Positions 1 to 64,000 of a stretch of 64,000 nucleotides of DNA are shown piece after piece. The notes under the pieces are model-generated. The model did not search any database. It was given only the letters and a program-made list of their open reading frames with translations, and was not told the origin of the DNA. Position 1 is the stretch's first letter, and every line of letters starts with the position of its first letter. Position numbers and translations under genes: made by a program. Location of the stretch: positions 48,744 through 112,743 of the forward strand of contig JAVRCJ020000015.1 in assembly GCA_034530875.2 (NCBI GenBank). Reading direction: 5' to 3'. The stretch is from Nostoc sp. DedSLP01. Its GTDB lineage: Bacteria > Cyanobacteriota > Cyanobacteriia > Cyanobacteriales > Nostocaceae.

Positions 1-3000
1 ACGCTATTGACCGAATTGCTATGCTCACTCAGGGTTTTGATGGCTTTGCCCGTGCTGACATCCCAGAGTTTGATGGTGTTGTCAGCACTTGCAGAAGCCA
101 GTGTCTTGCTATCGGGGCTAAAGACTACGCTATTGACCGAATTGCTATGCTCACTCAGGGTTTTGATGGCTTTGCCCGTGCTGACATCCCAGAGTTTGAT
201 GGTCTTGTTATAACTGCCAGAAGCCAGTGTCTTGCTATCGGGGCTGAAGCCGACGCTAAAGACGGTACTGCTATGCCCTTCTAAGGTATTAACCTCGATC
301 GCTCGATTTTCTTTCTTCTCATTTGGCTTTAAATAAACCGCTTGCTGTAAAGTTAACACAGTGTGCATTAGAGTCTCACTTTCGTGCTGTGCCCAAAGTG
401 TATGCTTGAGTTTGCTACCTGCCCTTAAGGCTGTTATTAAAGCATCTGGATATTGTCCAGAGATAGCAAAGGCTTCCGAAGAATTATTGATGGCGTTAAT
501 TTGACTAACATTTGCCTCTACTGCCCACTGGAATGTTCCCGCAGCTAAAGCAGCAAATCCTAAACCTGCGGCGACGGAACCAAAAAGGGCGCGTCTCAGA
601 AACTTATTTAGTTTCGTCTCACTAATTTTTCTTTGTTCTCGTTCCTTTTCTAGTTCCGCCATTACCTGCTTTAACTTCGGTTCCTGTTGCTGGCGGATAA
701 ACCCGGCGATATAGTCGTGTACCAGTTGATAACGGTCAGCCGGATTTTCTGGTAACAAAACCACCAAGCCAGATTTGACAAGAATTTCTAAAATCAAATC
801 TAATTTGTTGATTTGAGAAGCTTGTTCCGCCCTAGCTTCCGATCCCCCCGCCTTCGGCGACCCCCTTAATAAGGGGGTAGAAAGAATAAAGCCCCCCTTT
901 TTAAGGGGGGTTGGGGGGATCTCCGAAAAATATGGCTGCAAATCTGCTTCCATCTCAGCACGAGTCTTAAGCGGGCGAGTTCCTTTTTCATCTGTCAGTA
1001 AATACAGTAATAATTCCGCCAACTGCTGATTTTCCACGCCGCAATCATTAACAACTTCATCCAAATAACGCTTAACCAATTCCCCCTTAGTACCGCGTTG
1101 CTGATATTCTGCCAGAGTTGTAATGTTCTCCGTTTGCAATTGCGCCCCGACAACCTGTAACTCAATGGGACGCACTTCACCCAATTCTGCGGCTAAATCT
1201 TGCACGAGTTGTTCGACTAAAGCATCTTCCAAGCGAAAACTAGTATTTTCAGTTAAACGCTGGATAATTGACTTGGCATCATCAGGCGAGAAGTTACCCA
1301 ACTTGTAAAGCACGTTATTACTGAGAATGTCATTGCCTATAATCTTCAGGCTGGGCAAATCATTGCACTCTAGCAAGTAATGGATGTAATCCACCCGCAG
1401 CGATAAGATAACTTTCAGCGATAAAACATTCAAACATTCTCCCAGAAACTCAAAGAATTGCTTCCTTTGCGCTGGTTCGGTGTAAATAAAGAAAAATTCC
1501 TCAAATTGATCGAAAATTAACACGGTGCGGAGGTTGCGCTGTTCGTTTTCTTTGAATCTGGATATTAAATATTGCGGAGTTCCGAGTTCTGAGGTTGAAA
1601 GTTGACCTTCTGAGGATGAACGTTGACCTTCTGAGGGTGAACGTTGACCTTCTGAGGATGAACGTTGACCTTCTGAGGGTGAACGTTGACCTTCTGAGGG
1701 TGAAAGTTGACCTTCTGAGGGTGAAAGTTGACCTTCTGAGGGTGAACGTTGACCTTCTGAGGGTGAACGTTGACCTTCTGAGGGTGAACGTTGACCTTCT
1801 GAGGGTGAACGTTGACCTTCTGAGGGTGAACGTTGACCTTCTGAGGGTGAACGTTGACCTTCTGAGGATGAAAGTTGACCTTCTGAGGGTGAACGTTGAC
1901 CTTCTGAGGGTGAACGTTGACCTTCTGAGGATGAAAGTTGACCTTCTGAGGATGAACGTTGAGGTTCTAACTCTCCCTCATCTCCCCATCTTCCCACCTC
2001 CCCATCTTCCCACCTCCCCAAAACCCGCCCCAACTCCTCCACCCAGTTGGTGTAAACGCGTATTGCTAGAGGTAAATTATCTTGAATACCTATTGCTTGA
2101 TTCTTTAAAGCTGGCACTAGTCCCGCATTTACTAAGGAACTTTTACCCACACCCGATTGCCCGTGAATTACTATCAACTTTTTATCTGGGCGGCCAATGC
2201 GTTCGATTAAGCGTTCCACATCCAATTGACGGCCAGATGCAGCGATTTCTGGGGCAATACTATCTTTATGATTAACGCGCAGCGGTGCAAGTCCTGTTGC
2301 TCCTAATTGTTTTGTCGCCTGTAATTTGCCAGCACCAATAAACGCCCGCAAACCAAATTGCTGTTCTACAGAACGTTGTTGCTGTTTAGTTTCATAAGCT
2401 TTCAAGTATGCTTTTTGCTCAAAGTAAAGCTTTTGCAAATGATAGAGAATATTGAGATAAAGCTTTAAATCTACTTGTGGGTTGCCGATATCTTTTGCAA
2501 TTTCTAAGTTCTGAATTGCCTGTTCATAGTCGCCTAAATGATATTGAGAACGAGCCAAAATATATCGATAGAGGCTCAAATCATTGAGTAGGGGTGCAAA
2601 GCTGTGCGCCTCTACAATTATCTCTACAAGATTTATGGCTTGTTGTGCAAATTTATTTGCTTCTAAGGAGCGTTCTTCAGCTAAAGCTACTTCAGCTAAA
2701 AAGCCGTAATCCTTGGCTAATTCTATTGATTGATTATCAGTCTGATGTATTTCTAATGCTTGTTCAGCAAGATTTTTTAAGCTTTTCCATTCTTGGAGAT
2801 CGCGCAGAATAATGCCAAATTTATATATAAATTTGGCAATTATTTTTTTATTTTGCCCAATTAAACGGATACATTGCTGAATATAATAGCGAGTTTCTTG
2901 CCAATCTTGATGGTTAATATCTGGAATTTTAAAAGCTTTTAAATAATAGCAAAAAGCAATATCGCCAAGAAGTTTTATTTGTTGTTCTGTATAATTAAGG

Positions 3001-3737
3001 TTTTTAAAGATTGATAAAGACAATTGATAATGTTCTAACGCGACATCGATTTGATTATTAACTTGTTTTACTAAACCCAGTAAAGATAATAAGTTGGCTT
3101 TAAGTTGCGGATTATTATCCTGTAATTCAACTGGTAAATCTCTTTGGGCTGCTGTTAATTCTGTTTCTAAAATTCTATACTCATCTAAATTGAAGTTGAG
3201 GGTATTATTAAAGTATTGTTCGGCTAGCTCTTGGAGTAAGTTGATTAAATCATCTTGAGCGATCGCAAAATTCCTCGTAGTAGCCCAACTCTCTAAATCT
3301 GGAGCCATTTGCATCAGTTGTTTGTAGATTTCATCGTCAATCCACAACACCAAGGGAAATGCAAAGTTCTTGCGGAACTCTTCCCGTACCTGATTAGCAG
3401 AAGTCAGCATCGCAGCTATATTTGGCACTGTCTCTAAACCCACAACCATCACGCAGCCTTGTAGGTTCTCGCCAAATTCTTCTCGAATGGCTGTATACAG
3501 AGTTCTCTGAGATTGCTGGACGACCAACAGCTGAATTTCGACTTGGCAGATTTCCCGCAATTTTTGGATCAGGCGATCGCGCTGTTTGGCATAATTACAT
3601 CGTGCCAAAATCAGCTTAAATTGTCCCACAGAAGATTCAATCGCCCAAGCTAATTGTTGCAAAGAGCGTAGGCTTAGCTCGTCGTAGACATCGTTGTTTA
3701 CAAGATTATCTTTCGGTGGATGTGGTGAGTCGGTCAT
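1..3737 (-). CDS. Large STAND-type NTPase: N-terminal domain, TPR-like region, nSTAND-like ATPase, TM helix and C-terminal WD40 repeats (runs off the left edge)
   Basis: Missing from the ORF track because it has no stop in the window. Manual translation from ATG 3737 (MTDSPHPPKD...) puts these motifs in one frame: Walker A GQSGVGKSS (2136-2162), Walker B LIFDQFEEFF (~1490-1520), YQLVHDY (~711-731), hydrophobic ALFGSVAAGLGFAALAAG, and WD40 repeats GHSSTVFSVGFSPDSKTLASGSYNKTIKLWD. Confidence 0.9.
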   Translation of the reverse strand, partial: MTDSPHPPKDNLVNNDVYDELSLRSLQQLAWAIESSVGQFKLILARCNYAKQRDRLIQKLREICQVEIQLLVVQQSQRTLYTAIREEFGENLQGCVMVVGLETVPNIAAMLTSANQVREEFRKNFAFPLVLWIDDEIYKQLMQMAPDLESWATTRNFAIAQDDLINLLQELAEQYFNNTLNFNLDEYRILETELTAAQRDLPVELQDNNPQLKANLLSLLGLVKQVNNQIDVALEHYQLSLSIFKNLNYTEQQIKLLGDIAFCYYLKAFKIPDINHQDWQETRYYIQQCIRLIGQNKKIIAKFIYKFGIILRDLQEWKSLKNLAEQALEIHQTDNQSIELAKDYGFLAEVALAEERSLEANKFAQQAINLVEIIVEAHSFAPLLNDLSLYRYILARSQYHLGDYEQAIQNLEIAKDIGNPQVDLKLYLNILYHLQKLYFEQKAYLKAYETKQQQRSVEQQFGLRAFIGAGKLQATKQLGATGLAPLRVNHKDSIAPEIAASGRQLDVERLIERIGRPDKKLIVIHGQSGVGKSSLVNAGLVPALKNQAIGIQDNLPLAIRVYTNWVEELGRVLGRWEDGEVGRWGDEGELEPQRSSSEGQLSSSEGQRSPSEGQRSPSEGQLSSSEGQRSPSEGQRSPSEGQRSPSEGQRSPSEGQRSPSEGQRSPSEGQLSPSEGQLSPSEGQRSPSEGQRSSSEGQRSPSEGQRSSSEGQLSTSELGTPQYLISRFKENEQRNLRTVLIFDQFEEFFFIYTEPAQRKQFFEFLGECLNVLSLKVILSLRVDYIHYLLECNDLPSLKIIGNDILSNNVLYKLGNFSPDDAKSIIQRLTENTSFRLEDALVEQLVQDLAAELGEVRPIELQVVGAQLQTENITTLAEYQQRGTKGELVKRYLDEVVNDCGVENQQLAELLLYLLTDEKGTRPLKTRAEMEADLQPYFSEIPPTPLKKGGFILSTPLLRGSPKAGGSEARAEQASQINKLDLILEILVKSGLVVLLPENPADRYQLVHDYIAGFIRQQQEPKLKQVMAELEKEREQRKISETKLNKFLRRALFGSVAAGLGFAALAAGTFQWAVEANVSQINAINNSSEAFAISGQYPDALITALRAGSKLKHTLWAQHESETLMHTVLTLQQAVYLKPNEKKENRAIEVNTLEGHSSTVFSVGFSPDSKTLASGSYNKTIKLWDVSTGKAIKTLSEHSNSVNSVVFSPDSKTLASASADNTIKLWDVSTGKAIKTLSEHSNSVNS
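841..921. repeat. Palindromic cyanobacterial short dispersed repeat inserted in-frame in the STAND gene
   Basis: GATCCCCCC...CCCCCTTAATAAGGGGG...CCCCCCTTTTTAAGGGGGGTTGGGGGGATC, read as IPPTPLKKGGFILSTPLLRGSPKAGGS. Confidence 0.75.
1587..1963. repeat. 21-bp tandem repeat (17 full copies plus partial flanks), in-frame as (SPSEGQR)n in the STAND gene
   Basis: Unit GTGAACGTTGACCTTCTGAGG with minor variants; 17 units run from 1595 to 1951. Confidence 0.97.
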
Positions 3738-3777
3738 ACCAATTTTGGATTTTGGATTATAAAGAACCAGGGGTAAG

Positions 3778-3845
3778 AAAAAATTGAGGTTTTGAAACCT
3801 ACGGAGGTAGGTTTTGCCTGTGTAGCTGCGGTTTCTAACCGCCCA
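3778..3845. repeat. REP-like dispersed element, homologous to the inside of the MITE at 62962-63140
   Basis: AAACCTACGGAGGTAGGTTTTGCCTGTGTAGCTGCGGTTTCTAACCGCCC resembles the reverse complement of ~62995-63053 (AAACCCACGCAGGTGGGTTTCGTCTGTATAGCCGCGATTTACAATCACCC). Confidence 0.7.
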
Positions 3846-3914
3846 TTTCGAGTTAATTTGACTTAAACAAACTTCAGATGCTTTTATGGGAAAAGGTAAA
3901 CACATATTTCATCT

Positions 3915-4232
3915 ATGAATCTTCAAGCCGTCTCCAATTTAAATAAAATGTCTTTTCATGTTCTGGTTGAACAAGTTGAGTCAGGCTATTTTAGAGCATC
4001 AGTGCCGGAGTTGGCAGATTGTGTTGCCGAAGCTGAAACCCGTGAGGTAGCGATCGCGGCTGTACAGGAGAAGGTCAAAGTAAGACTGGCGAATATTGAG
4101 GTTTTGACGCTAGAAGTTGCAAATAATCCCTGGACAGAATTTATTGGAATGTTTGAGGGAGATCGAGAGTTTGCGGATCTGGCGGCAGAACTGCGGATGG
4201 AACGTGAATTAGATATAAATGGCGCTGCATGA
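3915..4232 (+). CDS. HicB-like antitoxin-family protein (start may be ATG 3948)
   Basis: HicB-like N-terminus VEQVESGYFRASVPELADCVAEAETREVAI, an acidic C-terminus, and an ATGA overlap with the PIN gene. Confidence 0.75.
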   Translation: MNLQAVSNLNKMSFHVLVEQVESGYFRASVPELADCVAEAETREVAIAAVQEKVKVRLANIEVLTLEVANNPWTEFIGMFEGDREFADLAAELRMERELDINGAA

Positions 4233-4660
4233 GTCTTTGGTTGTTAGATACAGATCATGTGTCGCTGTTATTAGAGCGTCATCCACAGGTGAGCCGTAGG
4301 GTAGCTCACCAGGGGGCTGAGGTTGCAATTTCCATTGTGACGGTTCAGGAATTGTTTAATGGTTGGGTCGTGCGAATAAATGGTGCGCGAGAGGTTGAAG
4401 ATGTTGTGCGGTTTTATGGAAAGTTGAGCCGGACAGTTGCTCTATTCGGACGAGTAAGGGTGCTAGACTTTGATGGAAAAGCTGGCGAAAGGTTTCAGCG
4501 ATTGCTAACAGAAAACCCAACGTTATCGAAACAGCGATTACAGAAGGATATGCGAATTGCTGCAATTGGCTTAGTGAATGATGCATTTGTGGTGACGCGA
4601 AACTATCGAGATTTTTCTCAAGTACCAGGGTTAAATATTGAAGATTGGTCGCAGCCCTAA
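4229..4660 (+). CDS. vapC: PIN-domain VapC-family toxin
   Basis: PIN motifs WLLDTDHVS, TVQEL, DMRIAAI and VVTRNYRDF. Confidence 0.9.
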   Translation: MSLWLLDTDHVSLLLERHPQVSRRVAHQGAEVAISIVTVQELFNGWVVRINGAREVEDVVRFYGKLSRTVALFGRVRVLDFDGKAGERFQRLLTENPTLSKQRLQKDMRIAAIGLVNDAFVVTRNYRDFSQVPGLNIEDWSQP

Positions 4661-4664
4661 TTCC

Positions 4665-6005
4665 TCACTGCAACTCCCTTGCTTCTGCCAAAATCGGATT
4701 AACATCGAACCAAGATTCCCCGCTATCCCGGTATTCAAAGACAAAGCGACTGCGAATTAATTTTTGGTATCCTTGGTCATCGCTGACTTTTTTGTTTTGC
4801 TTAACGTGTCGTAGCAATTGCCATTCGTCATCGGCAATGGGCATCATCATTTCGTTTCGGCGGGCGCGCACAACTTGGTCTAAAGTTTCACGGGAAAGGG
4901 GAAGCGCCATTTCCTCCATAATCCAAGTGTTCAGCAGTCTGAGCAAGTCTCGCACATGACCGCCACTCAATCTACACAAGCGGTCTAGGGAAGCGGCATT
5001 ATCAAAAATTTCAGTAATCTGATTCAAGCGCTCATCTGCTGGCAAGTTAGGAAAGGCTCTTGCTAGCACCATCTGTTTCATGAGTGCCATTCCCTGTTCG
5101 TGAATGCTGCCATCAGGCCATTGCACTGGCACCATCGGTAATACTTTGGGGTCTTCGGGGAATCGCTGGGTCAGCATTCCGTAATCGTTGGAAAATTTCA
5201 AAGAGAGGGGCATGGTGTAAATCAAATGACAATTAAGCTTTGTCAAAAATTCACCCTGGTCTACAAATAAGTATTCCTGCTGCGGACGACCCCAAGCTTT
5301 GGCGCGATTATCAATGCGATCGAGGTTATCTACAATTACCACCAGACCTTGTTTACCCTGCTGTTTTAGTTTAGCGATCGCTGTTTCCAATAATTCCCGA
5401 TTAATCGCTTCTAATAAGGTCGTTTTCTGCGGCGCTAAATATTGATTGAGTTTTGTGCGTAATGTCGGGTCGCTTTTCATCTTGGTGGTGATTTCACCAA
5501 TACCAAAAGCCAAAGACAACTTTTCTTGGTCAACACCAACATCGACACCACCAAACTTGACTTTTGCTCCAGTGACTTCCGAGTTTAAGACCTTCCACGC
5601 ACCTTGGAGTAAATCGTTAAATTTGCTGCTTTCCTCTAGTGTAATTTTATCCAGGCTTTGACTGACACGACGAGCGATCGCCAGTAGCACATCAGCGATA
5701 TCCACATCAGTCATTTCCAGGTCTTCGCTAGACTCAAAATACACCACGTGAAACCCTGATTTTTCTAGTTCTGCCTGTAACCTCAGTAGTTCTGTTGATT
5801 TCCCACAGCCAATATGCCCAGTAAATAAAGTGCATGTAGGCTCATTCGGCTTAAAGAAAGTAATTTTTTGCTTGAGTTTACCGATAATATCTCCACCCCG
5901 TACCGCAGAAAAATCAATGTAGTATTTTACATCTGACAGATTGTTGACGAACAGGGTTCGACTGGGGTCAGTAGCCTGAAAAAATGCTCGTAAATCTAGG
6001 GACAT
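4665..6005 (-). CDS. P-loop ATPase, probable partner of the STAND/WD40 gene
   Basis: Walker A GHIGCGKST, Walker B VIVDNLDR, and SGGHVRDLL. Confidence 0.85.
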   Translation of the reverse strand: MSLDLRAFFQATDPSRTLFVNNLSDVKYYIDFSAVRGGDIIGKLKQKITFFKPNEPTCTLFTGHIGCGKSTELLRLQAELEKSGFHVVYFESSEDLEMTDVDIADVLLAIARRVSQSLDKITLEESSKFNDLLQGAWKVLNSEVTGAKVKFGGVDVGVDQEKLSLAFGIGEITTKMKSDPTLRTKLNQYLAPQKTTLLEAINRELLETAIAKLKQQGKQGLVVIVDNLDRIDNRAKAWGRPQQEYLFVDQGEFLTKLNCHLIYTMPLSLKFSNDYGMLTQRFPEDPKVLPMVPVQWPDGSIHEQGMALMKQMVLARAFPNLPADERLNQITEIFDNAASLDRLCRLSGGHVRDLLRLLNTWIMEEMALPLSRETLDQVVRARRNEMMMPIADDEWQLLRHVKQNKKVSDDQGYQKLIRSRFVFEYRDSGESWFDVNPILAEARELQ

Positions 6006-6770
6006 GAGGCTGGTAAATATGATTATCTTTTATAACTTAGATATCCTTGAACACAAGAATAAAGTTACTTACAGCATTTGAGATGAATATTTCAGATAAT
6101 TTTCCGTTTAGTTAAACTAATCCCTCTGAGGAATAAGGCAGATGAGGGAGAATAATTTTGTAGAAGCTGCTTATTTTCTGCTTGGTTAGTTAAGACAGAC
6201 TCAATAAATCTTTATGACTAACTTGGATTACGTCACAAATCGTAATCTCCAACAGATTCTTCCACTTATATTTCCAAATACTTAAATAAACTTCTGCAAA
6301 AAACTTCAGCAACGCCTGCGTTAAGCTGTATTAACCCAGAAATTAGCTTAGATTTCTAGCATCCAATAGCCAAATATCGTCCTAAAACCTAGCATTTATC
6401 AGCGTTTCTGCTCCATCCCCCCATCTGGCTTACCTTCTTTACTGCCCTGCTTTATCGTCCTCTGTTTCCCTCATGACTAGGGTTTTCACTAAGTATTTTT
6501 TCCTACTTTTGGGGTTGTTTTTAGTGAAACCAGTACCCTAAAACTACAAAAAATCCTGAAATCTATATAAATTAATGGTTTCATCTATCCACATCAGGCT
6601 ACAACACCTTAGAATGATTCATTGAAAAGTCGAGCCGATGGGATGTACAGCCGTTTTGAGTAGATATACTCCCAAAGGATGATTTTTGTATTTCTAACAA
6701 CAGAGATTTAGGTACAGATGTATCAACATACATCCGTAAAAAAATCTCAAGTAAACCTCAGGAGTTTGAC

Positions 6771-7055
6771 ATGAATAAAGGTGAATTAGTTGATGCCGTA
6801 GCTGAAAAAGCTAGTGTTACCAAGAAACAAGCCGATGCAGTTCTAACAGCTGCACTGGAAACGATTATTGAGGCGGTTTCCTCTGGCGATAAAGTAACGT
6901 TGGTGGGATTTGGCTCTTTTGAATCACGGGAACGTAAAGCTCGTGAAGGTCGCAACCCGAAAACAAATGAAAAAATGGAAATTCCTGCGACTAAAGTGCC
7001 TGCCTTCTCAGCTGGGAAGCTATTTAGAGAAAGGGTAGCACCCCCAAAATCATAG
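6771..7055 (+). CDS. hup: DNA-binding protein HU
   Basis: MNKGELVDAVA...GFGSFE...REGRNPKT, with a CAGGAG RBS. Confidence 0.97.
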   Translation: MNKGELVDAVAEKASVTKKQADAVLTAALETIIEAVSSGDKVTLVGFGSFESRERKAREGRNPKTNEKMEIPATKVPAFSAGKLFRERVAPPKS

Positions 7056-7081
7056 GCTCTGTTTCCGGAAACCTTTTTTTG

Positions 7082-8203
7082 ATGCGGCAACCAGCACACG
7101 GGGGAAATTTAGCCTGGGCAGCAGCACTGGCTGGCTGTCCCCCTGATGCTATTCTGGATTTTTCTGCTAGCATTAGCCCCTTGGGACCGCCAAACAGCGC
7201 GATCGCTGCTATAGTGTCCCAAATCGGTAATATTAAGCACTATCCAGACCCGAGCTATAGTGAACTGAGACTAGCTCTCAGTCACTTCCATAAACTGCCG
7301 CCTGAGTGGATTCTGCCGGGTAATGGCTCAGCAGAATTACTTACTTTGATAGGTAAAGAATTATCAGAATTAGCGGCAACAATTTTAATCACTCCAGCCT
7401 TTGGCGACTACTACCGTACCTTGGCAGCGTGTAAAGCTAAAGTGCTGGAGTCTCCCTTGATAAGCGCTCAACAAGGAGCGATGAGTGCTGAGTTGGTAAT
7501 TTCACTTGGCGCTCAACATTTAACGCCCAGCGCTGACTGTGGACTACTGCTAAACAACCCGCATAATCCAACAGGTAAGCTATTTTCGCGGCAGTCGATT
7601 TTGCCCTACCTAGAGCAGTTTGCTTTGGTAGTGGTAGATGAAGCGTTTATGGATTTTGTGCCACCCGACGAAGACCAAAGCTTAATTCCGGTGGTGGAGA
7701 AATATGCGAATTTAGTAATATTGCGATCGCTGACCAAATTTTACAGTCTCCCAGGGCTGCGACTGGGATATGCGATCGCTCACCCCGACTGTTTAGCTAA
7801 ATGGCAGCTATGGCGCGACCCTTGGCCTGTAAACACCCTAGCGGCGGCGGCGGCAATGGCGGCACTCCAGGATAAAGAATTTCAACAGCAAACCTGGACA
7901 TGGCTACCACCTACACGAAACCAACTGTTTCAGGGTTTAGCTGAAATTCCAGGATTGCAACCCCAAGCAAGTGCTGTTAACTTTTTACTGGTTGAGTCTG
8001 AAAAATCTACTTCCGAGTTACAGCAAGAATTACTCAAGCACCATCAGATTTTAATCCGCGATTGCCTTAGCTTTAAAGAACTAGGCGATCGCTTTTTCCG
8101 GGTTGCTGTACGTCAAGAGTGCGATAATCAACGCCTTATCGCGGCGCTGAGTGGGGAGATGGGGAGTAGAGAGGGAGAGGGAGCAGGGGAGGCAGAGGAT
8201 TAA
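7082..8203 (+). CDS. cobD: Threonine-phosphate decarboxylase
   Basis: HGGN, DFSASISPLG, GNGSAEL, NPHNPTG, DEAFMDF and SLTKFYSLPGLRLG. Confidence 0.9.
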   Translation: MRQPAHGGNLAWAAALAGCPPDAILDFSASISPLGPPNSAIAAIVSQIGNIKHYPDPSYSELRLALSHFHKLPPEWILPGNGSAELLTLIGKELSELAATILITPAFGDYYRTLAACKAKVLESPLISAQQGAMSAELVISLGAQHLTPSADCGLLLNNPHNPTGKLFSRQSILPYLEQFALVVVDEAFMDFVPPDEDQSLIPVVEKYANLVILRSLTKFYSLPGLRLGYAIAHPDCLAKWQLWRDPWPVNTLAAAAAMAALQDKEFQQQTWTWLPPTRNQLFQGLAEIPGLQPQASAVNFLLVESEKSTSELQQELLKHHQILIRDCLSFKELGDRFFRVAVRQECDNQRLIAALSGEMGSREGEGAGEAED

Positions 8204-8258
8204 TAACTAATGACTAATGACTAATGACCAATGACCAATGACTAATGATTATTGACAA

Positions 8259-9713
8259 ATGACTATTGATTACGACGTCGTAATTATTGGTGGCAGTCTT
8301 GCAGGATACTACGCTGCCCTTGCTGCCGCGGAGCTACGTGCTACTGTTGCTTTGGTACAACCCAAACCAGACTACAGGTTTATTCATCATCACGCTTTAA
8401 GCGAAATTGGTAAACTAGCACAAAAATTGAGTAATACCACTGGTTTTGGTATTCATGCCACACACACTCAAACCTCAGAAAAATGCCATATATCTCTAGC
8501 ATGGCAGGAAGCGATGCTATATGCTCAAGGCGTCGCTTCAAATCTGGAAGAACAATATTCTCCCGCTATCCTAGCCGCGCTGGGAGTCGATATCATTGTT
8601 GGCGCTGGGCAATTCCAACCCTCGCCTCAACTGAGTTTTGTTGTTAACAATCGCTTATTACGCGCGCGTACCTATTTATTGGCTAATGGTTCGCGTCCGC
8701 AAATTCCAGAAATTGAGGGATTAGAAGCTACAGGCTATCTGACCTTAGCTAATATTTGGCAATCCTTAAATAAAGTGCCTTTACCCAAAAATTGGGTAAT
8801 TATTGGCGGAATTCCCCAAAGTATTGAAATCGCTCAAACTTTAGCGCGTTTTGGTTGCAGTGTGACCCTGGTAGCCAAGTCTCCTTACCTTTTACCTCAT
8901 ATTGACCCTGAAATAGCCATACTGCTGCAAGCACAGTTGGAAGTCGAAGGTGTGCGCGTCCTCACCGAAAAACCAGTGACTCAAGTCAGGCGAATTGATA
9001 ATAAAAAGTGGCTTCAGGCGGGAGATAAAGCTATTGAAACTGATGAAATTTTAGTGGCGACTGGACAACAGCCAAATCTTGAATCTCTAAATTTGGCAAC
9101 GGTAGGCGTGAAATGGCACGGACGTCGTTTGGTGGTGAATGAGAAACTACAAACTACTAATCACCGAATTTACGCTTGTGGTGATGTAATTGGTGGTTAC
9201 AGTTTTACGAATCTCGCTAATTATGAAGCAAAAATCGCTCTGAAAAATGCACTCTTTTTCCCAAGATTACGAGTAAATTACCGTTACATTCCTTGGGGAA
9301 TATTTTCAGTGCCGATGATGGCGCAAGTGGGTTTGACTGAAGCACAGGCAAAAAAACAATTTCGTCCAGACCGAGTTTTAGTTTTGCGACAGTATTTGAA
9401 AACAGTTGCAGCAGCACAACTCCAGGATGAAACCACTGGTATGTGTAAATTGATTGTGCTACGCAATGGCGAAATTTTGGGAGCTTCGATATTGGGTGCC
9501 GAAGCTGGAGAATTAATTAATCTGATTGCTTTGGCAATGTCGGAAAAAATTAAAGTTCAAGATTTAGCAAATTTCTCTCCTCTCTATCCCAGTTTCTCAG
9601 AGATTATCGAACAAATTGTCAGAGAGTGGAATAAACAAAATTTAAATAGCAATATTGCTTTGCAAGAATTTCTAGAAGGGTTCTTCCATTTTCGTCGCAA
9701 TTGGAATTTGTAA
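8259..9713 (+). CDS. Pyridine nucleotide-disulfide oxidoreductase family protein (MerA/Lpd-like, degenerate active site)
   Basis: YDVVIIGG, IYACGD, AQVGLTEAQA and ILGASILG; no CxxxxC motif. Confidence 0.8.
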   Translation: MTIDYDVVIIGGSLAGYYAALAAAELRATVALVQPKPDYRFIHHHALSEIGKLAQKLSNTTGFGIHATHTQTSEKCHISLAWQEAMLYAQGVASNLEEQYSPAILAALGVDIIVGAGQFQPSPQLSFVVNNRLLRARTYLLANGSRPQIPEIEGLEATGYLTLANIWQSLNKVPLPKNWVIIGGIPQSIEIAQTLARFGCSVTLVAKSPYLLPHIDPEIAILLQAQLEVEGVRVLTEKPVTQVRRIDNKKWLQAGDKAIETDEILVATGQQPNLESLNLATVGVKWHGRRLVVNEKLQTTNHRIYACGDVIGGYSFTNLANYEAKIALKNALFFPRLRVNYRYIPWGIFSVPMMAQVGLTEAQAKKQFRPDRVLVLRQYLKTVAAAQLQDETTGMCKLIVLRNGEILGASILGAEAGELINLIALAMSEKIKVQDLANFSPLYPSFSEIIEQIVREWNKQNLNSNIALQEFLEGFFHFRRNWNL

Positions 9714-9745
9714 ATTAGTCATTAGTCATTGGTGAGAATTTGTAA

Positions 9746-10468
9746 TTAATTAGCGATTATTAAAATCTGCATTATTAGCCATACTACTGCTGACGCTACT
9801 AATGGTACGCTGAGATTATCCGTGCCGTGCGGTGAGACTGCTTCAGCTAGGGTTGCAATAATAGCAGTTATTATGGCAATCAATAAAGCCCATCCTAAAC
9901 CCAAAGGTATTGCTAAGGGGCTAAGGGACGACCCAGGAAGTAACAACAGCACCAAGAAAATCGCTGCTGTACTCGCCACAAACATTGCTGCGGAACCCTC
10001 CCAGGAACGTACAGAATTTCCCACTTGGTATTGATGCTTCCCAAAGCGCCTACCAACTAAGGCCGCCAGTGCATCTCCCCAAGTCATCGCCATTATTCCA
10101 GCCACAGCAATTGGTACGCTATCCACCGGCCCATTTGGTCGCCACAGTAAACCAAATAACAGCGTTACGGAAATAGCAAAATAAACTGTACCAGGCGAAC
10201 TATCTTCACTATCCATTGCGCCAATGACCCGGTAGCGATAGAACAAGTAGTTGAGTCCGATAAACGTAGCAAAAGGTATAATTCCAACTTCCCAGCGATT
10301 AAACAGCAGCAGGACACCGAAAACCCACATCCCTGCGCCAATATGGATTACCTTGCGAGTTAAATCCGATTTCACGCCAAACAACCTACTTAGTCCCTCC
10401 CCAACAACCAGCAAACCAGTTGCGTACACATAAGAAACTACCAATCCGATAAAATCATTGTTAGTCAT
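9746..10468 (-). CDS. Phytol/dolichol kinase family membrane protein
   Basis: TRKVIHIG, WGDALAALVGRRFG, SWEGS and DNLSVP. Confidence 0.85.
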   Translation of the reverse strand: MTNNDFIGLVVSYVYATGLLVVGEGLSRLFGVKSDLTRKVIHIGAGMWVFGVLLLFNRWEVGIIPFATFIGLNYLFYRYRVIGAMDSEDSSPGTVYFAISVTLLFGLLWRPNGPVDSVPIAVAGIMAMTWGDALAALVGRRFGKHQYQVGNSVRSWEGSAAMFVASTAAIFLVLLLLPGSSLSPLAIPLGLGWALLIAIITAIIATLAEAVSPHGTDNLSVPLVASAVVWLIMQILIIAN

Positions 10469-10709
10469 TAGTTATCCCTCTTCTGTCACTTTCCGGAGAG
10501 TCAATCTCTGAAAGCTTTATCAGTCGGTCAATACAGGCTTTCCTATTAGAAAAAAATAGGTCTTGTATTTGTTATTAGGAAATAATCGAGCGATCGCTGG
10601 CTATACATAAGCTCTAGAATTCAGAAATGGCAAAAGTTTTCGGAGACTGACAGAAGAGGGTTATTAATTATTCTCCTCTGCCTACTCTCCCCCCTGCCCC
10701 TAAAGCCCA

Positions 10710-12470
10710 TCATTTCCCCCGATCGCTATTTCGTTTAAAATTCTTTTCTACTAACGAAACACTACCAATACCTTGGAGAATACCACGACCGATTAAACCT
10801 AAACCACGACCGATAATTTGGGTCAAAACAAACACAATCCCAGTACCTAAAAAAGCTAAGAGCGATTTTAAACGCGGTGCGATCGCATCACTAAATTCTA
10901 GAATCAATGTTACTAATAAAGGAATATTAGAAAGCTGTTCTAACTCCTGATGGCGCGGAGCATAAATTGAAGTTTTGGCAATACCACGAGGTACAATTAC
11001 AAATATTTCATAGCGGCTTTCAAAAACTGCTTTGGCTTCATTTATATAATTATTAAAACGATATTTCCAAGATAACTCGTTCCTAAATCGTTCAATCTCT
11101 CTTGTAGAAATCAATCTACTTCCATAAAAATTTTGCTTAATAAGTTCTACATCTCCCAAAGAATTTAATAATGGTTGTACTACCCCATTTGCTACCTGAA
11201 TTAATAAATTATCTAAAATCATTAATGCTTGGGATTGTGCTTCTGCACTGACGGCTGGATACAAAATATTATTAATATACAATTCTGTTTGAAATAAAAA
11301 ATAGCTATATAATTCTAAAGCTAAAGGAATCTTATTCAGAATCTCTGCCTTTACAATTTCAGATTCTTGCAGTAATAATTTAACAATTTCTCTATTTTTG
11401 TTTCCTATTCTTATTAAAGAAAATTTTCCAAAAAAATCTGTAATTGCTGCTTGCCATAAATCGCTAATTAAAGTATTTTTTACTTCTAGTAATTGATTAA
11501 TTTCCATTTGCGAAGCCCGCAATTCATCCAATTGTTGGGCTAACTTTTGGAGAATCAAATAAAGTAGTTCTCGTTTTTTTTGTTCGCGCAAAATATCAAT
11601 TTCTAACGGAATTTCTGTAATATTTTCTAAAGAAAATTGAAGTTTAGTAATGCAAGTCGCAAACAAAGCAGATTGTAACGCTGCCGTAGTTAGCAGAGGC
11701 GGTGGTGTTTGCGTTTGTTGAATGGCACTACTCGATGAAGCACTCACAGGCGGCTCATCAACAGGCGAAATATTTTCTTGTTCCTTTTCTTGCGCTGAAA
11801 CCAACAACCTATTGAGCAACCAACGAGCTGCTAACAGTTCTCGTCTTTGTCCAGCCAGAATTGCCCGATCTAATACTGGTATTCCAGGTATTTGTAATTG
11901 TGCCGTTACTGCTGCTAGGGTCGCATCAATGTAACCAATTCCTGACAAACGTAAATTATTTCGCAGTCTAAATAAAGGCAGTGGAGAGTAAGTAGAGACG
12001 CGATTCATCGCGTCTGTGGGGTTAGGAGTTATTATTGTTTGGCTTTGGTCAAACCAATGGTAACTACCAGCTGCAACTTGCTGCATGGCAGCAACTAGCT
12101 CAGAAACAGGCGCACCCTTGGGACAGTAGCCATTTATACCAATAGATTTGGCAGCTAATAATAATCCTTGCTCTTGAACAGAACTGAGGAGCAAGATTGG
12201 TAGGTTGGGATATAAGGCTTTTAACTGCTGACAGAATTGCAAACCTAGCTGCGGACTGCTAACACGACCGTTACCTAATTCCAAAACTACCAGATTTACT
12301 TCGTTAGGGTCTTTTTGGGCGATTTCTGCTAAAACCTGCAAGGCAGCAGTATCAGTTTCTACCACTGCTGTTACTCGCACCTCAGGAATTGCTTCTAAAG
12401 CTACCCGTAATCCCAAACGAAAAATTGGGTCTTGGTCTATAAGTAGTAATTTTAAGGGGCGATCGCTCAT
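10710..12470 (-). CDS. ycf55: Ycf55-like protein (receiver-like domain plus DUF3685)
   Basis: N-terminal LLLIDQDPIFRLGL; C-terminal STREIERFRNELSW and IGRGLGLIGRGILQG. Confidence 0.85.
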   Translation of the reverse strand: MSDRPLKLLLIDQDPIFRLGLRVALEAIPEVRVTAVVETDTAALQVLAEIAQKDPNEVNLVVLELGNGRVSSPQLGLQFCQQLKALYPNLPILLLSSVQEQGLLLAAKSIGINGYCPKGAPVSELVAAMQQVAAGSYHWFDQSQTIITPNPTDAMNRVSTYSPLPLFRLRNNLRLSGIGYIDATLAAVTAQLQIPGIPVLDRAILAGQRRELLAARWLLNRLLVSAQEKEQENISPVDEPPVSASSSSAIQQTQTPPPLLTTAALQSALFATCITKLQFSLENITEIPLEIDILREQKKRELLYLILQKLAQQLDELRASQMEINQLLEVKNTLISDLWQAAITDFFGKFSLIRIGNKNREIVKLLLQESEIVKAEILNKIPLALELYSYFLFQTELYINNILYPAVSAEAQSQALMILDNLLIQVANGVVQPLLNSLGDVELIKQNFYGSRLISTREIERFRNELSWKYRFNNYINEAKAVFESRYEIFVIVPRGIAKTSIYAPRHQELEQLSNIPLLVTLILEFSDAIAPRLKSLLAFLGTGIVFVLTQIIGRGLGLIGRGILQGIGSVSLVEKNFKRNSDRGK

Positions 12471-12613
12471 AGTTTGCTCAGTTATACAAATACTGTTTTT
12501 TACAAGTCAAAAAACAGCTTTGATAGAAAACTTTGTCTTCCCCATTGTTACCTGTTTTCGCAAACTGAAGAAATCGATCATAATTGCCATAGCAGGCTTC
12601 ACGATGTAATTAA

Positions 12614-15550
12614 ATGAACCTAAGTATTCGGCACTGGTTAGCAGAACGCTATATCGCAATCCATCAAATAAAGGGATTTTCAGCAGGGCAATTAGCAGGT
12701 ATTGCTTTCCGTATTGTTCGGGAGATGGAAGCCAAAAGCTTGATGCCTTTTGATATCTGTACTCTAGTAGAGGTTTTAGAACTACCGTTAAGTATTGTTT
12801 GCGAAGAAATCAGTGCCATTTCTGAGTTGACAGCAAGCTTGTTGCGTAGCCTCAGCCAAAAAAAACCTTTAAAGCGTAACGAAGGTACATGGTTAGCTTT
12901 TCAAATTGCTTATCTTCAAGCTTTGCAAGCAATTTTAGAGCAGGAATCGAGCCTACAAAGACTGTGGCTTGACCGAGCAAGAATACCTATGCAAACAAAC
13001 ATCCTGCAAGATTCTCAACTGCAAGGACTGTTGAAAACTCTCACTCCGGGCAAATTAACTGACACTCAAGCCGAACAAGCGCTGTCTTTGATTGCCGACT
13101 CATTACTGATACAACAAATAAATAATGCTGCCATAGCTTGGTTAGTCGCCAATGGTGCAGAGGAGGCTGAAGCTAAACTCTTAATACAGCGTTTGCTGAA
13201 CTCATTTCCCGGTCACTTACTAATAGTAGTTAGCGAAAATGCTGCTGCTTTAGCCCAACTACAAAAATTTGTCAGATTGGGGATTTCATCAGCTAATTCT
13301 ACAGCGAGCGATCGCATTGACTTACAGCGAGAAAATTATCGGGCAAGTTTGATTAAAAATTTGAGTCTACCTTTGCTGATGGAATCCTTTGCTCTGAAGG
13401 ATATTTATGTGGCACAAAAAGGCTTACCAGTAGAAGAAAATATTTCCGAGCAGGATAAAAAAACTGTTACGCCAGTTGATTTGAATACATGGGCACAACA
13501 ACAGTTAACAGATTTAGAAACTATCGCTGTTATTGAATCGGAACCAGGTTATGGAAAGACTAGTTTTTGTCAAATTTGGGCGGCACAGGTGGCAGAAAAA
13601 TTTTACCCTGATTGGATACCGATACTAATTAGGTTGCGAGATGTAATTTATGGCAGCACTTTTCTTGAAACTCTTAATTCAGCTTTTCCGATTAATATTT
13701 CAACTTGGTTAGAACAAGAAAATTCTCGTTGTTTGTTGGTGCTTGATGGGTTTGATGAACTACCTTCTGGCGTTATAGGTATAAAAAAACAAGTAATTTT
13801 TATTCAACAATTGCTCAATTTTCAGTCTCAGCAACGACACAAAATTGTGTTAACGAGTCGGTCAATGAGTTTAGAAGATATTGCTCCACAAACACTGCTT
13901 TTATTCAAGCGAATTACCATTCAGCCTTTTGATGTGGAAGAACTAAAACAATGGTTTCAGCAATGGACAAAAGTACAATCATTGGCTAGTGCTCAAAATT
14001 TATTTACATTTTTAAAACAGTCAGGTTTATTTGCAAAACCAAAGTTTTCAGAAGTGTCTGTCTTTGTTCGTCAACCTTTAATGCTGTATTTATTGAGCAT
14101 TTTGCACCGCGAAGGAATGCTAGATGATGAGTTATTGCAGTTATCTAATAAGACTGCTTTGTTATGGGAAATTTATCAACGTTTGAGTCGCTGGTTGTTG
14201 GGCTATCCGTCAACTGGTGGAGTGAAGCCTATGCTGTTGCGAACCGGATGCGCTCATATTCATCGTACTCCAGAAGCGATCGCTAGTTTACTTGGCGATC
14301 GCCATCCACAGGATTTACTCGAGCAAATGCAAGCGATCGCTTTGCAGATTTTACAATCGCAGCGTTATCAAATTAATGAGAAATTGAAGAGTTTGCCGGG
14401 GTTTTATTTTGAAATTAGGAACGTGGAAGGCTCACGCAGAGGCGCGGAGGCGCAGAGGAGTTTAGTGGAGTTTTCGCATAGTAAGTTGGGAGAATATCTT
14501 TGTGGGGAAGCGATTGCTGGTGATTTAAAATTGTTGACTAAGCGCAGAAATGAGGGTTATGGAACGCTTAGTTTTGTACTGGATTCTGCTAGTAGTGTAG
14601 CCGAGCATATTTATAATTTACTTGGCTATGGAATTCTGAGCCAGGAAATTGAAGAACTGGCAATTGAAGGGTTGCGTAGGGAAGAAAAATATAAGTTTTC
14701 TTTTGAAGTTTTATTTCAACGTCTTTTGTCTTTCTGGCGCGGTTACTGTCAAGGACGTTGGTTAGATGAGGGAATAGCACATAAAGCTTTGACTCGTTTT
14801 CACGCACTACAAAACCCTGTCAATGTCGAGCAGGTAAATGCTGCGGTGGGTCTGAATGTATTTATATTACTTTGTGCTTGTTACAGAGAAACAAAAATCC
14901 CTTTTTGGCCATGTGGCAATCCAATCAATTTGACAGAATTCAATTCTGAGGCGTTAAGTGCATTGATTGCTAGGACAAAAGTTTTGCATAAAAGTGCTTT
15001 CACAACCCGAATCAAGTCTCTAGCTGGAATAAACTTATCGGCAGCTTCTTTATTGCAAGTTATGTTACCTCAAATAAATCTTCAGCAAACAAACTTATCT
15101 AATGCTGAGTTAATTGAAGCAAATCTGGCAGGTGCAAATCTTCAACAAGCAAACCTCGCCGGCGCAAACCTTCAACAGGCAAATCTTAAAGGCGCAGACC
15201 TCCAACAAGCAAATCTTACAGGCGCAAATCTCCGGGAAGCAAACTTAATGGGGGTAAATCTGAATTTTGCTAATCTCACCAATGCTTGCTTATTGGATGC
15301 CATACTTTCCGACGCTGACAAAAAAATAGCAGCCGATAATGGTGCTTTGTTGTCCAAGGAATCGGTTGAAAAAGTGAAAAATTTGCAGCAACAGCCCTTA
15401 TTGAATAGCGAAAAAATCAGTTCAAAAACACACAGCCATCCCCTAACAATCGGACTCATCGAAAGCTGCGAAGGTACAATTCTACCAGAAGATTTATATG
15501 ATGAGGATTCTGATGATGAGACAGTTTTTGGCAATAATTCTATTAGGTAA
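12614..15550 (+). CDS. NACHT NTPase with C-terminal pentapeptide repeats
   Basis: Walker A EPGYGKT, Walker B LVLDGFDEL, LTSR, and ANLxx repeats. Confidence 0.85.
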   Translation: MNLSIRHWLAERYIAIHQIKGFSAGQLAGIAFRIVREMEAKSLMPFDICTLVEVLELPLSIVCEEISAISELTASLLRSLSQKKPLKRNEGTWLAFQIAYLQALQAILEQESSLQRLWLDRARIPMQTNILQDSQLQGLLKTLTPGKLTDTQAEQALSLIADSLLIQQINNAAIAWLVANGAEEAEAKLLIQRLLNSFPGHLLIVVSENAAALAQLQKFVRLGISSANSTASDRIDLQRENYRASLIKNLSLPLLMESFALKDIYVAQKGLPVEENISEQDKKTVTPVDLNTWAQQQLTDLETIAVIESEPGYGKTSFCQIWAAQVAEKFYPDWIPILIRLRDVIYGSTFLETLNSAFPINISTWLEQENSRCLLVLDGFDELPSGVIGIKKQVIFIQQLLNFQSQQRHKIVLTSRSMSLEDIAPQTLLLFKRITIQPFDVEELKQWFQQWTKVQSLASAQNLFTFLKQSGLFAKPKFSEVSVFVRQPLMLYLLSILHREGMLDDELLQLSNKTALLWEIYQRLSRWLLGYPSTGGVKPMLLRTGCAHIHRTPEAIASLLGDRHPQDLLEQMQAIALQILQSQRYQINEKLKSLPGFYFEIRNVEGSRRGAEAQRSLVEFSHSKLGEYLCGEAIAGDLKLLTKRRNEGYGTLSFVLDSASSVAEHIYNLLGYGILSQEIEELAIEGLRREEKYKFSFEVLFQRLLSFWRGYCQGRWLDEGIAHKALTRFHALQNPVNVEQVNAAVGLNVFILLCACYRETKIPFWPCGNPINLTEFNSEALSALIARTKVLHKSAFTTRIKSLAGINLSAASLLQVMLPQINLQQTNLSNAELIEANLAGANLQQANLAGANLQQANLKGADLQQANLTGANLREANLMGVNLNFANLTNACLLDAILSDADKKIAADNGALLSKESVEKVKNLQQQPLLNSEKISSKTHSHPLTIGLIESCEGTILPEDLYDEDSDDETVFGNNSIR

Positions 15551-15580
15551 TAGGGCATGGGGCATGGAGATAGGGAGTTA

Positions 15581-15652
15581 GGGGAAAAGGTTAAAGGGTA
15601 AAGGGAAAAGGGATAAATTTAACCTTTCCTCTTTACCCCTTTCCCTTTCCCC
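15581..15652. repeat. Dispersed purine/pyrimidine hairpin element, family A (also at 20045-20122 and 22132-22210)
   Basis: GGGGAAAAGGTTAAAGGG...ATAAATTTAA...TTACCCCTTTCCCTTTCCCC is nearly identical at three loci. Confidence 0.85.
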
Positions 15653-15681
15653 ATGCCTGTTTGACCAATGCCCAATGCCCA

Positions 15682-16128
15682 TTAACTCTCTTGCGAATTG
15701 CGGTAACCATAAAAATTAATACTATAGTCAGTAATTCGCACTCCTGTTTGTTCTTCAACTTGGCGGACAAAATCTTCTGGTAGTTGCACGTGAACATCCA
15801 GAATTTGATTTGTATCCAGACAGTTGACATGACTGTGAGAATCGCTAATATTGCCGTACAAACGCCCGTCGCATCGTTCGATAGACTCGATGATGCCTTG
15901 ACTTGATAAGGCTTCCAAATTTTGATATACCGAAGTATGACCGATTTCTTTGCCTTGTTGGTTTAAGCGATCGTAAATCTCTCTAGCAGAAAGATGCTCG
16001 TTTGCTTGCCAAAGTAGTTCCAGAATAAAGCGACGCTGGCGACTGACGCGCATACCAAGGACTTGGCATCGCTCTAGCGCATCTTCTAGGGAACGAATTG
16101 GTCTTGTAGAAATTGTTTGTTTTTGCAT
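15682..16128 (-). CDS. furC: Fur-family regulator (FurC/PerR type)
   Basis: GMRVSRQRRFIL, HLSAREIY, SVYQNL and HSHVNC. Confidence 0.85.
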   Translation of the reverse strand: MQKQTISTRPIRSLEDALERCQVLGMRVSRQRRFILELLWQANEHLSAREIYDRLNQQGKEIGHTSVYQNLEALSSQGIIESIERCDGRLYGNISDSHSHVNCLDTNQILDVHVQLPEDFVRQVEEQTGVRITDYSINFYGYRNSQES

Positions 16129-16699
16129 ATTACAGCTTGTTAACTGTTGGGGAAGTTTCCCATCTTAAATGTTTATTAGTCAGTCAATATCTGCATGGAT
16201 ATTGCACGCAATTTTTTTACCTGTACTTGTGTTTTGGCTTTTGATGCTGCGGAAGTCACAGGTTGGAATAATGATTTTTTTCTTTTTGATGCCTACTTTG
16301 CCAGACCTTAATCTAAAACAAACTCATTACAACTTTAGCTTAAAAATACTATAAATGTCTACCAAAGAGCAGACGCTGCCTTGACAAAAGAGGCTTATTC
16401 TGGTGACGTGGTATCTTGTTGGTGTAGTAATTTTTGAGTTAAGGGTTTGTAATTCTAGCAGCTATCAGAGTAATATTTCAATTCAGCAAAGTATTTTTAA
16501 TTAAAACTAGGGTTTAGGGTGTAAAAAGAGAGAAAATTTGTATTTTTATATACTCTGCCCCAAAACCAATAAGCTTACAAGCGCTCATCAATTACCCCAC
16601 ACCTTCGGATTTGACTGAGGACTTTTTTTGCTGAATCTAGCGTCAATGGCTCAAAGCTGCTACTGTGTATTCTCGATCTTAGAGTTGAGCAAAAAGAAA

Positions 16700-17185
16700 G
16701 TGGCTGCTGAGTCAAAAACAATTGCGATCGCACTTAATAATGATTTGATTAACAATTTGGATCTGTCGCCAGCGTCAGCGGCGATCGAACAGGTGCTGCA
16801 AGATGGGGCCGCATCCCACGAACAGCAGCTATGCTTTGATATCAATTATGAGAAAGAACCCGAAGATCCGCGCGAACTCTCAGAAATTCCAGAGATCCGG
16901 CTGTGGTTTATCCGTTTAGATGCTAAATACCCCTGGTTGCCATTTTTACTAGATTGGAAAGCAGGAGAATTTGCTCGTTATGTCGCCATGTTAGTACCAC
17001 ATCAGTTCAGTTCCAAAGAAGGTATTCAGTACAATCCTGAAGCCTTAGAGATATTTTTGATGCACAAAATCTTTGTTTTGAATGATTGGCTCAAACAACA
17101 AGGTATTCCCAGCTTATCCCGCCTCAAATCTATGGCACAAATGCTGGGTTATGAATTAGACGATGCTTTTTTTGAAATGTTTTGA
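16700..17185 (+). CDS. CRR6-family NDH-1 maturation factor (DUF1817); start codon uncertain
   Basis: DPRELSEIPEIRLWFIRLDAKYPWLP and AMLVPHQF. Confidence 0.85.
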   Translation: MAAESKTIAIALNNDLINNLDLSPASAAIEQVLQDGAASHEQQLCFDINYEKEPEDPRELSEIPEIRLWFIRLDAKYPWLPFLLDWKAGEFARYVAMLVPHQFSSKEGIQYNPEALEIFLMHKIFVLNDWLKQQGIPSLSRLKSMAQMLGYELDDAFFEMF

Positions 17186-17445
17186 AGAATTCAGGAATCA
17201 GGATTCAGAATTCAGAATTCAGGAGTCAGAATTGTGAATTCAGGACTGCTTGAAGTAGGGGATTAGGCAAAAAGTTTTACCCTACTAAGATTACATATTC
17301 CTAGCGATCGCTAGAAATATGGAATCTCTTAAGGCTGCACCTGAAGTTAACACAGAAACAACTTATGTGTTTATACGTAATTAATGAGTTGTAATTCTCG
17401 ACTCAATTCATTCTGAATTCTGAGTTCTGAATTCTGTATTCTTCT

Positions 17446-18405
17446 TCAACCCCCCCAAATTTTCTCCAAAACAGCGTTTGGTGGAATATCCGCCGTTTTG
17501 CCCGTAGGAGATTTAATGGCAAGGAATTTATCGTTTTTCGGTACCAACTTAGCGGGATCGGTGGGGCCAAATAGAGCAATAGTGTAAGTTTGTACTGCAA
17601 CACTAAGTTGTAGTGCTGCACTGTCAGTAGACAACATCAAGTTTGCTCCGGCAATCATGGCAGTTAACTTGCCGATATCGTCTGGGGCAGTGACTTTGAT
17701 ACCTGGAGAAGACTCCAGAAGCGATCGCACAAACTGGTCATCATCACCCTCTTTGATGACCACCACAGGCAGATCCGGCTGCTTGTATTGGAAATCTTGG
17801 ATAATTTGCCGCCAACTCTCGACAGGGTAGATTTTATCCTGTTCTTTAGCTGAAGATAAATGCTCAGAAACACCATGAATCAAGACATAGCCTGTTTCAT
17901 TTACCCCTAAGCGTTTTTGTTCTTTTTGTGCCCACTCAATATCTGGTTTTGGCACATTTACAGCTAACTCTGGTGCAGGAGTATTAATACCCAATGGTTG
18001 CAGCAACTCGTTATATGCTGCCGCCCCATACTCGGATGGTTTGAACAGCACAGCCTGGGTTAGAAAAGACGAACCCTTGCCTTGGTAGCCAATGCGTATG
18101 GGAATTCCCGTCAACCAGAGTAAAAGACCAACCAACCAACTTTGTCTAGCAGAAATGGCGACTTCGTACTCCCGATCGCGAATCGTGCCCACGAGGTTGC
18201 CCCAATCTGCCAAACTGTTACGGTCTTTGAAATCAAAAGCCAGTACCTCATTAACTGACTTGCTGACCTGATAGGCAGCCTTTGCTTGGGGTTCAACAAC
18301 GACATCTACCTGAGCGTTTGGGTAATAGCGCTTCAGGTTATCTAGAGTCGGAAAGAAGAGAATTTGGTCGCCAATCCCGCCAGGTACAAGGGCTACTACT
18401 CGCAT
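17446..18405 (-). CDS. Glycosyltransferase family 9 (heptosyltransferase-like)
   Basis: PGGIGDQILFFP, STDSAALQL and ALFGPT. Confidence 0.88.
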   Translation of the reverse strand: MRVVALVPGGIGDQILFFPTLDNLKRYYPNAQVDVVVEPQAKAAYQVSKSVNEVLAFDFKDRNSLADWGNLVGTIRDREYEVAISARQSWLVGLLLWLTGIPIRIGYQGKGSSFLTQAVLFKPSEYGAAAYNELLQPLGINTPAPELAVNVPKPDIEWAQKEQKRLGVNETGYVLIHGVSEHLSSAKEQDKIYPVESWRQIIQDFQYKQPDLPVVVIKEGDDDQFVRSLLESSPGIKVTAPDDIGKLTAMIAGANLMLSTDSAALQLSVAVQTYTIALFGPTDPAKLVPKNDKFLAIKSPTGKTADIPPNAVLEKIWGG

Positions 18406-18474
18406 AATATTTATTGACGCTTACTCGCTCCCTATTTTAGGGGAAAATATATAGCTTAAAGATTGAGGAATTCT

Positions 18475-19158
18475 GTGTATTTACTAATTCCAGCTGCCGG
18501 AATCGGAAAAAGAATGGGTAGTAACCGCAATAAACTGCTGCTCAAGGTGCGATCGCAACCAATTATTGCTTGGACTTTGTTAGCCGCCGAAGCTGCTAGT
18601 ACAATTAGCTGGATCGGGATTGTTTCCCAACCGACTGACTGGCCTGATTTGAAAGCAATTCTCGCCGATCTCAAGCTCACCAAACCAGTAGAATTTATTC
18701 TTGGCGGCTCCACCCGCCAAGAATCTGTTTACAATGGCTTGCAGGCGCTCCCAGCCAACGCAGAACAAGTTTTGATTCACGACGGCGCTAGATGCCTCGT
18801 AACGCCAGATTTATTCAACTCTTGCGCCCAAGCCATTCGCCACTGCCCTGGTTTAATTGCCGCAGTGCCAGTTAAAGACACCATTAAAGTTGTCAATAAA
18901 CAAGGAATTATTCAAAGTACGCCCGACAGACAACAATTGTGGGCGGCACAAACTCCCCAAGGATTTGATGTCAAATTGTTAAAGCAGTGTCATGCTGAAG
19001 GTGTGCGCCAAAATTGGGAAGTAACAGACGATGCTGCTTTATTTGAAAAATGCGGCATTGAAGTCAGAATTGTTGAGGGAGAAGAGACAAACTTAAAAGT
19101 CACCACTCCCCAAGATTTAGCGATCGCAGAATTTATCCTTACGAGTAGGGGTTTTTGA
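18475..19158 (+). CDS. ispD: 2-C-methyl-D-erythritol 4-phosphate cytidylyltransferase
   Basis: PAAGIGKRM, GGSTRQESV, HDGARC, QTPQGF, TDDA and KVTTPQDL; GTG start after GAGGA. Confidence 0.95.
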   Translation: MYLLIPAAGIGKRMGSNRNKLLLKVRSQPIIAWTLLAAEAASTISWIGIVSQPTDWPDLKAILADLKLTKPVEFILGGSTRQESVYNGLQALPANAEQVLIHDGARCLVTPDLFNSCAQAIRHCPGLIAAVPVKDTIKVVNKQGIIQSTPDRQQLWAAQTPQGFDVKLLKQCHAEGVRQNWEVTDDAALFEKCGIEVRIVEGEETNLKVTTPQDLAIAEFILTSRGF

Positions 19159-19398
19159 AGGGCAGGGGAGCAGAGGGGCAGAGGGGCAGGGGAGACAAGG
19201 AGAATAATTCTTAACTTTTAACTCTCCACTCAGCACTCCCAGTCCCCAATCCCTAATTTAATTTTGAGATTGTTAAAATATTTTTGACATTTTAGGATAA
19301 GATCCCAGAGACTTGTTGATTGTTAGTTGTAATTTGTCTTTGAAGTTCTACTTGCAGAAACCCTCCGTTTAAAGTTCTGTGTTTGTCATCGGTAAACA

Positions 19399-19472
19399 AT
19401 CAATGACCAATGACTAACAACTAATGACCAATGACTAACAACTAATGACCAATGACTAATGACTAATGACTA
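19399..19472. repeat. STRR heptamer tandem repeats (AATGACT/AATGACC/AACAACT)
   Basis: About 10 heptamers directly upstream of scpB. Similar arrays at 8205-8250, 17190-17245, 37405-37460 and 37540-37570. Confidence 0.9.
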
Positions 19473-19473
19473 A

Positions 19474-20016
19474 ATGATTACAGCCACAGCGACTAAGATA
19501 GAAGCGATTCTCTATTTAAAGGGTAAACCCTTGTCGCTCGGCGAAATCGCCGAGTATGCAGCTTGCGATCGCGCCAGTGTTAAGGAAGGCATCATTGAAC
19601 TAATGGACAATTATGCCCACCGAGAAAGCGCCCTAGAAGTAGTAGAAACCCCAGATGGCTATAGTTTGCAACTGAGGTCAGATTTTCACGATTTAGTGCA
19701 AACTATGATACCAGTAGAATTGGGTGTAGGTGCATTGCGAACATTGGCAGCGATCGCCTTGAATAATCCCATACTCCAGAGCGACTTAATTAATTTGCGG
19801 GGTTCAGGAGTATATCAGCACGTTCCAGAACTAGTGGAACTCGGTTTCGTCCGCAAGCGACGAGACAGCGATTCTCGCTCCTACTCGCTGCAAGTAACCC
19901 CAAAATTTCATCAATATTTCCAAATCGAAGAACTCCCGCAAATACTTTCCAACAACCAAAAGGAAGAACAACTCGAACTACAGCTAGAACTCAAGGGAGT
20001 GGGGAGTGGGGAGTAG
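19474..20016 (+). CDS. scpB: SMC-Scp complex subunit ScpB
   Basis: KIEAILY, ALRTLAAIA, RGSG and TPKFHQYF. Confidence 0.92.
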   Translation: MITATATKIEAILYLKGKPLSLGEIAEYAACDRASVKEGIIELMDNYAHRESALEVVETPDGYSLQLRSDFHDLVQTMIPVELGVGALRTLAAIALNNPILQSDLINLRGSGVYQHVPELVELGFVRKRRDSDSRSYSLQVTPKFHQYFQIEELPQILSNNQKEEQLELQLELKGVGSGE

Positions 20017-20234
20017 GGAATGGGGCAGGGGAGCTCTTGAGACAGGGGAAAAGGTTAAAGGGAAAAGGGAAAAGGAATAAATTTAATCTTTCTCCTTTCC
20101 CCTTACCCCTTTCCCTTTCCCCATACCAATGCCCAATCCCAATTTCCTCTTAATGACTTATATCCGTGGTGAATGCGTTACCCTTGTACTATGGTTTAGA
20201 GTAGAGTTAGCAATTAAGCTAAATAAAACTGCCA

Positions 20235-20573
20235 ATGGTGTTTAATCCTGACTTCTTGAATGACAACTCTGAGGAACACCCTAATCAACTTCTTTCAGAT
20301 CGTTCTGACGAATACCCCAATCAATTACTCAAATATCTACAACATCAGTCTCCTGATGTTCTAGCTAGAGTAGCCCAGTCTGTTAGCCCAGAAATTAAAC
20401 AAATCATTTCGCAAAACGTGCAAGGGCTAGTAGGAATGCTCCCCGCAGAAAATTTCAACGTGCAAATTACAACAGATCGGGAGAACCTAGCTGGGCTTTT
20501 AGCATCAGCTATGATGACAGGATATTTTCTGCGGCAGATGGAACAAAGAATGCAGCTAGAGCAAAAGTTATAA
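20235..20573 (+). CDS. DUF760 family protein
   Basis: LLKYLQHQSP and RENLAGLLASAMMTGYFLR. Confidence 0.85.
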   Translation: MVFNPDFLNDNSEEHPNQLLSDRSDEYPNQLLKYLQHQSPDVLARVAQSVSPEIKQIISQNVQGLVGMLPAENFNVQITTDRENLAGLLASAMMTGYFLRQMEQRMQLEQKL

Positions 20574-20798
20574 GCAATGAGTTGAAAGTTATAAATTATG
20601 AGTTAGGAGTTGTGAAAAGTTTTTCCGGAATTTCCAGCTAAAAAAATAGCCAGTCCGGGGGCGCAAGGACTGGCATCCCTAAAAATATACTAATCATCTG
20701 GGATAATTTATTTTTGGGAAATTCTTAACTTCTAACTCTTGTACAGACATGATTGATTGCGTCTCTACTTTTTTGTACAGACATAATTGATTGCGTCT

Positions 20799-22028
20799 CT
20801 ACTTTTTGGGGTAAGTCCCTGATTGCACTTTGAAGGTTTGGATTTTACCGCTGCGGTTGACTTCGATCGCTAAAATATCCCCTACTTTGCTGGACTCTAC
20901 TAGCTTCTGTACTTGGGCCGAGGTTTTGACTGGCTGACCGTTGACTTTTTGAATTACGTCTCCGGGAAGAAGTCCTCCGCGCTTGGCTGGAGAGTCATCT
21001 GCTACTGATTTAATCGCAATTCCCGCTTCCTGCTGAATATTCAGTTGATTTTCTTGATTAATCTGCTGTTTTCTGGTGGGAGAAAGGTCTACCATGTCAA
21101 TACCCACGAAGGGATGTTCTACACGCCCTTTGGTAAACAGTTCATTGGCAATGCGGGCGGCGGTTTCAATGGGGATGGCAAAGCCAAGTCCTTGAGCATC
21201 AGCGCGGATGGCAGTATTAATACCAATGACTTCCCCTTGCGCGTTTAACAACGGGCCGCCGGAATTGCCAGGGTTAATGGCGGCATCAGTTTGGATAAAG
21301 CTCACTCGCTTGTCTGGAACGCCAACTTGGGAGCTAGTACGGTCTGTGGCGCTGATAATGCCAATAGTGACAGTATTATCCAAACCTAAAGGATTGCCAA
21401 TGGCGATCGCCCATTGTCCTGGTATCAAGTTTTGCGAGTTTCCCAACTTCACCGTCGGTAAGTGGTCGGCTTTGATTTTCACTACCGCTACATCAGTCAT
21501 AGAATCAACTCCCACCACCTTCCCTTCTAAAGTCCGACCATCTTTAAGGGTAACTACTACCGTATCTGTATCGGCTACTACATGAGCGTTAGTGAGTAAT
21601 TGTCCATCTTCGCTCAAAATAAATCCCGACCCTGTACCGCGCTCAATGCGTTCTTGGGGAATTGGTTGCTCATCTTCTCCAAAGAATCGCCGCAAGAGGG
21701 GATTTTTTAAAGCGTCAGAAATAGGATTGGCTACTTTGCGGGTGGCATTAATCCGCACCACAGCCGGGCCAACTTTTTGTACTGCTGTTGCAATAAAATT
21801 TACATTATCGCCCCCAGTACTTCCAATTGCTCCGTTAGGAGAATGGGGAACTACTGATTCTGGGGGCAAAGCCATTGTTACATTTTTTAATTGTTGGAAC
21901 GAGCGATTTTGTGGCAGCAGATAACGACTGCCAAACAAACCTGCACCACCGCCGATCGCGAGTAAAAACAGATAAACCGCTAGTTGCTTTAAGGATAACT
22001 TCATAATCATTCTGCTTAAGGACAGCAA
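20799..22028 (-). CDS. HhoA/HhoB/HtrA serine protease with PDZ domain (start may be ~22010)
   Basis: GTGSGFI, TNAHVV, DVAV, QTDAAINPGNSGGPL and a C-terminal PDZ domain. Confidence 0.93.
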   Translation of the reverse strand: MLSLSRMIMKLSLKQLAVYLFLLAIGGGAGLFGSRYLLPQNRSFQQLKNVTMALPPESVVPHSPNGAIGSTGGDNVNFIATAVQKVGPAVVRINATRKVANPISDALKNPLLRRFFGEDEQPIPQERIERGTGSGFILSEDGQLLTNAHVVADTDTVVVTLKDGRTLEGKVVGVDSMTDVAVVKIKADHLPTVKLGNSQNLIPGQWAIAIGNPLGLDNTVTIGIISATDRTSSQVGVPDKRVSFIQTDAAINPGNSGGPLLNAQGEVIGINTAIRADAQGLGFAIPIETAARIANELFTKGRVEHPFVGIDMVDLSPTRKQQINQENQLNIQQEAGIAIKSVADDSPAKRGGLLPGDVIQKVNGQPVKTSAQVQKLVESSKVGDILAIEVNRSGKIQTFKVQSGTYPKK

Positions 22029-22278
22029 TGCAGTTGCTAATTTCTAAGTGTAATCAAGTCAACAGCAAGTGGATAGATCAATTTAGGGAATTGGGCATAG
22101 GGGATGGGGGGATGAGGAGGCTCTTGAGGCTGGGGAAAAGGTTAAAGGGAAAAGGGAAAAGGAATAAATTTAATCTTTCCCCTTTCCCCCTTACCCCTTT
22201 CCCTTTCCCCGTACCAATTGCCCAATCCCCAATCTCTCCATCTAAAATTTAAAGTTAATGCGCTTTTGACTTATATAC

Positions 22279-23175
22279 ATGACTTTAGCCTTTCGTCAAC
22301 TATTTCTCTGTAGCTTAGTTAGCGCCTTGGGCCTAGTATCCATACTGCCAAACTCGAACAGCGCCAGCGCTGCTGGAAACGGTTGCCCAACTCCAGCCCT
22401 ATCTCGCTTCCAACGCCATAAAGTAGTTCGTGGCGAAACTTTGGAGAGTATAGCGCAGCGTTACAATCTGATTCCTACAACTATTATTGGTATGAATCCA
22501 GTTTTACAGAACAACGGGGCAATCGCAGCCGTTGGTACTGTGCTGCAAATTCCTCCCTACAATGGGATTGTAGTCGAAGTGCCTAGCGGTCAAACTTGGC
22601 GGCAAGTGGCAGCAAAATATAAGGTTCGTGCTGATAGCCTTTTTGAGGTCAATGGTTGCCAACAAGACCCGAGAATTGTCTTTGTTCCGGGGGTAAATTG
22701 GTCGCCTAGTGGTGTTGTTACTAAGTCCCCGATACCTAGTGGCACAAGTACCCAAAACCGTGCATCTCTATCAGGATATCCCTTAGCAGAAGTGGTGGCT
22801 GTAGCATTAGCTTACGGCTGGCAGATTAATCCTGCTACAGGTCAGGTTTTCTTCCATAGTGGTGTTGATTTGTTAGCCCCAGTTGGTACAGATGTGTTAG
22901 CGATCGCACCTGGAACCGTAGCCTTTGCTGATGACCAAGGTAGTTATGGCAAATTAGTCATCATTAACCACGCTAGTGGACTCCAAAGCCGTTACGCCCA
23001 ACTTGACAGTATCAAAGTCAGTGTCGGTCAACAAGTCAACAAAGGAGACTTATTAGGAACCGTAGGCACCAGTGGAACGCCAAGTGCCATTCAACCCCAT
23101 CTCCATTTTGAAGTGCGTTCTAGCTCATCTCTGGGTTGGGTAGCGCAAGATCCTAAGGGTTATTTGAAGAAATGA
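22279..23175 (+). CDS. LysM plus M23 peptidase
   Basis: Signal peptide, LysM HKVVRGETLESIAQRY, HSGVD and PHLHFE. Confidence 0.9.
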   Translation: MTLAFRQLFLCSLVSALGLVSILPNSNSASAAGNGCPTPALSRFQRHKVVRGETLESIAQRYNLIPTTIIGMNPVLQNNGAIAAVGTVLQIPPYNGIVVEVPSGQTWRQVAAKYKVRADSLFEVNGCQQDPRIVFVPGVNWSPSGVVTKSPIPSGTSTQNRASLSGYPLAEVVAVALAYGWQINPATGQVFFHSGVDLLAPVGTDVLAIAPGTVAFADDQGSYGKLVIINHASGLQSRYAQLDSIKVSVGQQVNKGDLLGTVGTSGTPSAIQPHLHFEVRSSSSLGWVAQDPKGYLKK

Positions 23176-23247
23176 GGAAATGAGGACAAGGAACTTCCAA
23201 ATAAAAAAATATCCTATCGTTGTGTAAGCAGAGGGGCAGAGGAGGCA

Positions 23248-23320
23248 GAGGAGACAAGGAAGTGTGGGGAGTGTGGGGGGAAAGATTTCTTCCCCATCCT
23301 CCCACACCTCCCACACCTCC
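23248..23320. repeat. Dispersed repeat family B (also at 27996-28095 and inverted at 39161-39245)
   Basis: Shared core GTGTGGGGAGTGTGG...AAAGATTTCTTCCCCATCCTCCCACACCTCCCACAC. Confidence 0.85.
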
Positions 23321-23335
23321 TGCTTGCTCCATGCC

Positions 23336-24370
23336 CTATGCCCAATTCCCAATATCGCTAGATTTGACGACGTGCATTCCTGCCTCTGCAAATCTGGTAA
23401 ACGCCGCATCTGCTTGTTCTGTATAGTCCACAACACCAGGAACAACAACAGGAGAAGTGCAATCTTCTAGCAAATAAATTTTTTGAGCAAGGGTGGCATC
23501 TACCTGTTTAATCTCTGTTAATAAATCGTCAATTGTCCAAGCCACACAATGGCTTTTAGCTTGACCCCCAATAATCACAACATCAAATTCTAAAAGTTGC
23601 TTAATCAAGCACGTATTTTTTTGAGCGAGTGGACGTTGCTCAAAATCTTCTAACACTTCCGGACGCAAAATAGAATAGTTTTCTGTTAAAGGATTTTCAC
23701 CTTTAATTTCAAATTGTGTTTGATTTTGACGAGCAATATTATGGAAAAATATTGCCTCTTCTACTGATGAAACTAAAGCATGACCAATACCACCCAACAT
23801 TGAATGATAAGGCCAAACAATTAACGGATATTTACCGTCTTGGCTGAGTTTCTTAACGTAATGGTAAGCATGTTTCTCTAATAATTCATAATCGCCATTA
23901 GTCACACTATTAGCAACTGCTGGGTTGACTTTCCAAATACCTTCTTCGATATCTTTGGGAGTTATGGTAGTAGCTGCTGGAGTAGGATGTTCGCCAGCAG
24001 CATTTACCCAAAATATCGGATGAAAAATTTGTGTTGCTGTGTGAGTATCTAAAGTAGGTACAATTTTTGTAATTACTCCTAAGTTGCGGTAAATAAATTC
24101 AGATAATCGCCGATTATCATCTACTGCCGCATTTCCAGATTTTCCACCGACAAATAATTCAAACCCAGGTATGCAGAAAGTGTTTTGGACATCAATTAAT
24201 AGTAGACAAATTCGGGTTTTATCTGAAGATGCAGGTTGAATATTATGTTGCTTTGCCCAGATTTCAGCTTCTGTTGCACGTTCTTGATAAGGTACGCGCC
24301 AAACTTCGCCCACTTGATTGGGGTTAAAGTGTGAGGGAATTGGTAAATGGGTTGTTGTGAGAGTATTCAT
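23336..24370 (-). CDS. Isochorismatase/nicotinamidase-like cysteine hydrolase
   Basis: [19 protein letters not shown] and GQAKSHCV. Confidence 0.85.
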
Positions 24371-24443
24371 AATTACAGGTAAATTTATTCTGTAATAACA
24401 TCAATAATTTAAATCCCAAAATTTTCTTAAGTCTAGCGTTACT

Positions 24444-24728
24444 TTAGTACACATCATCATGAGAACCTAAGGTTACCAACAAAATTTCTTCCTCTCCTGA
24501 TTCAGGATTTGTAACAAATTTAAATAAAATCCGATTATCATAATCCATTGAACATGAGTATGTACCCGAGAAATCACCTTTTAGCTTGTGACTACGTAGA
24601 CTGGGTTGAAAAGGATCTGCCGCTATTTGTTGTAATAGTTGCTCAATTTAAGAACGTAACTCAGGATTTTTCTTAACTACACGTTTAAAAGCACGAACAA
24701 AAGTCGGACTCCAAACCCAATTTTTTAC
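24444..24728 (-). pseudogene. RelE/YafQ-family toxin pseudogene
   Basis: Manual translation: VKNWVWSPTFVRAFKRVVKKNPELRS*IEQLL...SLRSHKLKGDFSG...LGSHDDVY*. Internal TAA at 24648-24650, and GTA where a start codon is expected. Confidence 0.88.
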
Positions 24729-24943
24729 TCGTCCAACTCCGCCATCAAATCTGCAACTGAACCACGGCGGACATTACCTTGAGCATAATCATTCTCTGCT
24801 TGCGCGATTTCTTTTAATAAGTCATCCCGTCGCTGTTGTTTGAGGCGCTTTTGGATAATATCTACAAGAATAGCCTGAGCTTCTGGGTCTAGTGCTTCTA
24901 CTGCCTCTATAGCTTTCTGAAATGTAGATGTTTTTTCTAACAT
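24725..24943 (-). CDS. Putative antitoxin
   Basis: 72 aa ending ...GNVRRGSVADLMAELDE, with a 4-nt overlap with the RelE-like frame. Confidence 0.75.
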   Translation of the reverse strand: MLEKTSTFQKAIEAVEALDPEAQAILVDIIQKRLKQQRRDDLLKEIAQAENDYAQGNVRRGSVADLMAELDE

Positions 24944-25145
24944 GCGGGCCGAATAATTTAGTGAGAAGTCTAATGTAACTGGCGGTGGCAAATGTCTGTA
25001 TAACACCTAAAGCCCAAGAGGCTTTTTAGCTTACTCCATTTTTTTTCTCCCTAATCGTTCAAAAATGCCCTAGCTGTGGCAATCTGGGAACAGAGATTTA
25101 TCCAATCTGAATATTTTAACTACAACAAATTTGCCTAGTCAGGTT

Positions 25146-26369
25146 ATGCAAACTCTGCCCGCACAAGATAATTCAAATACTACAAGCCAGCCTACCTTTG
25201 ATACAACTATCAAGCGGCGTCAAACCCGTCCCGTAAAGGTAGGTAATGTCACCATTGGCGGGGGCTATCCCGTTGTAGTCCAGTCAATGATTAACGAAGA
25301 CACTCTTGATATCGATGGTTCCGTGGCTGCTATTCGTCGTCTGCACGAAATCGGCTGCGAAATTGTTCGCGTCACAGTGCCAAGTATGGCTCATGCTAAA
25401 GCTCTAGCAGAAATTAAACAAAAATTAATTAAAACTTACCAAGACGTGCCAATTGTGGCTGATGTCCATCACAATGGTATGAAAATCGCTCTGGAAGTTG
25501 CCAAGCACATTGATAAAGTGCGGATTAATCCGGGGTTATATGTCTTTGAAAAGCCAAACTTTAATCGAACTGAGTATAGTAAAGCTGAATTTGACGAAAT
25601 TGGCGAAAAAATTCGCGAAACTCTAGAACCTCTAGTTGTTTCTTTGCGCGACCAAGGTAAATCAATGCGAATCGGTGTAAATCACGGTTCCCTGGCCGAG
25701 AGGATGCTATTTACCTACGGTGACACCCCTGAAGGAATGGTGGAATCAGCCATAGAATTTATTCGCATCTGTGAATCTTTAGATTTTCATAACTTGGTAA
25801 TTTCCATGAAAGCCTCACGAGTACCGGTGATGGTAGCCGCGTATCGTCTCATAGCCAAGCGCATGGATGAACTAGGTATGGATTATCCGCTGCACTTGGG
25901 TGTCACAGAAGCCGGTGATGGCGAATACGGACGGATTAAATCCACAGCGGGTATTGCGACATTACTCGCTGATGGCATTGGCGACACAATTCGCGTTTCA
26001 CTTACAGAAGCGCCAGAAAAAGAAATCCCCGTCTGCTACAGCATTCTCCAAGCTTTGGGATTGCGGAAAACGATGGTGGAATACGTCGCCTGTCCTTCCT
26101 GCGGGCGGACTTTGTTCAACCTGGAAGAAGTGCTGCACAAAGTCAGGGAAGCCACTAAACACTTAACTGGGCTAGACATAGCAGTTATGGGCTGCATCGT
26201 CAATGGCCCCGGAGAAATGGCAGATGCCGACTATGGTTATGTTGGCAAAACACCAGGCTACATTTCTTTGTATCGTGGCAGAGAAGAAATTAAAAAAGTC
26301 CCAGAAGACAAAGGTGTAGAAGAATTAATTAACTTAATTAAGGCAGATGGACGCTGGGTAGAACCGTAG
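25146..26369 (+). CDS. ispG: HMBPP synthase
   Basis: [32 protein letters not shown] and GCIVNGPGE. Confidence 0.97.
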
Positions 26370-26682
26370 GAGGAGTGGGGAAATGGCTTCGCCAAGGGGA
26401 AAGGGCAAAGCGCAAGGGGCAAAGGTCATAGGAACAAGCAAAGACCCCTCCTTTTTCCTTTAACCTTTTCCCTTTCCCCTTGTCCCCTATCTCTACCTCT
26501 TTTCCCTACCCGAAGGGTTGCCCCATAGCCAATTTTAAAACTTTTGTATAGATGACCACCAAGAACGGCTGATTGTCAAGTATTTTGTTGAAATTAGAAA
26601 TACATGCTTAAGCTGTACAGTAATACCCTGTGTTAGATTGAGCATACTGACTATAAATTTTCCCTCTGACGCAGCTGTCATT

Positions 26683-27969
26683 ATGGTGATTACAAAAAAT
26701 AGGCTTGTTTTGGGTGCTACGGCAGTAACACTCTCCACGATCGCTGTTACTAGCCTTGGCATTCACTCACGAGGTCAGGCTTTATATGAAGCAAGTCCCA
26801 AGGCTTTAGTTGATGAAGTATGGCAAAATATATACCGTAATTATGTAGATGGTACTTTTAATCAAGTAGATTGGCAGGCTGTTCGTAACGAGTATGTGAA
26901 GAACAAGTCCTACAGTAATCAACAGGAAGCTTATAAGTCCATTCGGGAAATGCTCAAAAAGCTTGACGATCCCTACACCCGGTTTATGGATCCAGAGGAA
27001 TTTAAGAATATGCAAGTGGATACCTCTGGAGAATTGTCAGGGATTGGGATCACCATTGGTCAGGATGAAAAAACCAAGCAGTTGGTTGTAATTGCGCCAA
27101 TTGAAGATACACCAGCTTTTAAAGCTGGCATTCTAGCCAAGGATGTCATTATCAAAATCGACAACAAGAGTACTAAGGGAATGGATACTAATCAAGCAGT
27201 ATCCATGATCCGAGGTGAAGCCGGAACCGCAGTAACTCTAACAATTCAGCGAAGCGGTGAGACAAAAGAATTTAACATCAAACGAGCGCGAATTGAAATT
27301 CATCCAGTTAAATATTCTCAAAAACAAACTCCAGCAGGTAACCTTGGCTACATTCGTCTGAACCAGTTCAGTGCTAATGCTGGTAAAGAAATGCAATCAG
27401 CTATCAGAGATTTAGAAAGCAAAAAAGTATCTGGATATATCCTCGATTTACGTGGAAATCCAGGCGGTTTGCTGTTCTCCAGTATAGAAATTGCTCGGAT
27501 GTGGTTAGATAAAGGCACAATTGTTTCCACCATTGACCGTCAAGGTGAGCGAGAACGGGAAGTGGCAAACGGACGTGCCCTGACAAATAAACCTTTGGTG
27601 GTATTAGTAGATAAAGGTTCAGCTAGTGCCAGTGAAATCCTCTCAGGAGCGTTGCAAGATAACAAGCGTGCAACTTTAGTGGGTACTCAAACCTTCGGGA
27701 AGGGATTGGTACAATCGGTACGTCCCCTAGAGGATGGTTCGGGTTTGGCGGTGACAATTGCTAAATACCACACCCCTAGCGATCGCGATATTAATAAGCA
27801 TGGCATCGATCCAGATGTGAAAGTGGATTTAACTGATGCCCAGCGCCAGGACTTGTGGCTTAACGAACGCGACAAACTTGCTACCCTCAAAGACCCCCAA
27901 TTCGCTAAAGCAGTGGAAGTAATAGGTAAAAAGATTTCTGCTAAAGGCACAACCACAGCAGAAAAATAA
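26683..27969 (+). CDS. C-terminal processing protease (S41, Ctp family; paralog not resolved)
   Basis: DPYTRF, a PDZ domain, DLRGNPGG, SASASE and TFGKG. Confidence 0.93.
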   Translation: MVITKNRLVLGATAVTLSTIAVTSLGIHSRGQALYEASPKALVDEVWQNIYRNYVDGTFNQVDWQAVRNEYVKNKSYSNQQEAYKSIREMLKKLDDPYTRFMDPEEFKNMQVDTSGELSGIGITIGQDEKTKQLVVIAPIEDTPAFKAGILAKDVIIKIDNKSTKGMDTNQAVSMIRGEAGTAVTLTIQRSGETKEFNIKRARIEIHPVKYSQKQTPAGNLGYIRLNQFSANAGKEMQSAIRDLESKKVSGYILDLRGNPGGLLFSSIEIARMWLDKGTIVSTIDRQGEREREVANGRALTNKPLVVLVDKGSASASEILSGALQDNKRATLVGTQTFGKGLVQSVRPLEDGSGLAVTIAKYHTPSDRDINKHGIDPDVKVDLTDAQRQDLWLNERDKLATLKDPQFAKAVEVIGKKISAKGTTTAEK

Positions 27970-28114
27970 TTATTGTGGGTAGCAGGCAGGGGGCAGAGGA
28001 GACAAGGAAGTGTGGAAAGTGTGGGAAGTGTGGGGAGTGTGGGGAGTGTGGAGGGAAAGATTTCTTCCCCATCCTCCCACACCTCCCACACCTCGTGCTT
28101 GCCCGATGCCCCAT

Positions 28115-28300
28115 TCAAACTGGTTGGCACTTCCCAGCCCTAATGAGTCCAACGCGACGGGCGATCGCTTCTTCTTGTGAAGTATAAGGCCCCCACTGTT
28201 CTATAATCTCTGGATTGTCCTCTGCTACTTGGTCGCTGGGGACTATTTCGCAATTACCAGCAGAACGCTTGACAATATACCAGTTTTGTGCGTCGGTCAT
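28115..28300 (-). CDS. Small hypothetical cyanobacterial protein
   Basis: Protein-like ORF WYIVK...WGPYTSQEEAIARRVGLIRAGKC. Confidence 0.7.
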   Translation of the reverse strand: MTDAQNWYIVKRSAGNCEIVPSDQVAEDNPEIIEQWGPYTSQEEAIARRVGLIRAGKCQPV

Positions 28301-28388
28301 ACCGGAAATAAAAATTTGGTTTTGATAATAAGAATTTTACAAAGCAGATTGCTAGGATGGGCATTAAGAATCTTGTTTTGTTAAGCTT

Positions 28389-29174
28389 ATGCCTTCACTG
28401 TTTTCAGGGATGAATCCTTATTTAGAAAATCCTGAACTGTGGGCTGAAGTTCAAAGTTGGTTAGTTATTGCGATCGCTGATGCAATTGCTCCTCAACTAC
28501 GACCGAAATATCGAGTCGCAGTTGAAAAGAGAGTATATCAAATGATAGATGAAAATTCTATTCTCATTGGTATTGCTGATGCGACCGTAGGACGTTTATT
28601 AACAAATACAGATAAACGAAAATTGAATATTGCAGTAGCTTCTCCACCTGCAAAACCAATAACTGTTAACGTTCCAATACCAGAGGAAGTGCGAGAAGGA
28701 TACCTAGAGGTGCGGGAAGTTGGAACAGGAGAAGTTGTAGTTGCAATTGAGGTTTTATCTCCAAAAAATAAGCGTCCTGGAGAAGGAAGAAGGGCATACG
28801 AAAACAAGCGCCAGCAAGTATTAGGTAGCTTGACTCATTTGATTGAAATAGATTTGTTACGTGGTGGCGAACTTATGCCAATTTTAGGCAATCAAATTAA
28901 GTCAGATTATCGTATTTTAGTAAGCCGCAGCGAATTTCGTCCCAAAGCAGAATTATATGCTTTTGAAATCCAAGAGCAAATTCCAACTTTTTTGTTACCT
29001 CTACGTCAAGGCGATACAGAACCTTTAGTAGATTTACAAGCATTAATACACGGCGTGTACGAACGCGCCGGATTTGATTTGGCTATAGACTATACTCGCG
29101 AACCAATTCCGCCCCTTGCTGAAGCCGATGCTGCTTGGGCGAATGTATTGTTGCAAGAAATAGGGAAAGATTAA
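28389..29174 (+). CDS. DUF4058 family (restriction-endonuclease-like fold)
   Basis: MPSLFSGMNPYLE, IEVLSPKNK and HLIEIDLLRGG. Confidence 0.85.
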   Translation: MPSLFSGMNPYLENPELWAEVQSWLVIAIADAIAPQLRPKYRVAVEKRVYQMIDENSILIGIADATVGRLLTNTDKRKLNIAVASPPAKPITVNVPIPEEVREGYLEVREVGTGEVVVAIEVLSPKNKRPGEGRRAYENKRQQVLGSLTHLIEIDLLRGGELMPILGNQIKSDYRILVSRSEFRPKAELYAFEIQEQIPTFLLPLRQGDTEPLVDLQALIHGVYERAGFDLAIDYTREPIPPLAEADAAWANVLLQEIGKD

Positions 29175-29291
29175 TTGCCTTTAGCTTCTTATACAAATTC
29201 GTAATTCGTAATTCGTAATTTATATTGTATCTAAATTTCAAAACTAGACCGAGAGCCTATTATAATTCTGAATTCTGCTGTAACAGAAATT

Positions 29292-30227
29292 TTAGGGGTT
29301 TGATATTTTTGGTTCTTGCTGAATAATAATAGGCATTGCACCTTTTTCAGAACCGAGAACGACAATTTTAGAATTATTAGATTGAGCCAGTTTTTCAGTG
29401 GCTTCAATCGCTCGTAACTGTAACACTTGATTGGTGAGTCCACCAGAAATAATTTTTTGGGAATCAGCTATACCTTGAGCTTCAATACGCTTTCGCTCTG
29501 CCTCTTGACGCTCTTTTTCTAAAACAAATTCCATCTGCTGGTTTTCTTGCTCTGCTTTGAGTTTGTCTTGAATTGCAGCTTGTAGAGTCTCAGGCATTTT
29601 GATATCTCGCAAAAGTGCTTCCTCAACGATGAAACCTAAAACAGGTATTTCCTGGGTGAGTTGTTGGTCAATTTTTTGGGCGATTTCTTGACGTTTGGTA
29701 GAGTAAATAGCGCTAGCTGGGTAATTTGCTGTAATGGCACGGACAGTGGAACGGAATCTGGAAATTAACAATTGTGTTTCATCAGTTCCAATTGTTTTAT
29801 ATACTGTGGCTGCCTTTTGCGGATCGAGCCTGTATTGAAGGCTAACATCAAGATTTAAGCTTAAACCTTCTTGGGATGTTGCATTTATGTTTTCCTTGAC
29901 ATCTTTAAGGCGAGTTGAAAAATTCAGCACCTTGCTAAAGGGGTTCAATAAGTGAACGCCTGGATTAAGAGTAGTTTCAGAAACTTCACCGAAAAAATTG
30001 ACGACGCCGACATTACCTGGTGGAACAATAACCACAAGCCTAGAAATAGAATTTAGCACTGCGATCGCACCAATCAATACTGTAATTGTGCGTATCGCTA
30101 AACGCGACCTTTCGCTAGATATTCTATCTGTATTGAGATAAACGAGGATTGCAATCAGGGTAGTTAGCAGAGAAACTATAAAGCCCATAAGTTTTTTTGT
30201 CTGGTTAAGACGGATATAGTTAATCAC
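29292..30227 (-). CDS. SPFH/prohibitin family membrane protein (start may be ~30188)
   Basis: Two TM helices, VPPGNVGV, and EAERKRIEAQG. Confidence 0.88.
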   Translation of the reverse strand: MINYIRLNQTKKLMGFIVSLLTTLIAILVYLNTDRISSERSRLAIRTITVLIGAIAVLNSISRLVVIVPPGNVGVVNFFGEVSETTLNPGVHLLNPFSKVLNFSTRLKDVKENINATSQEGLSLNLDVSLQYRLDPQKAATVYKTIGTDETQLLISRFRSTVRAITANYPASAIYSTKRQEIAQKIDQQLTQEIPVLGFIVEEALLRDIKMPETLQAAIQDKLKAEQENQQMEFVLEKERQEAERKRIEAQGIADSQKIISGGLTNQVLQLRAIEATEKLAQSNNSKIVVLGSEKGAMPIIIQQEPKISNP

Positions 30228-30340
30228 ATAATTCCCAGACGCTTTTATGAAACTAATATTATTTCACGCAAGTTTTAACGAATCTGCATATTTTTAAACT
30301 GGAAGTGCGATCGGTTCGCTCGAAATGAATAGAAATATTC

Positions 30341-30448
30341 AGGGATGAGTAGCATTTGAGAGATAACCCCAATAGGGTGCTGAAAGAAGAATCCCCTGCC
30401 TGATTAAGTATCGCTTCGTCACTTAATCGCAAAGGCAGGGGAGGTCAA
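30341..30448 (+). mobile_element. Possible IS200/IS605-type right-end remnant
   Basis: GAATCCCCTGCCT...AGGCAGGGGAGGTCAA hairpin ending in TCAA, with no transposase nearby. Confidence 0.55.
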
Positions 30449-30474
30449 TTCAGGCTGTAAATACGCATCTATAG

Positions 30475-31107
30475 TTAGCGAACCGCAAAGCCTTCGGGTC
30501 TGATAGCCTCTTGTAAATCAACTCCCATCAGGTTCGCTCCTTGGATGTTTGCATTTGTCAGATTTGTTCTTTCCAACTCTGCGTTCTGTAAGTTTGCAGC
30601 TTGTAGGTTTGCTCCCAATAAGTTAGCCTTTTCTAGGTCTGCATCAAATAGGTTTGCTCCCGCCAAGTTTGCACCTGTGATGTTAGCCTTGCCTAAATCT
30701 GCTCCTTGCAAGTTTGCCCCTTGGAAGTTTGTTTGCTGTAAGTTTGCTCTTTCAAAATCTGCTTGTTGTAAGTTCGCACCTTGTAAGTTGGCTGCTTGCA
30801 GGTTTGCATCCTTGAGAATTGCACCAGTCAAGTTACAGCCGACACATTCGTTGGTTGTGAGTAAACGTTGAACGTTGGCTGCTACAGACTCCACTGGCAA
30901 TGGAACAGGAGATATTACTGGAGCTGGTTCCAATACTGGCGATGCTGCTGGTGATGTGATTGGAACTGATTCTAAGGCTGGTTCGGATGGTGCTACTGTT
31001 TGAGCTTTAGCACTGGGCTGATCGAGTAGTGAAAATGTAGCTACAACTACTACAAATAGGGCAGTTACGAGCCACTGAGTTAATTTTTTGGGATTTGGTT
31101 TATTCAT
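30475..31107 (-). CDS. Exported pentapeptide-repeat protein
   Basis: Signal peptide, Pro-rich linker, ECVGCNL and ANL repeats. Confidence 0.9.
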   Translation of the reverse strand: MNKPNPKKLTQWLVTALFVVVVATFSLLDQPSAKAQTVAPSEPALESVPITSPAASPVLEPAPVISPVPLPVESVAANVQRLLTTNECVGCNLTGAILKDANLQAANLQGANLQQADFERANLQQTNFQGANLQGADLGKANITGANLAGANLFDADLEKANLLGANLQAANLQNAELERTNLTNANIQGANLMGVDLQEAIRPEGFAVR

Positions 31108-31381
31108 TGTTTGCTTCCTTTGATAATTGCAGTGTTAGATTTTGTTTTGTAAGAGCCGTTAATAATTTGCTTTATGTTCACTTTAAATAAGTTGATTCAT
31201 AAGAGCAAGTGTTTTTTTTATTTAAAAGCATAAATTACAGTGATTAATTTTTGGGTATGGGAAGCGGCTTAGAGAAAAGCAGCTATAAACAGTTGAGCTA
31301 ATTGTGTAGACGTGTAGCAAGTTGTTGTTAGACATCCCATCCCAAAGTGCTAAGTTTACCACTGTGGCGATCGCCTCATCA

Positions 31382-32062
31382 CTAATGTCCAAGCATTGCC
31401 AAACTGGGTAAAAGGCGATAGCTTTCACTTTTAATCAAGATGGACAGTCCCACCCAAATTAAGACAAAGGGAAAGACTTTTCGACCATAGCGAGCTAAAA
31501 CCGGTGCCATCAGAGGATTACGAGTCAGGTTATAAGACAACAAGCACCACATTCCCAGAGTGAAATAACATACACACAAAATTACGCCCAAACTTGGGAG
31601 GCTGCTAGTAGCGAACAATGGTACATAAATGCCGATGTTGTTTCCGCCATTGGCAATGGTAACTGCTGACACGCGGTAGGTTTGGGGATCGCGGATGATT
31701 GCCAATAATGATTTCTTCTGCCGTCCAGATTTGCTAGGAGAGGGTAAATTAACTGACACATCTTGTACCATCTGTTCATCGTCTTCTCGGCTCATGAGAT
31801 TAGTGATACCAATAACGATGGGAAGTATACCTAGTAAGCCAATCCAACTACTAGGAATAATCAAACCGCCGAAGAAACCAGGGAGACTAGCACATACTAA
31901 CGCAGTGAATCCCACAAATTCACCGATAACAATATGCTTGGGGCGAAAGGTGCGGTTGACTTTTCCGAAGAAAGCCGTCAAGTATAAATTATCATCAAAA
32001 GTGGTTGCAAAAGCGACAGAGAACCCTATAATTACCGTACTTATTAGCCAACTCATGGTCAT
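31382..32062 (-). CDS. CadD-family (cadmium resistance) transporter
   Basis: FATTFDD, IVIGEFVGF and VTIANGGNNIGIYVPLF. Confidence 0.85.
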   Translation of the reverse strand: MTMSWLISTVIIGFSVAFATTFDDNLYLTAFFGKVNRTFRPKHIVIGEFVGFTALVCASLPGFFGGLIIPSSWIGLLGILPIVIGITNLMSREDDEQMVQDVSVNLPSPSKSGRQKKSLLAIIRDPQTYRVSAVTIANGGNNIGIYVPLFATSSLPSLGVILCVCYFTLGMWCLLSYNLTRNPLMAPVLARYGRKVFPFVLIWVGLSILIKSESYRLLPSLAMLGH

Positions 32063-32684
32063 TACTCACAATGATTCAATGCTGTTTTTCTTGATCCTTC
32101 TGGGCTTTTCGATTTCGATAGCTGTTTAGGATCTGGCGTGACTGTTTTTCCTAGCAACAACTGATGGAAGTTGACTAGTTAGCTGTCAATTTCCCAATTC
32201 GGAGTATTTTTTAGAAGCGATGCCTACGGCAGTAAACTACGCCTCTAATCAAATTGGTGATTTTTGTTCTCTGCAAGGTACCTTGGAGTTTATGCAGTCA
32301 ATATTATGACTTTTAGCCAAATAAGAGCAAATACTCTTGTTTTTTAAAATGATAAATTGAATTTATCAGCGAAGGCAGGAGGCAGAGGGCAGGAGGCAGG
32401 AGGAAAACTGCCCTGTGCTTCCTGTCGTGACCAGAGCGAACTTGCGGTTTAAGACCGCCACCTTTGTTGAAATTTGGTGGCTGCCCCTTCAGGGGATGTG
32501 AATCCCCTTGGAGAGCGGAAGCTTCTACCTCCTGCCTGTTTCAATAATCGTTTGATTCAGAAGAATTCCTCGATCGATCGCTGTGCCTAGATCGATTCAT
32601 TTTTTGTAAAGATTTTTGTCAACGATATTAGTAATGTTTAATTTTTTTAATAATGCAGAGTTCAATAGTCAAGAGCCAGAAGAG

Positions 32685-32818
32685 ATACCAATTCACTAAA
32701 ATTTTGAAATAGATCCAAATCCAGAAACCCTTGTAAAATATCGATTTCTTAATTTTGAATTTTGTTAGCGCAGCGTTACTGAGCCTACGAGCGTCATACG
32801 TGAATTTTGAATTGGTAT
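32685..32818. mobile_element. MITE-like element with 11-bp inverted repeats
   Basis: ATACCAATTCA (32685-32695) and TGAATTGGTAT (32808-32818). Confidence 0.5.
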
Positions 32819-32986
32819 GAATTGGGTATTCTTTATAAATCGCGAATGGATAAGCGGTGAAACACTACACCAAATTTTCAATTTCGTGGACTACAATTAG
32901 TGGCGGGTCTAAACTCCCGATTTTGGTGCTCTAATTCCTGAATTCTGAATCGGACAATTCTGAATTCTTCTCTTTAACTTGTAATT

Positions 32987-33427
32987 ATGCTAACTAGTGT
33001 TGACCGTCTATTATTTGTCCGGCGAGTCCCGATTTTTAAGGAATTGCGGGATGACTTTATTGTGCGGCTGACTTCAGTGATGAACGAACTATCATTTCCG
33101 GCTAATTACACAATTTTTAGGCAAGGAGAAGAAGGCCGATCGCTCTACATTGTAGTATCGGGCCGAGTTAAAGTTCATATTGGCAATAAACAGCTAGCAG
33201 AGGTAGAACGGGGAAAATACTTCGGTGAGATGGCGGTATTTGATACTCAACCGCGTTCCGCCAGTGCCACGACTCTAGAGCCTTGCGAATTTTTAGAACT
33301 GACACAAGAGCAGTTATATGATGCGATCGAAGAAACTCCCGAAATTGCAGTGAATATTATTCGTGAGTTATCGCGGTTAATTCGCAGGTTGAATGACGAT
33401 ATGAATACAAATGGAGTAAAAACTTAA
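32987..33427 (+). CDS. Stand-alone cyclic nucleotide-binding domain protein
   Basis: IFRQGEEG, LYIVVSGRV, FGEMA and PRSASA. Confidence 0.9.
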   Translation: MLTSVDRLLFVRRVPIFKELRDDFIVRLTSVMNELSFPANYTIFRQGEEGRSLYIVVSGRVKVHIGNKQLAEVERGKYFGEMAVFDTQPRSASATTLEPCEFLELTQEQLYDAIEETPEIAVNIIRELSRLIRRLNDDMNTNGVKT

Positions 33428-33485
33428 AAATAGAGTTTCAAATTGAGTAGATATTTAGCGATCGATGTCCGCTACATATCGATAA

Positions 33486-33941
33486 TTATTCCTTTTCTTC
33501 CTGATTATTTTTATTGTCGCTCGAATTTACAAGATTAAAATAATAACTTGTTACTCCAGCTGCTAAGGGTGTTAAAAAAGCATATAAACCTCTTGCCGTA
33601 TCATTGTTAGCTGCAATAGCGTCTTTAATATGGCTATCTTTATCATCTGCTTTGAGGTCTGCTAATTTTTGAGTAAGCTGATTGACAGTCCAATAGTTAA
33701 AACCGATAAGAACAATCAAAGTAAACCATAAAGATCCTCCAAGAAACATTGACATCAATAGCTTAAAAGTTTTACGCCCATCGACACTGGTTAACACCTT
33801 CACTGCTTCAGTTTTTGAAGGTGGGTCTTGAGTGAGATCCTTTGAAGATTCTATTGTAAGTTCTATATTTTCTGAATTTAAAGAATCGGATCGTTTTTTG
33901 TCCTGTGGAGACAGAGAATTAGATTGGTCGGGGTTTGACAT
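33486..33941 (-). CDS. Hypothetical two-TM membrane protein
   Basis: 151-aa AT-rich ORF with two hydrophobic segments. Confidence 0.6.
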   Translation of the reverse strand: MSNPDQSNSLSPQDKKRSDSLNSENIELTIESSKDLTQDPPSKTEAVKVLTSVDGRKTFKLLMSMFLGGSLWFTLIVLIGFNYWTVNQLTQKLADLKADDKDSHIKDAIAANNDTARGLYAFLTPLAAGVTSYYFNLVNSSDNKNNQEEKE

Positions 33942-34108
33942 AATTTACTACTTAAACAAAAATTTTCTCCCCTATTTTTAGGAAATAAGGGAGAAAAGTC
34001 TTATACAAAGCTTTTGCTGCATTTTTGAACAAGACTAAATTTCTTCAACTCATGTATGCTCTAAAAATTTACAAGTGCATACCCAATACTAGGAAATTAG
34101 ACTTGCTA

Positions 34109-34318
34109 TTATGCAACAACCAGCTTTTGAGCAGTATTCCCTTTCCTTAACAAAAGTTCAGGTTTTGTCTCTTCGGTGCGACTAGCATCAGAATAAACTT
34201 TCATTATTTCTAAACCTCTACGAAGAACTTCGCTTTTATCAATGTTCAGTTGTTTGGAAATTTCTTCGAGGTCTTTAGTAGCAGTTTCACTGAGACTAAT
34301 ATTAACTGAGCGTGCCAT
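34109..34318 (-). CDS. Ribbon-helix-helix (CopG-like) protein
   Basis: SVNISLSE...LEEISKQLNIDKSEVLRRGL, with a GGAG RBS. Confidence 0.75.
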   Translation of the reverse strand: MARSVNISLSETATKDLEEISKQLNIDKSEVLRRGLEIMKVYSDASRTEETKPELLLRKGNTAQKLVVA

Positions 34319-34524
34319 CTTAATTCTCCACTTTTATTGTATTAGTTGAACAAGCTTTTTGCTGCTTCATACTATTTTTTGTCATAGCTAGATACATTTA
34401 TGCTAGCTTAAAAAGGCATTACAGTCAAGATTTTGATTAACTATAACTTGTATTTAAGTCATATAAATCAAACTTTTAAGAAGTATATGTCTTCAGATAG
34501 AAAATTATTAGAAGTGATGACTAT

Positions 34525-35949
34525 TCAAAAGTATTTGATATATCTCAAGCTAGATTTTATAAATTTTAGTGGAATTCCTATACTTGTCCCCCAATGTAAA
34601 TGAACATAAGAAGCATAAACATTCATAGGCAAACCCCATCCCTCACATCCCATATTTTCTTCACAATCGTAGCGAGAAGTTTTAAATAAAGGCTGAGTAG
34701 GAGTTGCTGTTAAGGAAGAACGATGAAACTCATGCCCGTAAACAGTTTCACCTGCCTTAACTAACAAATTATCTTGCAAAGCTACAGCACGACGATACCC
34801 TAAAGTTAAACGTCCACCCATGACGGCAGATGTTGGTAAAACTCCCACCATCGACCAAGATTTTCCTGCAAAATCAATAATTTCCTCACACAAATACATT
34901 AATCCTCCACACTCAGCAATTGTGGGCATTCCTTTGATAATTGCTGTTTTCACTGCATCGCGGGCGCTGATATTTTCTGCTAATTGCTGGGCAAAAACTT
35001 CTGGGAAACCACCGCCAAAATACATTCCGTGAATATCTTTTGGTAGTTCAGCATCTATTAGAGGACTCCAGTAAATTAGTTCTGCACCTAGTTGTTGGAG
35101 CAAATCGAGATTGTCTTGGTAGTAAAAATTAAAAGCGCGATCGCGGGCAACGGCAATTCGGATTGGGGAATAGGGAGTAGGGAGTGGTGAGTAGGAAATG
35201 GGGAGAGATTTTGATTTTAATAACGGTAGTAAGCGTTGCCAATCAAAGCAGGTATCTCCTAAATCGGCAAGGCGATTGATTACAGCATCGAGTTCGGGAA
35301 GTTCTGCGGTGGGTACTAAACCCAAATGGCGATCGGGAATTGTGATGTTATCTTGACGTCGCAACACGCCAAGAATGGGTAATTGTAGGGATTCTAGGGA
35401 GTCTTTGAGGAGAGACAGATGGCGATCGCTTCCCACTCTATTTAAAACTACACCAGCCATTTTAATGCGGGGATCGAACGATTTGTAGCCATGAGCGATC
35501 GCTGCCACAGAACCAGACAAACGACTACAATCAATTACCAACACCACGGGTAAATCTAAAAGCCGTGCAATGTGTGCCGTACTTGCAAAGTCAGTTGAGC
35601 ATTGGGAGGGTTGATTGTTGACTGTTGACTGTCGACTGTTGATTGAGGAGTTATCCTTCCCATACCCAATTCCATCAAATAACCCCATTACCCCTTCCAC
35701 TAGGGCGTATTCAGTTTCTTGACTATGACGGGCAAAGCATTGCTGAACGTAAGCTTCAGAAGTTAGCACTGGGTCTAGATTTCGACAAGGACGACCAGTT
35801 ACATATTGATGAAACATCGGATCGATGTAGTCCGGGCCTACCTTGAAAGATTGTACGGGGCGATCGCGGCGACATAAAGATGCTAAAAGGGCGAGCGTAA
35901 CTGTTGTCTTGCCCACCCCACTACGTTCTCCAGCAATGATTACAGACAT
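34525..35949 (-). CDS. cobB: Cobyrinate a,c-diamide synthase
   Basis: SGVGKTT, FKVGPDYIDP, EGVMGLFDG, AECGG and GHEFH. Confidence 0.93.
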   Translation of the reverse strand: MSVIIAGERSGVGKTTVTLALLASLCRRDRPVQSFKVGPDYIDPMFHQYVTGRPCRNLDPVLTSEAYVQQCFARHSQETEYALVEGVMGLFDGIGYGKDNSSINSRQSTVNNQPSQCSTDFASTAHIARLLDLPVVLVIDCSRLSGSVAAIAHGYKSFDPRIKMAGVVLNRVGSDRHLSLLKDSLESLQLPILGVLRRQDNITIPDRHLGLVPTAELPELDAVINRLADLGDTCFDWQRLLPLLKSKSLPISYSPLPTPYSPIRIAVARDRAFNFYYQDNLDLLQQLGAELIYWSPLIDAELPKDIHGMYFGGGFPEVFAQQLAENISARDAVKTAIIKGMPTIAECGGLMYLCEEIIDFAGKSWSMVGVLPTSAVMGGRLTLGYRRAVALQDNLLVKAGETVYGHEFHRSSLTATPTQPLFKTSRYDCEENMGCEGWGLPMNVYASYVHLHWGTSIGIPLKFIKSSLRYIKYF

Positions 35950-36003
35950 GAAATAAGTTAGGAGTTAAGAGTGAGAAGTTACAAATTATAACTCCTAACT
36001 CTT

Positions 36004-36031
36004 GTACAGACGCGATTAATCGCGTCTGTAC
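36004..36031. repeat. Perfect 28-bp palindromic REP-like repeat, possible terminator after opcA
   Basis: GTACAGACGCGATTAATCGCGTCTGTAC; related copies at 11992-12017 and 20740-20802. Confidence 0.8.
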
Positions 36032-36033
36032 TT

Positions 36034-37398
36034 TTAACTCCCAGTCTTAAAAGTCTTCGCCATCACTGCTAGACTTTCTTCAAAAAGTGACTCGCGACCC
36101 CAGCGTTGCACCTGCTGACTCAGCAATGCTTCCGCCTTTTGTTCTGAAAGCGAACTCACTTGTTGAAATAGACCTGCGGCTTGGGCGCCACCGTGTGTTT
36201 CCATCCGCATACAACCACCCGTTTCCGAGCAAATTACCGTACCACAGTCTGCTTGCGGATTTGTGGAACTCAGGCGGATAGCAATCAAGTCACCAATAAT
36301 TTCACCGACATCAGCAACTGGGACTCCGGCTAACTCGGCTTCTACTTGTCGCTGGTCTTGGGCAACAAAGCGAATCCGACTGATGTCGTAATCTCCGCTT
36401 TCCTTTTGATAAGAAACTGGCTGCCATTCTAGCCGACTTGCCAGCCAACCCAAAAACAGCAATCCTTGTGCTGGGTTACCTTTTTCGTAATCAATTGTGA
36501 CTCTATCAATTTCTCTGAGGGCGGCGCGACGGTGGGGTGCGTCGTAGGCTTCAGCTGTCAACTCTTGCCATGCTGAGAGGCGACGCCAGTTCAAGTCAGC
36601 TAAGGGAACGCCACTTTCTACTAATTCTTGTAGGTGGAGTAAGTCGTTTTCTGGCTCATTAAAGCGGCAAGAATCCACAATCACATTATTGCAGACTGCT
36701 GCCAACCGCTTGAATAAAGTGTTGTTGGGGTCTGGTGTTGCCTTCCACCATAGAAATTTAGGCAAGCCACCAATTAACAATGCTGGAAGCATCCCTCCTA
36801 CACGTTCCAAAGCGGCAGCAGTGCCACTGAGAGTTATGTATTCGCAGCAGACGAGTGTACTTGAGGATTGCTTTTGAATGGGGCAATAAGCGGAAACTTG
36901 AGCTTTGACGCCTTCATCTTCTCCAGTAATCGGGAATAAGGCAATAATCCGACATGGATTACGGAGAGCGATTTCATCAGCTATTGTGGGGCTTGGCGCA
37001 TTTAAGTTATAGGAAGAACCATTATCTCCGCCAGCGCCATTTCCCTGACGTTTGGTGAATTCTTCCCGCAATATAGCCAGAGTTTCAGGTGTTGCGGTTC
37101 CGGTTTCTGGCAGTGCATATTTTACTTGTACTTGTCGCAGGGCAGCTTCCATCTGCGGCCCTAAAATTCCGTCCAGCGGCCCGTTATAAAATCCTAAAGT
37201 AGCCAGAAGATACTGAGTTTCTTCTGGTTCGTAAACGACTAAAGTAAATGTCGTGGCACGAGTAGCAGCAGGAAGCCCGCCATCCTCGCCAGTAATGCCG
37301 TAACTTTGCCAGATTTGATTAAGTTCCGCTTCTATTTCTGTGAGTGAAATATCCTTCGGAGCTTGAAGTGAAAAAATAGTAGAAGCTTGGGGAGCCAT
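36034..37398 (-). CDS. opcA: G6PDH assembly protein
   Basis: Lies downstream of zwf; PCRIIAL, CCEYITL and DLNWRRL. Confidence 0.95.
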   Translation of the reverse strand: MAPQASTIFSLQAPKDISLTEIEAELNQIWQSYGITGEDGGLPAATRATTFTLVVYEPEETQYLLATLGFYNGPLDGILGPQMEAALRQVQVKYALPETGTATPETLAILREEFTKRQGNGAGGDNGSSYNLNAPSPTIADEIALRNPCRIIALFPITGEDEGVKAQVSAYCPIQKQSSSTLVCCEYITLSGTAAALERVGGMLPALLIGGLPKFLWWKATPDPNNTLFKRLAAVCNNVIVDSCRFNEPENDLLHLQELVESGVPLADLNWRRLSAWQELTAEAYDAPHRRAALREIDRVTIDYEKGNPAQGLLFLGWLASRLEWQPVSYQKESGDYDISRIRFVAQDQRQVEAELAGVPVADVGEIIGDLIAIRLSSTNPQADCGTVICSETGGCMRMETHGGAQAAGLFQQVSSLSEQKAEALLSQQVQRWGRESLFEESLAVMAKTFKTGS

Positions 37399-37570
37399 AG
37401 TCAATTTTGGATTTTGGATTTTGGATTTTGGATTTGAGATTTGAGATTTGAGATTTTGGATTAAGAACTAGTAATTTGGTAATTAGTAATTGGTCATAGT
37501 TTTTCATATTTCCTATTACCTATTCCATATTCCGTCCCAATCTAAAATCTAAAATCTAAAATCTAAAATT

Positions 37571-39100
37571 TTACAGTCTGCGCCAGCGACGGCCATCCTG
37601 ATTAATTAATAATTCTGCTTCTGCTGGTTCCCAAGTACCTGCTTCGTACCGGGGAATGGAGGCCGGGTCTGTGGGTGCATCCCAAACGGAAAGGGCTGGA
37701 GTTACTACTTGCCAAGCTGCTTCTACTTCATCAGCGCGGGTGAATAATGTTTGGTCGCCCATCATACAATCAAGGAAAAGGCGATCGTAGGCATCGGAAG
37801 TTGCTTGGATACCAAAGGAACCATAACTAAAGTCCATGTCCACAGAACGAGTGCGGAATTCTGCTCCTGGCATTTTCACATCAAAGCGCAGGGAAATTCC
37901 TTCATTGGGCTGAATCCGCATTGCCAAAATATTGGCATTTCTTTGTTGCGCGGCGGATTGAAACATGCGTGAAGGAACGTCGCGGAAGTGGATGGAAATC
38001 TCACTGACTTTTTTCGGCATCCGCTTTCCAGTACGCAGGTAGAAGGGAACACCTTGCCAGCGCCAGTTATCAACTACAAACTTCATCGCTACGTAGGTGG
38101 GCGTTGTGGATTGGGGATTAACGCCTGGTTCTTCGTGATACCCTGGTACTGGTTGACCTTTCATCCAGCCGGCGCTGTATTGACCGCGCACTGCGGAACG
38201 TGAAAGATTATTAACATCAGCTAAACGGGTAGCTTGGAGTGCTTTGACTTTTTCGGTACGGATGCTGTCGGCATCCATTGAGTTGGGTGCCTCCATTGCT
38301 GTCAGGCAGTAAAGTTGCATTAGATGGTTTTGCAACATATCCCGCAGTGCGCCGGCGCTTTCATAGTAACCAGCGCGGTCTTCTACGCCTACGGTTTCTG
38401 CCACGGTAATTTGTACGTGGTCAACAAATTGCCGATTCCACAAGGGTTCAAAAATCGCATTGGCAAAGCGAAATACCAGCAAGTTCTGGACTGTTTCTTT
38501 ACCCAAGTAGTGGTCGATACGATAAACTTGGTTTTCTTTGCAAAATTTCTGTACTACTTGGTTGAGACTTTGGGCTGAAGCTAAGTCACGACCAAAGGGT
38601 TTTTCAATTACTAGACGATGTTTATAAGGATCTTCTAGCATCCCGGCAGTTCCTAACTGCCTAATAGCTTCGGGAAAGAATGCCGGGGCAACGGAGAGGT
38701 AAAACATCCGATTCCCTCGCGTACCCCGCTTTTCGTCTAATTCAGTTAATAAATTTTTCAGTTTTTGGTAGCTTTCTGGCTTGTCGATATCGCCAGGACA
38801 GTAGAACAAACCTTGAGAAAAGTCTTGCCAGAGTTCGCCCAATTCAACATCGGGGTGTGCCTCTTCCATACCTTTTTGCATTTGTTCGCGGAAGTATTCG
38901 TGAGTCCACTCTCGACGTGCTACGCCAACGATGGTAGTTTCAGGTGGAATCCGCCGTTCTCGCCGCAATTTAAAAAGTGCTGGTACTAGTTTGCGCCAGG
39001 TAAGGTCACCGGAAGCGCCAAAGATAACTATAATTTGGGGTTCGGGCATCCCTTGTTGTTGCAGACCAACGCGCAAGGGATTTTCTAGCAGACTGACCAT
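37571..39100 (-). CDS. zwf: Glucose-6-phosphate dehydrogenase
   Basis: GASGDL, EKPFG and RIDHYLGKE. Start set at MVSLLENP because the upstream extension is translated repeat. Confidence 0.97.
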
Positions 39101-39279
39101 AGGAATTTTGGATTTTAGATTTTGGATTTTGGGTTGGGGACTGGGGTATGGGGCAAGCCGGGAGTGTGGGAGGTGTGGGAGGTGTGGGAGGATGGGGAAG
39201 AAATCTTTCCCCCTTCTCTCCCCACACTCCCCACACTTCCCCATCTCTCCATCTCCCTGTCTTCCCATCTCCCCATCCC

Positions 39280-40425
39280 TTACACAGGCGACAATACCTT
39301 GATTTTTTCTTCTAAAGAGTTCATCAAGGACTGGAAGGGTTGGATGAATTTGTCAATACCTTCAGCTAGGAGTTCATCCATTACGGCATTGAGGTCGATG
39401 TTGATGTCGGGGTCTTTGAGGTTTTCGATGAGCGTATAAGCTTGTTCTGTTCCTGTTTCTATACGATCGCCTACGTTACAATGATCGGCACAAGCTTTGA
39501 TGGTGGCTGGTGGTACGGTGTTCACGGTATCTTTGCCAATCAACTCATCGACATACATCACGTCGCTGTAGCTGGGGTTTTTAGTGCTGGTGCTTGCCCA
39601 CAGTAGCCGCTGTACTTTGGCTCCTTTTGCTGCTAAGGCTTGCCAACGATCGCTTTCTACAATTTTCTTGTATTCTTGGTAGGCTATCTTGGCGTTGGCG
39701 ATCGCAACTTTTCCTTGAACAGCTTTTAGCTTGGCTTCCAAGGCAATATCATCAACACCTTTTTTCAACTTAGCATCTATTTTGGCGTCGATGTTGTTAT
39801 CGATCCGACTGAGGAAGAAACTAGCAACTGAAGCAATTTTGCTGATGTCTTTACCCTCGCTTGCCCGTTTTTCTAAACCCCGAATATATGCCCAAGCTGT
39901 GTTGACGTAGCTTTGTACGGAAAACAGCAATGTGATGTTAACATTAATGCCGTCGGCAATTACCTCTTCTACTGCTGGTAAACCAGCTTCGGTGCCAGGA
40001 ATTTTAATCATCAGATTTTCCCGGCCGATTTCTTGAAAGTAGCGTCTGGCTTCGGCGATTGTTGCTTCGGTATCGTGGGCAATGACCGGTGGGACTTCGA
40101 TACTTACGTAACCATCGAGGTGATTCGAGGCTTCATAAACAGGGCGCAGAATATCGCAAGCACTGCGGATATCTGCAAAAATCAGCGATTCGTAAATTTT
40201 GTCTATTGGTAAGTTAGCGCGAACTCCAGCTTCGATATCGGCATCGTAAATGACATTGCCAGCGATCGCTTTTTCAAAAATCGTTGGATTGGAAGTAATC
40301 CCCACAATTCCTTGATTTTCAACCAAGTCTTTGAGTTCGCCTGATTGAATAATGTCACGGCTCAAATTATCCATCCAGATACTTTGGCCGTATTGCTTAA
40401 TTTCTAGTAGATGATTGGTTGCCAT
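39280..40425 (-). CDS. tal: Transaldolase
   Basis: GQSIWMD, TSNPTIF, MIKIPGT and [10 protein letters not shown]. Confidence 0.96.
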
Positions 40426-40714
40426 AACTCTGGTTTTCCACTCCTGTATGATGTTTCTTAGTGAGGTTGGCATCCATCAAATTTTCAACTAGCTATCAGT
40501 TAACATCTGTTGGTTATTAGGCGTTAAATACTGTTGATTGTTGATGGTGACTTTTGAATTTTGACGTTGCCAATCACTTATTGCATCGACCAGCTGAGAT
40601 AATCCTTAATTAATTTCAAGAATTGCTATTTATGCATTCCCAATCCTAAATCACCATGATTAATTTTTAATTAATGGCATCTAAATGCATTCTCGCTCTG
40701 GTTCTCATCCTCAT

Positions 40715-41764
40715 CTAATGACCGTTTTGAATAAAAGACTCGACTTTAGCGACGTCTTCTTTACTACCAATAATTAAAGGCGTGCGCTGATGCAGTTTTT
40801 TTGGCACTACGTCCAAAATATCTACTAATCCTGTAGTGGCACGACCGCCTGCTTGCTCGATCAAAAAGGCTAAAGGAGCGGTTTCATAAAGCAGACGCAA
40901 TTTTCCTTCTGGTTTTTCAATTGTGCCTGGGTAGAGAAATACGCCGCCTTGAACTAAAATTCTATGGATGTCGCTCACCATTGCGCCGCTATATCGAGCG
41001 CTATAGCCTTCTGTGCGGTGAACGTAGCGAATGTACTCTCGAATTGATTCTTCCCATTGCCAGAAGTTACCCTCATTCACGCTATAAACAGCGCCGTGGT
41101 TGGGAATGCGGATATTTTCTTCTGTGAGAATAAATTCACCTAAGCTGGGGTCGAGGACAAAGGAGTGAACGCCTTTACCTATAGTATAGACGAGCATTGT
41201 GCTGGGCCCATACAGGATGTACCCAGCAGCAATTTGCTTACGTCCGTTGGCGAGTAGGTCAGTTGCAAGGCGATCGCTATCAGTACCTTCTTGTTGGCGA
41301 ATGGCAAAAATAGAACCTAAGCTGAGATTGATATCGGTATTCGATGAACCATCAATTGGGTCATACAGGAGAGTATACCGTCCAATGGGGCAATTTTCTG
41401 GAATATAGTACGGTTTTTCCATTTCCTCAGAAGCCAGGCGACAAACTAAGCCGCTTTGCTTAAAGACTGAGATAAAGACATCGTTAGCATAAACATCCAT
41501 CTTTTTGACGGATTCACCTTGCACGTTTACTTCTCCAGTAAATCCGAGAACGCCTTCCATTAAACCAGCGCGACTCATGCGACGAGCAATCAATTTGCCA
41601 GCCAGGGCGATGCGATTCATGAGGGCGCTCAAATCTTGTGCATCTGCGGAAAAACTTTGAAGTTGCTGTAAAACGTGACGGGATAGAGTAGTACAATCAC
41701 GATCTAAAGCTCTGTCTGTAGCCTCGTTGACGGACAAACCTAAAGATTCTGGGGCTTGAGTCAT
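40715..41764 (-). CDS. fbp: Class 1 fructose-1,6-bisphosphatase
   Basis: [16 protein letters not shown] and GKLRLLYE. Confidence 0.96.
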
Positions 41765-42014
41765 TTTTTGTGTTCTCCGTAGCCACTAGCTGTTAGTTGG
41801 GTCGAATCGCAACTTTATGGTTGCTGCTTCTATCTTAGAAAGGTAATTTGAGAACTGAGATGCGACTTTAGATAAACTAAAGAAATGAATCTTTGATGAC
41901 TCTCATCCACAGAGCAATAACCGATATTGAGATGTTCGGGGGAGCGATCGCGCTCTAAATTCGATAAATTATTCTCTGATAACTAAAGCTGCAAGTTATG
42001 ATTTGCCAAATTTA

Positions 42015-42023
42015 TGATATAAT
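42015..42023 (+). promoter_or_regulatory. Extended -10 promoter element for the tRNA
   Basis: TGaTATAAT about 10 nt upstream of the tRNA. Confidence 0.6.
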
Positions 42024-42033
42024 CGCAAATCTG

Positions 42034-42105
42034 GGGCGATTAGCACAGGGGTAGCGCACATCCTTCACACGGATGGGGTCACTGGTTCAAATCCAGTATC
42101 GCCCA
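42034..42105 (+). tRNA. trnV: tRNA-Val(CAC)
   Basis: Acceptor stem GGGCGAT/ATCGCCC-A, anticodon arm CATCC-TT-CAC-AC-GGATG, T arm ACTGG-TTCAAAT-CCAGT; CCA not encoded. Confidence 0.95.
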
Positions 42106-42109
42106 TTTA

Positions 42110-42161
42110 TGTAGAGCGACAAATTATTTGACCACTTCAACAAATAATTTGTCGCTCTACA
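42110..42161. terminator. Perfect 21-bp inverted repeat after the tRNA, possibly a bidirectional terminator
   Basis: TGTAGAGCGACAAATTATTTG, a 10-nt loop, then CAAATAATTTGTCGCTCTACA. Confidence 0.75.
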
Positions 42162-42506
42162 ATTTATATGCACTAACAGTTTCAGCTTAGTAACGAGCGT
42201 TCAATTACCTTAAACTTTTTCACTCCAACCAGTATCAAGACTAAAAGTGTACGATTGAGTTGAACGCAAAGTCTATCGAATCTGGGATGAAGCACGTCCG
42301 ATCGCACCAGAACCAGAAGACATAGTTGAAATTTATCTTGTTCCAACTCTAGAGACTTCTTGCAGTGTTTGAAGCAACTCGTTAAGCTAATGCTTATAAA
42401 TTGATGTTTTTCTTGTTTTTTCAAGAATTTGCTGAGGCTAGTATTGGATCAGCTCTTCTCGCCAGTCGGCGGTGCTTCGTTGTCTGAATGTAATATTTCC
42501 ATTGAT

Positions 42507-45482
42507 TTATACTTCTACATCAAGGATACATAAACGATCCTTGATTAATTGTTTGCCTAGATGCATTGGATATGGTGAGAGAATATTACCCATAGACCAA
42601 GCTGGCGAGAACCGTAAATAATGAGGTACTCGACAAAGAGCTTTGAGACTTTCTTCTGTTTTTTGAAAGTCTGGGTGAACGAAGAAGGGAACCATTTCTA
42701 ACATTTGTTGATGTTTGAATGCAATATTGGCACCATACTCATCATTTTGTGAATCAAGCATGTAGAGTTCGCGTGTTATCGAACTATCTTGTGCTTTTTG
42801 TGTTGTTGGTAATCTTCCGATGGAGAAATAATGTAGCAACTCAGGTACAGAAGTATCGTAAAAGCCGCTTAAACGAATTAGATCTCGTGCTGGAGAATTT
42901 TCATCCCAAGTTTGTCTATTGGTGATGTATTGGGTTGTCTCGTCGCCAGTGCGGAAGCGAATTACTGCAAGCAAATTGCTAAGATTTTTATGGTCACGAG
43001 GATATACACAAGCATGGCCTGGAACATGTTGAAAGTCTAAGACATCCCGCTTTGCAAGCAGATATTCATTTTTTAATTGAAACCAAGCTTGACCTTCATT
43101 TTCCTCACCACGCTCATTACGCCATACATCGGCTTCAATTAAAACAAGAGTCGGATGATCCTTTACTTGCGTTAGTACATCCGCCGCAAATTTTGCCAAA
43201 TCTATTCCTTTTAACTGAACTGTTTTAAGATTACTGCGATCGCGGCGTACCTGTGAGAAAATCTGTCCTAGTTCAATACCTGCTTGTGTGTAAGGAATCC
43301 AATTCTGACGATTAGGAAATAATACATCAACAGTACCAGTTGCCCGTAGACGAACAGCTAAGGCATAGTGAATATTATCTTGTCCTTGAGTAGCTTTTCG
43401 GCGACAAAGGGCAATTACATCTAACTTTTGTGCAATTTCTTTGGGTATCGCTGCTTGCTTGTAGACTTCTGAAGGTATTCCATAAAGCGCCCCAATTTGG
43501 CGTAGGGTTACATCTAATACAGCATTGAGAATACGTCCTTCTGTCTTCTTGCTGTAAGATGATGTGTCTGTGCTTTCGTCTTCTTTGTCAGCTGATTTTG
43601 GTTTAACCGTAACCGTTTGCACCATTTGAGAGCTAATTTTTTCTAACACACAAGCTTCACGAACTATTCTATAAATGCTTTGTTTGGGATGAACGCCTTT
43701 CTTTTTACTTTGCCCAATTTCAATAATTGTAAAACAGTAAGGCTTAGTATTAGAGTCAATAGAAGCAATAACTTTCTGCTTCAAAAAGTTACGCCATACA
43801 TCGAGTTTGATTTGATGCTGCTTGCGGATTTGGTTATCAAATTCTTGACCATCTTTAGGTGCAAGTCCGGCTGTGTCAAGAGGTTTCAAAAGATTCGGAT
43901 CGTCAATGCGTATAAATGATATTTTGACATGTTCAGGAAAATTTTCTTTTTCATTTAATAAGAACGCATCACGCAAGCTTGGGTATATCACATCATAAGT
44001 ATTTCGTTCATACCAAAGAATAAAAAGATGCATAGGTTTTCCTTGTAGCGATCGTTCAATCGCATCAGCAATGATCTTTTGTCTTTCTTGACGATGTTCA
44101 TCTATACGTCGCTTAATTTCTTCTTCACTCAACTTTTGTTTTTGTTGTTTTGTGATTGTTAAAGCCTTAGATACGTATTCGTAATCGCGCATTGCCAAAG
44201 GTGTTTTTTGACCAGATGGAGCAGGAATATCACACTGCATTTGAATATCTGGTATTAATACACCATCTAGCAGATTTAATACTTGAGCAATAATATTGCC
44301 CCTTTCTTGTAAACTAAATCCAGTTTTAATGCTATGTCCTCTTTTATGCTTTTCGTGTTTATACTTGTAGCCTTCAGCATGAATTAAATAATATTCATCT
44401 TTTTTCCAGTCTGACTTATTATCTAAATTGCCGTATTGAGAGGGATTTTGAAAAATATTTTCAGTAGTTTCAAGTAGACGCGCTTTAAATGCAGTTAGTA
44501 AATTAGATAACTGGTATTTCCACGGTTGACTATCTTCTTTTCCACTATTTTCAATAGTAAGACGTATAAGTGTTGAATCTATTTCATAACCATTTATACG
44601 TTCCTCATTCATCCCCATTAGTACAGAAATATCACGATTGTAATTAGTTTCAATTAATGGTTCATGAGCATATCTTTGACAACTTAAATGTATAAAAATC
44701 CACGGTTTTAGTTTGCTATTGTTATTAAATCGCCCTGATTGAGTTTGAAGGCGAAAATCTAGACGATAAACAAAGTAACCTTCCCTTTCTTTGTCATTAT
44801 CGTCTATGTATAGCGTCCGAAATGGTTGACTAACTAGGAAAAGTCCTGTACGACCATAACCATCACCTTGTGCTTTTCGCCACTGGATTTCTTGCTCTCT
44901 TGCTCCAGAGTGGATGACACATTTTTTTCCATGCAGTAACGTTGCTATAAAACTGGGAATCGCTTGAAAACTAATTCCTTTTTCGGCATTGATGTCTTGA
45001 ATAAGCTTTTTTGTACTAATAGGTTGCCAATCCCAATTATCGGGAATCATTGCTATGTCTTCGAGAAAGCGATCGCAAACACTCTTCACTTGATCTGCTT
45101 TCCCTTGAGCATAAAATTGCTCTGTCCATTCCTGCGCCCAAATTATCACTAACTCATGTATTTGCTCAGATGTTGGAACTCGCAGTGGATTTTCAATTGT
45201 TCCCACAGCTAAAGCTCGATAATCGCCTTTATTAAAGGATTCAAAACCATGTGTCAATGTTGGTGTACAGGCAAGCAATCCATTGTTTAATTGTCGATAT
45301 GGTATCCAAACCTTTTTTTTGCGATTAGGTGAAAGAACCTCTTCCATTTTGTTGCTAAAATTAGCAACAATTTCTGCAAATGGAAATTCAAGTAACACAA
45401 TTTCTAAATCTCTAAGAGCGTCTTCTGCAAGATCCATTCTGGCAGGTAAGAGAATAGTAGATTGCACGTCTTTTTTAACCAT
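42507..45482 (-). CDS. pPIWI-RE protein (PIWI/Argonaute superfamily; N-terminal X, MID and RNase H-like regions)
   Basis: ~990 aa and third gene after the nuclease and helicase. MID-like YRIVREAC..ISSQMV and RILNAVLDVTLRQIG; R/E motif VIRFRTGDETTQY; C-terminal PYPMHL; AAGGA RBS before ATG 45482. Confidence 0.8.
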   Translation of the reverse strand: MVKKDVQSTILLPARMDLAEDALRDLEIVLLEFPFAEIVANFSNKMEEVLSPNRKKKVWIPYRQLNNGLLACTPTLTHGFESFNKGDYRALAVGTIENPLRVPTSEQIHELVIIWAQEWTEQFYAQGKADQVKSVCDRFLEDIAMIPDNWDWQPISTKKLIQDINAEKGISFQAIPSFIATLLHGKKCVIHSGAREQEIQWRKAQGDGYGRTGLFLVSQPFRTLYIDDNDKEREGYFVYRLDFRLQTQSGRFNNNSKLKPWIFIHLSCQRYAHEPLIETNYNRDISVLMGMNEERINGYEIDSTLIRLTIENSGKEDSQPWKYQLSNLLTAFKARLLETTENIFQNPSQYGNLDNKSDWKKDEYYLIHAEGYKYKHEKHKRGHSIKTGFSLQERGNIIAQVLNLLDGVLIPDIQMQCDIPAPSGQKTPLAMRDYEYVSKALTITKQQKQKLSEEEIKRRIDEHRQERQKIIADAIERSLQGKPMHLFILWYERNTYDVIYPSLRDAFLLNEKENFPEHVKISFIRIDDPNLLKPLDTAGLAPKDGQEFDNQIRKQHQIKLDVWRNFLKQKVIASIDSNTKPYCFTIIEIGQSKKKGVHPKQSIYRIVREACVLEKISSQMVQTVTVKPKSADKEDESTDTSSYSKKTEGRILNAVLDVTLRQIGALYGIPSEVYKQAAIPKEIAQKLDVIALCRRKATQGQDNIHYALAVRLRATGTVDVLFPNRQNWIPYTQAGIELGQIFSQVRRDRSNLKTVQLKGIDLAKFAADVLTQVKDHPTLVLIEADVWRNERGEENEGQAWFQLKNEYLLAKRDVLDFQHVPGHACVYPRDHKNLSNLLAVIRFRTGDETTQYITNRQTWDENSPARDLIRLSGFYDTSVPELLHYFSIGRLPTTQKAQDSSITRELYMLDSQNDEYGANIAFKHQQMLEMVPFFVHPDFQKTEESLKALCRVPHYLRFSPAWSMGNILSPYPMHLGKQLIKDRLCILDVEV

Positions 45483-45506
45483 CGTCAATTCCTTTAAACA
45501 AAAAAG

Positions 45507-48500
45507 TTACCAATACAAACCGTCGATATTTTCTAGTGCATCGGCTAGAGGTTTGTAAAGCGCATTTCCGACTGTGTTTTCCTCGCTGGCGTAATCGCAA
45601 ATTCTTAAAAGCATGGCAACCAAAAGGCTTGTTTCCTCTGTGTCAACTTCAGAAAGTTCTGGATTAGCTTTCCTCGCAGCACTTATGGGCGCCCAAGCTG
45701 CATCGACAAAATAACCGTGAAATGGTACACCTCCACGCAAAAGACGACCAACAGCTTGAATAACTAACCCAGCAGTAGTTGCAGCGAGGTCAAATCGGGG
45801 AGAAGCTAATAATTCCTCATTATTACGTAGAGTTTTGTAATAAGAACGTTGCTCAACCGATCGCCAGTAACGCGCTGCTAATTGACGCACCTTCTCTGCA
45901 CGTTGTACAATACCATCCCCCTGTTGCCATGCGATAAAGTCTGCTTTATCCGCCCAGTCTAAAGCGCGACGGTTCATTTCTTGGGCGATCGCTTGTGTAT
46001 CATGTGGATGTGGATATGGACGAGTCAAAAAGTAAACTGCACCAAATGCAGCTTTACCATTTGCATTCAAAATATTAAAGCCCCGCCCGATGGCATTCAT
46101 CGGAGCAACAAGAATTTTTCCTTGAATTTGCCCAAAAGTTTCAATATCTGCACGATTGAGCGCACCTTTATCAGTTAATTTGGTAAATCTTTCTACTTCA
46201 TCAAAGTCATTTTCGGTATATGTCTCTATATTGTCAGGAACTAAGTGATAAATAAAGTCCTGCATACTTGACCAGCAATTACGAATTTCATTTGCTGCCC
46301 AACGAGCTTGATCGTAAGAGTTTACAAGTAACAAAAGGCGATCGCGATCGCTCCACTGGTTATTTAAATCATTTTCGCCAAGGCGCTTTAATTCCTTGAG
46401 TTCTTGCCCTAAATGACCAGTACCGCTACTACCAACAAGCGATCGCGCTATTTCTTGAAATAATCCCATTTTTTGGCGTTCGGGGCTACCAGAAATCCGG
46501 AGGGGTTTGTTCTTTTGGGTGATTTGCGGCAGAAATTTAAAGGAACTTTGAGCGATCGCTTCTCTCGCCTCTGGTTCTGGCATTAACACACCCTGCGGCT
46601 TACCAACGTGAAAACTGGTAGAATCTGGTAAGTAAGATGTTCCAGAAAGTGCTAGCACATTGGGGCCACGTTGACCGTTAAAATCTGTTAATAAACGATG
46701 AAAGTTTAAAATATAGCAGCGTCCAATATTGGTGTAGGCGAACAATGTCAGGGCATTATTGTTGGCATTTTTGTCGTCATTATTTTCTCTAGAGTAATAA
46801 GTGCCGAACTGCCGTCCCGTAGGAGGCAATGGCAAAATATTTAACATTGCAGCAGGCATTCGCTGATGAGGTGAATCATCATTGATTGATGTTGGTCGAT
46901 TTTGCCATTCATAGAAGACAATTCGAGTATGTCGATCTAATAAAGCGATCGTCAGGGCAAATTGTAGACGATAAGCCAAGGTTTCAAGAGTGTCTACTGG
47001 GTCTTGCTCATCTTTGTTGTAAGTTGATTGTGGCGAACTTTGATTACGATTCTCTAGTTCTGCTCGTAGTCGCGCCAAACGCCGTTCTGTATTTCGGAAA
47101 AATTGGATAATCCAGGCTCTACAAGCCAGGTAGATATTAGCATCTGAAGCACTTTCTCCAGTACTGTTAATTTCTTGCATCAGACGCGCCAGGCGAAAGA
47201 CTGGATCTCGGTTTGGGTTAGCTGGAGGCTGCATCCGTAAAGGATCATCGTCGTTGAGTAGTGCATCAAAACAGCGCACAATTGGCTTTATCAGCCGCGC
47301 ATTTGCTTTTGAAACTGCCTCAGCTGTCTGTGAAGGTTCAAATTCTTCCAATCCAGCAAGACGACGCGCAAATTTGTACAGCAGCGAGTTAGGGGTAAAG
47401 TAACCTCGTTTCACCCATTTTCGGAGAAATTGATGTCCAACCTGTTTATCTAATAGAGTCAATATTGCTGTAATAGCTTTTTGTGCATCACGTTGTGCGC
47501 CCGTCCATCGCTGTGTTGTTGGAGGCATAACCCTGTTAGTTATGGAAAATTGCTCTGTTTTCACGCCAATATCATCAAAAACGCCGTTATTACCACCGTC
47601 AGTCAAAACAACTTCTTCAGCGTAGGTATCATCAAACCACTTGATAACTGTCTCTACTTCATCAAAGACCACAAAATCTGATTGTTCGTTGACGAGTTCA
47701 CCGATTTTGAGCGGACGTAACTCTAAATGACGCGGTAATCCCGCCATTGCCATTGCACCGGGAGTTGTAATCCAAATACGGGCATTTGGCATATCTCGAT
47801 AAACTTGTTGGGATGGGCATTTATCAAAGAAGGGACACAAATAAAATGAACCCCGGCCTTTACGTCGCTTTTTGCGATCGCTTTTAGGCATTTCTTGGAG
47901 AGAATGACAAGGTTCAGTTCCCGGTATCAGTGGTTTGCCGTCTAAAAGTTGAATAAAATCACGCGCTTTTAGCTGACCTTGGAGAGGACAAGCTGTGCCT
48001 AACCAACGTTCACCCCAGTGGGGCTGACCGCGTTGTTGATGTTCCTGATAATCTTTTGAGGCAGAGAAACTTTGAAGATGTGCATCGCGTTTACTGCGTC
48101 CCAAGATTGGCACCGCTACCGGATCATCATTTTCTGGATCGTTACAAAACCACCAGTTAATTTGGTTGGCTAGTTTAATCGCTGATTGCACATCACTAAC
48201 AACTAACGTGATGCGGCGATCGCAATCATGCCGCAAAATGTTAACACTCAACAACTGCGAAACCGTGGTTTTTCCAGAAGCAACCATGCCTGCAATGTTG
48301 GTAAAGCCATCTAACTCAAGAATTTGCTCTTGTTGCAAAAACAGTGTTCCGTCTTCGTCAACTCTGTGAAAGTTAATTTTGCCAAAGCGAGCAACCCAAT
48401 GTCCTTTGGCAGTTTCATCCCAACCATATTGTTGTGCTAATGCTGACTCTCGCCGATCGATCCATGCTGCATCTTGCTCTAAATCTGAAATGCGAAGTGA

Positions 48501-49121
48501 AAACGAACTACGAGAAACAGGTGTGGTAAACCAAGGTGAACGCTGTACCTGTGCATTTTGTATCTGCTGCTGCTTAAATCTGACTGGTACTATAACTGTC
48601 TGTTCTCCTGTCTTGGCCTCAAACTGATAAGTGGTTTCGGCTTCTACTTGTTGAACTTTGCGAAGCCGGAAAATTAAATTAGCTGTTAGGCATCTTTCGT
48701 ACACATCTTGATTAGCTAAATGCCGGAGATTTTTGGCAGCATTAATAATATATTTCTCCCAGTTTTGCGGAGTGAAGTCGCCATAGTTACGCCGATCTAA
48801 CGGTATATCTAGGTAAACACGCAGTGCGTTTAACCAAGCAAAACGAGCAGAAAATGGAACTATTTGGCGAGTATTAGCGATCGCTCGACGTTCCATCTGG
48901 TTCAAGTTCTGTAAACGTGGATGTCTCAAAGGCATTCCACTCAAAATTGCCCAAGGTGCGGTAACTGGCTCATCATCAAGTTGCAAATATTCCATCAAAG
49001 CAAAGGCAAGCTCTATCTGAAGCAACAATTCAGCTTGAGTACGCTTCAAACCTGCTTCCTTCAACTGTTCGAGACGCTCTTGAAACTCTCTTGGTGGGTC
49101 AAATAAAGTCATCTGGCTCAT
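45507..49121 (-). CDS. DinG-like SF2 helicase of the pPIWI-RE operon
   Basis: GMVASGKTT, Cys cluster (ACPL, EPCH, CPFFDKC), VFDEVE, LSGTS, LLVNSY, GRGFNI, QAVGRLLRGG and VDAAWAP. Confidence 0.85.
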   Translation of the reverse strand: MSQMTLFDPPREFQERLEQLKEAGLKRTQAELLLQIELAFALMEYLQLDDEPVTAPWAILSGMPLRHPRLQNLNQMERRAIANTRQIVPFSARFAWLNALRVYLDIPLDRRNYGDFTPQNWEKYIINAAKNLRHLANQDVYERCLTANLIFRLRKVQQVEAETTYQFEAKTGEQTVIVPVRFKQQQIQNAQVQRSPWFTTPVSRSSFSLRISDLEQDAAWIDRRESALAQQYGWDETAKGHWVARFGKINFHRVDEDGTLFLQQEQILELDGFTNIAGMVASGKTTVSQLLSVNILRHDCDRRITLVVSDVQSAIKLANQINWWFCNDPENDDPVAVPILGRSKRDAHLQSFSASKDYQEHQQRGQPHWGERWLGTACPLQGQLKARDFIQLLDGKPLIPGTEPCHSLQEMPKSDRKKRRKGRGSFYLCPFFDKCPSQQVYRDMPNARIWITTPGAMAMAGLPRHLELRPLKIGELVNEQSDFVVFDEVETVIKWFDDTYAEEVVLTDGGNNGVFDDIGVKTEQFSITNRVMPPTTQRWTGAQRDAQKAITAILTLLDKQVGHQFLRKWVKRGYFTPNSLLYKFARRLAGLEEFEPSQTAEAVSKANARLIKPIVRCFDALLNDDDPLRMQPPANPNRDPVFRLARLMQEINSTGESASDANIYLACRAWIIQFFRNTERRLARLRAELENRNQSSPQSTYNKDEQDPVDTLETLAYRLQFALTIALLDRHTRIVFYEWQNRPTSINDDSPHQRMPAAMLNILPLPPTGRQFGTYYSRENNDDKNANNNALTLFAYTNIGRCYILNFHRLLTDFNGQRGPNVLALSGTSYLPDSTSFHVGKPQGVLMPEPEAREAIAQSSFKFLPQITQKNKPLRISGSPERQKMGLFQEIARSLVGSSGTGHLGQELKELKRLGENDLNNQWSDRDRLLLLVNSYDQARWAANEIRNCWSSMQDFIYHLVPDNIETYTENDFDEVERFTKLTDKGALNRADIETFGQIQGKILVAPMNAIGRGFNILNANGKAAFGAVYFLTRPYPHPHDTQAIAQEMNRRALDWADKADFIAWQQGDGIVQRAEKVRQLAARYWRSVEQRSYYKTLRNNEELLASPRFDLAATTAGLVIQAVGRLLRGGVPFHGYFVDAAWAPISAARKANPELSEVDTEETSLLVAMLLRICDYASEENTVGNALYKPLADALENIDGLYW

Positions 49122-49123
49122 GG

Positions 49124-50260
49124 CTATTTTCCTTGCTTCAAAGACTCAATCTTATTGATAACCCGCTGCTCAAATGCAGTATCACTCACAAGATGTGTAC
49201 TATTAGGCAGCTTTTTTGCCTGTTCGCGGAGAATTTCGATATAGTCCTCTCGTTGTTGTAGGCGCTCATCAGGAATGACATAAAAGCTTTCGTTATAACG
49301 CAGGTTGCCCTCACTAAATAGAGGTGTCAGCTTTGGTGCTAATTTGTAGGGATTGTGGTAATCTTTAACATCCACAGCCCAGGTTGATTTGTCACAGAAG
49401 CATAGCTGTAAGTCATAACGATCAATGCCGGGGTAAATATGGATACTACAAATTTGTTCTGGATATTGCTTTTGTAGTTCTTCCAAAGTATGAAATAAGC
49501 GCATTTCGGGTATACCTGGTAAACAAACACGTAAGTGAATGCCTAGCTTCAGACGACGCAGGCCATGTTGCCAAGTAATTTTTTTAACATAGAGTAAATC
49601 TTGACGATGGTCGTTGCAAGCACTGGGTTTAACACCACGTAACTTGCCATATTTTTTAAATAAAGGGCCGCAGCGATCGCAATTCCAGCAAACCTCGTCT
49701 TGTTCGCACTCTTCGTAAAGTTCACCAACTTCTTCGATGTGAATATATCGTGTCTTGAAAAATACCTTGCGAAGCTGCGCCGTAGTTGTGTACGGTTTCT
49801 CAATCAAAAATCGACGCAATAAAACATATTCCCTTTGAATCCGCTCAGGCTGGCTATCGTTGTTGTAGAGTTCTTGCAAACTTTCTAAAATTTTCTTAAA
49901 AGAAAAATTCTCTATTGCCATCTGCTTAGTTGCAGCAGTGGCAAACTCAGGTATTTTGCCTTGTTCAAGCAGTTCCTCATATAAGTATCGGCTTGCTTCT
50001 TCGCTTAACCCCCCTTCATAGAGCAAACCAAAATCTGAATCAAACTCTTTTGGTAATAAATGCTGTGGATACCAAGATTTCACGGGTTTTTCGAGTAACG
50101 CTAAAAGACCTGTTAAAGTACGCGGATAATTTACAGCCGTTACCTCTAGAGCTAGTTTATTCAGAGCATGGCAAAGCAGTTGCGGATATGGATACTTGCC
50201 GTTTCGACGGACAAACTCTGCTAAACCAAGGATGAGGCTATTAAATTCATTATTTTTCAT
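49124..50260 (-). CDS. PD-(D/E)xK restriction-endonuclease-fold protein of the pPIWI-RE operon
   Basis: CDRCG..C..H Zn-like motif, PGIPE, YPGIDRYDL and WAVDVKDY; GAAGGA RBS before ATG 50260. Alternative starts at 50308 and 50332. Confidence 0.8.
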   Translation of the reverse strand: MKNNEFNSLILGLAEFVRRNGKYPYPQLLCHALNKLALEVTAVNYPRTLTGLLALLEKPVKSWYPQHLLPKEFDSDFGLLYEGGLSEEASRYLYEELLEQGKIPEFATAATKQMAIENFSFKKILESLQELYNNDSQPERIQREYVLLRRFLIEKPYTTTAQLRKVFFKTRYIHIEEVGELYEECEQDEVCWNCDRCGPLFKKYGKLRGVKPSACNDHRQDLLYVKKITWQHGLRRLKLGIHLRVCLPGIPEMRLFHTLEELQKQYPEQICSIHIYPGIDRYDLQLCFCDKSTWAVDVKDYHNPYKLAPKLTPLFSEGNLRYNESFYVIPDERLQQREDYIEILREQAKKLPNSTHLVSDTAFEQRVINKIESLKQGK

Positions 50261-50400
50261 GAGAAGTAATCCTTCATTCAAAGGATTTTTTACAACACGA
50301 TTTTTCATTTGTGATACATTTGTTTCATCCACCTTACAGGATTATTTATTTTGTGTCAACTAAGACGCTATTGATTTTTTTGTGAGACAGAGGCAAAGGA

Positions 50401-50766
50401 ATGGAAAGTTATCTAGATATCGAACGATTAGCAAGTCTAGTCCGCAAAAAGCGCGGTAGCAGAGGATTGCGGGAAACGTCAGTGGAAATTGGTAATGTTA
50501 GTCCATCCACTCTTTCAAGGGTAGAGAGCGGTAAAATGCCGGATATGGAAACTTTTCTAGCACTTTGTAACTGGCTACAAGTACCACCTGCTGAGTTATT
50601 TAGAACTGCACAAGAAAATCAACTGGATACACCAGAAGCGATCGCCATTCAACTACGCGCTGACAAAAAGCTTGATCCTGCGATCGCTAATGCTTTAGCA
50701 TCCTTAGTCAAAGCAGCATATCGTGACTTATCACAAAATGATGGCGAATTGAAGCAAGATCCCTAA
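50401..50766 (+). CDS. XRE-family HTH regulator
   Basis: GLRETSVEIGNVSPSTLSRVESGKMPD, with an AAGGA RBS. Confidence 0.9.
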   Translation: MESYLDIERLASLVRKKRGSRGLRETSVEIGNVSPSTLSRVESGKMPDMETFLALCNWLQVPPAELFRTAQENQLDTPEAIAIQLRADKKLDPAIANALASLVKAAYRDLSQNDGELKQDP

Positions 50767-50770
50767 AGAT

Positions 50771-51316
50771 ATGTCACTAATTGAAAGTTTATCGCCTGAA
50801 TTTAGGCAACGCTGTGAGGCGATCGCAACTGAACAACGAAGCCTGCTTGGAGTGCAGGCGTTTGAAGCGTTACCCGCAAACACTTTGGCAGCCAAGTTAG
50901 GAGCAACACTGCTAACACCCGATCAAATTCAAAATTTCGAGCCAGACCAAGTAGCGTTATTACTTGCTAGCGATGGGTGGTCAGCAGGCATTATACGCCA
51001 TAACCCACTGTGGATCGTATACAATCCCCGTCATGCACCTACACGATATGAATCAAATGTAATGCATGAAATAGCTCATGTGTTGCTCAATCATCAGTCT
51101 GTTGGCTTTGATCCTGTAACCGGATTACCAAAACGTAAACAGCACAACGAAGATCAAGCAACTTTTCTTGGAGGATGTCTTCAAATTCCTAAACGTGGTT
51201 TACTATGGGCGACACAACGAAAGATGTTGTTACCTCAAATTGCAGCACATTTTGGTGCTAGTGAAGCGATGGTGTTGTTTCGCAGCAATGTAACAAATGT
51301 CTCTGTCAAATGCTAA
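50771..51316 (+). CDS. ImmA/IrrE-family Zn metallopeptidase
   Basis: IVYNP...RYESNVMHEIAHV (HExxH), EDQATFLGGCLQIP, and C-terminal IAAHFGAS. Confidence 0.88.
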   Translation: MSLIESLSPEFRQRCEAIATEQRSLLGVQAFEALPANTLAAKLGATLLTPDQIQNFEPDQVALLLASDGWSAGIIRHNPLWIVYNPRHAPTRYESNVMHEIAHVLLNHQSVGFDPVTGLPKRKQHNEDQATFLGGCLQIPKRGLLWATQRKMLLPQIAAHFGASEAMVLFRSNVTNVSVKC

Positions 51317-51360
51317 TGTTTCCAAATATCTGCATCTATCTATAGGAATCATATTTGATA

Positions 51361-52446
51361 TCAATTCCGGTTGCACCGGAATGATAAAGCCTTTGTTTTA
51401 GGCCACCAGTGAAAACATGCGAACGCTTGAATTAGAGACGGCTGTTTGAGAAGAATTTGACAGCGTTGGAACAGCACTTGTTCTAGCTCATCAAGATTTT
51501 TAAATGAACGATTGGCTATTGGTTCATTAACTAGAGGCCACAGACGCTCGGCAGGCTGTAATTCAGGAGAGTGAGAAGGTATAAATTCCAGATGTAAGCC
51601 GAATGGTATTTTGACTTGTTCGCTGGTATGCCAACCAGCTTGGTCTATAGTCAAAATAATGTGTTTATCTTTACCAACTGCAAATTCTCTAGCAAAGTCT
51701 GCTAAAACTTGATTAAAAAGCTCAATGTTTACTTTTGGCAGAATCCAAAAATAAGTTTCCCCAGTTTGTGGATGTACAAAACCATACAGCCATAACCATT
51801 GATAGCGCCAGTGGACGTTGGCAATTGGTTGCTCTGCACGGGCTACCCAAACCCGTCGAATTATCGGCTTTAGTCCAAGACGATGTTCGTCCATTCCCCA
51901 AACTTCTACTGTTGCTTGTGGGTATTCTCGTCTAATTTGTTGCACTTGTTGATTGAGTTTTTTTTCCAGGCTTGTTGAACATCTGGGTCGGCTAAATCGT
52001 GTTCTGGGCGGGGCACTCGCAAGGGAAATTCAAGTGAGCGTAGGTAGTCCCAACCTCGCTGTATACTCACCGGGCGCTCAAGAAGATTACTCATCCAATC
52101 TGCAACCTTACGACTATTCCACAATCCTCCATCTGCGGGTGGAGTTTGTAATGGGGAGCAACAACTGTGCTTGCTCTATTTCCGTCAGCATTGGTTTGCC
52201 GCCTGGATGTTCATGACGCAAGTCTTTCATGCCATCAATGCCCAATTCATTGTAACGACGAACCAAACGATATATCGAGTTACGGCACTAACCTGTGACT
52301 GCTGCTACATCTTCTGTTTGTCTTCCTTGAGCCAGCAACCAAATAATTTGGTAACGTGTCCGTTCTATTGGGTCAGATGCTTGACGGTAAAAGTGAAACA
52401 ATTCTTTTACACTTTGGTGAGCTTCTAAATTTAAGCGTTTAGGCAT
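51361..52446 (-). pseudogene. IS630 transposase pseudogene
   Basis: Starts MPKRLNLEAH at 52446; in-frame TAG at 52288-52290 and an extra frameshift near 52153-52157. Confidence 0.88.
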
Positions 52447-52512
52447 AAATTCTCACTTTGCACCCTTGAGACTCCCAAAGCGATCGTATCATTCCGACGC
52501 AGACGGAATCGA
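51361..52512 (-). mobile_element. IS630-family insertion sequence, 1152 bp, transposase inactivated
   Basis: 26-bp TIRs (51361-51386 and 52487-52512, 21/26 match) flanked by TA on both sides. DDE motifs DEHRLG, DQAGWH and SPELQPAERLW. A8 slippery site at 51958-51965. Confidence 0.92.
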
Positions 52513-52530
52513 TATTACAGATTTCTAAGC

Positions 52531-52752
52531 TTAACTTTTTCGCTTTTGTTCCAACTTCTTAAGGTGTTCTTGCATTGCTACTTCCATAATGGTGAGGTTC
52601 TCAGGTGTGTCTGGAATAGGGTATAAATCAGTATCTTCAGAACTCGCTTCTAAGCGATCGGCAAGTTTGTAAAATGCTTCGTCATCATTTCGATGTAACA
52701 GAACATAAGCTCGCAGTTGGGCAATGCTCATAGTGTGAAAATCCGGTTTCAT
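52531..52752 (-). CDS. DUF6887-like small protein (putative antitoxin)
   Basis: KPDFHTMSIAQLRAYVLLHRNDDEAF. Confidence 0.7.
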   Translation of the reverse strand: MKPDFHTMSIAQLRAYVLLHRNDDEAFYKLADRLEASSEDTDLYPIPDTPENLTIMEVAMQEHLKKLEQKRKS

Positions 52753-52800
52753 CTAAACCTTGATTTGCCATCTAAGGGCTAGAATCAATTATATAAAAAT

Positions 52801-52823
52801 ATGGATATATTTTATATATCCAT
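52801..52823. terminator. Hairpin downstream of the Schlafen-like gene
   Basis: ATGGATATAT-TTT-ATATATCCAT. Confidence 0.5.
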
Positions 52824-52846
52824 TCTGTACAAAACTCAAAAATTGC

Positions 52847-54232
52847 TTATCGAACTTTTTGCCAAGCTGAGGTAGCAGTTCTAGTTCCTGGTACTAATTC
52901 TATTAACCCCCTATCTCTAAGTCTATAAAAGGCTGCTTTGATAGTACTTTCAGAGGCTACACCTGTAATTTCTCTTGCAATTTTGTTAGTTATAGTATTG
53001 TTTTCAGATAAGTATTGCATGATTGCTGATTCAATCGAAGCAAGAGGTTCATGTTTAATATAAACTATAACTGAATTTTCCAATTCTTTAATAATAGGAG
53101 GCTTAAGCCTCAGACGACTCATAGCTTCAAAAGCTGTGTTTAGACCCTCACCCACGTCTTTATTAGGTGCATTGGGAAATTTGTTGATAAGGCGTACTAT
53201 CGTACCGTTCCTTGCATACTGCTCTCTCAAAATATTGGTTATTGTGATGTGTCCAGGCAATCTACCTGGGCTTTCAATTTCCACACGATTATCAAAGATG
53301 CGAATTTGTACATCTTTCAAAATACTATAGTCTCTATGTAATACTGCATTCGTAATGATTTCGTGCAGCGTTTCTTCAGGATATTCTATCTGTTCTAATC
53401 TTCCGTCATCAAGTTTGGGGATTTCTTCAATTATCTCCTTAGTCTTTTGTACAGCCTCAGAAATTTGATTATATAACCAGCCTTCAATAGTTATTGGATC
53501 GAATGCAAGATTTTCTCTTCGACCTTCTTCATCAGATGTTTTGTACCTATAGATTTTCACACCACATCTTTTTGGAAGTAAAGCCTGTGGTTCTTCAGAG
53601 AAAATAAGAATACCAGCAACAGTTGGTTTTCCATTAATAATCAACTGTTGCTTTTTTAACCACTGTTCTGGCTCTCCTGTTGGTATAATCTGAAGCATAA
53701 AATCAATAATAGGAATAGAGTTAGTAATAATTTCTATATCAGCATTAACTGTGGATTTTTCAAAGGACTCTATACCTTTATCAAGTCTCAGGCGTGCAAG
53801 CTTCTCCTCTGTATCCTGCGGTAAATTTTGTGCCCCACGTCGGATATAAGGAACGCCATCCGAAGCATTAACAATCTCTCGGCTCTTATGAATGACTACT
53901 TGAAGCACTAGACCACTACAACCATCACAAAATAAGAAAATATAGCTATAGTATTGACCTAAAGGGAATAGTTCTTCAAAAACTTGTAAATGTGCATTTG
54001 CATTTTCTTGATCTGCAAAGCCACGCCAAGTTCGATGCTTTACGCCATCAATTTTATCCTCATCAATTCCAATGTAAAGCTCCCCGCCACTAGTGTTGGC
54101 AAATGCGGATATAGAGCGAGTTAGCTTAGCTGGCTTTATATCTATCGACTTCAAGTCCAGAAAGTGACTTTCCTCAAATGACAAAATTTGATCGAGCTGC
54201 TCAGGTGTAATTTTTTCGACTTGAATTGGCAT
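52847..54232 (-). CDS. Schlafen/AlbA_2 plus HATPase_c_4 plus C-terminal wHTH protein
   Basis: EESHFLDLK, AFANTSGGELYIGIDE, EIITNAVLHRDY, IESPG, and an HTH at the C-terminus. Confidence 0.85.
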   Translation of the reverse strand: MPIQVEKITPEQLDQILSFEESHFLDLKSIDIKPAKLTRSISAFANTSGGELYIGIDEDKIDGVKHRTWRGFADQENANAHLQVFEELFPLGQYYSYIFLFCDGCSGLVLQVVIHKSREIVNASDGVPYIRRGAQNLPQDTEEKLARLRLDKGIESFEKSTVNADIEIITNSIPIIDFMLQIIPTGEPEQWLKKQQLIINGKPTVAGILIFSEEPQALLPKRCGVKIYRYKTSDEEGRRENLAFDPITIEGWLYNQISEAVQKTKEIIEEIPKLDDGRLEQIEYPEETLHEIITNAVLHRDYSILKDVQIRIFDNRVEIESPGRLPGHITITNILREQYARNGTIVRLINKFPNAPNKDVGEGLNTAFEAMSRLRLKPPIIKELENSVIVYIKHEPLASIESAIMQYLSENNTITNKIAREITGVASESTIKAAFYRLRDRGLIELVPGTRTATSAWQKVR

Positions 54233-54303
54233 AAGAATATTCTTGCATTTTCTATAGTTTTAAAGCTTTTTTTAAAAGTTACAAAAGGTATTTATAATTC
54301 ATC

Positions 54304-54659
54304 TCACAAAGGCAGCTTTGCAATCCGATCGCTCCACTCCTCGGCACTGGATATAGCCCAAATCATCACCAGTTCTTCGATAACGACTTCAACTGGTAGC
54401 CTTTGGGAAACAATGATAACTCCTGTACTATGATTGCTGGTGATGAACTGGGCAAATTCTAATGGCATTGTTTTACGGTCGTGGCTGACAAGAATACGTC
54501 CCTGCTGTGCTGCGATCGCCAATACCTCAGAGTCTTTTCTTTTACACCTTCTAATCCAGCAGCCAAGGCGGTTTGGAAGTCAATGCTGGGTTCTCGTCGC
54601 AAAACTCCTGTGACGATCGCCTGATTCAAATCAGCATCGGCTTGGTAGCTAATATTCAC
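54304..54659 (-). pseudogene. DUF5615 PIN-like toxin, frameshifted
   Basis: YQADADLN...GLEGVK then DSEVLAIAAQQGRILVSHD; a 5-bp duplication (CTTTT x2 at 54534-54543) splits the frame. Confidence 0.85.
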
Positions 54660-54985
54660 GATTCTACTTGCTGTCTTGCTGTCTTAGCTGCCATCAGCTT
54701 GTTATACAAAGCAGGATCGGTGGTTTCTAGTGGTTGAGGCATAGTATCAAATGCTGCTTCCTCAGCTTCTAAATAAGTATCAATGTCAGCACGATTGGCT
54801 AGATAAAACGCGATCGCTCCATAAACTTGTTCAAGTGTCAGCAACGGAAAAGAATGAACAATGCTTTCAGGTGATAATCCTTTTCGGAAAGCATAAACAA
54901 TCGAGTCCAAAGAAATCCGAGTTCCCGCAACCCAATAAGCATCTTGACGATATTCTACGTAAGACTTAGCTGTTACAACTGGCAT
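54656..54985 (-). CDS. DUF433 family antitoxin
   Basis: VAGTRISLDSIV...SFPLLTLEQVYGAIAFY, with a GTGA overlap with the PIN gene. Confidence 0.88.
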   Translation of the reverse strand: MPVVTAKSYVEYRQDAYWVAGTRISLDSIVYAFRKGLSPESIVHSFPLLTLEQVYGAIAFYLANRADIDTYLEAEEAAFDTMPQPLETTDPALYNKLMAAKTARQQVES

Positions 54986-55012
54986 AGATTTATTTTGTCT
55001 CTACTTATAAAT

Positions 55013-58000
55013 TTAAACAACAGCTGCCTCTGGAATTGCACCTTGCATTTTTGCGAAAGCATCAATCAAACTTTGCAATTGTTGGTCGGCTTTGAAAACT
55101 CCTAAACCGCGCACTGTGACTTTTCCAGGAGAATAGACAAAACGGGTTTTGAGATTGTCTGGTAAATTCGCCGCTAACAAATTCCAAGCTGGTTCTTCCA
55201 TTGGTGTTTCTAAAACAACGTGCTGTTTGTTTTCTGGTTTAATCCTACTAAATCCAAGTTTTTTCGCTAACTGTTTGAGTTCCATAACTCGCAATAGTTG
55301 ATTGGCTGGGACTGGCAAAGTACCATAACGATCGCTCCATTCAGCTGCAATCTGTTTTAATTCTCCTTTGGATTTCGCTGTCGCCACCGCCCGGTAAGCA
55401 CTCATCTTTTGATCTAAATCGGTAATATAATCTGCGGGAATAAATGCCGTCAGGTTGAGGTCAATCTGGGTATCCTCCACTTGGGGAATTTCTTGGCCGC
55501 GAATTTCTCGAATTGCTTCTTCGAGCATTTCCATGTATAAATCAAAACCGATGGCATCCATTTGACCGGATTGTTCTGCACCCAGTAAGTTACCAACCCC
55601 GCGAATTTCCATATCGCGCATTGCTAATTGATACCCAGAACCGAGTTGAGTAAATTCTTGAATTGCTCGTAACCGTTGCCGCGCTGCATCAGATAGCGTC
55701 CTTTGCTTGGGATAAAATAGCCAAGCATGAGCTTGGATACCTGCACGACCGACACGACCGCGTAATTGATACAACTGAGCCAAGCCAAAGCGATGAGCGT
55801 CTTCAATTAAAATGGTGTTGACTCGCGGAATATCTAAGCCAGATTCGATAATTGTCGTACAAACGAGAATATCTGCTTCACCGTTGCTGAAGGTGAGCAT
55901 GGTTGATTCTAACTCGCTTTCATCCATTTGACCGTGAGCGATCGCAAATCTACCCCCTGGTATCATTTCTCGCAAGCTTGCGGTTGTCTCTTCAATGCCT
56001 TCAACTCGTGGAACTACATAAAATACTTGTCCACCTCGGTCTAATTCTTGACGTATGGCACTACGCACGCTTTCTGAATTTAGCGGTGCAAGGTGAGTTT
56101 TAATCGGGCGTCGAGTTGGAGGTGGTGTAGTAATTAAACTCATTTCCCGAATTCCCGACAAAGACATATACAGGGTACGGGGAATGGGAGTAGCAGAGAG
56201 AGTCAGCACATCAACTTGAGTTTTCAAGCTTTTAATTTTCTCTTTTTGGTTCACTCCAAAACGCTGTTCTTCATCCACCACCAACAGTCCTAAATCTTTG
56301 AATGATACGCCTTTGCCTAAGAGTTGGTGTGTACCAACTACTACATCGAGTTCGCCCGTTGCCAATCGCTTTTGAATATCGCGGCGTTCTTCAGCGGAAC
56401 GAAAGCGGTTGAGTAAGCCGACATTCACGGGGTACGGAGCAAAACGTTCTTTGAGTGTATGGTAGTGCTGCTGAGTTAAAATAGTAGTTGGCGCAAGGAG
56501 TGCCACTTGTTTACCGGCGGTGACTGCTTTAAAAACAGCACGAATCGCCACTTCCGTTTTTCCAAAACCGACATCGCCACAAACTAAGCGATCCATTGGT
56601 CGATCGCTTTCCATGTCGCGTTTGACATCTTGTACGGCTTTTAGCTGATCTGTTGTAGGTTGGTAAGGGAAAGAATCTTCCATTTCCTCTTGCCAAGGCA
56701 TATCGCTGGGGAAACTAAAACCTTGTTGTTGCGATCGCGCTGCATATAATTTCAGCAAGTCCACCGCCAATTTCTTAATCGCTTTGCGGACTTTGTTCTT
56801 GGTATTCTCCCAAGCCTTACCAGTCATCTTGTTGAGTTCTGGTGCCTTATCTCCTGCGGCACGGAACCGAGATAAAGCACCTAATTGGTCGGCTGCAACT
56901 CTCAGTAAACCGTCGGCATATTGCACCACCAAATAATCACGAGTTTCATCATTAATCGTTAAGCTTTCCAGCTTGACAAATTTGCCAACACCATGATTTC
57001 TGTGAACTACATAATCCCCTGGACGCAGCTTATTGGGATCGACTTGTTTAGAAGTTGCTTTGTGGCGTTTGCGAATAAAACCGGGAGTTGCTAAAGAATG
57101 CTGACCATAAAATTCCCGGTCAGTGACAACTACTAGCCGATAAGTAGGCAGAATAAAACCTTCGAGTTCCGCCAAGCCAGAATATTTGAGTGCGACTGGA
57201 GTGTGGTTGATTTGTAGCTTATCAATCGCTAGGTAATCGCGGGGATTGGGGATAAATTGCGCCGGACAATCGTGTTCTTGCAACAGCGACACAGAACGCG
57301 AAGGTTGAGCCGAAATCAGCCAAATCGAGAAATTGCGATCGCGTTCTTGGCGAATAGTGTCAGCTAATTTAGCAAACTGATGTGGCGTAACCGGAACGCT
57401 TCTACTCGCAAGATTAATTCCATCATTTTCTTCCGACAGTTCCGATAAATAAAGTGTTTGAAACCTCGCAACATCAGCCAAACAATCATCAAACGACCGA
57501 TGAATCTTCGGTAATTTTGGGGGAGTGGGGAGTGGGGAGTGGGGAGTAGATTGTTCGCTATTCCCTATTCCCCATTCCCTATTCCCCATTCCCCATTGTT
57601 CTTCCGCATTTTCTACCCAGCGATCGCTATGAGCGTGACACTGTTCTGGTTCATCAATGGCAATCAAGGTGTTTTCTGGTAAGTACTCTAGCACCGATGC
57701 TGGTTGCTCGAACGCCAAACCCAAAAAACGGCGGCTACCTTCAATCAGTCCTGAGTTTCCATTGTCGAGTGCTGAGTCAGAATTTAACTGGGCACTCAGT
57801 ACTCTAAACTCAGGACTATCCTTGAGTGGTGCCATGATGATGGGAGCAAAGCTAGTCGGCGTGAGAATTAACTGCTCAACTTTGTCAAGGGCAGAACGTT
57901 GAGTTGCTGGATCGAATTCCCGTATTTGTTCGATTTCGTCGCCAAACCATTCTAGCCTGACTGGTAACTCCGAGGAAACCGGAAACACATCAACAATATC

Positions 58001-58582
58001 GCCACGCCGACTCCATTGCCCTTCGGTTTCCACCAGAGGTACTCGTTCGTAACCTAAAAGAGTGACTTTTTCACTAAAAGCATTGAGATCTATCTCCATC
58101 CCTCGCTTTAGCGTCAAGCAAAATTCTTGAAAAGCCTCTGGCGGTGGCAAATGTGGTTGCAGTGCCCCTTGAGTGGCCACAACCGCTATATTTGTCCTTT
58201 GGTTTGTTTCTAATGACGAATGACTAATGACTAATGACTCTTGACTTTTGACCAAATCCGCCAAAACCTGCATTTGCCCCCAACTCATTTCAGTTTCAGG
58301 GTCAAAAGGTTCGTAAGGAGAAGCTTCAGAAGTGGGGTAAAAATGTACTGTTTGCCATCCCATTGCCTCTAGTTGTGCGTAAACGCGCCCGGCTTCTTCC
58401 AGAGTGGCGCATACCACGAACAAATTTCTGCCTTGAGTTTGCGCCAATGCTGAAGCTACCAAACCCTTCGGCAGACGGGGAATGCCATTTAAGCGCAATT
58501 CTTGTTGGCGATTTAACTTAGAAATAAATTCAGTAGTGAGTGGCGATCGCCCTAAGGCACGCACAATAGAAGAAAATGACAT
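55013..58582 (-). CDS. mfd: Transcription-repair coupling factor
   Basis: RGDIVDVF, CarD-like [32 protein letters not shown] and a TRCF domain. Confidence 0.97.
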
Positions 58583-58825
58583 AAGTTCTACTAGCAATGG
58601 AAGTCTTAGCGCTTGTCGATCATCTTTGGGCAGTTTATGTCCACCATTTTAAAAGTGTTAACAGCCCTCTAATTCATTCTCAGGAAGAATAATGTACAAC
58701 GACATCATAAAATCAACAACTCATAACTATTACTTTCTGTATAGTTAAACAATTTATCGCAGCACCTTTAATACTAGATACTAAGGATTGAGCTACGTTC
58801 GCTCTGATAAGCGGCAATTTTAAAC

Positions 58826-60157
58826 ATGTCCTCCATCACTTTTGAAATTTTAATCATCTTGGTGCTAATTATTGCCAACGGCATATTTTCAATGTCTGAG
58901 ATGGCAATTGTCTCAGCGCGGAAAGTCAGACTACAGCAGCTTGCCAATCAAGGGGATGCTAAGGCAAGGGTAGCACTCAAACTCGCGGAGTCTCCAAATA
59001 ATTTCCTGTCAACCATTCAAGTAGGTATTTCTCTCATCGGTATTCTGACTGGTGCTTTTGGAGGAGCAACAATTGCTAACCGACTGGCAGTCTATGTGCG
59101 GCTTGTCCCAGTATTAGCACCTTATAGCGAACCCGTATCTTTCGGAATCGTGGTGTTAATTATTACTTATTTGTCATTGATTATCGGCGAATTAGTGCCA
59201 AAGCGTTTGGCATTAAATAACCCAGAAGGCATTGCAGCATTTGTAGCTATTCCCATGCGTGCTTTGTCGGCGATCGCTTCTCCAATGGTACATCTTTTAA
59301 GCGCTTCCACAGATATGGTTTTGCGTGTTTTAGGGGTTACCCAATCAACCGAACCGCAAGTCACTGAAGAAGAAATTAAAATCTTAATCGAACAAGGTAC
59401 GGAAGCGGGAACCTTTGAAGAAGCCGAACAGGATATGGTAGAGCGAGTTTTTCGTTTAGGCGATCGTCCTGTAAGCTACTTAATGACACCACGCCCCGAT
59501 ATCGTCTGGCTAGATTTAGATGATAGCGCTGAAGAAAATCGTCAAAAAATGGTTGAAAGTGCTTACTCTCGCTATCCAGTTTGTCAAGGAGGACTTGACA
59601 ATGTACTGGGTGTGATGCCAGTTACCGACTTATTAGCTAGAAGTTTCCGAGGCGAACAGCTAGATTTAACAGTGGGATTACGACAACCAGTCTTTGTACC
59701 AGAAAGCACCCGTGGCTTGAAAGTTTTGGAATTATTTAAGCAAACTGTCACTCATATAGCCTTGGTAGTTGATGAATACGGCGTTATTCAAGGATTAGTC
59801 ACTCTCAACGATATTATGAGCGAAATCGTGGGCGATGTTCCTTCTATGGATGGGCAAGATGAACCGCAAGCCGTGCAACGGGAAGATGGTTCCTGGCTTT
59901 TGGATGGAATGTTACCCGTGGAAGAGTTTTTAGAACTTTTCGGTATGGAAGAGTGGGAATCTGAAGAACGTGGTAGCTATCAAACCTTAGGCGGTTTTGT
60001 CATCACTCATTTAGGCCGTATCCCCGCAGCAGCAGATCATTTTGAATGGGAAGGTATGCGAATTGAAGTCATGGATATGGATGGTAACCGCGTTGATAAA
60101 GTCCTAGTTGTGCCAAAGGCAAATAAATCAGCAGATACTACAACGACATCTGATTAG
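58826..60157 (+). CDS. HlyC/CorC family (CNNM, CBS pair, CorC) membrane protein
   Basis: FSMSEMA, GELVPK, MTPR, YSRYPV and VVDEYG. Confidence 0.92.
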   Translation: MSSITFEILIILVLIIANGIFSMSEMAIVSARKVRLQQLANQGDAKARVALKLAESPNNFLSTIQVGISLIGILTGAFGGATIANRLAVYVRLVPVLAPYSEPVSFGIVVLIITYLSLIIGELVPKRLALNNPEGIAAFVAIPMRALSAIASPMVHLLSASTDMVLRVLGVTQSTEPQVTEEEIKILIEQGTEAGTFEEAEQDMVERVFRLGDRPVSYLMTPRPDIVWLDLDDSAEENRQKMVESAYSRYPVCQGGLDNVLGVMPVTDLLARSFRGEQLDLTVGLRQPVFVPESTRGLKVLELFKQTVTHIALVVDEYGVIQGLVTLNDIMSEIVGDVPSMDGQDEPQAVQREDGSWLLDGMLPVEEFLELFGMEEWESEERGSYQTLGGFVITHLGRIPAAADHFEWEGMRIEVMDMDGNRVDKVLVVPKANKSADTTTTSD

Positions 60158-60316
60158 TATTGGGCATGGGGCATTGGGCATTGGGCATTGAGAATGGGGC
60201 ATGAGGCCGGAGGACAATGAAAAATTACCTCTTCTTCCTCTGTTCCTTGTCTCCCCATCCCCTCATCCCCTCATCTCCCCATCTCCCCATCCCCTCATCT
60301 CCCGACTCTCCCATGC

Positions 60317-61498
60317 TTACTGTTGAGATAAGCGTTTTACTTCTTCACCTGCTAACAATTGATGTGCTTTTTGGAGAATTTGCGGAATTTTTTCAGCGTG
60401 AGGACTGCGGGCGAGACATTGGCGCAAGTCTAATTCGTTTAATCGATCGCCCTTATTACCAGGAAACCAATGGCCACCATTACCAAGCAGGTTATAGCGC
60501 ATTTTGGCATACTCTACCAAATCGTAAGCGGCCGCTAAATTCCACAACCACAAAATCACCCGAATATTGACTTCACCAGGCGTTTCCTCCACCTTGGGTA
60601 AATTATGTTCCCAAGTTTTTACCCAATCTTCTCCCAAAGTGGCGATCGCTTCTGCTTCTAACCGTGCCAAAATTGGCGGCAGAATTTCTGATGCTTTATC
60701 TACTAAGTCTAAAGTCTTGAGATGTTCGTCAAAATCTTCTGGTTTTGCTGCACCCAAACTCAACGTATGTACTTCTGGGTGGCTCAAACAAAACAGATCG
60801 TTAAATACTATTGGGCTTAAAGGAGTGCAAAGATTAACTAATTTTTGCGGTGGTTGATACAACAAACCTCCTTTATTTGATGGGCTAATAATAAATACTC
60901 CCATATCGTGACGTTTAGCTGCTTCAATTGCTGCCCAATTCCATTGATTAATGTAGTACCAGTGCAAGTTTACATAATCAAATTGATTGGTATTAATTGT
61001 TTGCACAATTACATCTGTTGGGCCATGTGTAGAAAAGCCAACAAACCTCACTTTTCCCTCTGCTTGCAACTGACGCACCACATCCAAACAGCCACCAGGA
61101 CGAATGCTGAAGTCCAACAACTCAGGAGTATTAATGCCGTGCAAACCTAAAAGGTCAACATAATCTAGTTGGAGATATTGTAAGGATTTATCAAAAGTCT
61201 TGCGGAATTCTTTTGCATCTTCGTTGGGATTGATTTTAGTTTGAACAATCAACTTTTCGCGGGGAAACTTAGGTAATATTTTCCCCAATTGCATTTCAGA
61301 AGTGCCATAACCACGGGCTGTTTCAATGTGATTAATGCCAACTTCCACAGCTTTTTTGATAGTCGCTTCCAAATTAGCCTGCTTATCGGCAGGAATTTCT
61401 GACTCAGGAACATCTTGCCATTTGAACTGATATCTCATGCCGCCGCAGGAAAACACTGGCATTTGTAGTTCTGTGCGTCCAAATCTTCTGTATAGCAT
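60317..61498 (-). CDS. Aldo/keto reductase family protein
   Basis: YRRFGRT, IETARGYG and VGFSTHG. Confidence 0.88.
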   Translation of the reverse strand: MLYRRFGRTELQMPVFSCGGMRYQFKWQDVPESEIPADKQANLEATIKKAVEVGINHIETARGYGTSEMQLGKILPKFPREKLIVQTKINPNEDAKEFRKTFDKSLQYLQLDYVDLLGLHGINTPELLDFSIRPGGCLDVVRQLQAEGKVRFVGFSTHGPTDVIVQTINTNQFDYVNLHWYYINQWNWAAIEAAKRHDMGVFIISPSNKGGLLYQPPQKLVNLCTPLSPIVFNDLFCLSHPEVHTLSLGAAKPEDFDEHLKTLDLVDKASEILPPILARLEAEAIATLGEDWVKTWEHNLPKVEETPGEVNIRVILWLWNLAAAYDLVEYAKMRYNLLGNGGHWFPGNKGDRLNELDLRQCLARSPHAEKIPQILQKAHQLLAGEEVKRLSQQ

Positions 61499-61532
61499 TA
61501 GTGGATTGTTTAACATTTCCCCTTTTTTAAGG

Positions 61533-61639
61533 GCAGGGCTGTTTCATTTTCCAAAGAGCTTTAAAAATCAAGAGTTTTAGCAATTAAAAATTGGTTATTT
61601 TGTTACCACGTGGCGAAAAATGGAGTGAAACAGCCCTGC
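61533..61639. mobile_element. MITE-like element with perfect 14-bp inverted repeats
   Basis: GCAGGGCTGTTTCA (61533-61546) and TGAAACAGCCCTGC (61626-61639). Confidence 0.65.
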
Positions 61640-61650
61640 TTAAGACTAAA

Positions 61651-62859
61651 TTAAGACATCTTGGTTTTATCCTTATGCAGCAAAGTAACGCTCACAGTGG
61701 CAAGAAGCGCTAAGAAGCTTAATGTAGAAGTATATTCAGGAACAGATTTTGGATTCTCGATTTTGAGAACTTGTCCAAGCCCTGGGCGATCGCCTCGGTT
61801 TGTGACGTAAATAGCACCATCAGCACCAATAGTCAAAGCAGTAGCCGACTCTAATCCATTACCACTAAGGATAGTTGTACGAGTGCCATCAGTTGCTATT
61901 TTAATTAGCGAACCATCTAGATTACCTTTCCAGAGTGACTGATTAGCGTACTGCAAAGCATACAAATTACCCTCATTATCAAAAGCTAAGTCAGTAAGTT
62001 GAGTAAAGCCATCGGCATAGACTGTTGGTTGACCATCAGAACCAACGCGGTAGATTTTTGCTTCACCTTCAGGAAAAGGAAAACCAGTTAATTGGCTAAT
62101 ATAGTAAGCACCATCGAGTCCTAATGCGACATTTGTAGGTACTGCTTGGATTTCAAATGGTGATGGCGATGGGCCAGAGGGGAAGACTGGATTAGTTAAT
62201 GTCTGGCGCTTAATTGTAGCGATCGCGTTTAAATTACTTCCGTCAGTATTTACGCTTAGTAACTCATTCGCACCCGCATCAACTGCAACAACTTTATTTC
62301 CGTTTAGAAGCAGAGAAAAAGGATTGCTGATGACATCACCTTTATCTGGATTATTTGCAAGTTCATAATTAGCTAAATCAGCTACACTAGTCCAGGAATT
62401 TGTATTAAAATCAGCAGCAATGATTTTTCCTAAATCAGTATTACCCAATGTGGAACGAAATATGGGATTTGAACCATACCCAATCGCAATATAAGGCTTG
62501 CCATTAGCATCAAATGCGATATCTTGAGGCCCAGAAGTATCAGTCCCATTTGATAGTGCTAAAGAAGGAAGTCCTGTAAGTATGCGTTTTTGAGTACCAT
62601 TTCCAATTTTTGTCACTGCACCAGTTGTGCCATAACATAAAGATTGGTTTTCAACGCTCGGTGAAGGAACACAAGCTCCACTTCCCCCTGTTCCTGCTTC
62701 TGTGACGTACAGACTCCCGTCAGTACCAAAAGCTAGACCCCTTGGATTATCAAGACCATCGGCAATTACCGAAAACGATGCTGCCTCTGCTGCTTTCGTT
62801 CCTGTAAAAGCAGCAATACAAACACTCAAAAATGTAATTCCAAATTGCTTTAGTTTCAT
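61651..62859 (-). CDS. ScyD/ScyE-family exported beta-propeller with a PEP-CTERM-like tail
   Basis: Signal peptide, GLDNPRGL, YVTEAG, QAVPT, LTGFPF, and C-terminal VPEY followed by a TM helix and basic residues. Confidence 0.82.
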   Translation of the reverse strand: MKLKQFGITFLSVCIAAFTGTKAAEAASFSVIADGLDNPRGLAFGTDGSLYVTEAGTGGSGACVPSPSVENQSLCYGTTGAVTKIGNGTQKRILTGLPSLALSNGTDTSGPQDIAFDANGKPYIAIGYGSNPIFRSTLGNTDLGKIIAADFNTNSWTSVADLANYELANNPDKGDVISNPFSLLLNGNKVVAVDAGANELLSVNTDGSNLNAIATIKRQTLTNPVFPSGPSPSPFEIQAVPTNVALGLDGAYYISQLTGFPFPEGEAKIYRVGSDGQPTVYADGFTQLTDLAFDNEGNLYALQYANQSLWKGNLDGSLIKIATDGTRTTILSGNGLESATALTIGADGAIYVTNRGDRPGLGQVLKIENPKSVPEYTSTLSFLALLATVSVTLLHKDKTKMS

Positions 62860-62961
62860 TAGACCCATCCAAAAATTAGATTTAATCTTTGCAACATACC
62901 AATCGGCTGTAGGCGCGTACAGATATACATAACTATCAACTTAATATGAAAGCCGAGTCTA

Positions 62962-63140
62962 AGAGGTTGTTTGAATAGTCTAAATTATTACTCACCGGGT
63001 GATTGTAAATCGCGGCTATACAGACGAAACCCACCTGCGTGGGTTTCAAACCCTTAATTTTTCATGCTTTTTGCGCAGGCGGACGAAAGCCTGTGTAGTA
63101 GTGAATTATATATTTGCCCAATACTTTTCAAACATCCTCT
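62962..63140. mobile_element. MITE with 18-bp TIRs and internal REP-like hairpins
   Basis: AGAGGTTGTTTGAATAGT and ACTTTTCAAACATCCTCT match at 16/18; internal GAAACCCAC-CTGC-GTGGGTTTC hairpin. Confidence 0.75.
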
Positions 63141-63235
63141 AGGGACTGGCAAGACAAGGGAAACTAAAAAGATAATAACTCCTAACTGCTAATTTAGAAC
63201 TTTCAAACCAGAAGTTAAGAGACTTACCAAAAGCT

Positions 63236-63366
63236 TGCAATCGCATTGCATCTACCTGCAATCGCATTGCATCGACCTGCAATCGTATTGCATCGACCTG
63301 CAATCGCATTGCATCGACCTGCAATCGCATTGCATTGACCTGCAATCGCATTGCATCGACCTGCAA
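63236..63366. repeat. 21-bp tandem repeat x6 with an internal palindrome
   Basis: Unit TGCAATCGCATTGCATCGACC, containing TGCAAT-CGC-ATTGCA. Confidence 0.95.
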
Positions 63367-63633
63367 ACATTACAGCAGTCGTAGGGGCTTGACTGAATGT
63401 CACGCTTGTAAAGATGAAACGTCGTTAGGGTAGGGTGTAGTGGTTTAAGACAATTGAATTTAGTGCCTCAAACAAAACTGTCCTCCAATTTATTCCCTAC
63501 ACCCCACACCCCACACTCTACACCCTGCCTAAACCGATAACTTTGCGATCTACTGAAATTACCTTTTTCTTAACTTACTGTTATTTTTTTGTGGCTATGG
63601 GCACATTAAATATATAATTTCTACGGATATAAT

Positions 63634-64000
63634 ATGGCAACTCCAGATACAACACGCCGTTTGCGCCCTAAACTGATTAGTCAAGATATTACTTCATTGC
63701 ACGGTTTGCAAACTATCCGCACCTACGATACAACTCGTGCTGATGCTTCTGTTGTAAATTTACAGCAAGCTTATCAAGCAATGTTAACTCAGCAACAAGC
63801 CGAAACGGAAAAACTAACTTTATACCGTGCAGCGGCTGATGCTGCGCGATTAGCGGAATGGGAATTTCACAATGCTGTATTAGCGATGAAAGAATCTGTA
63901 CGCGGGCAATTTGGGTCGGACAGCGAACAAGCGCAAGCTGTTGGACTGAAGAAAAAATCAGACCGCAAGCGTCCTACCCGCAAGAAATCAGTTGCAACTG
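63634..64000 (+). CDS. Hypothetical helical protein with a basic tail (runs off the right edge)
   Basis: Manual translation MATPDTTRRL...AEWEFHNAVLAMKESVRGQFGSDSEQAQAVGLKKKSDRKRPTRKK, open to the window end. Confidence 0.8.
   Translation, partial: MATPDTTRRLRPKLISQDITSLHGLQTIRTYDTTRADASVVNLQQAYQAMLTQQQAETEKLTLYRAAADAARLAEWEFHNAVLAMKESVRGQFGSDSEQAQAVGLKKKSDRKRPTRKKSVAT

Follow-up and report, generated by a model that had tools for sequence, protein, structure and literature searches.

The window analysed here, a stretch of 64,000 nucleotides from Nostoc sp. DedSLP01, carries an intact copy of the pPIWI-RE three-gene system and, adjoining it in divergent orientation, a gene pair for an XRE repressor and an ImmA/IrrE-type peptidase (positions 50401-51316). 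We propose that these five genes form a stress-inducible defence module against foreign DNA, in which the triad is governed by a repressor-peptidase switch, and we put the probability of this reading at slightly above one half. The triad alone is not new, as the family was described in 2013 (Burroughs, Iyer and Aravind, PMC3702460) and is modelled in Pfam and in PADLOC, the latter naming it Ppr or 'pAgo type III'. What the window adds to the known triad is the switch.

Genes and domains of the triad

The triad consists of three uninterrupted open reading frames on the minus strand (42507-50260), at the places given in an earlier, sequence-only reading. That reading had described three co-oriented and tightly spaced genes, which was confirmed, with gaps of 2 nt between the REase and helicase genes and of 24 nt between the helicase and PIWI-RE genes; this order is also kept in related loci. 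Its assignment of the genes to a pPIWI-RE operon, with the gene order and domain content, passed in Pfam, in PADLOC and in the predicted folds. The limits that it drew around the unit were too narrow; the triad is real, but a divergent regulator pair and a promoter/operator region lie upstream and had been missed.

The first gene (49124..50260, minus strand; 378 aa) encodes an REase with a Y domain, a zinc ribbon and a PD-(D/E)xK domain, as judged from Pfam and invariant residues, and has no fused HTH. The pPIWI_RE_REase profile (PF18154) matched with 93 bits and pPIWI_RE_Y (PF18156) with 24.5 bits, slightly below its cut-off of 26.7. Residues C194, C197, C215 and H218, together with D283 and K299, were invariant in 19/19 intact related ORFs, in keeping with the nuclease and Cys/His motifs read earlier, except that D297 of the 'DVK' motif is not invariant. 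The ORF lister gave a longer ORF beginning at a GTG at 50332, which runs into the promoter. ATG 50260 was preferred as the start, also in view of a GAAGGA site at 50270-50275.

The second gene (45507..49121, minus strand; 1204 aa) encodes an SF2 helicase of the DinG/XPD/DdmD kind with an N-terminal Z domain, as supported by Pfam (pPIWI_RE_Z, PF18155, 117 bits), PADLOC (PprDinG, 400 bits), Foldseek and VIA. The best Foldseek matches were DdmD, XPD and DinG, with DdmD within DdmDE at the top (E 2.3e-10), and the best VIA match was S. aureus DinG (Z 12.0). Sequence searches against solved structures gave P-loop-level matches only for the helicase, nothing useful for the PIWI-RE protein and no meaningful match for either the peptidase or the repressor. 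The helicase motifs and four clustered cysteines pointed out earlier were borne out, as residues G278/G283/K284, D487-E488 and R1126/R1129 and cysteines C378, C405, C429 and C435 (47817..47990, minus strand) were all invariant in 32/32 aligned sequences, from the window clade and from others. The four-cysteine region is presumed from this pattern to bind an iron-sulfur cluster.

The third gene (42507..45482, minus strand, ATG at 45482; 991 aa) encodes the PIWI-RE protein, with an N-terminal X region, a MID domain at about aa 483-662 and an RNase H-type PIWI domain at about aa 677-991. RNaseH_pPIWI_RE (PF13032) matched with 81.2 bits (cut-off 25), pPIWI_RE_X (PF13111) with 54.2 bits (cut-off 30.5) and PADLOC PprPIWI with an E value of 6.5e-43. 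The MID profile PF18157 had no Pfam match in the window protein and was matched by the relatives L013 (38 bits) and P0022 (40 bits). Thus, of the family profiles named in the sequence-only reading, RNaseH, X, Z and REase were matched, MID was unmatched in the window protein and Y fell just short. The AF2 model (pLDDT 93.4) nevertheless predicts an Argonaute fold for 42507-45482 with the MID domain included, as that reading had supposed. Residues 483-662 of the model resemble the AtAGO2 MID domain in VIA (Z 8.4, rmsd 3.5, 121 aligned), and across 77 sequences R608 and Q619 showed no variation. The R..E motif was also recovered; the family R corresponds to R844 (33/36 sequences of the window clade, 11/11 of other clades) and the family E to E929 (35/36 and 11/11).

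The PIWI domain is probably slicer-dead, since the first Asp of the acidic tetrad, at the end of strand 1, appears to be missing. This position corresponds to C693, and Asp occurs there in 0/36 window-clade and 0/11 other-clade sequences; E783 is acidic in 24/36 window-clade sequences. Confidence in the mapping is moderate, as it combines a profile alignment to the GLD Asp of long-A pAgos, at a non-significant E of 0.15, with the predicted strand E688-697. The alignment took the 24 of 30 sequences that have both GxD and RDG motifs.

The window shares with the system described in 2013 the gene order and close spacing, the Y-ZnR-REase, Z-DinG and X-MID-PIWI domains with R and E kept, and the lack of an adjoining methylase. 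However, its clade is divergent, with an RNaseH profile score of 81 bits compared with 135-188 in other cyanobacterial clades. In addition, the accessible text of the 2013 paper mentions HTH fusions only, whereas the window REase lacks an HTH and is accompanied by a separate divergent XRE gene, an M78 peptidase gene and a conserved operator.

The divergent repressor-peptidase pair

The XRE-family HTH repressor gene (50401..50766, plus strand; 121 aa; Pfam HTH_3, 32 bits) is an orthologue of alr1976, encoding NsrX, of Anabaena PCC 7120. It is followed by a gene for a short ImmA/IrrE-type (M78) zinc peptidase (50771..51316, plus strand; 181 aa; Pfam Peptidase_M78, 57 bits), the counterpart of Alr1977. 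The M78 match covers aa 71-172, with nothing further in Pfam; H99-E100-x-x-H103 and E127 were invariant in 28/28 intact related ORFs, and the nearest Atlas clusters are ImmA/IrrE (score 0.97). A repressor-peptidase complex was predicted with a score of 0.48 (best control 0.01), a mark reached by 116/157 solved and 2/215 mismatched pairs, although among those reaching it only 18/157 solved pairs and both mismatched pairs scored 0.60 or less. The runs shared at least 41% of contacts, with a partner pLDDT of at least 67. The prediction weakly supports complex formation, and its score may reflect a resemblance to repressor-peptidase pairs of known structure.

The intergenic DNA contains a conserved promoter and an operator-like palindrome (50312-50359). 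The predicted triad promoter (50331..50359, minus strand), conserved across loci, comprises a -35 element TTGACA (50354-50359), a 17-nt spacer, a TG and a weak -10 element TAAGGT (50331-50336); a strict sigma-70 scan called no promoter at this site because the -10 matches at only 3/6 positions. The imperfect palindrome TGAWAC-N4-GTWTCR (50312..50327) covers the point at which transcription of the triad is predicted to begin. It was located 32-33 nt past the start of TTGACA in 15/19 intergenic regions versus 18/3800 shuffles, the motif having been derived from the same related sequences in which it was counted, and the exact pattern is missing from the other four of the 19. Genome-wide, the exact palindrome was not enriched (7 strand matches versus 11.8 expected).

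The pair accompanied the window PIWI-RE clade in 27/29 informative genome loci and in 13/14 informative metagenome loci, the fourteenth keeping a peptidase remnant, and was missing from 16/16 informative loci of other cyanobacterial clades. Two of the metagenome loci with the pair are probably non-cyanobacterial, and the linkage reaches hosts of 60-63% GC without HIP1 sites; non-cyanobacterial members were sampled via the helicase alignment only. In a reverse search from the peptidase, the REase gene adjoined in 13/18 non-self loci, with a helicase remnant in one more, and the identities of peptidase and triad co-varied (Spearman 0.91-0.94, 19 loci). As the loci are related to one another and the three sets share members, these counts do not represent independent events. 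One locus, L024, has an intact triad without the pair, and its -35 element is also lost.

By sequence, NsrX/Alr1976-Alr1977 of Anabaena PCC 7120 is the orthologous pair at an orthologous locus. Primers from PMC12584617 match the window repressor and REase genes; those for alr1976 match 50401-50426 and 50686-50706 with 2 mismatches each (0/100 shuffles). In PCC 7120, all1973 is annotated as a pPIWI_RE module protein, beside all1974 and all1975. The REase and helicase genes are tabulated there at full length and the PIWI-RE gene at 940 nt, under one third of full length, whereas the window copy is whole. NsrX was published in 2025 as a secondary nitrogen regulator (PMC12584617), in a paper whose main text mentions neither PIWI nor all1975 or all1974. 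In EMSA, it bound the equivalent intergenic DNA with high affinity and nitrogen-gene promoters at lower affinity (PMC12584617). In the deletion strain 6/10 targets rose, with nifHDK up 8.4-fold and devBCA up 3.6-fold, suggesting that NsrX may have wider targets. This strain grows without a pronounced phenotype (PMC12584617); given the short PIWI-RE gene, its growth says no more than that the nuclease lacks toxicity when the sensor is absent. FurC binds the NsrX promoter, and alr1976 fell 13- to 15-fold on furC overexpression. No expression values for all1975-all1973 were found in the supplements searched.

Proposed mechanism and related systems

In the proposed module, the XRE repressor would bind the palindrome over the triad start and hold the triad off; the PCC 7120 orthologue binds the equivalent DNA in vitro, and the exact site and the repression of the triad are inferred. 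Upon DNA damage, ssDNA, or oxidative or zinc stress, the peptidase would cut the repressor and the triad would be transcribed, by analogy with ImmA-ImmR, IrrE-DdrO and CapP-CapH. The PIWI-RE protein, given its predicted fold and the example of PsPIWI-RE, may then hold a short guide via MID and pair with the target strand without cutting it, probably as an RNA-DNA hybrid. Finally, it would load the Fe-S helicase, which would unwind and track along the DNA while the separate REase degrades it, in the manner of DdmE with DdmD. The scheme of guide, unwinding and cutting put forward in the sequence-only reading is compatible with an Argonaute fold that seems to have lost its first catalytic site and with the adjoining helicase of the DdmD/DinG type; with an apparent Cys at that position, cutting should fall to the REase.

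DdmDE works through an Argonaute-fold protein that, once bound to a guide, loads a helicase of the DinG/XPD type (bioRxiv 2024.05.10.593530). DdmD was the top Foldseek match of the window helicase, and DdmE was among the VIA matches of the PIWI-RE model (Z 11.4). However, DdmD is a fused helicase-nuclease, whereas the window nuclease is a separate first gene, and PIWI-RE belongs to a different Argonaute branch. Membership in DdmDE was therefore rejected, the matched profiles being those of pPIWI-RE/Ppr, although the two may still work alike. PsPIWI-RE of Pseudomonas stutzeri, studied in vitro and by knockout, is of the same family and has the same gene neighbourhood (PMC10991935). Compared by description, the two differ in that PsPIWI-RE cuts, depending on D525 and D610 (PMC10991935), whereas the first catalytic position of the window protein is apparently Cys.

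An XRE repressor with an HExxH M78 peptidase also makes up CapH-CapP, ImmR-ImmA and DdrO-IrrE (bioRxiv 2022.04.27.489752; PMC13228613). The capH/capP genes lie upstream of defence operons on the opposite strand (bioRxiv 2022.04.27.489752), a layout shared by the window pair; the main text of that paper mentions no Argonaute or PIWI. In CapP, a C-terminal GAF domain forms part of an ssDNA groove. The window peptidase, at 181 aa, has no room for such a domain and matched PADLOC capP with an E of 0.03 only, which makes the trigger uncertain. Since no integrase was among the genes identified around the unit, the pair is no obvious ICE switch.

A more specific version is offered tentatively, as a conjecture that is rather more likely to fail than to hold. 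In it, a non-cutting PIWI-RE protein, whose synthesis awaits DNA damage or oxidative stress, would take guides from the products of the triggering damage or infection and steer the DdmD-like Fe-S helicase and the separate nuclease onto RNA-DNA hybrids, with NsrX primarily an immune-operon repressor and its nitrogen role secondary. If so, the existing nsrX deletion would be an already derepressed test strain. In the literature found, no phage or plasmid protection is shown for any PIWI-RE system, and the literature searched holds no test of whole-system function more than a decade after its prediction. A dedicated switch points to stressed cells and repressor mutants as the places to look, and would account for any absence of phenotype from an operon left uninduced. 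In the window all five genes are complete and a candidate operator has been mapped, and the orthologous locus lies in a tractable model cyanobacterium for which a purified repressor and a deletion strain exist. If the regulation holds, the 2025 'nitrogen regulator' would gain a new reading, as gatekeeper to an operon of immune type.

Spread, decay and other readings of the locus

PIWI-RE of any kind occurred in 23/401 phylum genomes, and 18/29 informative loci were broken; such patchy spread and frequent decay are usual for defence genes. The same figures weigh against damage-induced genome maintenance, in which the triad would clear R-loops or stalled or catenated replication structures from the host chromosome after stress, a reading we regard as doubtful but by no means far-fetched. 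It draws on the sole in vivo phenotype in the literature found, in which loss of PsPIWI-RE lowers survival under ciprofloxacin about 15-fold and makes the cells filament (PMC10991935), as well as on the action of DinG on R-loops (PMC3702460) and the control of repair genes by IrrE-DdrO in Deinococcus. The unit also sits among housekeeping genes, with one copy per genome in the loci surveyed, and no relative of the window clade was found in the viral contigs or plasmids searched. However, in seven loci a PLD-nuclease/helicase gene stands in place of the REase gene and half of the helicase gene, and in one a reverse-transcriptase gene replaces part of the triad, a turnover that suits a defence slot.

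A little less probable again is abortive infection, in which the induced, target-bound PIWI-RE protein and helicase would unleash the REase on host DNA too, killing or arresting the cell, like long-B and short pAgos coupled to a nuclease. The dedicated switch suggests toxicity, many deletions take out the promoter-REase region, CBASS, which is abortive, is controlled by CapH-CapP (bioRxiv 2022.04.27.489752), and abortive infection is the mode of action of those long-B and short pAgo systems that have been characterised (PMC11333966). Against this, the PCC 7120 nsrX deletion, with full-length REase and helicase genes and a short PIWI-RE gene, lacks a pronounced phenotype, and DdmD, the closest helicase fold, eliminates plasmids (bioRxiv 2024.05.10.593530). 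A pair that regulates itself independently, whether as a fine-tuner of nitrogen or metal responses or in the manner of a toxin-antitoxin pair, and merely lies beside a constitutively expressed triad, would suit the binding of NsrX to nitrogen-gene promoters, the FurC response and the intact triad of L024, but is very improbable in view of the linkage in both search directions and in high-GC hosts, the palindrome over the predicted start of the triad and not of the repressor gene, the lost -35 element of L024 and the lack of genome-wide enrichment.

The surroundings of the proposed defence module offered no candidate guide source; no repeat array was found in 41500-55500, Rfam around the unit yielded only a tRNA, and no conserved sequence downstream of PIWI-RE was seen by eye across clades. 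The tRNA, tRNA-Val(CAC), lies 400 nt past the PIWI-RE stop (42034..42105, plus strand; ARAGORN and Rfam). Integration at this gene was not supported, as the genome has no second copy of at least 14 nt of the tRNA 3' end and no integrase was among the flanking genes identified; tRNA-Val was near only 3/36 related loci. HIP1 sites occur in the operon at 12.9 per 10 kb, similar to the host density (8.9), giving no sign of recent import. Directly following the peptidase gene is a broken IS630-family element (51351..52522, minus strand; NCBIfam transpos_IS630, 136 bits) with imperfect terminal inverted repeats and stops in its upstream part. Separately, a PIWI-RE of another clade matched seven plasmids.

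The PIWI-RE triad and its surroundings

The three triad genes lie on the minus strand as unbroken reading frames separated by gaps of 2 and 24 nt, as the sequence-only reading had stated: the REase gene (49124-50260), the helicase gene (45507-49121), and the PIWI-RE gene (42507-45482). Each occurs as a single copy in the genome, and the records of the relatives, which share 79 to 87% identity, bear the names Nostoc, Komarekiella, and Aulosira. Profile searches bore out the family assignment. The first gene product matched Pfam pPIWI_RE_REase with 93 bits, whereas its match to the Y profile reached 24.5 bits against a cut-off of 26.7. The helicase matched pPIWI_RE_Z (117 bits), and the third product matched pPIWI_RE X (54 bits) and RNaseH_pPIWI_RE (81 bits). 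The triad was also matched by the PADLOC profiles PprRE, PprDinG (400 bits), and PprPIWI. The triad itself is already known, and it shows every sequence-level feature that defines the pPIWI-RE system in the available text of Burroughs et al. 2013 (PMC3702460).

On one side, the unit is flanked by fbp and tRNA-Val(CAC). Directly past the tRNA gene there is an inverted repeat (42110-42161) whose 21-nt arms pair perfectly around a 10-nt loop; short stretches like it have matches elsewhere in several relatives, and it is perhaps a dispersed small repeat or a terminator. The opposite flank carries an IS630 that is broken, followed by genes for a Schlafen/AlbA-ATPase, a DUF433 protein, and a 1194-aa product that we take to be Mfd. 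The product of the Schlafen gene (52847-54232; 461 aa, AlbA_2 and ATP-binding domains), which adjoins the IS630 remnant, gave weak PADLOC matches to pAgo-associated profiles; none of the 36 related loci showed such a gene next to the operon.

Predicted structures of the PIWI-RE protein and the helicase

The AlphaFold2 model of the PIWI-RE protein, built on an alignment of 77 sequences, reached a pLDDT of 93.4 and a pTM of 0.93. Foldseek returned Argonautes and Piwis, with a best E value of 7e-11 and 207 matches at E<=0.001, and VIA-align placed the model over its whole length on CpAgo (Z 15.2, rmsd 6.3, 574 residues aligned) and matched the AtAGO2 MID domain with a Z of 8.4. Since these matches are Argonautes, including a MID domain, the predicted MID/PIWI fold, whose absence would have spoken against the original proposal, is present in the model. 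The R..E motif was likewise recovered, with R844 and E929 aligning with the family R and E. C693 sits at the end of strand 1, at the place of the first Asp in active Argonautes, a mapping based on the predicted strand and on a non-significant alignment (E 0.15) to a profile of 24 out of 30 cyanobacterial pAgos. Asp was found in this column in none of the 36 sequences of this clade and in none of 11 from other clades. The fourth catalytic site appears to be K977, by analogy with a motif. We hold with moderate confidence that the PIWI-RE protein acts as a sensor that does not cut. The available text on PsPIWI-RE reports that two Asp residues are required for cutting and that the protein acts on RNA-DNA hybrids (PMC10991935).

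The helicase model (pLDDT 81.9) gave DdmD as its first Foldseek match (E 2.3e-10), followed by XPD and DinG. With VIA, DinG, CasDinG, and XPD scored highest (Z 12.0 to 11.5), with further SF2 helicases at most 1 Z behind. The four clustered Cys and the Walker motifs noticed at the outset are unchanged in all 32 aligned helicases.

A divergent repressor-peptidase pair and a candidate operator

Upstream of the triad, on the opposite strand, lie two genes that the sequence-only reading had passed over: an XRE repressor gene (50401-50766), 140 nt from the triad, and an M78 peptidase gene (50771-51316) with intact HExxH and E127. Among the 36 related genome loci, 7 stop short of this position; 27 of the 29 informative ones have the peptidase together with all or part of the repressor. 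The exceptions are L036, a short PIWI remnant, and L024, which keeps the operator-like site and has lost the -35 element, suggesting a secondary loss of the pair. Five loci (L030, L031, L032, L101, and L102) carry an extra 300 to 500 nt or so between the two genes. Metagenome loci were located via the helicase (n=20), and both genes are present in 13 of the 14 that extend far enough, with a peptidase remnant in the remaining one. Two of these metagenome loci, L109 and L112, with all five genes whole, have GC contents of 63% and 60% and no HIP1 site, and their hosts are therefore probably not cyanobacteria. A search based on the peptidase matched 19 of 401 genomes; in 13 of the 18 non-self loci, it is adjoined by the REase. 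The other five comprise one locus each with a helicase remnant, with a PLD-helicase, with another gene (integrase-like by eye) beside a repressor remnant, and with a contig end, and one lone fragment. Because the sets share loci and come from related genomes, these counts describe one clade rather than many events. The correlation of 0.91 to 0.94 between peptidase and triad pairwise identities over 19 loci likewise speaks of shared descent, not function.

As a contrast set, we used 17 loci of other cyanobacterial PIWI-RE clades, one of which stops too early. The pair profiles matched none of the remaining 16, although profiles built on this clade could miss distant repressor-peptidase pairs. 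The REase regions of these loci are longer, and one gave a weak MerR match, consistent with the fused HTHs described in 2013. Loci L073-L089, with such longer regions, represent at least two more pPIWI-RE clades in cyanobacteria, and in two sampled strains (G161 and G397), the PIWI-RE domain was matched at two separate places each, the matches being partial or different in kind.

The intergenic DNA keeps a TTGACA, a spacer of 17 to 18 nt, and a weak TG-TAnnnT element, followed by the palindrome TGAWAC-N4-GTWTCR. The palindrome stands at a fixed 32 to 33 nt in 15 of 19 intergenic regions versus 18 of 3800 shuffles; the motif was derived from these very regions, and the layout differs in the 4 that lack it. 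The composite promoter-palindrome pattern was found in 0 of 17 other-clade loci and occurs twice in this genome. A strict promoter scan of the window called no promoter. Across the genome, the exact palindrome shows no enrichment, with 7 strand matches versus 11.8 expected, which argues for local action. The predicted repressor-peptidase complex scored 0.48, versus 0.01 for the best control, with runs agreeing on at least 41% of contacts and a partner pLDDT no lower than 67. Of 157 solved pairs, 116 attained this mark, as did 2 of 215 mismatched ones; 18 of the solved pairs and both of the mismatched ones did so at 0.60 or below. The prediction lends weak support to the pairing and may reflect likeness to solved pairs.

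The repressor has a studied orthologue. NsrX (Alr1976) of Anabaena PCC 7120, with the peptidase gene alr1977, is the subject of PMC12584617. Two alr1976 primers from that study match the window repressor gene with 2 mismatches each; for an outside check primer, a match with 3 mismatches was found at 49388-49408 in the REase gene. The promoter-forward primer has no window match within 3 mismatches; in 4 of 162 loci, it falls inside the REase gene. A supplementary table of PMC13056922 lists consecutively all1973 (pPIWI_RE module protein, 940 nt), all1974 (3730), and all1975 (1243), followed directly by alr1976 (HTH) and alr1977 (ImmA/IrrE). From the primer matches and this gene order, we take NsrX to be the repressor of this module. 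"PIWI," "all1975," and "all1974" are absent from the main text of PMC12584617. In a search thin on subscription journals, we found no paper in which a PIWI-RE operon is linked with NsrX or with a pair of repressor and peptidase; such loci may be listed in the additional file of the 2013 paper or in the supplements of the CapH-CapP preprint, which lay outside its scope.

Proposed mode of action and decay of the locus

The analysis shows which genes make up the unit, how their products are predicted to fold, that the motifs of helicase, nuclease, and peptidase are intact, that the genes are linked, and that a candidate operator is conserved. Binding of the repressor to the equivalent intergenic DNA in vitro was shown for the PCC 7120 orthologue (PMC12584617). 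We favor, at a probability slightly above one half, induced clearance of foreign DNA. The repressor would keep the triad off until stress leads to its cleavage, by analogy with CapP-CapH, ImmA-ImmR, and IrrE-DdrO (bioRxiv 2022.04.27.489752; PMC13228613). The PIWI-RE protein would then load a guide, the helicase would be recruited as in DdmDE, and the REase would degrade the DNA. FurC (PerR) is reported to bind the NsrX promoter region, and furC overexpression lowers alr1976 13- to 15-fold (PMC12282138), so oxidative stress is a possible trigger.

According to the available text of PMC12584617, NsrX binds the region of its own promoter at high affinity independently of metal and nitrogen-gene promoters more weakly, with enhancement by Mn; deletion of nsrX gave no pronounced phenotype. 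We consider it unlikely that the module instead maintains the host genome, and rather improbable that it acts by abortive infection. Deletion of nsrX also raised nifHDK 8.4-fold and devBCA 3.6-fold (PMC12584617), which counts against NsrX as the module's repressor. A regulator pair unrelated to the triad seems to us very improbable.

Of 401 genomes of the phylum, 23 carry a PIWI-RE domain. In the set of 29 informative loci, all five genes are clean in 10, the triad alone is intact in 1, and 18 are broken somewhere, including 3 that pass a 90% coverage test but have an early break or a helicase-PIWI fusion; some breaks may be assembly errors. In seven Nostoc loci (L004, L007, L009, L010, L012, L020, and L027), a PLD-nuclease/SF2-helicase gene, or part of it, lies between the peptidase and a helicase remnant, where it has displaced the repressor's first half, the promoter, and the REase as well as the greater part of the helicase. 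This looks like one defense-type gene exchanged into the slot of another. The gene encodes about 900 aa where whole, is also found at L145, and has a distant relative at L016:884-3793; PIWI-RE is whole in some of the replacement loci. At L006, part of the triad is replaced by a reverse-transcriptase gene; this 534-aa gene (8171-9775, opposite strand, Pfam RVT_1), possibly a defense-associated reverse transcriptase, stands where the helicase's second half and the beginning of PIWI-RE would otherwise lie. Parts of helicase and PIWI-RE are joined in single open frames at L032:6866-12721, L103:3847-6255, and L010:9749-11866, apparently by in-frame deletions; the L032 frame of 1951 codons keeps about 90% of both. 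On a Streptomyces plasmid (L093:1803-10877), a small gene and one annotated as a restriction endonuclease come immediately after a pPIWI-RE-like three-gene run.

Follow-up and report, generated by a model that had tools for sequence, protein, structure and literature searches.

The locus described here raises the question of whether a pair of genes for an XRE-type repressor and an M78 zinc metallopeptidase, transcribed away from a PIWI-RE operon, acts as a switch for that operon and, if so, to what signal the switch responds. In the window, the 64,000-nucleotide stretch of the Nostoc sp. DedSLP01 genome that was analysed, an ORF scan finds five intact genes, three on the minus strand (REase, DinG helicase and PIWI-RE) and two on the plus strand (XRE repressor and M78 peptidase), each with a single match in the genome. 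The first operon gene (49124..50260, minus strand) encodes a 378-aa REase-fold nuclease with domain Y and a zinc ribbon (PF18154 above the Pfam cut-off; PF18156 at E 4e-5, slightly below it; PADLOC PprRE), in which the cysteines are conserved and a catalytic-type D..DxK motif is present. The second (45507..49121, minus strand) encodes a DinG-type helicase of 1204 aa with an N-terminal domain Z (PF18155; PADLOC PprDinG, 4.9e-120), Walker A at residue 281 and DEVE at 487, and the third (42507..45488, minus strand) the 993-aa PIWI-RE protein (PF13032 and PF13111; PADLOC PprPIWI, 6.5e-43). Gene content, order and tight spacing (2 nt between REase and DinG, 18 nt between DinG and PIWI-RE) are those of the pPIWI-RE island, a three-gene system predicted in 2013 (Burroughs, Iyer, and Aravind, 2013, PMC3702460; PprRE/PprDinG/PprPIWI in PADLOC). 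HTH fusions to the REase are described there (LexA, TetR, MerR and one more type), whereas the REase of the window carries no HTH fusion. The same source reports stand-alone PIWI-RE proteins with a rare fused zincin, and its main text, in which no word begins with "peptidase", gives no separate divergent pair of XRE and peptidase genes.

The REase start was placed by homologue alignment at the ATG at 50260, with AAGGA just 5' of it. A GTG at 50332, which opens the longest ORF, was rejected because it overlaps a conserved -10 box and because the homologues begin at the position of 50260. REase and repressor genes therefore stand head-to-head across exactly 140 bp, and the peptidase gene follows that of the repressor after 4 nt; the ORFs and Pfam matches thus confirm the arrangement of HTH, HExxH peptidase and nuclease genes from which the earlier note had started. 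The repressor (50401..50766, plus strand; 121 aa) matches PF01381 (HTH_3) above the Pfam cut-off and is modelled as an HTH (residues 7-66), a flexible linker and two C-terminal helices (78-87 and 93-116). L85 and R86, the dipeptide that ends the first of these helices in the model, are nearly invariant in 31 repressor sequences, and the best fold match of the protein is DdrO, at E 0.008 only. The CapH cut, F82|R83, falls within the first C-terminal-domain helix (Lau et al., 2022, 10.1101/2022.04.27.489752), and the cut sites of DdrO (L106|R107) and ImmR (F95|M96) are likewise given in the C-terminal domain (PMC12828697). As modelled, the repressor is built like CapH and DdrO and has L-R at the corresponding place, and by analogy a cut would most likely fall at L85|R86.

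The peptidase (50771..51316, plus strand; 181 aa; PF06114) matches Peptidase_M78 at E 1.7e-15 (57.4 bits vs a cut-off of 22) and carries HEIAH at residues 99-103; H99, E100, H103 and a downstream E127 are invariant in the homologue alignment, which places it in the M78 family. Its model (pLDDT 95.7) matches the N-terminal part of IrrE (3dti) and of CapP (7t5t), and a search of the ESM Atlas gave M78 clusters only. Comparison with five close loci gave dN/dS values of 0.04-0.07 (repressor) and 0.12-0.26 (peptidase), which points to purifying selection on both. Prediction of a repressor-peptidase complex scored 0.56 against 0.00 for the best control, with at least 52% of contacts agreeing between runs and a partner pLDDT of at least 65. 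The mark applied is passed by 116 of 157 solved pairs and by 2 of 215 mismatched pairs, yet scores of 0.60 or less include only 18 of the 157 solved pairs and both passing mismatches, so that the score of 0.56 leans slightly towards contact and may mirror resemblance to solved relatives. One natural repressor-peptidase fusion, P0056, occurs among the homologues.

Upstream of the operon, a predicted leftward promoter consists of a -35 box TTGACA (50354..50359, minus strand) and a -10 box TAAGGT (50331..50336, minus strand). Three nucleotides downstream of the -10 box, over the expected operon start site, lies an imperfect palindrome, TGATACA-TT-TGTTTCA (50312..50327), and a further half-site, TGAGACA (50383..50389, plus strand; direct repeat D3), belongs to a conserved block TGA.ACA located 11 nt 5' of the repressor start, where it is a candidate autoregulatory element. 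A stock promoter scan made no call at the intergenic region of the window, and the promoter derives from an alignment of 35 distinct intergenic regions (42 before removal of duplicates). The leftward promoter pattern TTGACR-N17/18-TANNNT occurs in 23 of the 35 (shuffle mean 0.15), the palindrome YGAWACA-N1/2-YGTYTCR, with one mismatch allowed, in 24 (shuffle mean 0.2), and at least one GAWACA half-site in all of them. This shuffle test is optimistic because the patterns came from the same regions, and they were therefore applied unchanged to 19 held-out metagenome regions, where the palindrome was found in 13 and the promoter in 11 (shuffle means ∼0.1); without two that duplicate earlier regions the counts are 12/17 and 11/17, and two regions are too short for either motif. 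In a subclade of 12 of the 35 regions (L010, L012-L022) the promoter pattern has no match, and the palindrome matches sit before the repressor gene. The exact operator pattern occurs at a single site in the 8.57 Mb genome. From its position and conservation we infer that the palindrome at 50312-50327 is a candidate operator bound by the repressor.

The earlier note had proposed that the five genes form a unit, and their distribution shows that they are co-inherited as one. Among 301 family genomes, a search with the REase found matches in 49 and listed 54 places, 28 of which, including the window, are close (at least 55% identity). The pair or a remnant of it lies on the divergent side in 27 of these 28, with a whole repressor in 25 and a C-terminal repressor remnant in two, and is missing from L026. 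The reverse search with the peptidase returned 42 distinct close places, namely those 27 and 15 others; a whole repressor was found in none of the 13 of these that were fetched, and PIWI-RE remnants, three of them very short, in 10. In the wider order (351 genomes), 13 new close peptidase loci came from six other families; 12 of them have the repressor and a divergent REase or DinG gene, and the thirteenth is a broken remnant (L111 and L117, split by a contig end, were counted as one locus). Metagenomes gave 28 loci, five of them too short to judge, and the layout is present in 17 of the 23 that are informative, with truncated or frameshifted peptidases accounting for five of the six misses. 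Where all genes were readable, at 28 loci, the regulator and REase trees have 15 of 25 splits in common, and the 12 strong regulator splits are all compatible with the 14 strong REase splits, an agreement that linked genes would give with or without regulation and that comes from kin loci which are not independent. Flanking genes vary widely between loci with the same divergent layout, and the five genes therefore move together.

Co-inheritance and a conserved palindrome could also be read in another way, in which the pair, a toxin-antitoxin-like passenger, regulates only itself, the palindrome being a variant LexA box or an autoregulatory site, and the operon is under host LexA or constitutive; of the alternatives weighed here this is considered the least probable, and distinctly unlikely. 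XRE/COG2856 pairs are indeed treated as toxin-antitoxin modules in parts of the literature, decayed loci often retain the peptidase, and the 14-bp core of the palindrome, GATACATTTGTTTC, has the same central nine bases as a listed Nostoc LexA box. The cyanobacterial LexA consensus RGTACNNNDGTWCB (PMC3091678), however, has no exact match in any of the 35 regions and a one-mismatch match in two (shuffle mean 1.1), and the palindrome departs from the LexA box symmetrically, at each of the two conserved G/C positions. It also lies over the operon start, ∼75 bp from the repressor gene, and the motif changes along with the repressor: intergenic DNA of a second PIWI-RE lineage (see below) has its own conserved GTTTG/CAAAC palindrome, together with a leftward TTGACA, and TGCAAC-N3-GTTGCA is the palindrome found with a 36%-identical repressor next to a ubiquitin-like operon. 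Furthermore, no intact close pair was found apart from PIWI-RE, the sole exception to this association being a lone peptidase at 50% identity.

It is proposed instead, as the best and a rather probable explanation, that a repressor-cleavage switch of the ImmA/ImmR type gates the PIWI-RE operon, with DNA damage acting at most as an indirect trigger. The operon would be off until induced, the five genes forming one cassette. The XRE protein would dimerize through its two C-terminal helices and bind TGA(T/A)ACA-NN-TGTTTCA over the start of the operon promoter, and the half-site before its own gene would probably mediate autoregulation. Once activated, the zinc peptidase would cut the repressor monomer, most likely between L85 and R86, so that the dimer could not re-form, and loss of the repressor would allow transcription of REase, DinG and PIWI-RE.

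Three known switches can be compared with the pair. With CapH/CapP (Lau et al., 2022; Calloji et al., 2026, 10.64898/2026.05.16.725639) it shares XRE and M78 genes located upstream of, and divergent from, an immune operon, a two-helix repressor C-terminus, a hydrophobic-Arg dipeptide at the predicted cut and R92, which corresponds to R90 of CapP; the pair also falls within the loose working definition of CapH/CapP, PF01381 and PF06114 genes upstream and divergent from an operon (10.1101/2023.09.26.559546). CapP, in contrast, has ∼290 aa, and the window peptidase, at 181 aa, has neither its GAF domain nor its cysteine switch. The targets listed for CapH/CapP in the available text are CBASS, DISARM, DUF2188/DUF3892 and ubiquitin-like (Bil, Bub) operons, with PIWI-RE not among them. 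The ImmR/ImmA switch of ICEBs1 is alike in its small GAF-less M78 peptidase (ImmA, 169 aa), its XRE repressor and its divergent promoter, and the window likewise has a GAF-less peptidase gene, predicted to be co-transcribed with that of a two-domain XRE repressor. The likeness to ImmA considered here is one of size and layout, and ImmR/ImmA governs the excision of a mobile element, whereas an integrase is not a regular neighbour of the window cassette among the neighbours listed. DdrO/IrrE of Deinococcus supplies the best fold matches for both proteins, and DdrO is also cut at L|R, but IrrE has a GAF domain and a genome-wide regulon, whereas the exact operator pattern of the window occurs once in its genome. 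The CapH/CapP-like switch put forward in the earlier note is thus upheld in its divergent XRE/M78 layout, its operator-placed palindrome and its L-R dipeptide, and not in the GAF domain, the cysteine switch or the PADLOC profiles.

The absence of the GAF domain bears most directly on the nature of the trigger. The peptidase model finishes in helices at residue 175 of 181; of 120 homologues listed, 119 have 155-198 aa and the other is an HTH-peptidase fusion, and longer GAF-bearing forms were absent from 8000 scored candidates, a count that speaks only faintly against their existence. The same lines of evidence bear on a version of the switch in which the peptidase itself senses ssDNA, as do CapP and IrrE. 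R92, at the position of CapP R90 and IrrE R85, is invariant in 47 sequences, and since R90 of CapP is reported to bind ssDNA, some nucleic-acid binding by the window peptidase may be envisaged; the nearest solved folds are moreover IrrE and CapP, and pairs related to that of the window are found opposite CBASS and ubiquitin-like operons. Against direct sensing, the ssDNA site of the relatives is described as lying between the peptidase and GAF domains, and the missing GAF domain carries four of the five CapP residues reported as tested for ssDNA binding. According to the available text of PMC12828697, ssDNA is not bound by GAF-less IrrE and does not stimulate ImmA or Rir, both of which lack GAF. 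The cysteine-switch loop is described in only some CapP homologues; the corresponding loop of the window peptidase has no Cys, and one is present in just 8 of 119 homologues, its position varying among the rows shown. Finally, the PADLOC capP profile gives E 0.03 with the peptidase, and the capH profile no match with the repressor. Direct sensing is accordingly rated as improbable, and induction directly by ssDNA, which the earlier note had envisaged, finds no backing in this peptidase; DNA damage could still act on it indirectly, as it does on ImmA via RecA.

Because the peptidase is of ImmA size, without GAF domain or cysteine switch, its activation is probably indirect rather than through ssDNA binding of its own, and the signal that induces the operon probably differs from that of the best-known relatives. 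ImmA is activated via a RecA-dependent response or by RapI (PMC11841131), and by analogy RecA-dependent DNA damage is the leading candidate trigger, though it is put at somewhat less than an even chance. A phage or host partner protein and zinc release under oxidative stress are considered about equally plausible with each other and well behind it, and direct action of ssDNA stands a little lower again. A search of viral contigs with one query returned no relative of the peptidase.

A further possibility keeps operator and repressor as proposed and assigns another role to the M78 protein, as a non-cleaving antirepressor acting on repressor monomers (Rir/Crh type) or as a low-level constitutive protease that sets the amount of repressor, for example delaying the nuclease after transfer to a new host. 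The precedent is Rir, which is GAF-less and has the active-site motif and yet, as reported in PMC12828697, does not cleave the repressor; the window peptidase has no visible sensor domain, and the cassette is found next to many different flanking genes, so that it moves between sites. Invariance of all four catalytic and zinc residues, and conservation of L85-R86 where the cut is expected, argue for cleavage, and this possibility is regarded as unlikely, about on a par with direct ssDNA sensing or marginally below it.

Peptidase relatives at 26-39% identity, accompanied by a related repressor, face multi-ubiquitin/E2/E1-JAB operons, a CD-NTase gene (L116) and an E2-E1-JAB gene (L094), and seven of eight distant pair homologues fetched in the family sample face ubiquitin-like operons; ubiquitin-like and CBASS contexts are also given for CapH/CapP-like genes by Lau et al. 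(2022). On the tree, the peptidase of the window lineage groups with the relatives on the ubiquitin/CBASS side. Such neighbours and this grouping thus indicate that the pair is a portable switch adopted by the PIWI-RE lineage of the window. The peptidases of L066, L114, L115 and L116, encoded next to ubiquitin-like operons or a CD-NTase gene, are GAF-less and share a loop Cys ∼14-16 residues past HExxH, near the CapP switch position. The lone peptidase homologue at 50% identity (L217:230-1170) comes right after a CRISPR-like repeat array and has no repressor gene beside it.

The pair marks only some PIWI-RE lineages, and most of the operons examined are without any. The remaining REase places in the family, 26 in number, are distant; 22 were fetched, and 19 of these have no pair. 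At several of the pairless loci the REase carries a fused HTH (MerR on L037, others by sequence likeness), in line with the fusions described in PMC3702460. In a second lineage (L030:258-1126, L031:3573-4440 and L033:3161-4113) a different XRE and M78 pair is found in the same divergent layout, with 29% identity to the window pair over 69 residues and a GAF-less peptidase of ∼180 aa. PADLOC matches it to capH at 1.8e-13 and to capP at 1.8e-34, the latter over profile positions 5-153 of 242 only. Sister loci of this lineage, at 68-73% REase identity, have no pair. A common origin of the two regulated lineages was rejected on the peptidase tree (p-AU 1.4e-5), and the same test on a quick REase tree was not significant (p-AU 0.09). 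Given the unlike pairs, this rejection on the peptidase tree and the scarcity of pairs elsewhere, at least two separate recruitments are therefore likely, both within cyanobacteria among the loci sampled. A cross-phylum scan of 80 loci, made with a single second-lineage protein as query and skewed to cyanobacteria and Actinomycetota to the exclusion of Bacillota and Pseudomonadota, found 78 loci without the pair, the only bearers being two duplicates of L030 and L031. The link between PIWI-RE neighbourhoods and the pair that the earlier note anticipated consequently holds for close loci and fails for most distant and cross-phylum ones. Upstream of a PprPDDEXK-REase-DinG-PIWI-RE operon in actinobacteria (L134-L197), a divergent Ser/Thr kinase gene is present at 59 of 62 loci, possibly another regulator in the same position, and at an acidobacterial PIWI-RE locus (L137:3611-5095) an XRE HTH is fused to the REase.

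What the operon does once induced is a separate matter. The switch may be real and the operon a DNA-damage or replication-stress module, concerned with R-loop processing, rather than an anti-phage system, a reading of the output that is compatible with the repressor-cleavage switch and that, while still unlikely, is the least improbable of the alternatives. A PIWI-RE knockout in Pseudomonas stutzeri is reported to be more sensitive to ciprofloxacin (PMC10991935, the only paper with experimental work on a PIWI-RE protein found in the literature searched), and the DinG of the pPIWI-RE island has been tied to R-loops (PMC3702460). A patchy distribution, neighbours that include AIPR-family and PLD-helicase genes, and frequent decay argue against a stress module: among 20 wide loci whose REase is full-length, all five ORFs are whole in 14, and DinG or PIWI-RE is broken in six.

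Both parts, the PIWI-RE island and the XRE/M78 switch, are of known kinds, and their coupling is the new element. No report of this coupling was found in the literature searched, in which coverage is thin for subscription papers, the Burroughs neighbourhood supplement and the Corbett-lab supplements; PIWI and Argonaute are not mentioned in the available part of the CapK/CapS paper (PMC13373217). Were the lineage held off by a repressor with its operator, native assays in normal growth would miss PIWI-RE activity, and loss of a single small gene or changes to 16 bp should turn the operon on. CapH/CapP-like control would thereby be extended to an Argonaute-related system, and the question would be raised of what turns on M78 peptidases that are linked to immunity yet lack a GAF sensor.

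A branch of the relatives has a modified repressor. In L105-L107, L201, L205, L212 and L213 (families f6 and f11 and metagenomes) the last ∼34 residues of the repressor are MazE-like (E 0.005 against the C-terminus of the E. coli protein), and between the repressor and peptidase genes there is a mazF (L105:2046-2832, L106:654-1485, L107:2053-2848); L210 has the same mazF, and the genome of the window has no match to the MazE-like tail. The tail puts an antitoxin on the predicted cleavage product, and mazF with the MazE tail may be no more than a tolerated toxin-antitoxin insertion. A combined reading, speculative and given a low probability, is that PIWI-RE is toxic enough to need induction and has twice recruited protease switches without an ssDNA sensor. 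The GAF-less peptidase would read a signal undescribed for immune regulators (a phage protein, a RecA filament or its own loaded helicase-PIWI complex), and in the MazE-tail/mazF branch one cut would both induce a guided nuclease operon and destabilize the antitoxin, so that activation of PIWI-RE would be coupled to dormancy or abortive infection.

Several loci have been rearranged. At seven (L051:5984-8752, L053, L055, L056, L060, L059:4863-7778 and L061) a PLD-SF2 helicase gene occupies the former place of REase, promoter and repressor N-terminus. The replacing helicases are of two kinds, 29% identical, and five of the loci, with at least three different flanking genes, have a common breakpoint near repressor codon 57. 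In L239 (11410-14319) the helicase gene of the second kind lies downstream of the peptidase gene. In L257 (DinG start, 6136-11991) DinG and PIWI-RE form one ORF of 1951 aa with ∼10% of each missing, either a deletion fusion or an assembly error.

At the window locus itself, the island-flanking genes fbp and mfd are distant from each other or on separate contigs in 30 of 30 genus relatives, and there is therefore no simple empty insertion site among them; partial duplication of the 3' end of mfd in several relatives suggests an insertion hotspot. The stretch between the IS630 element and mfd (52531-54985) has Pfam matches to DUF6887, an AlbA_2/HATPase protein and a DUF5615-like/DUF433 pair. The IS630 element (51358-52515) begins 41 bp past the peptidase stop, has its transposase in two frames and is bounded by 29-nt inverted repeats (51358-51386 and 52487-52515).
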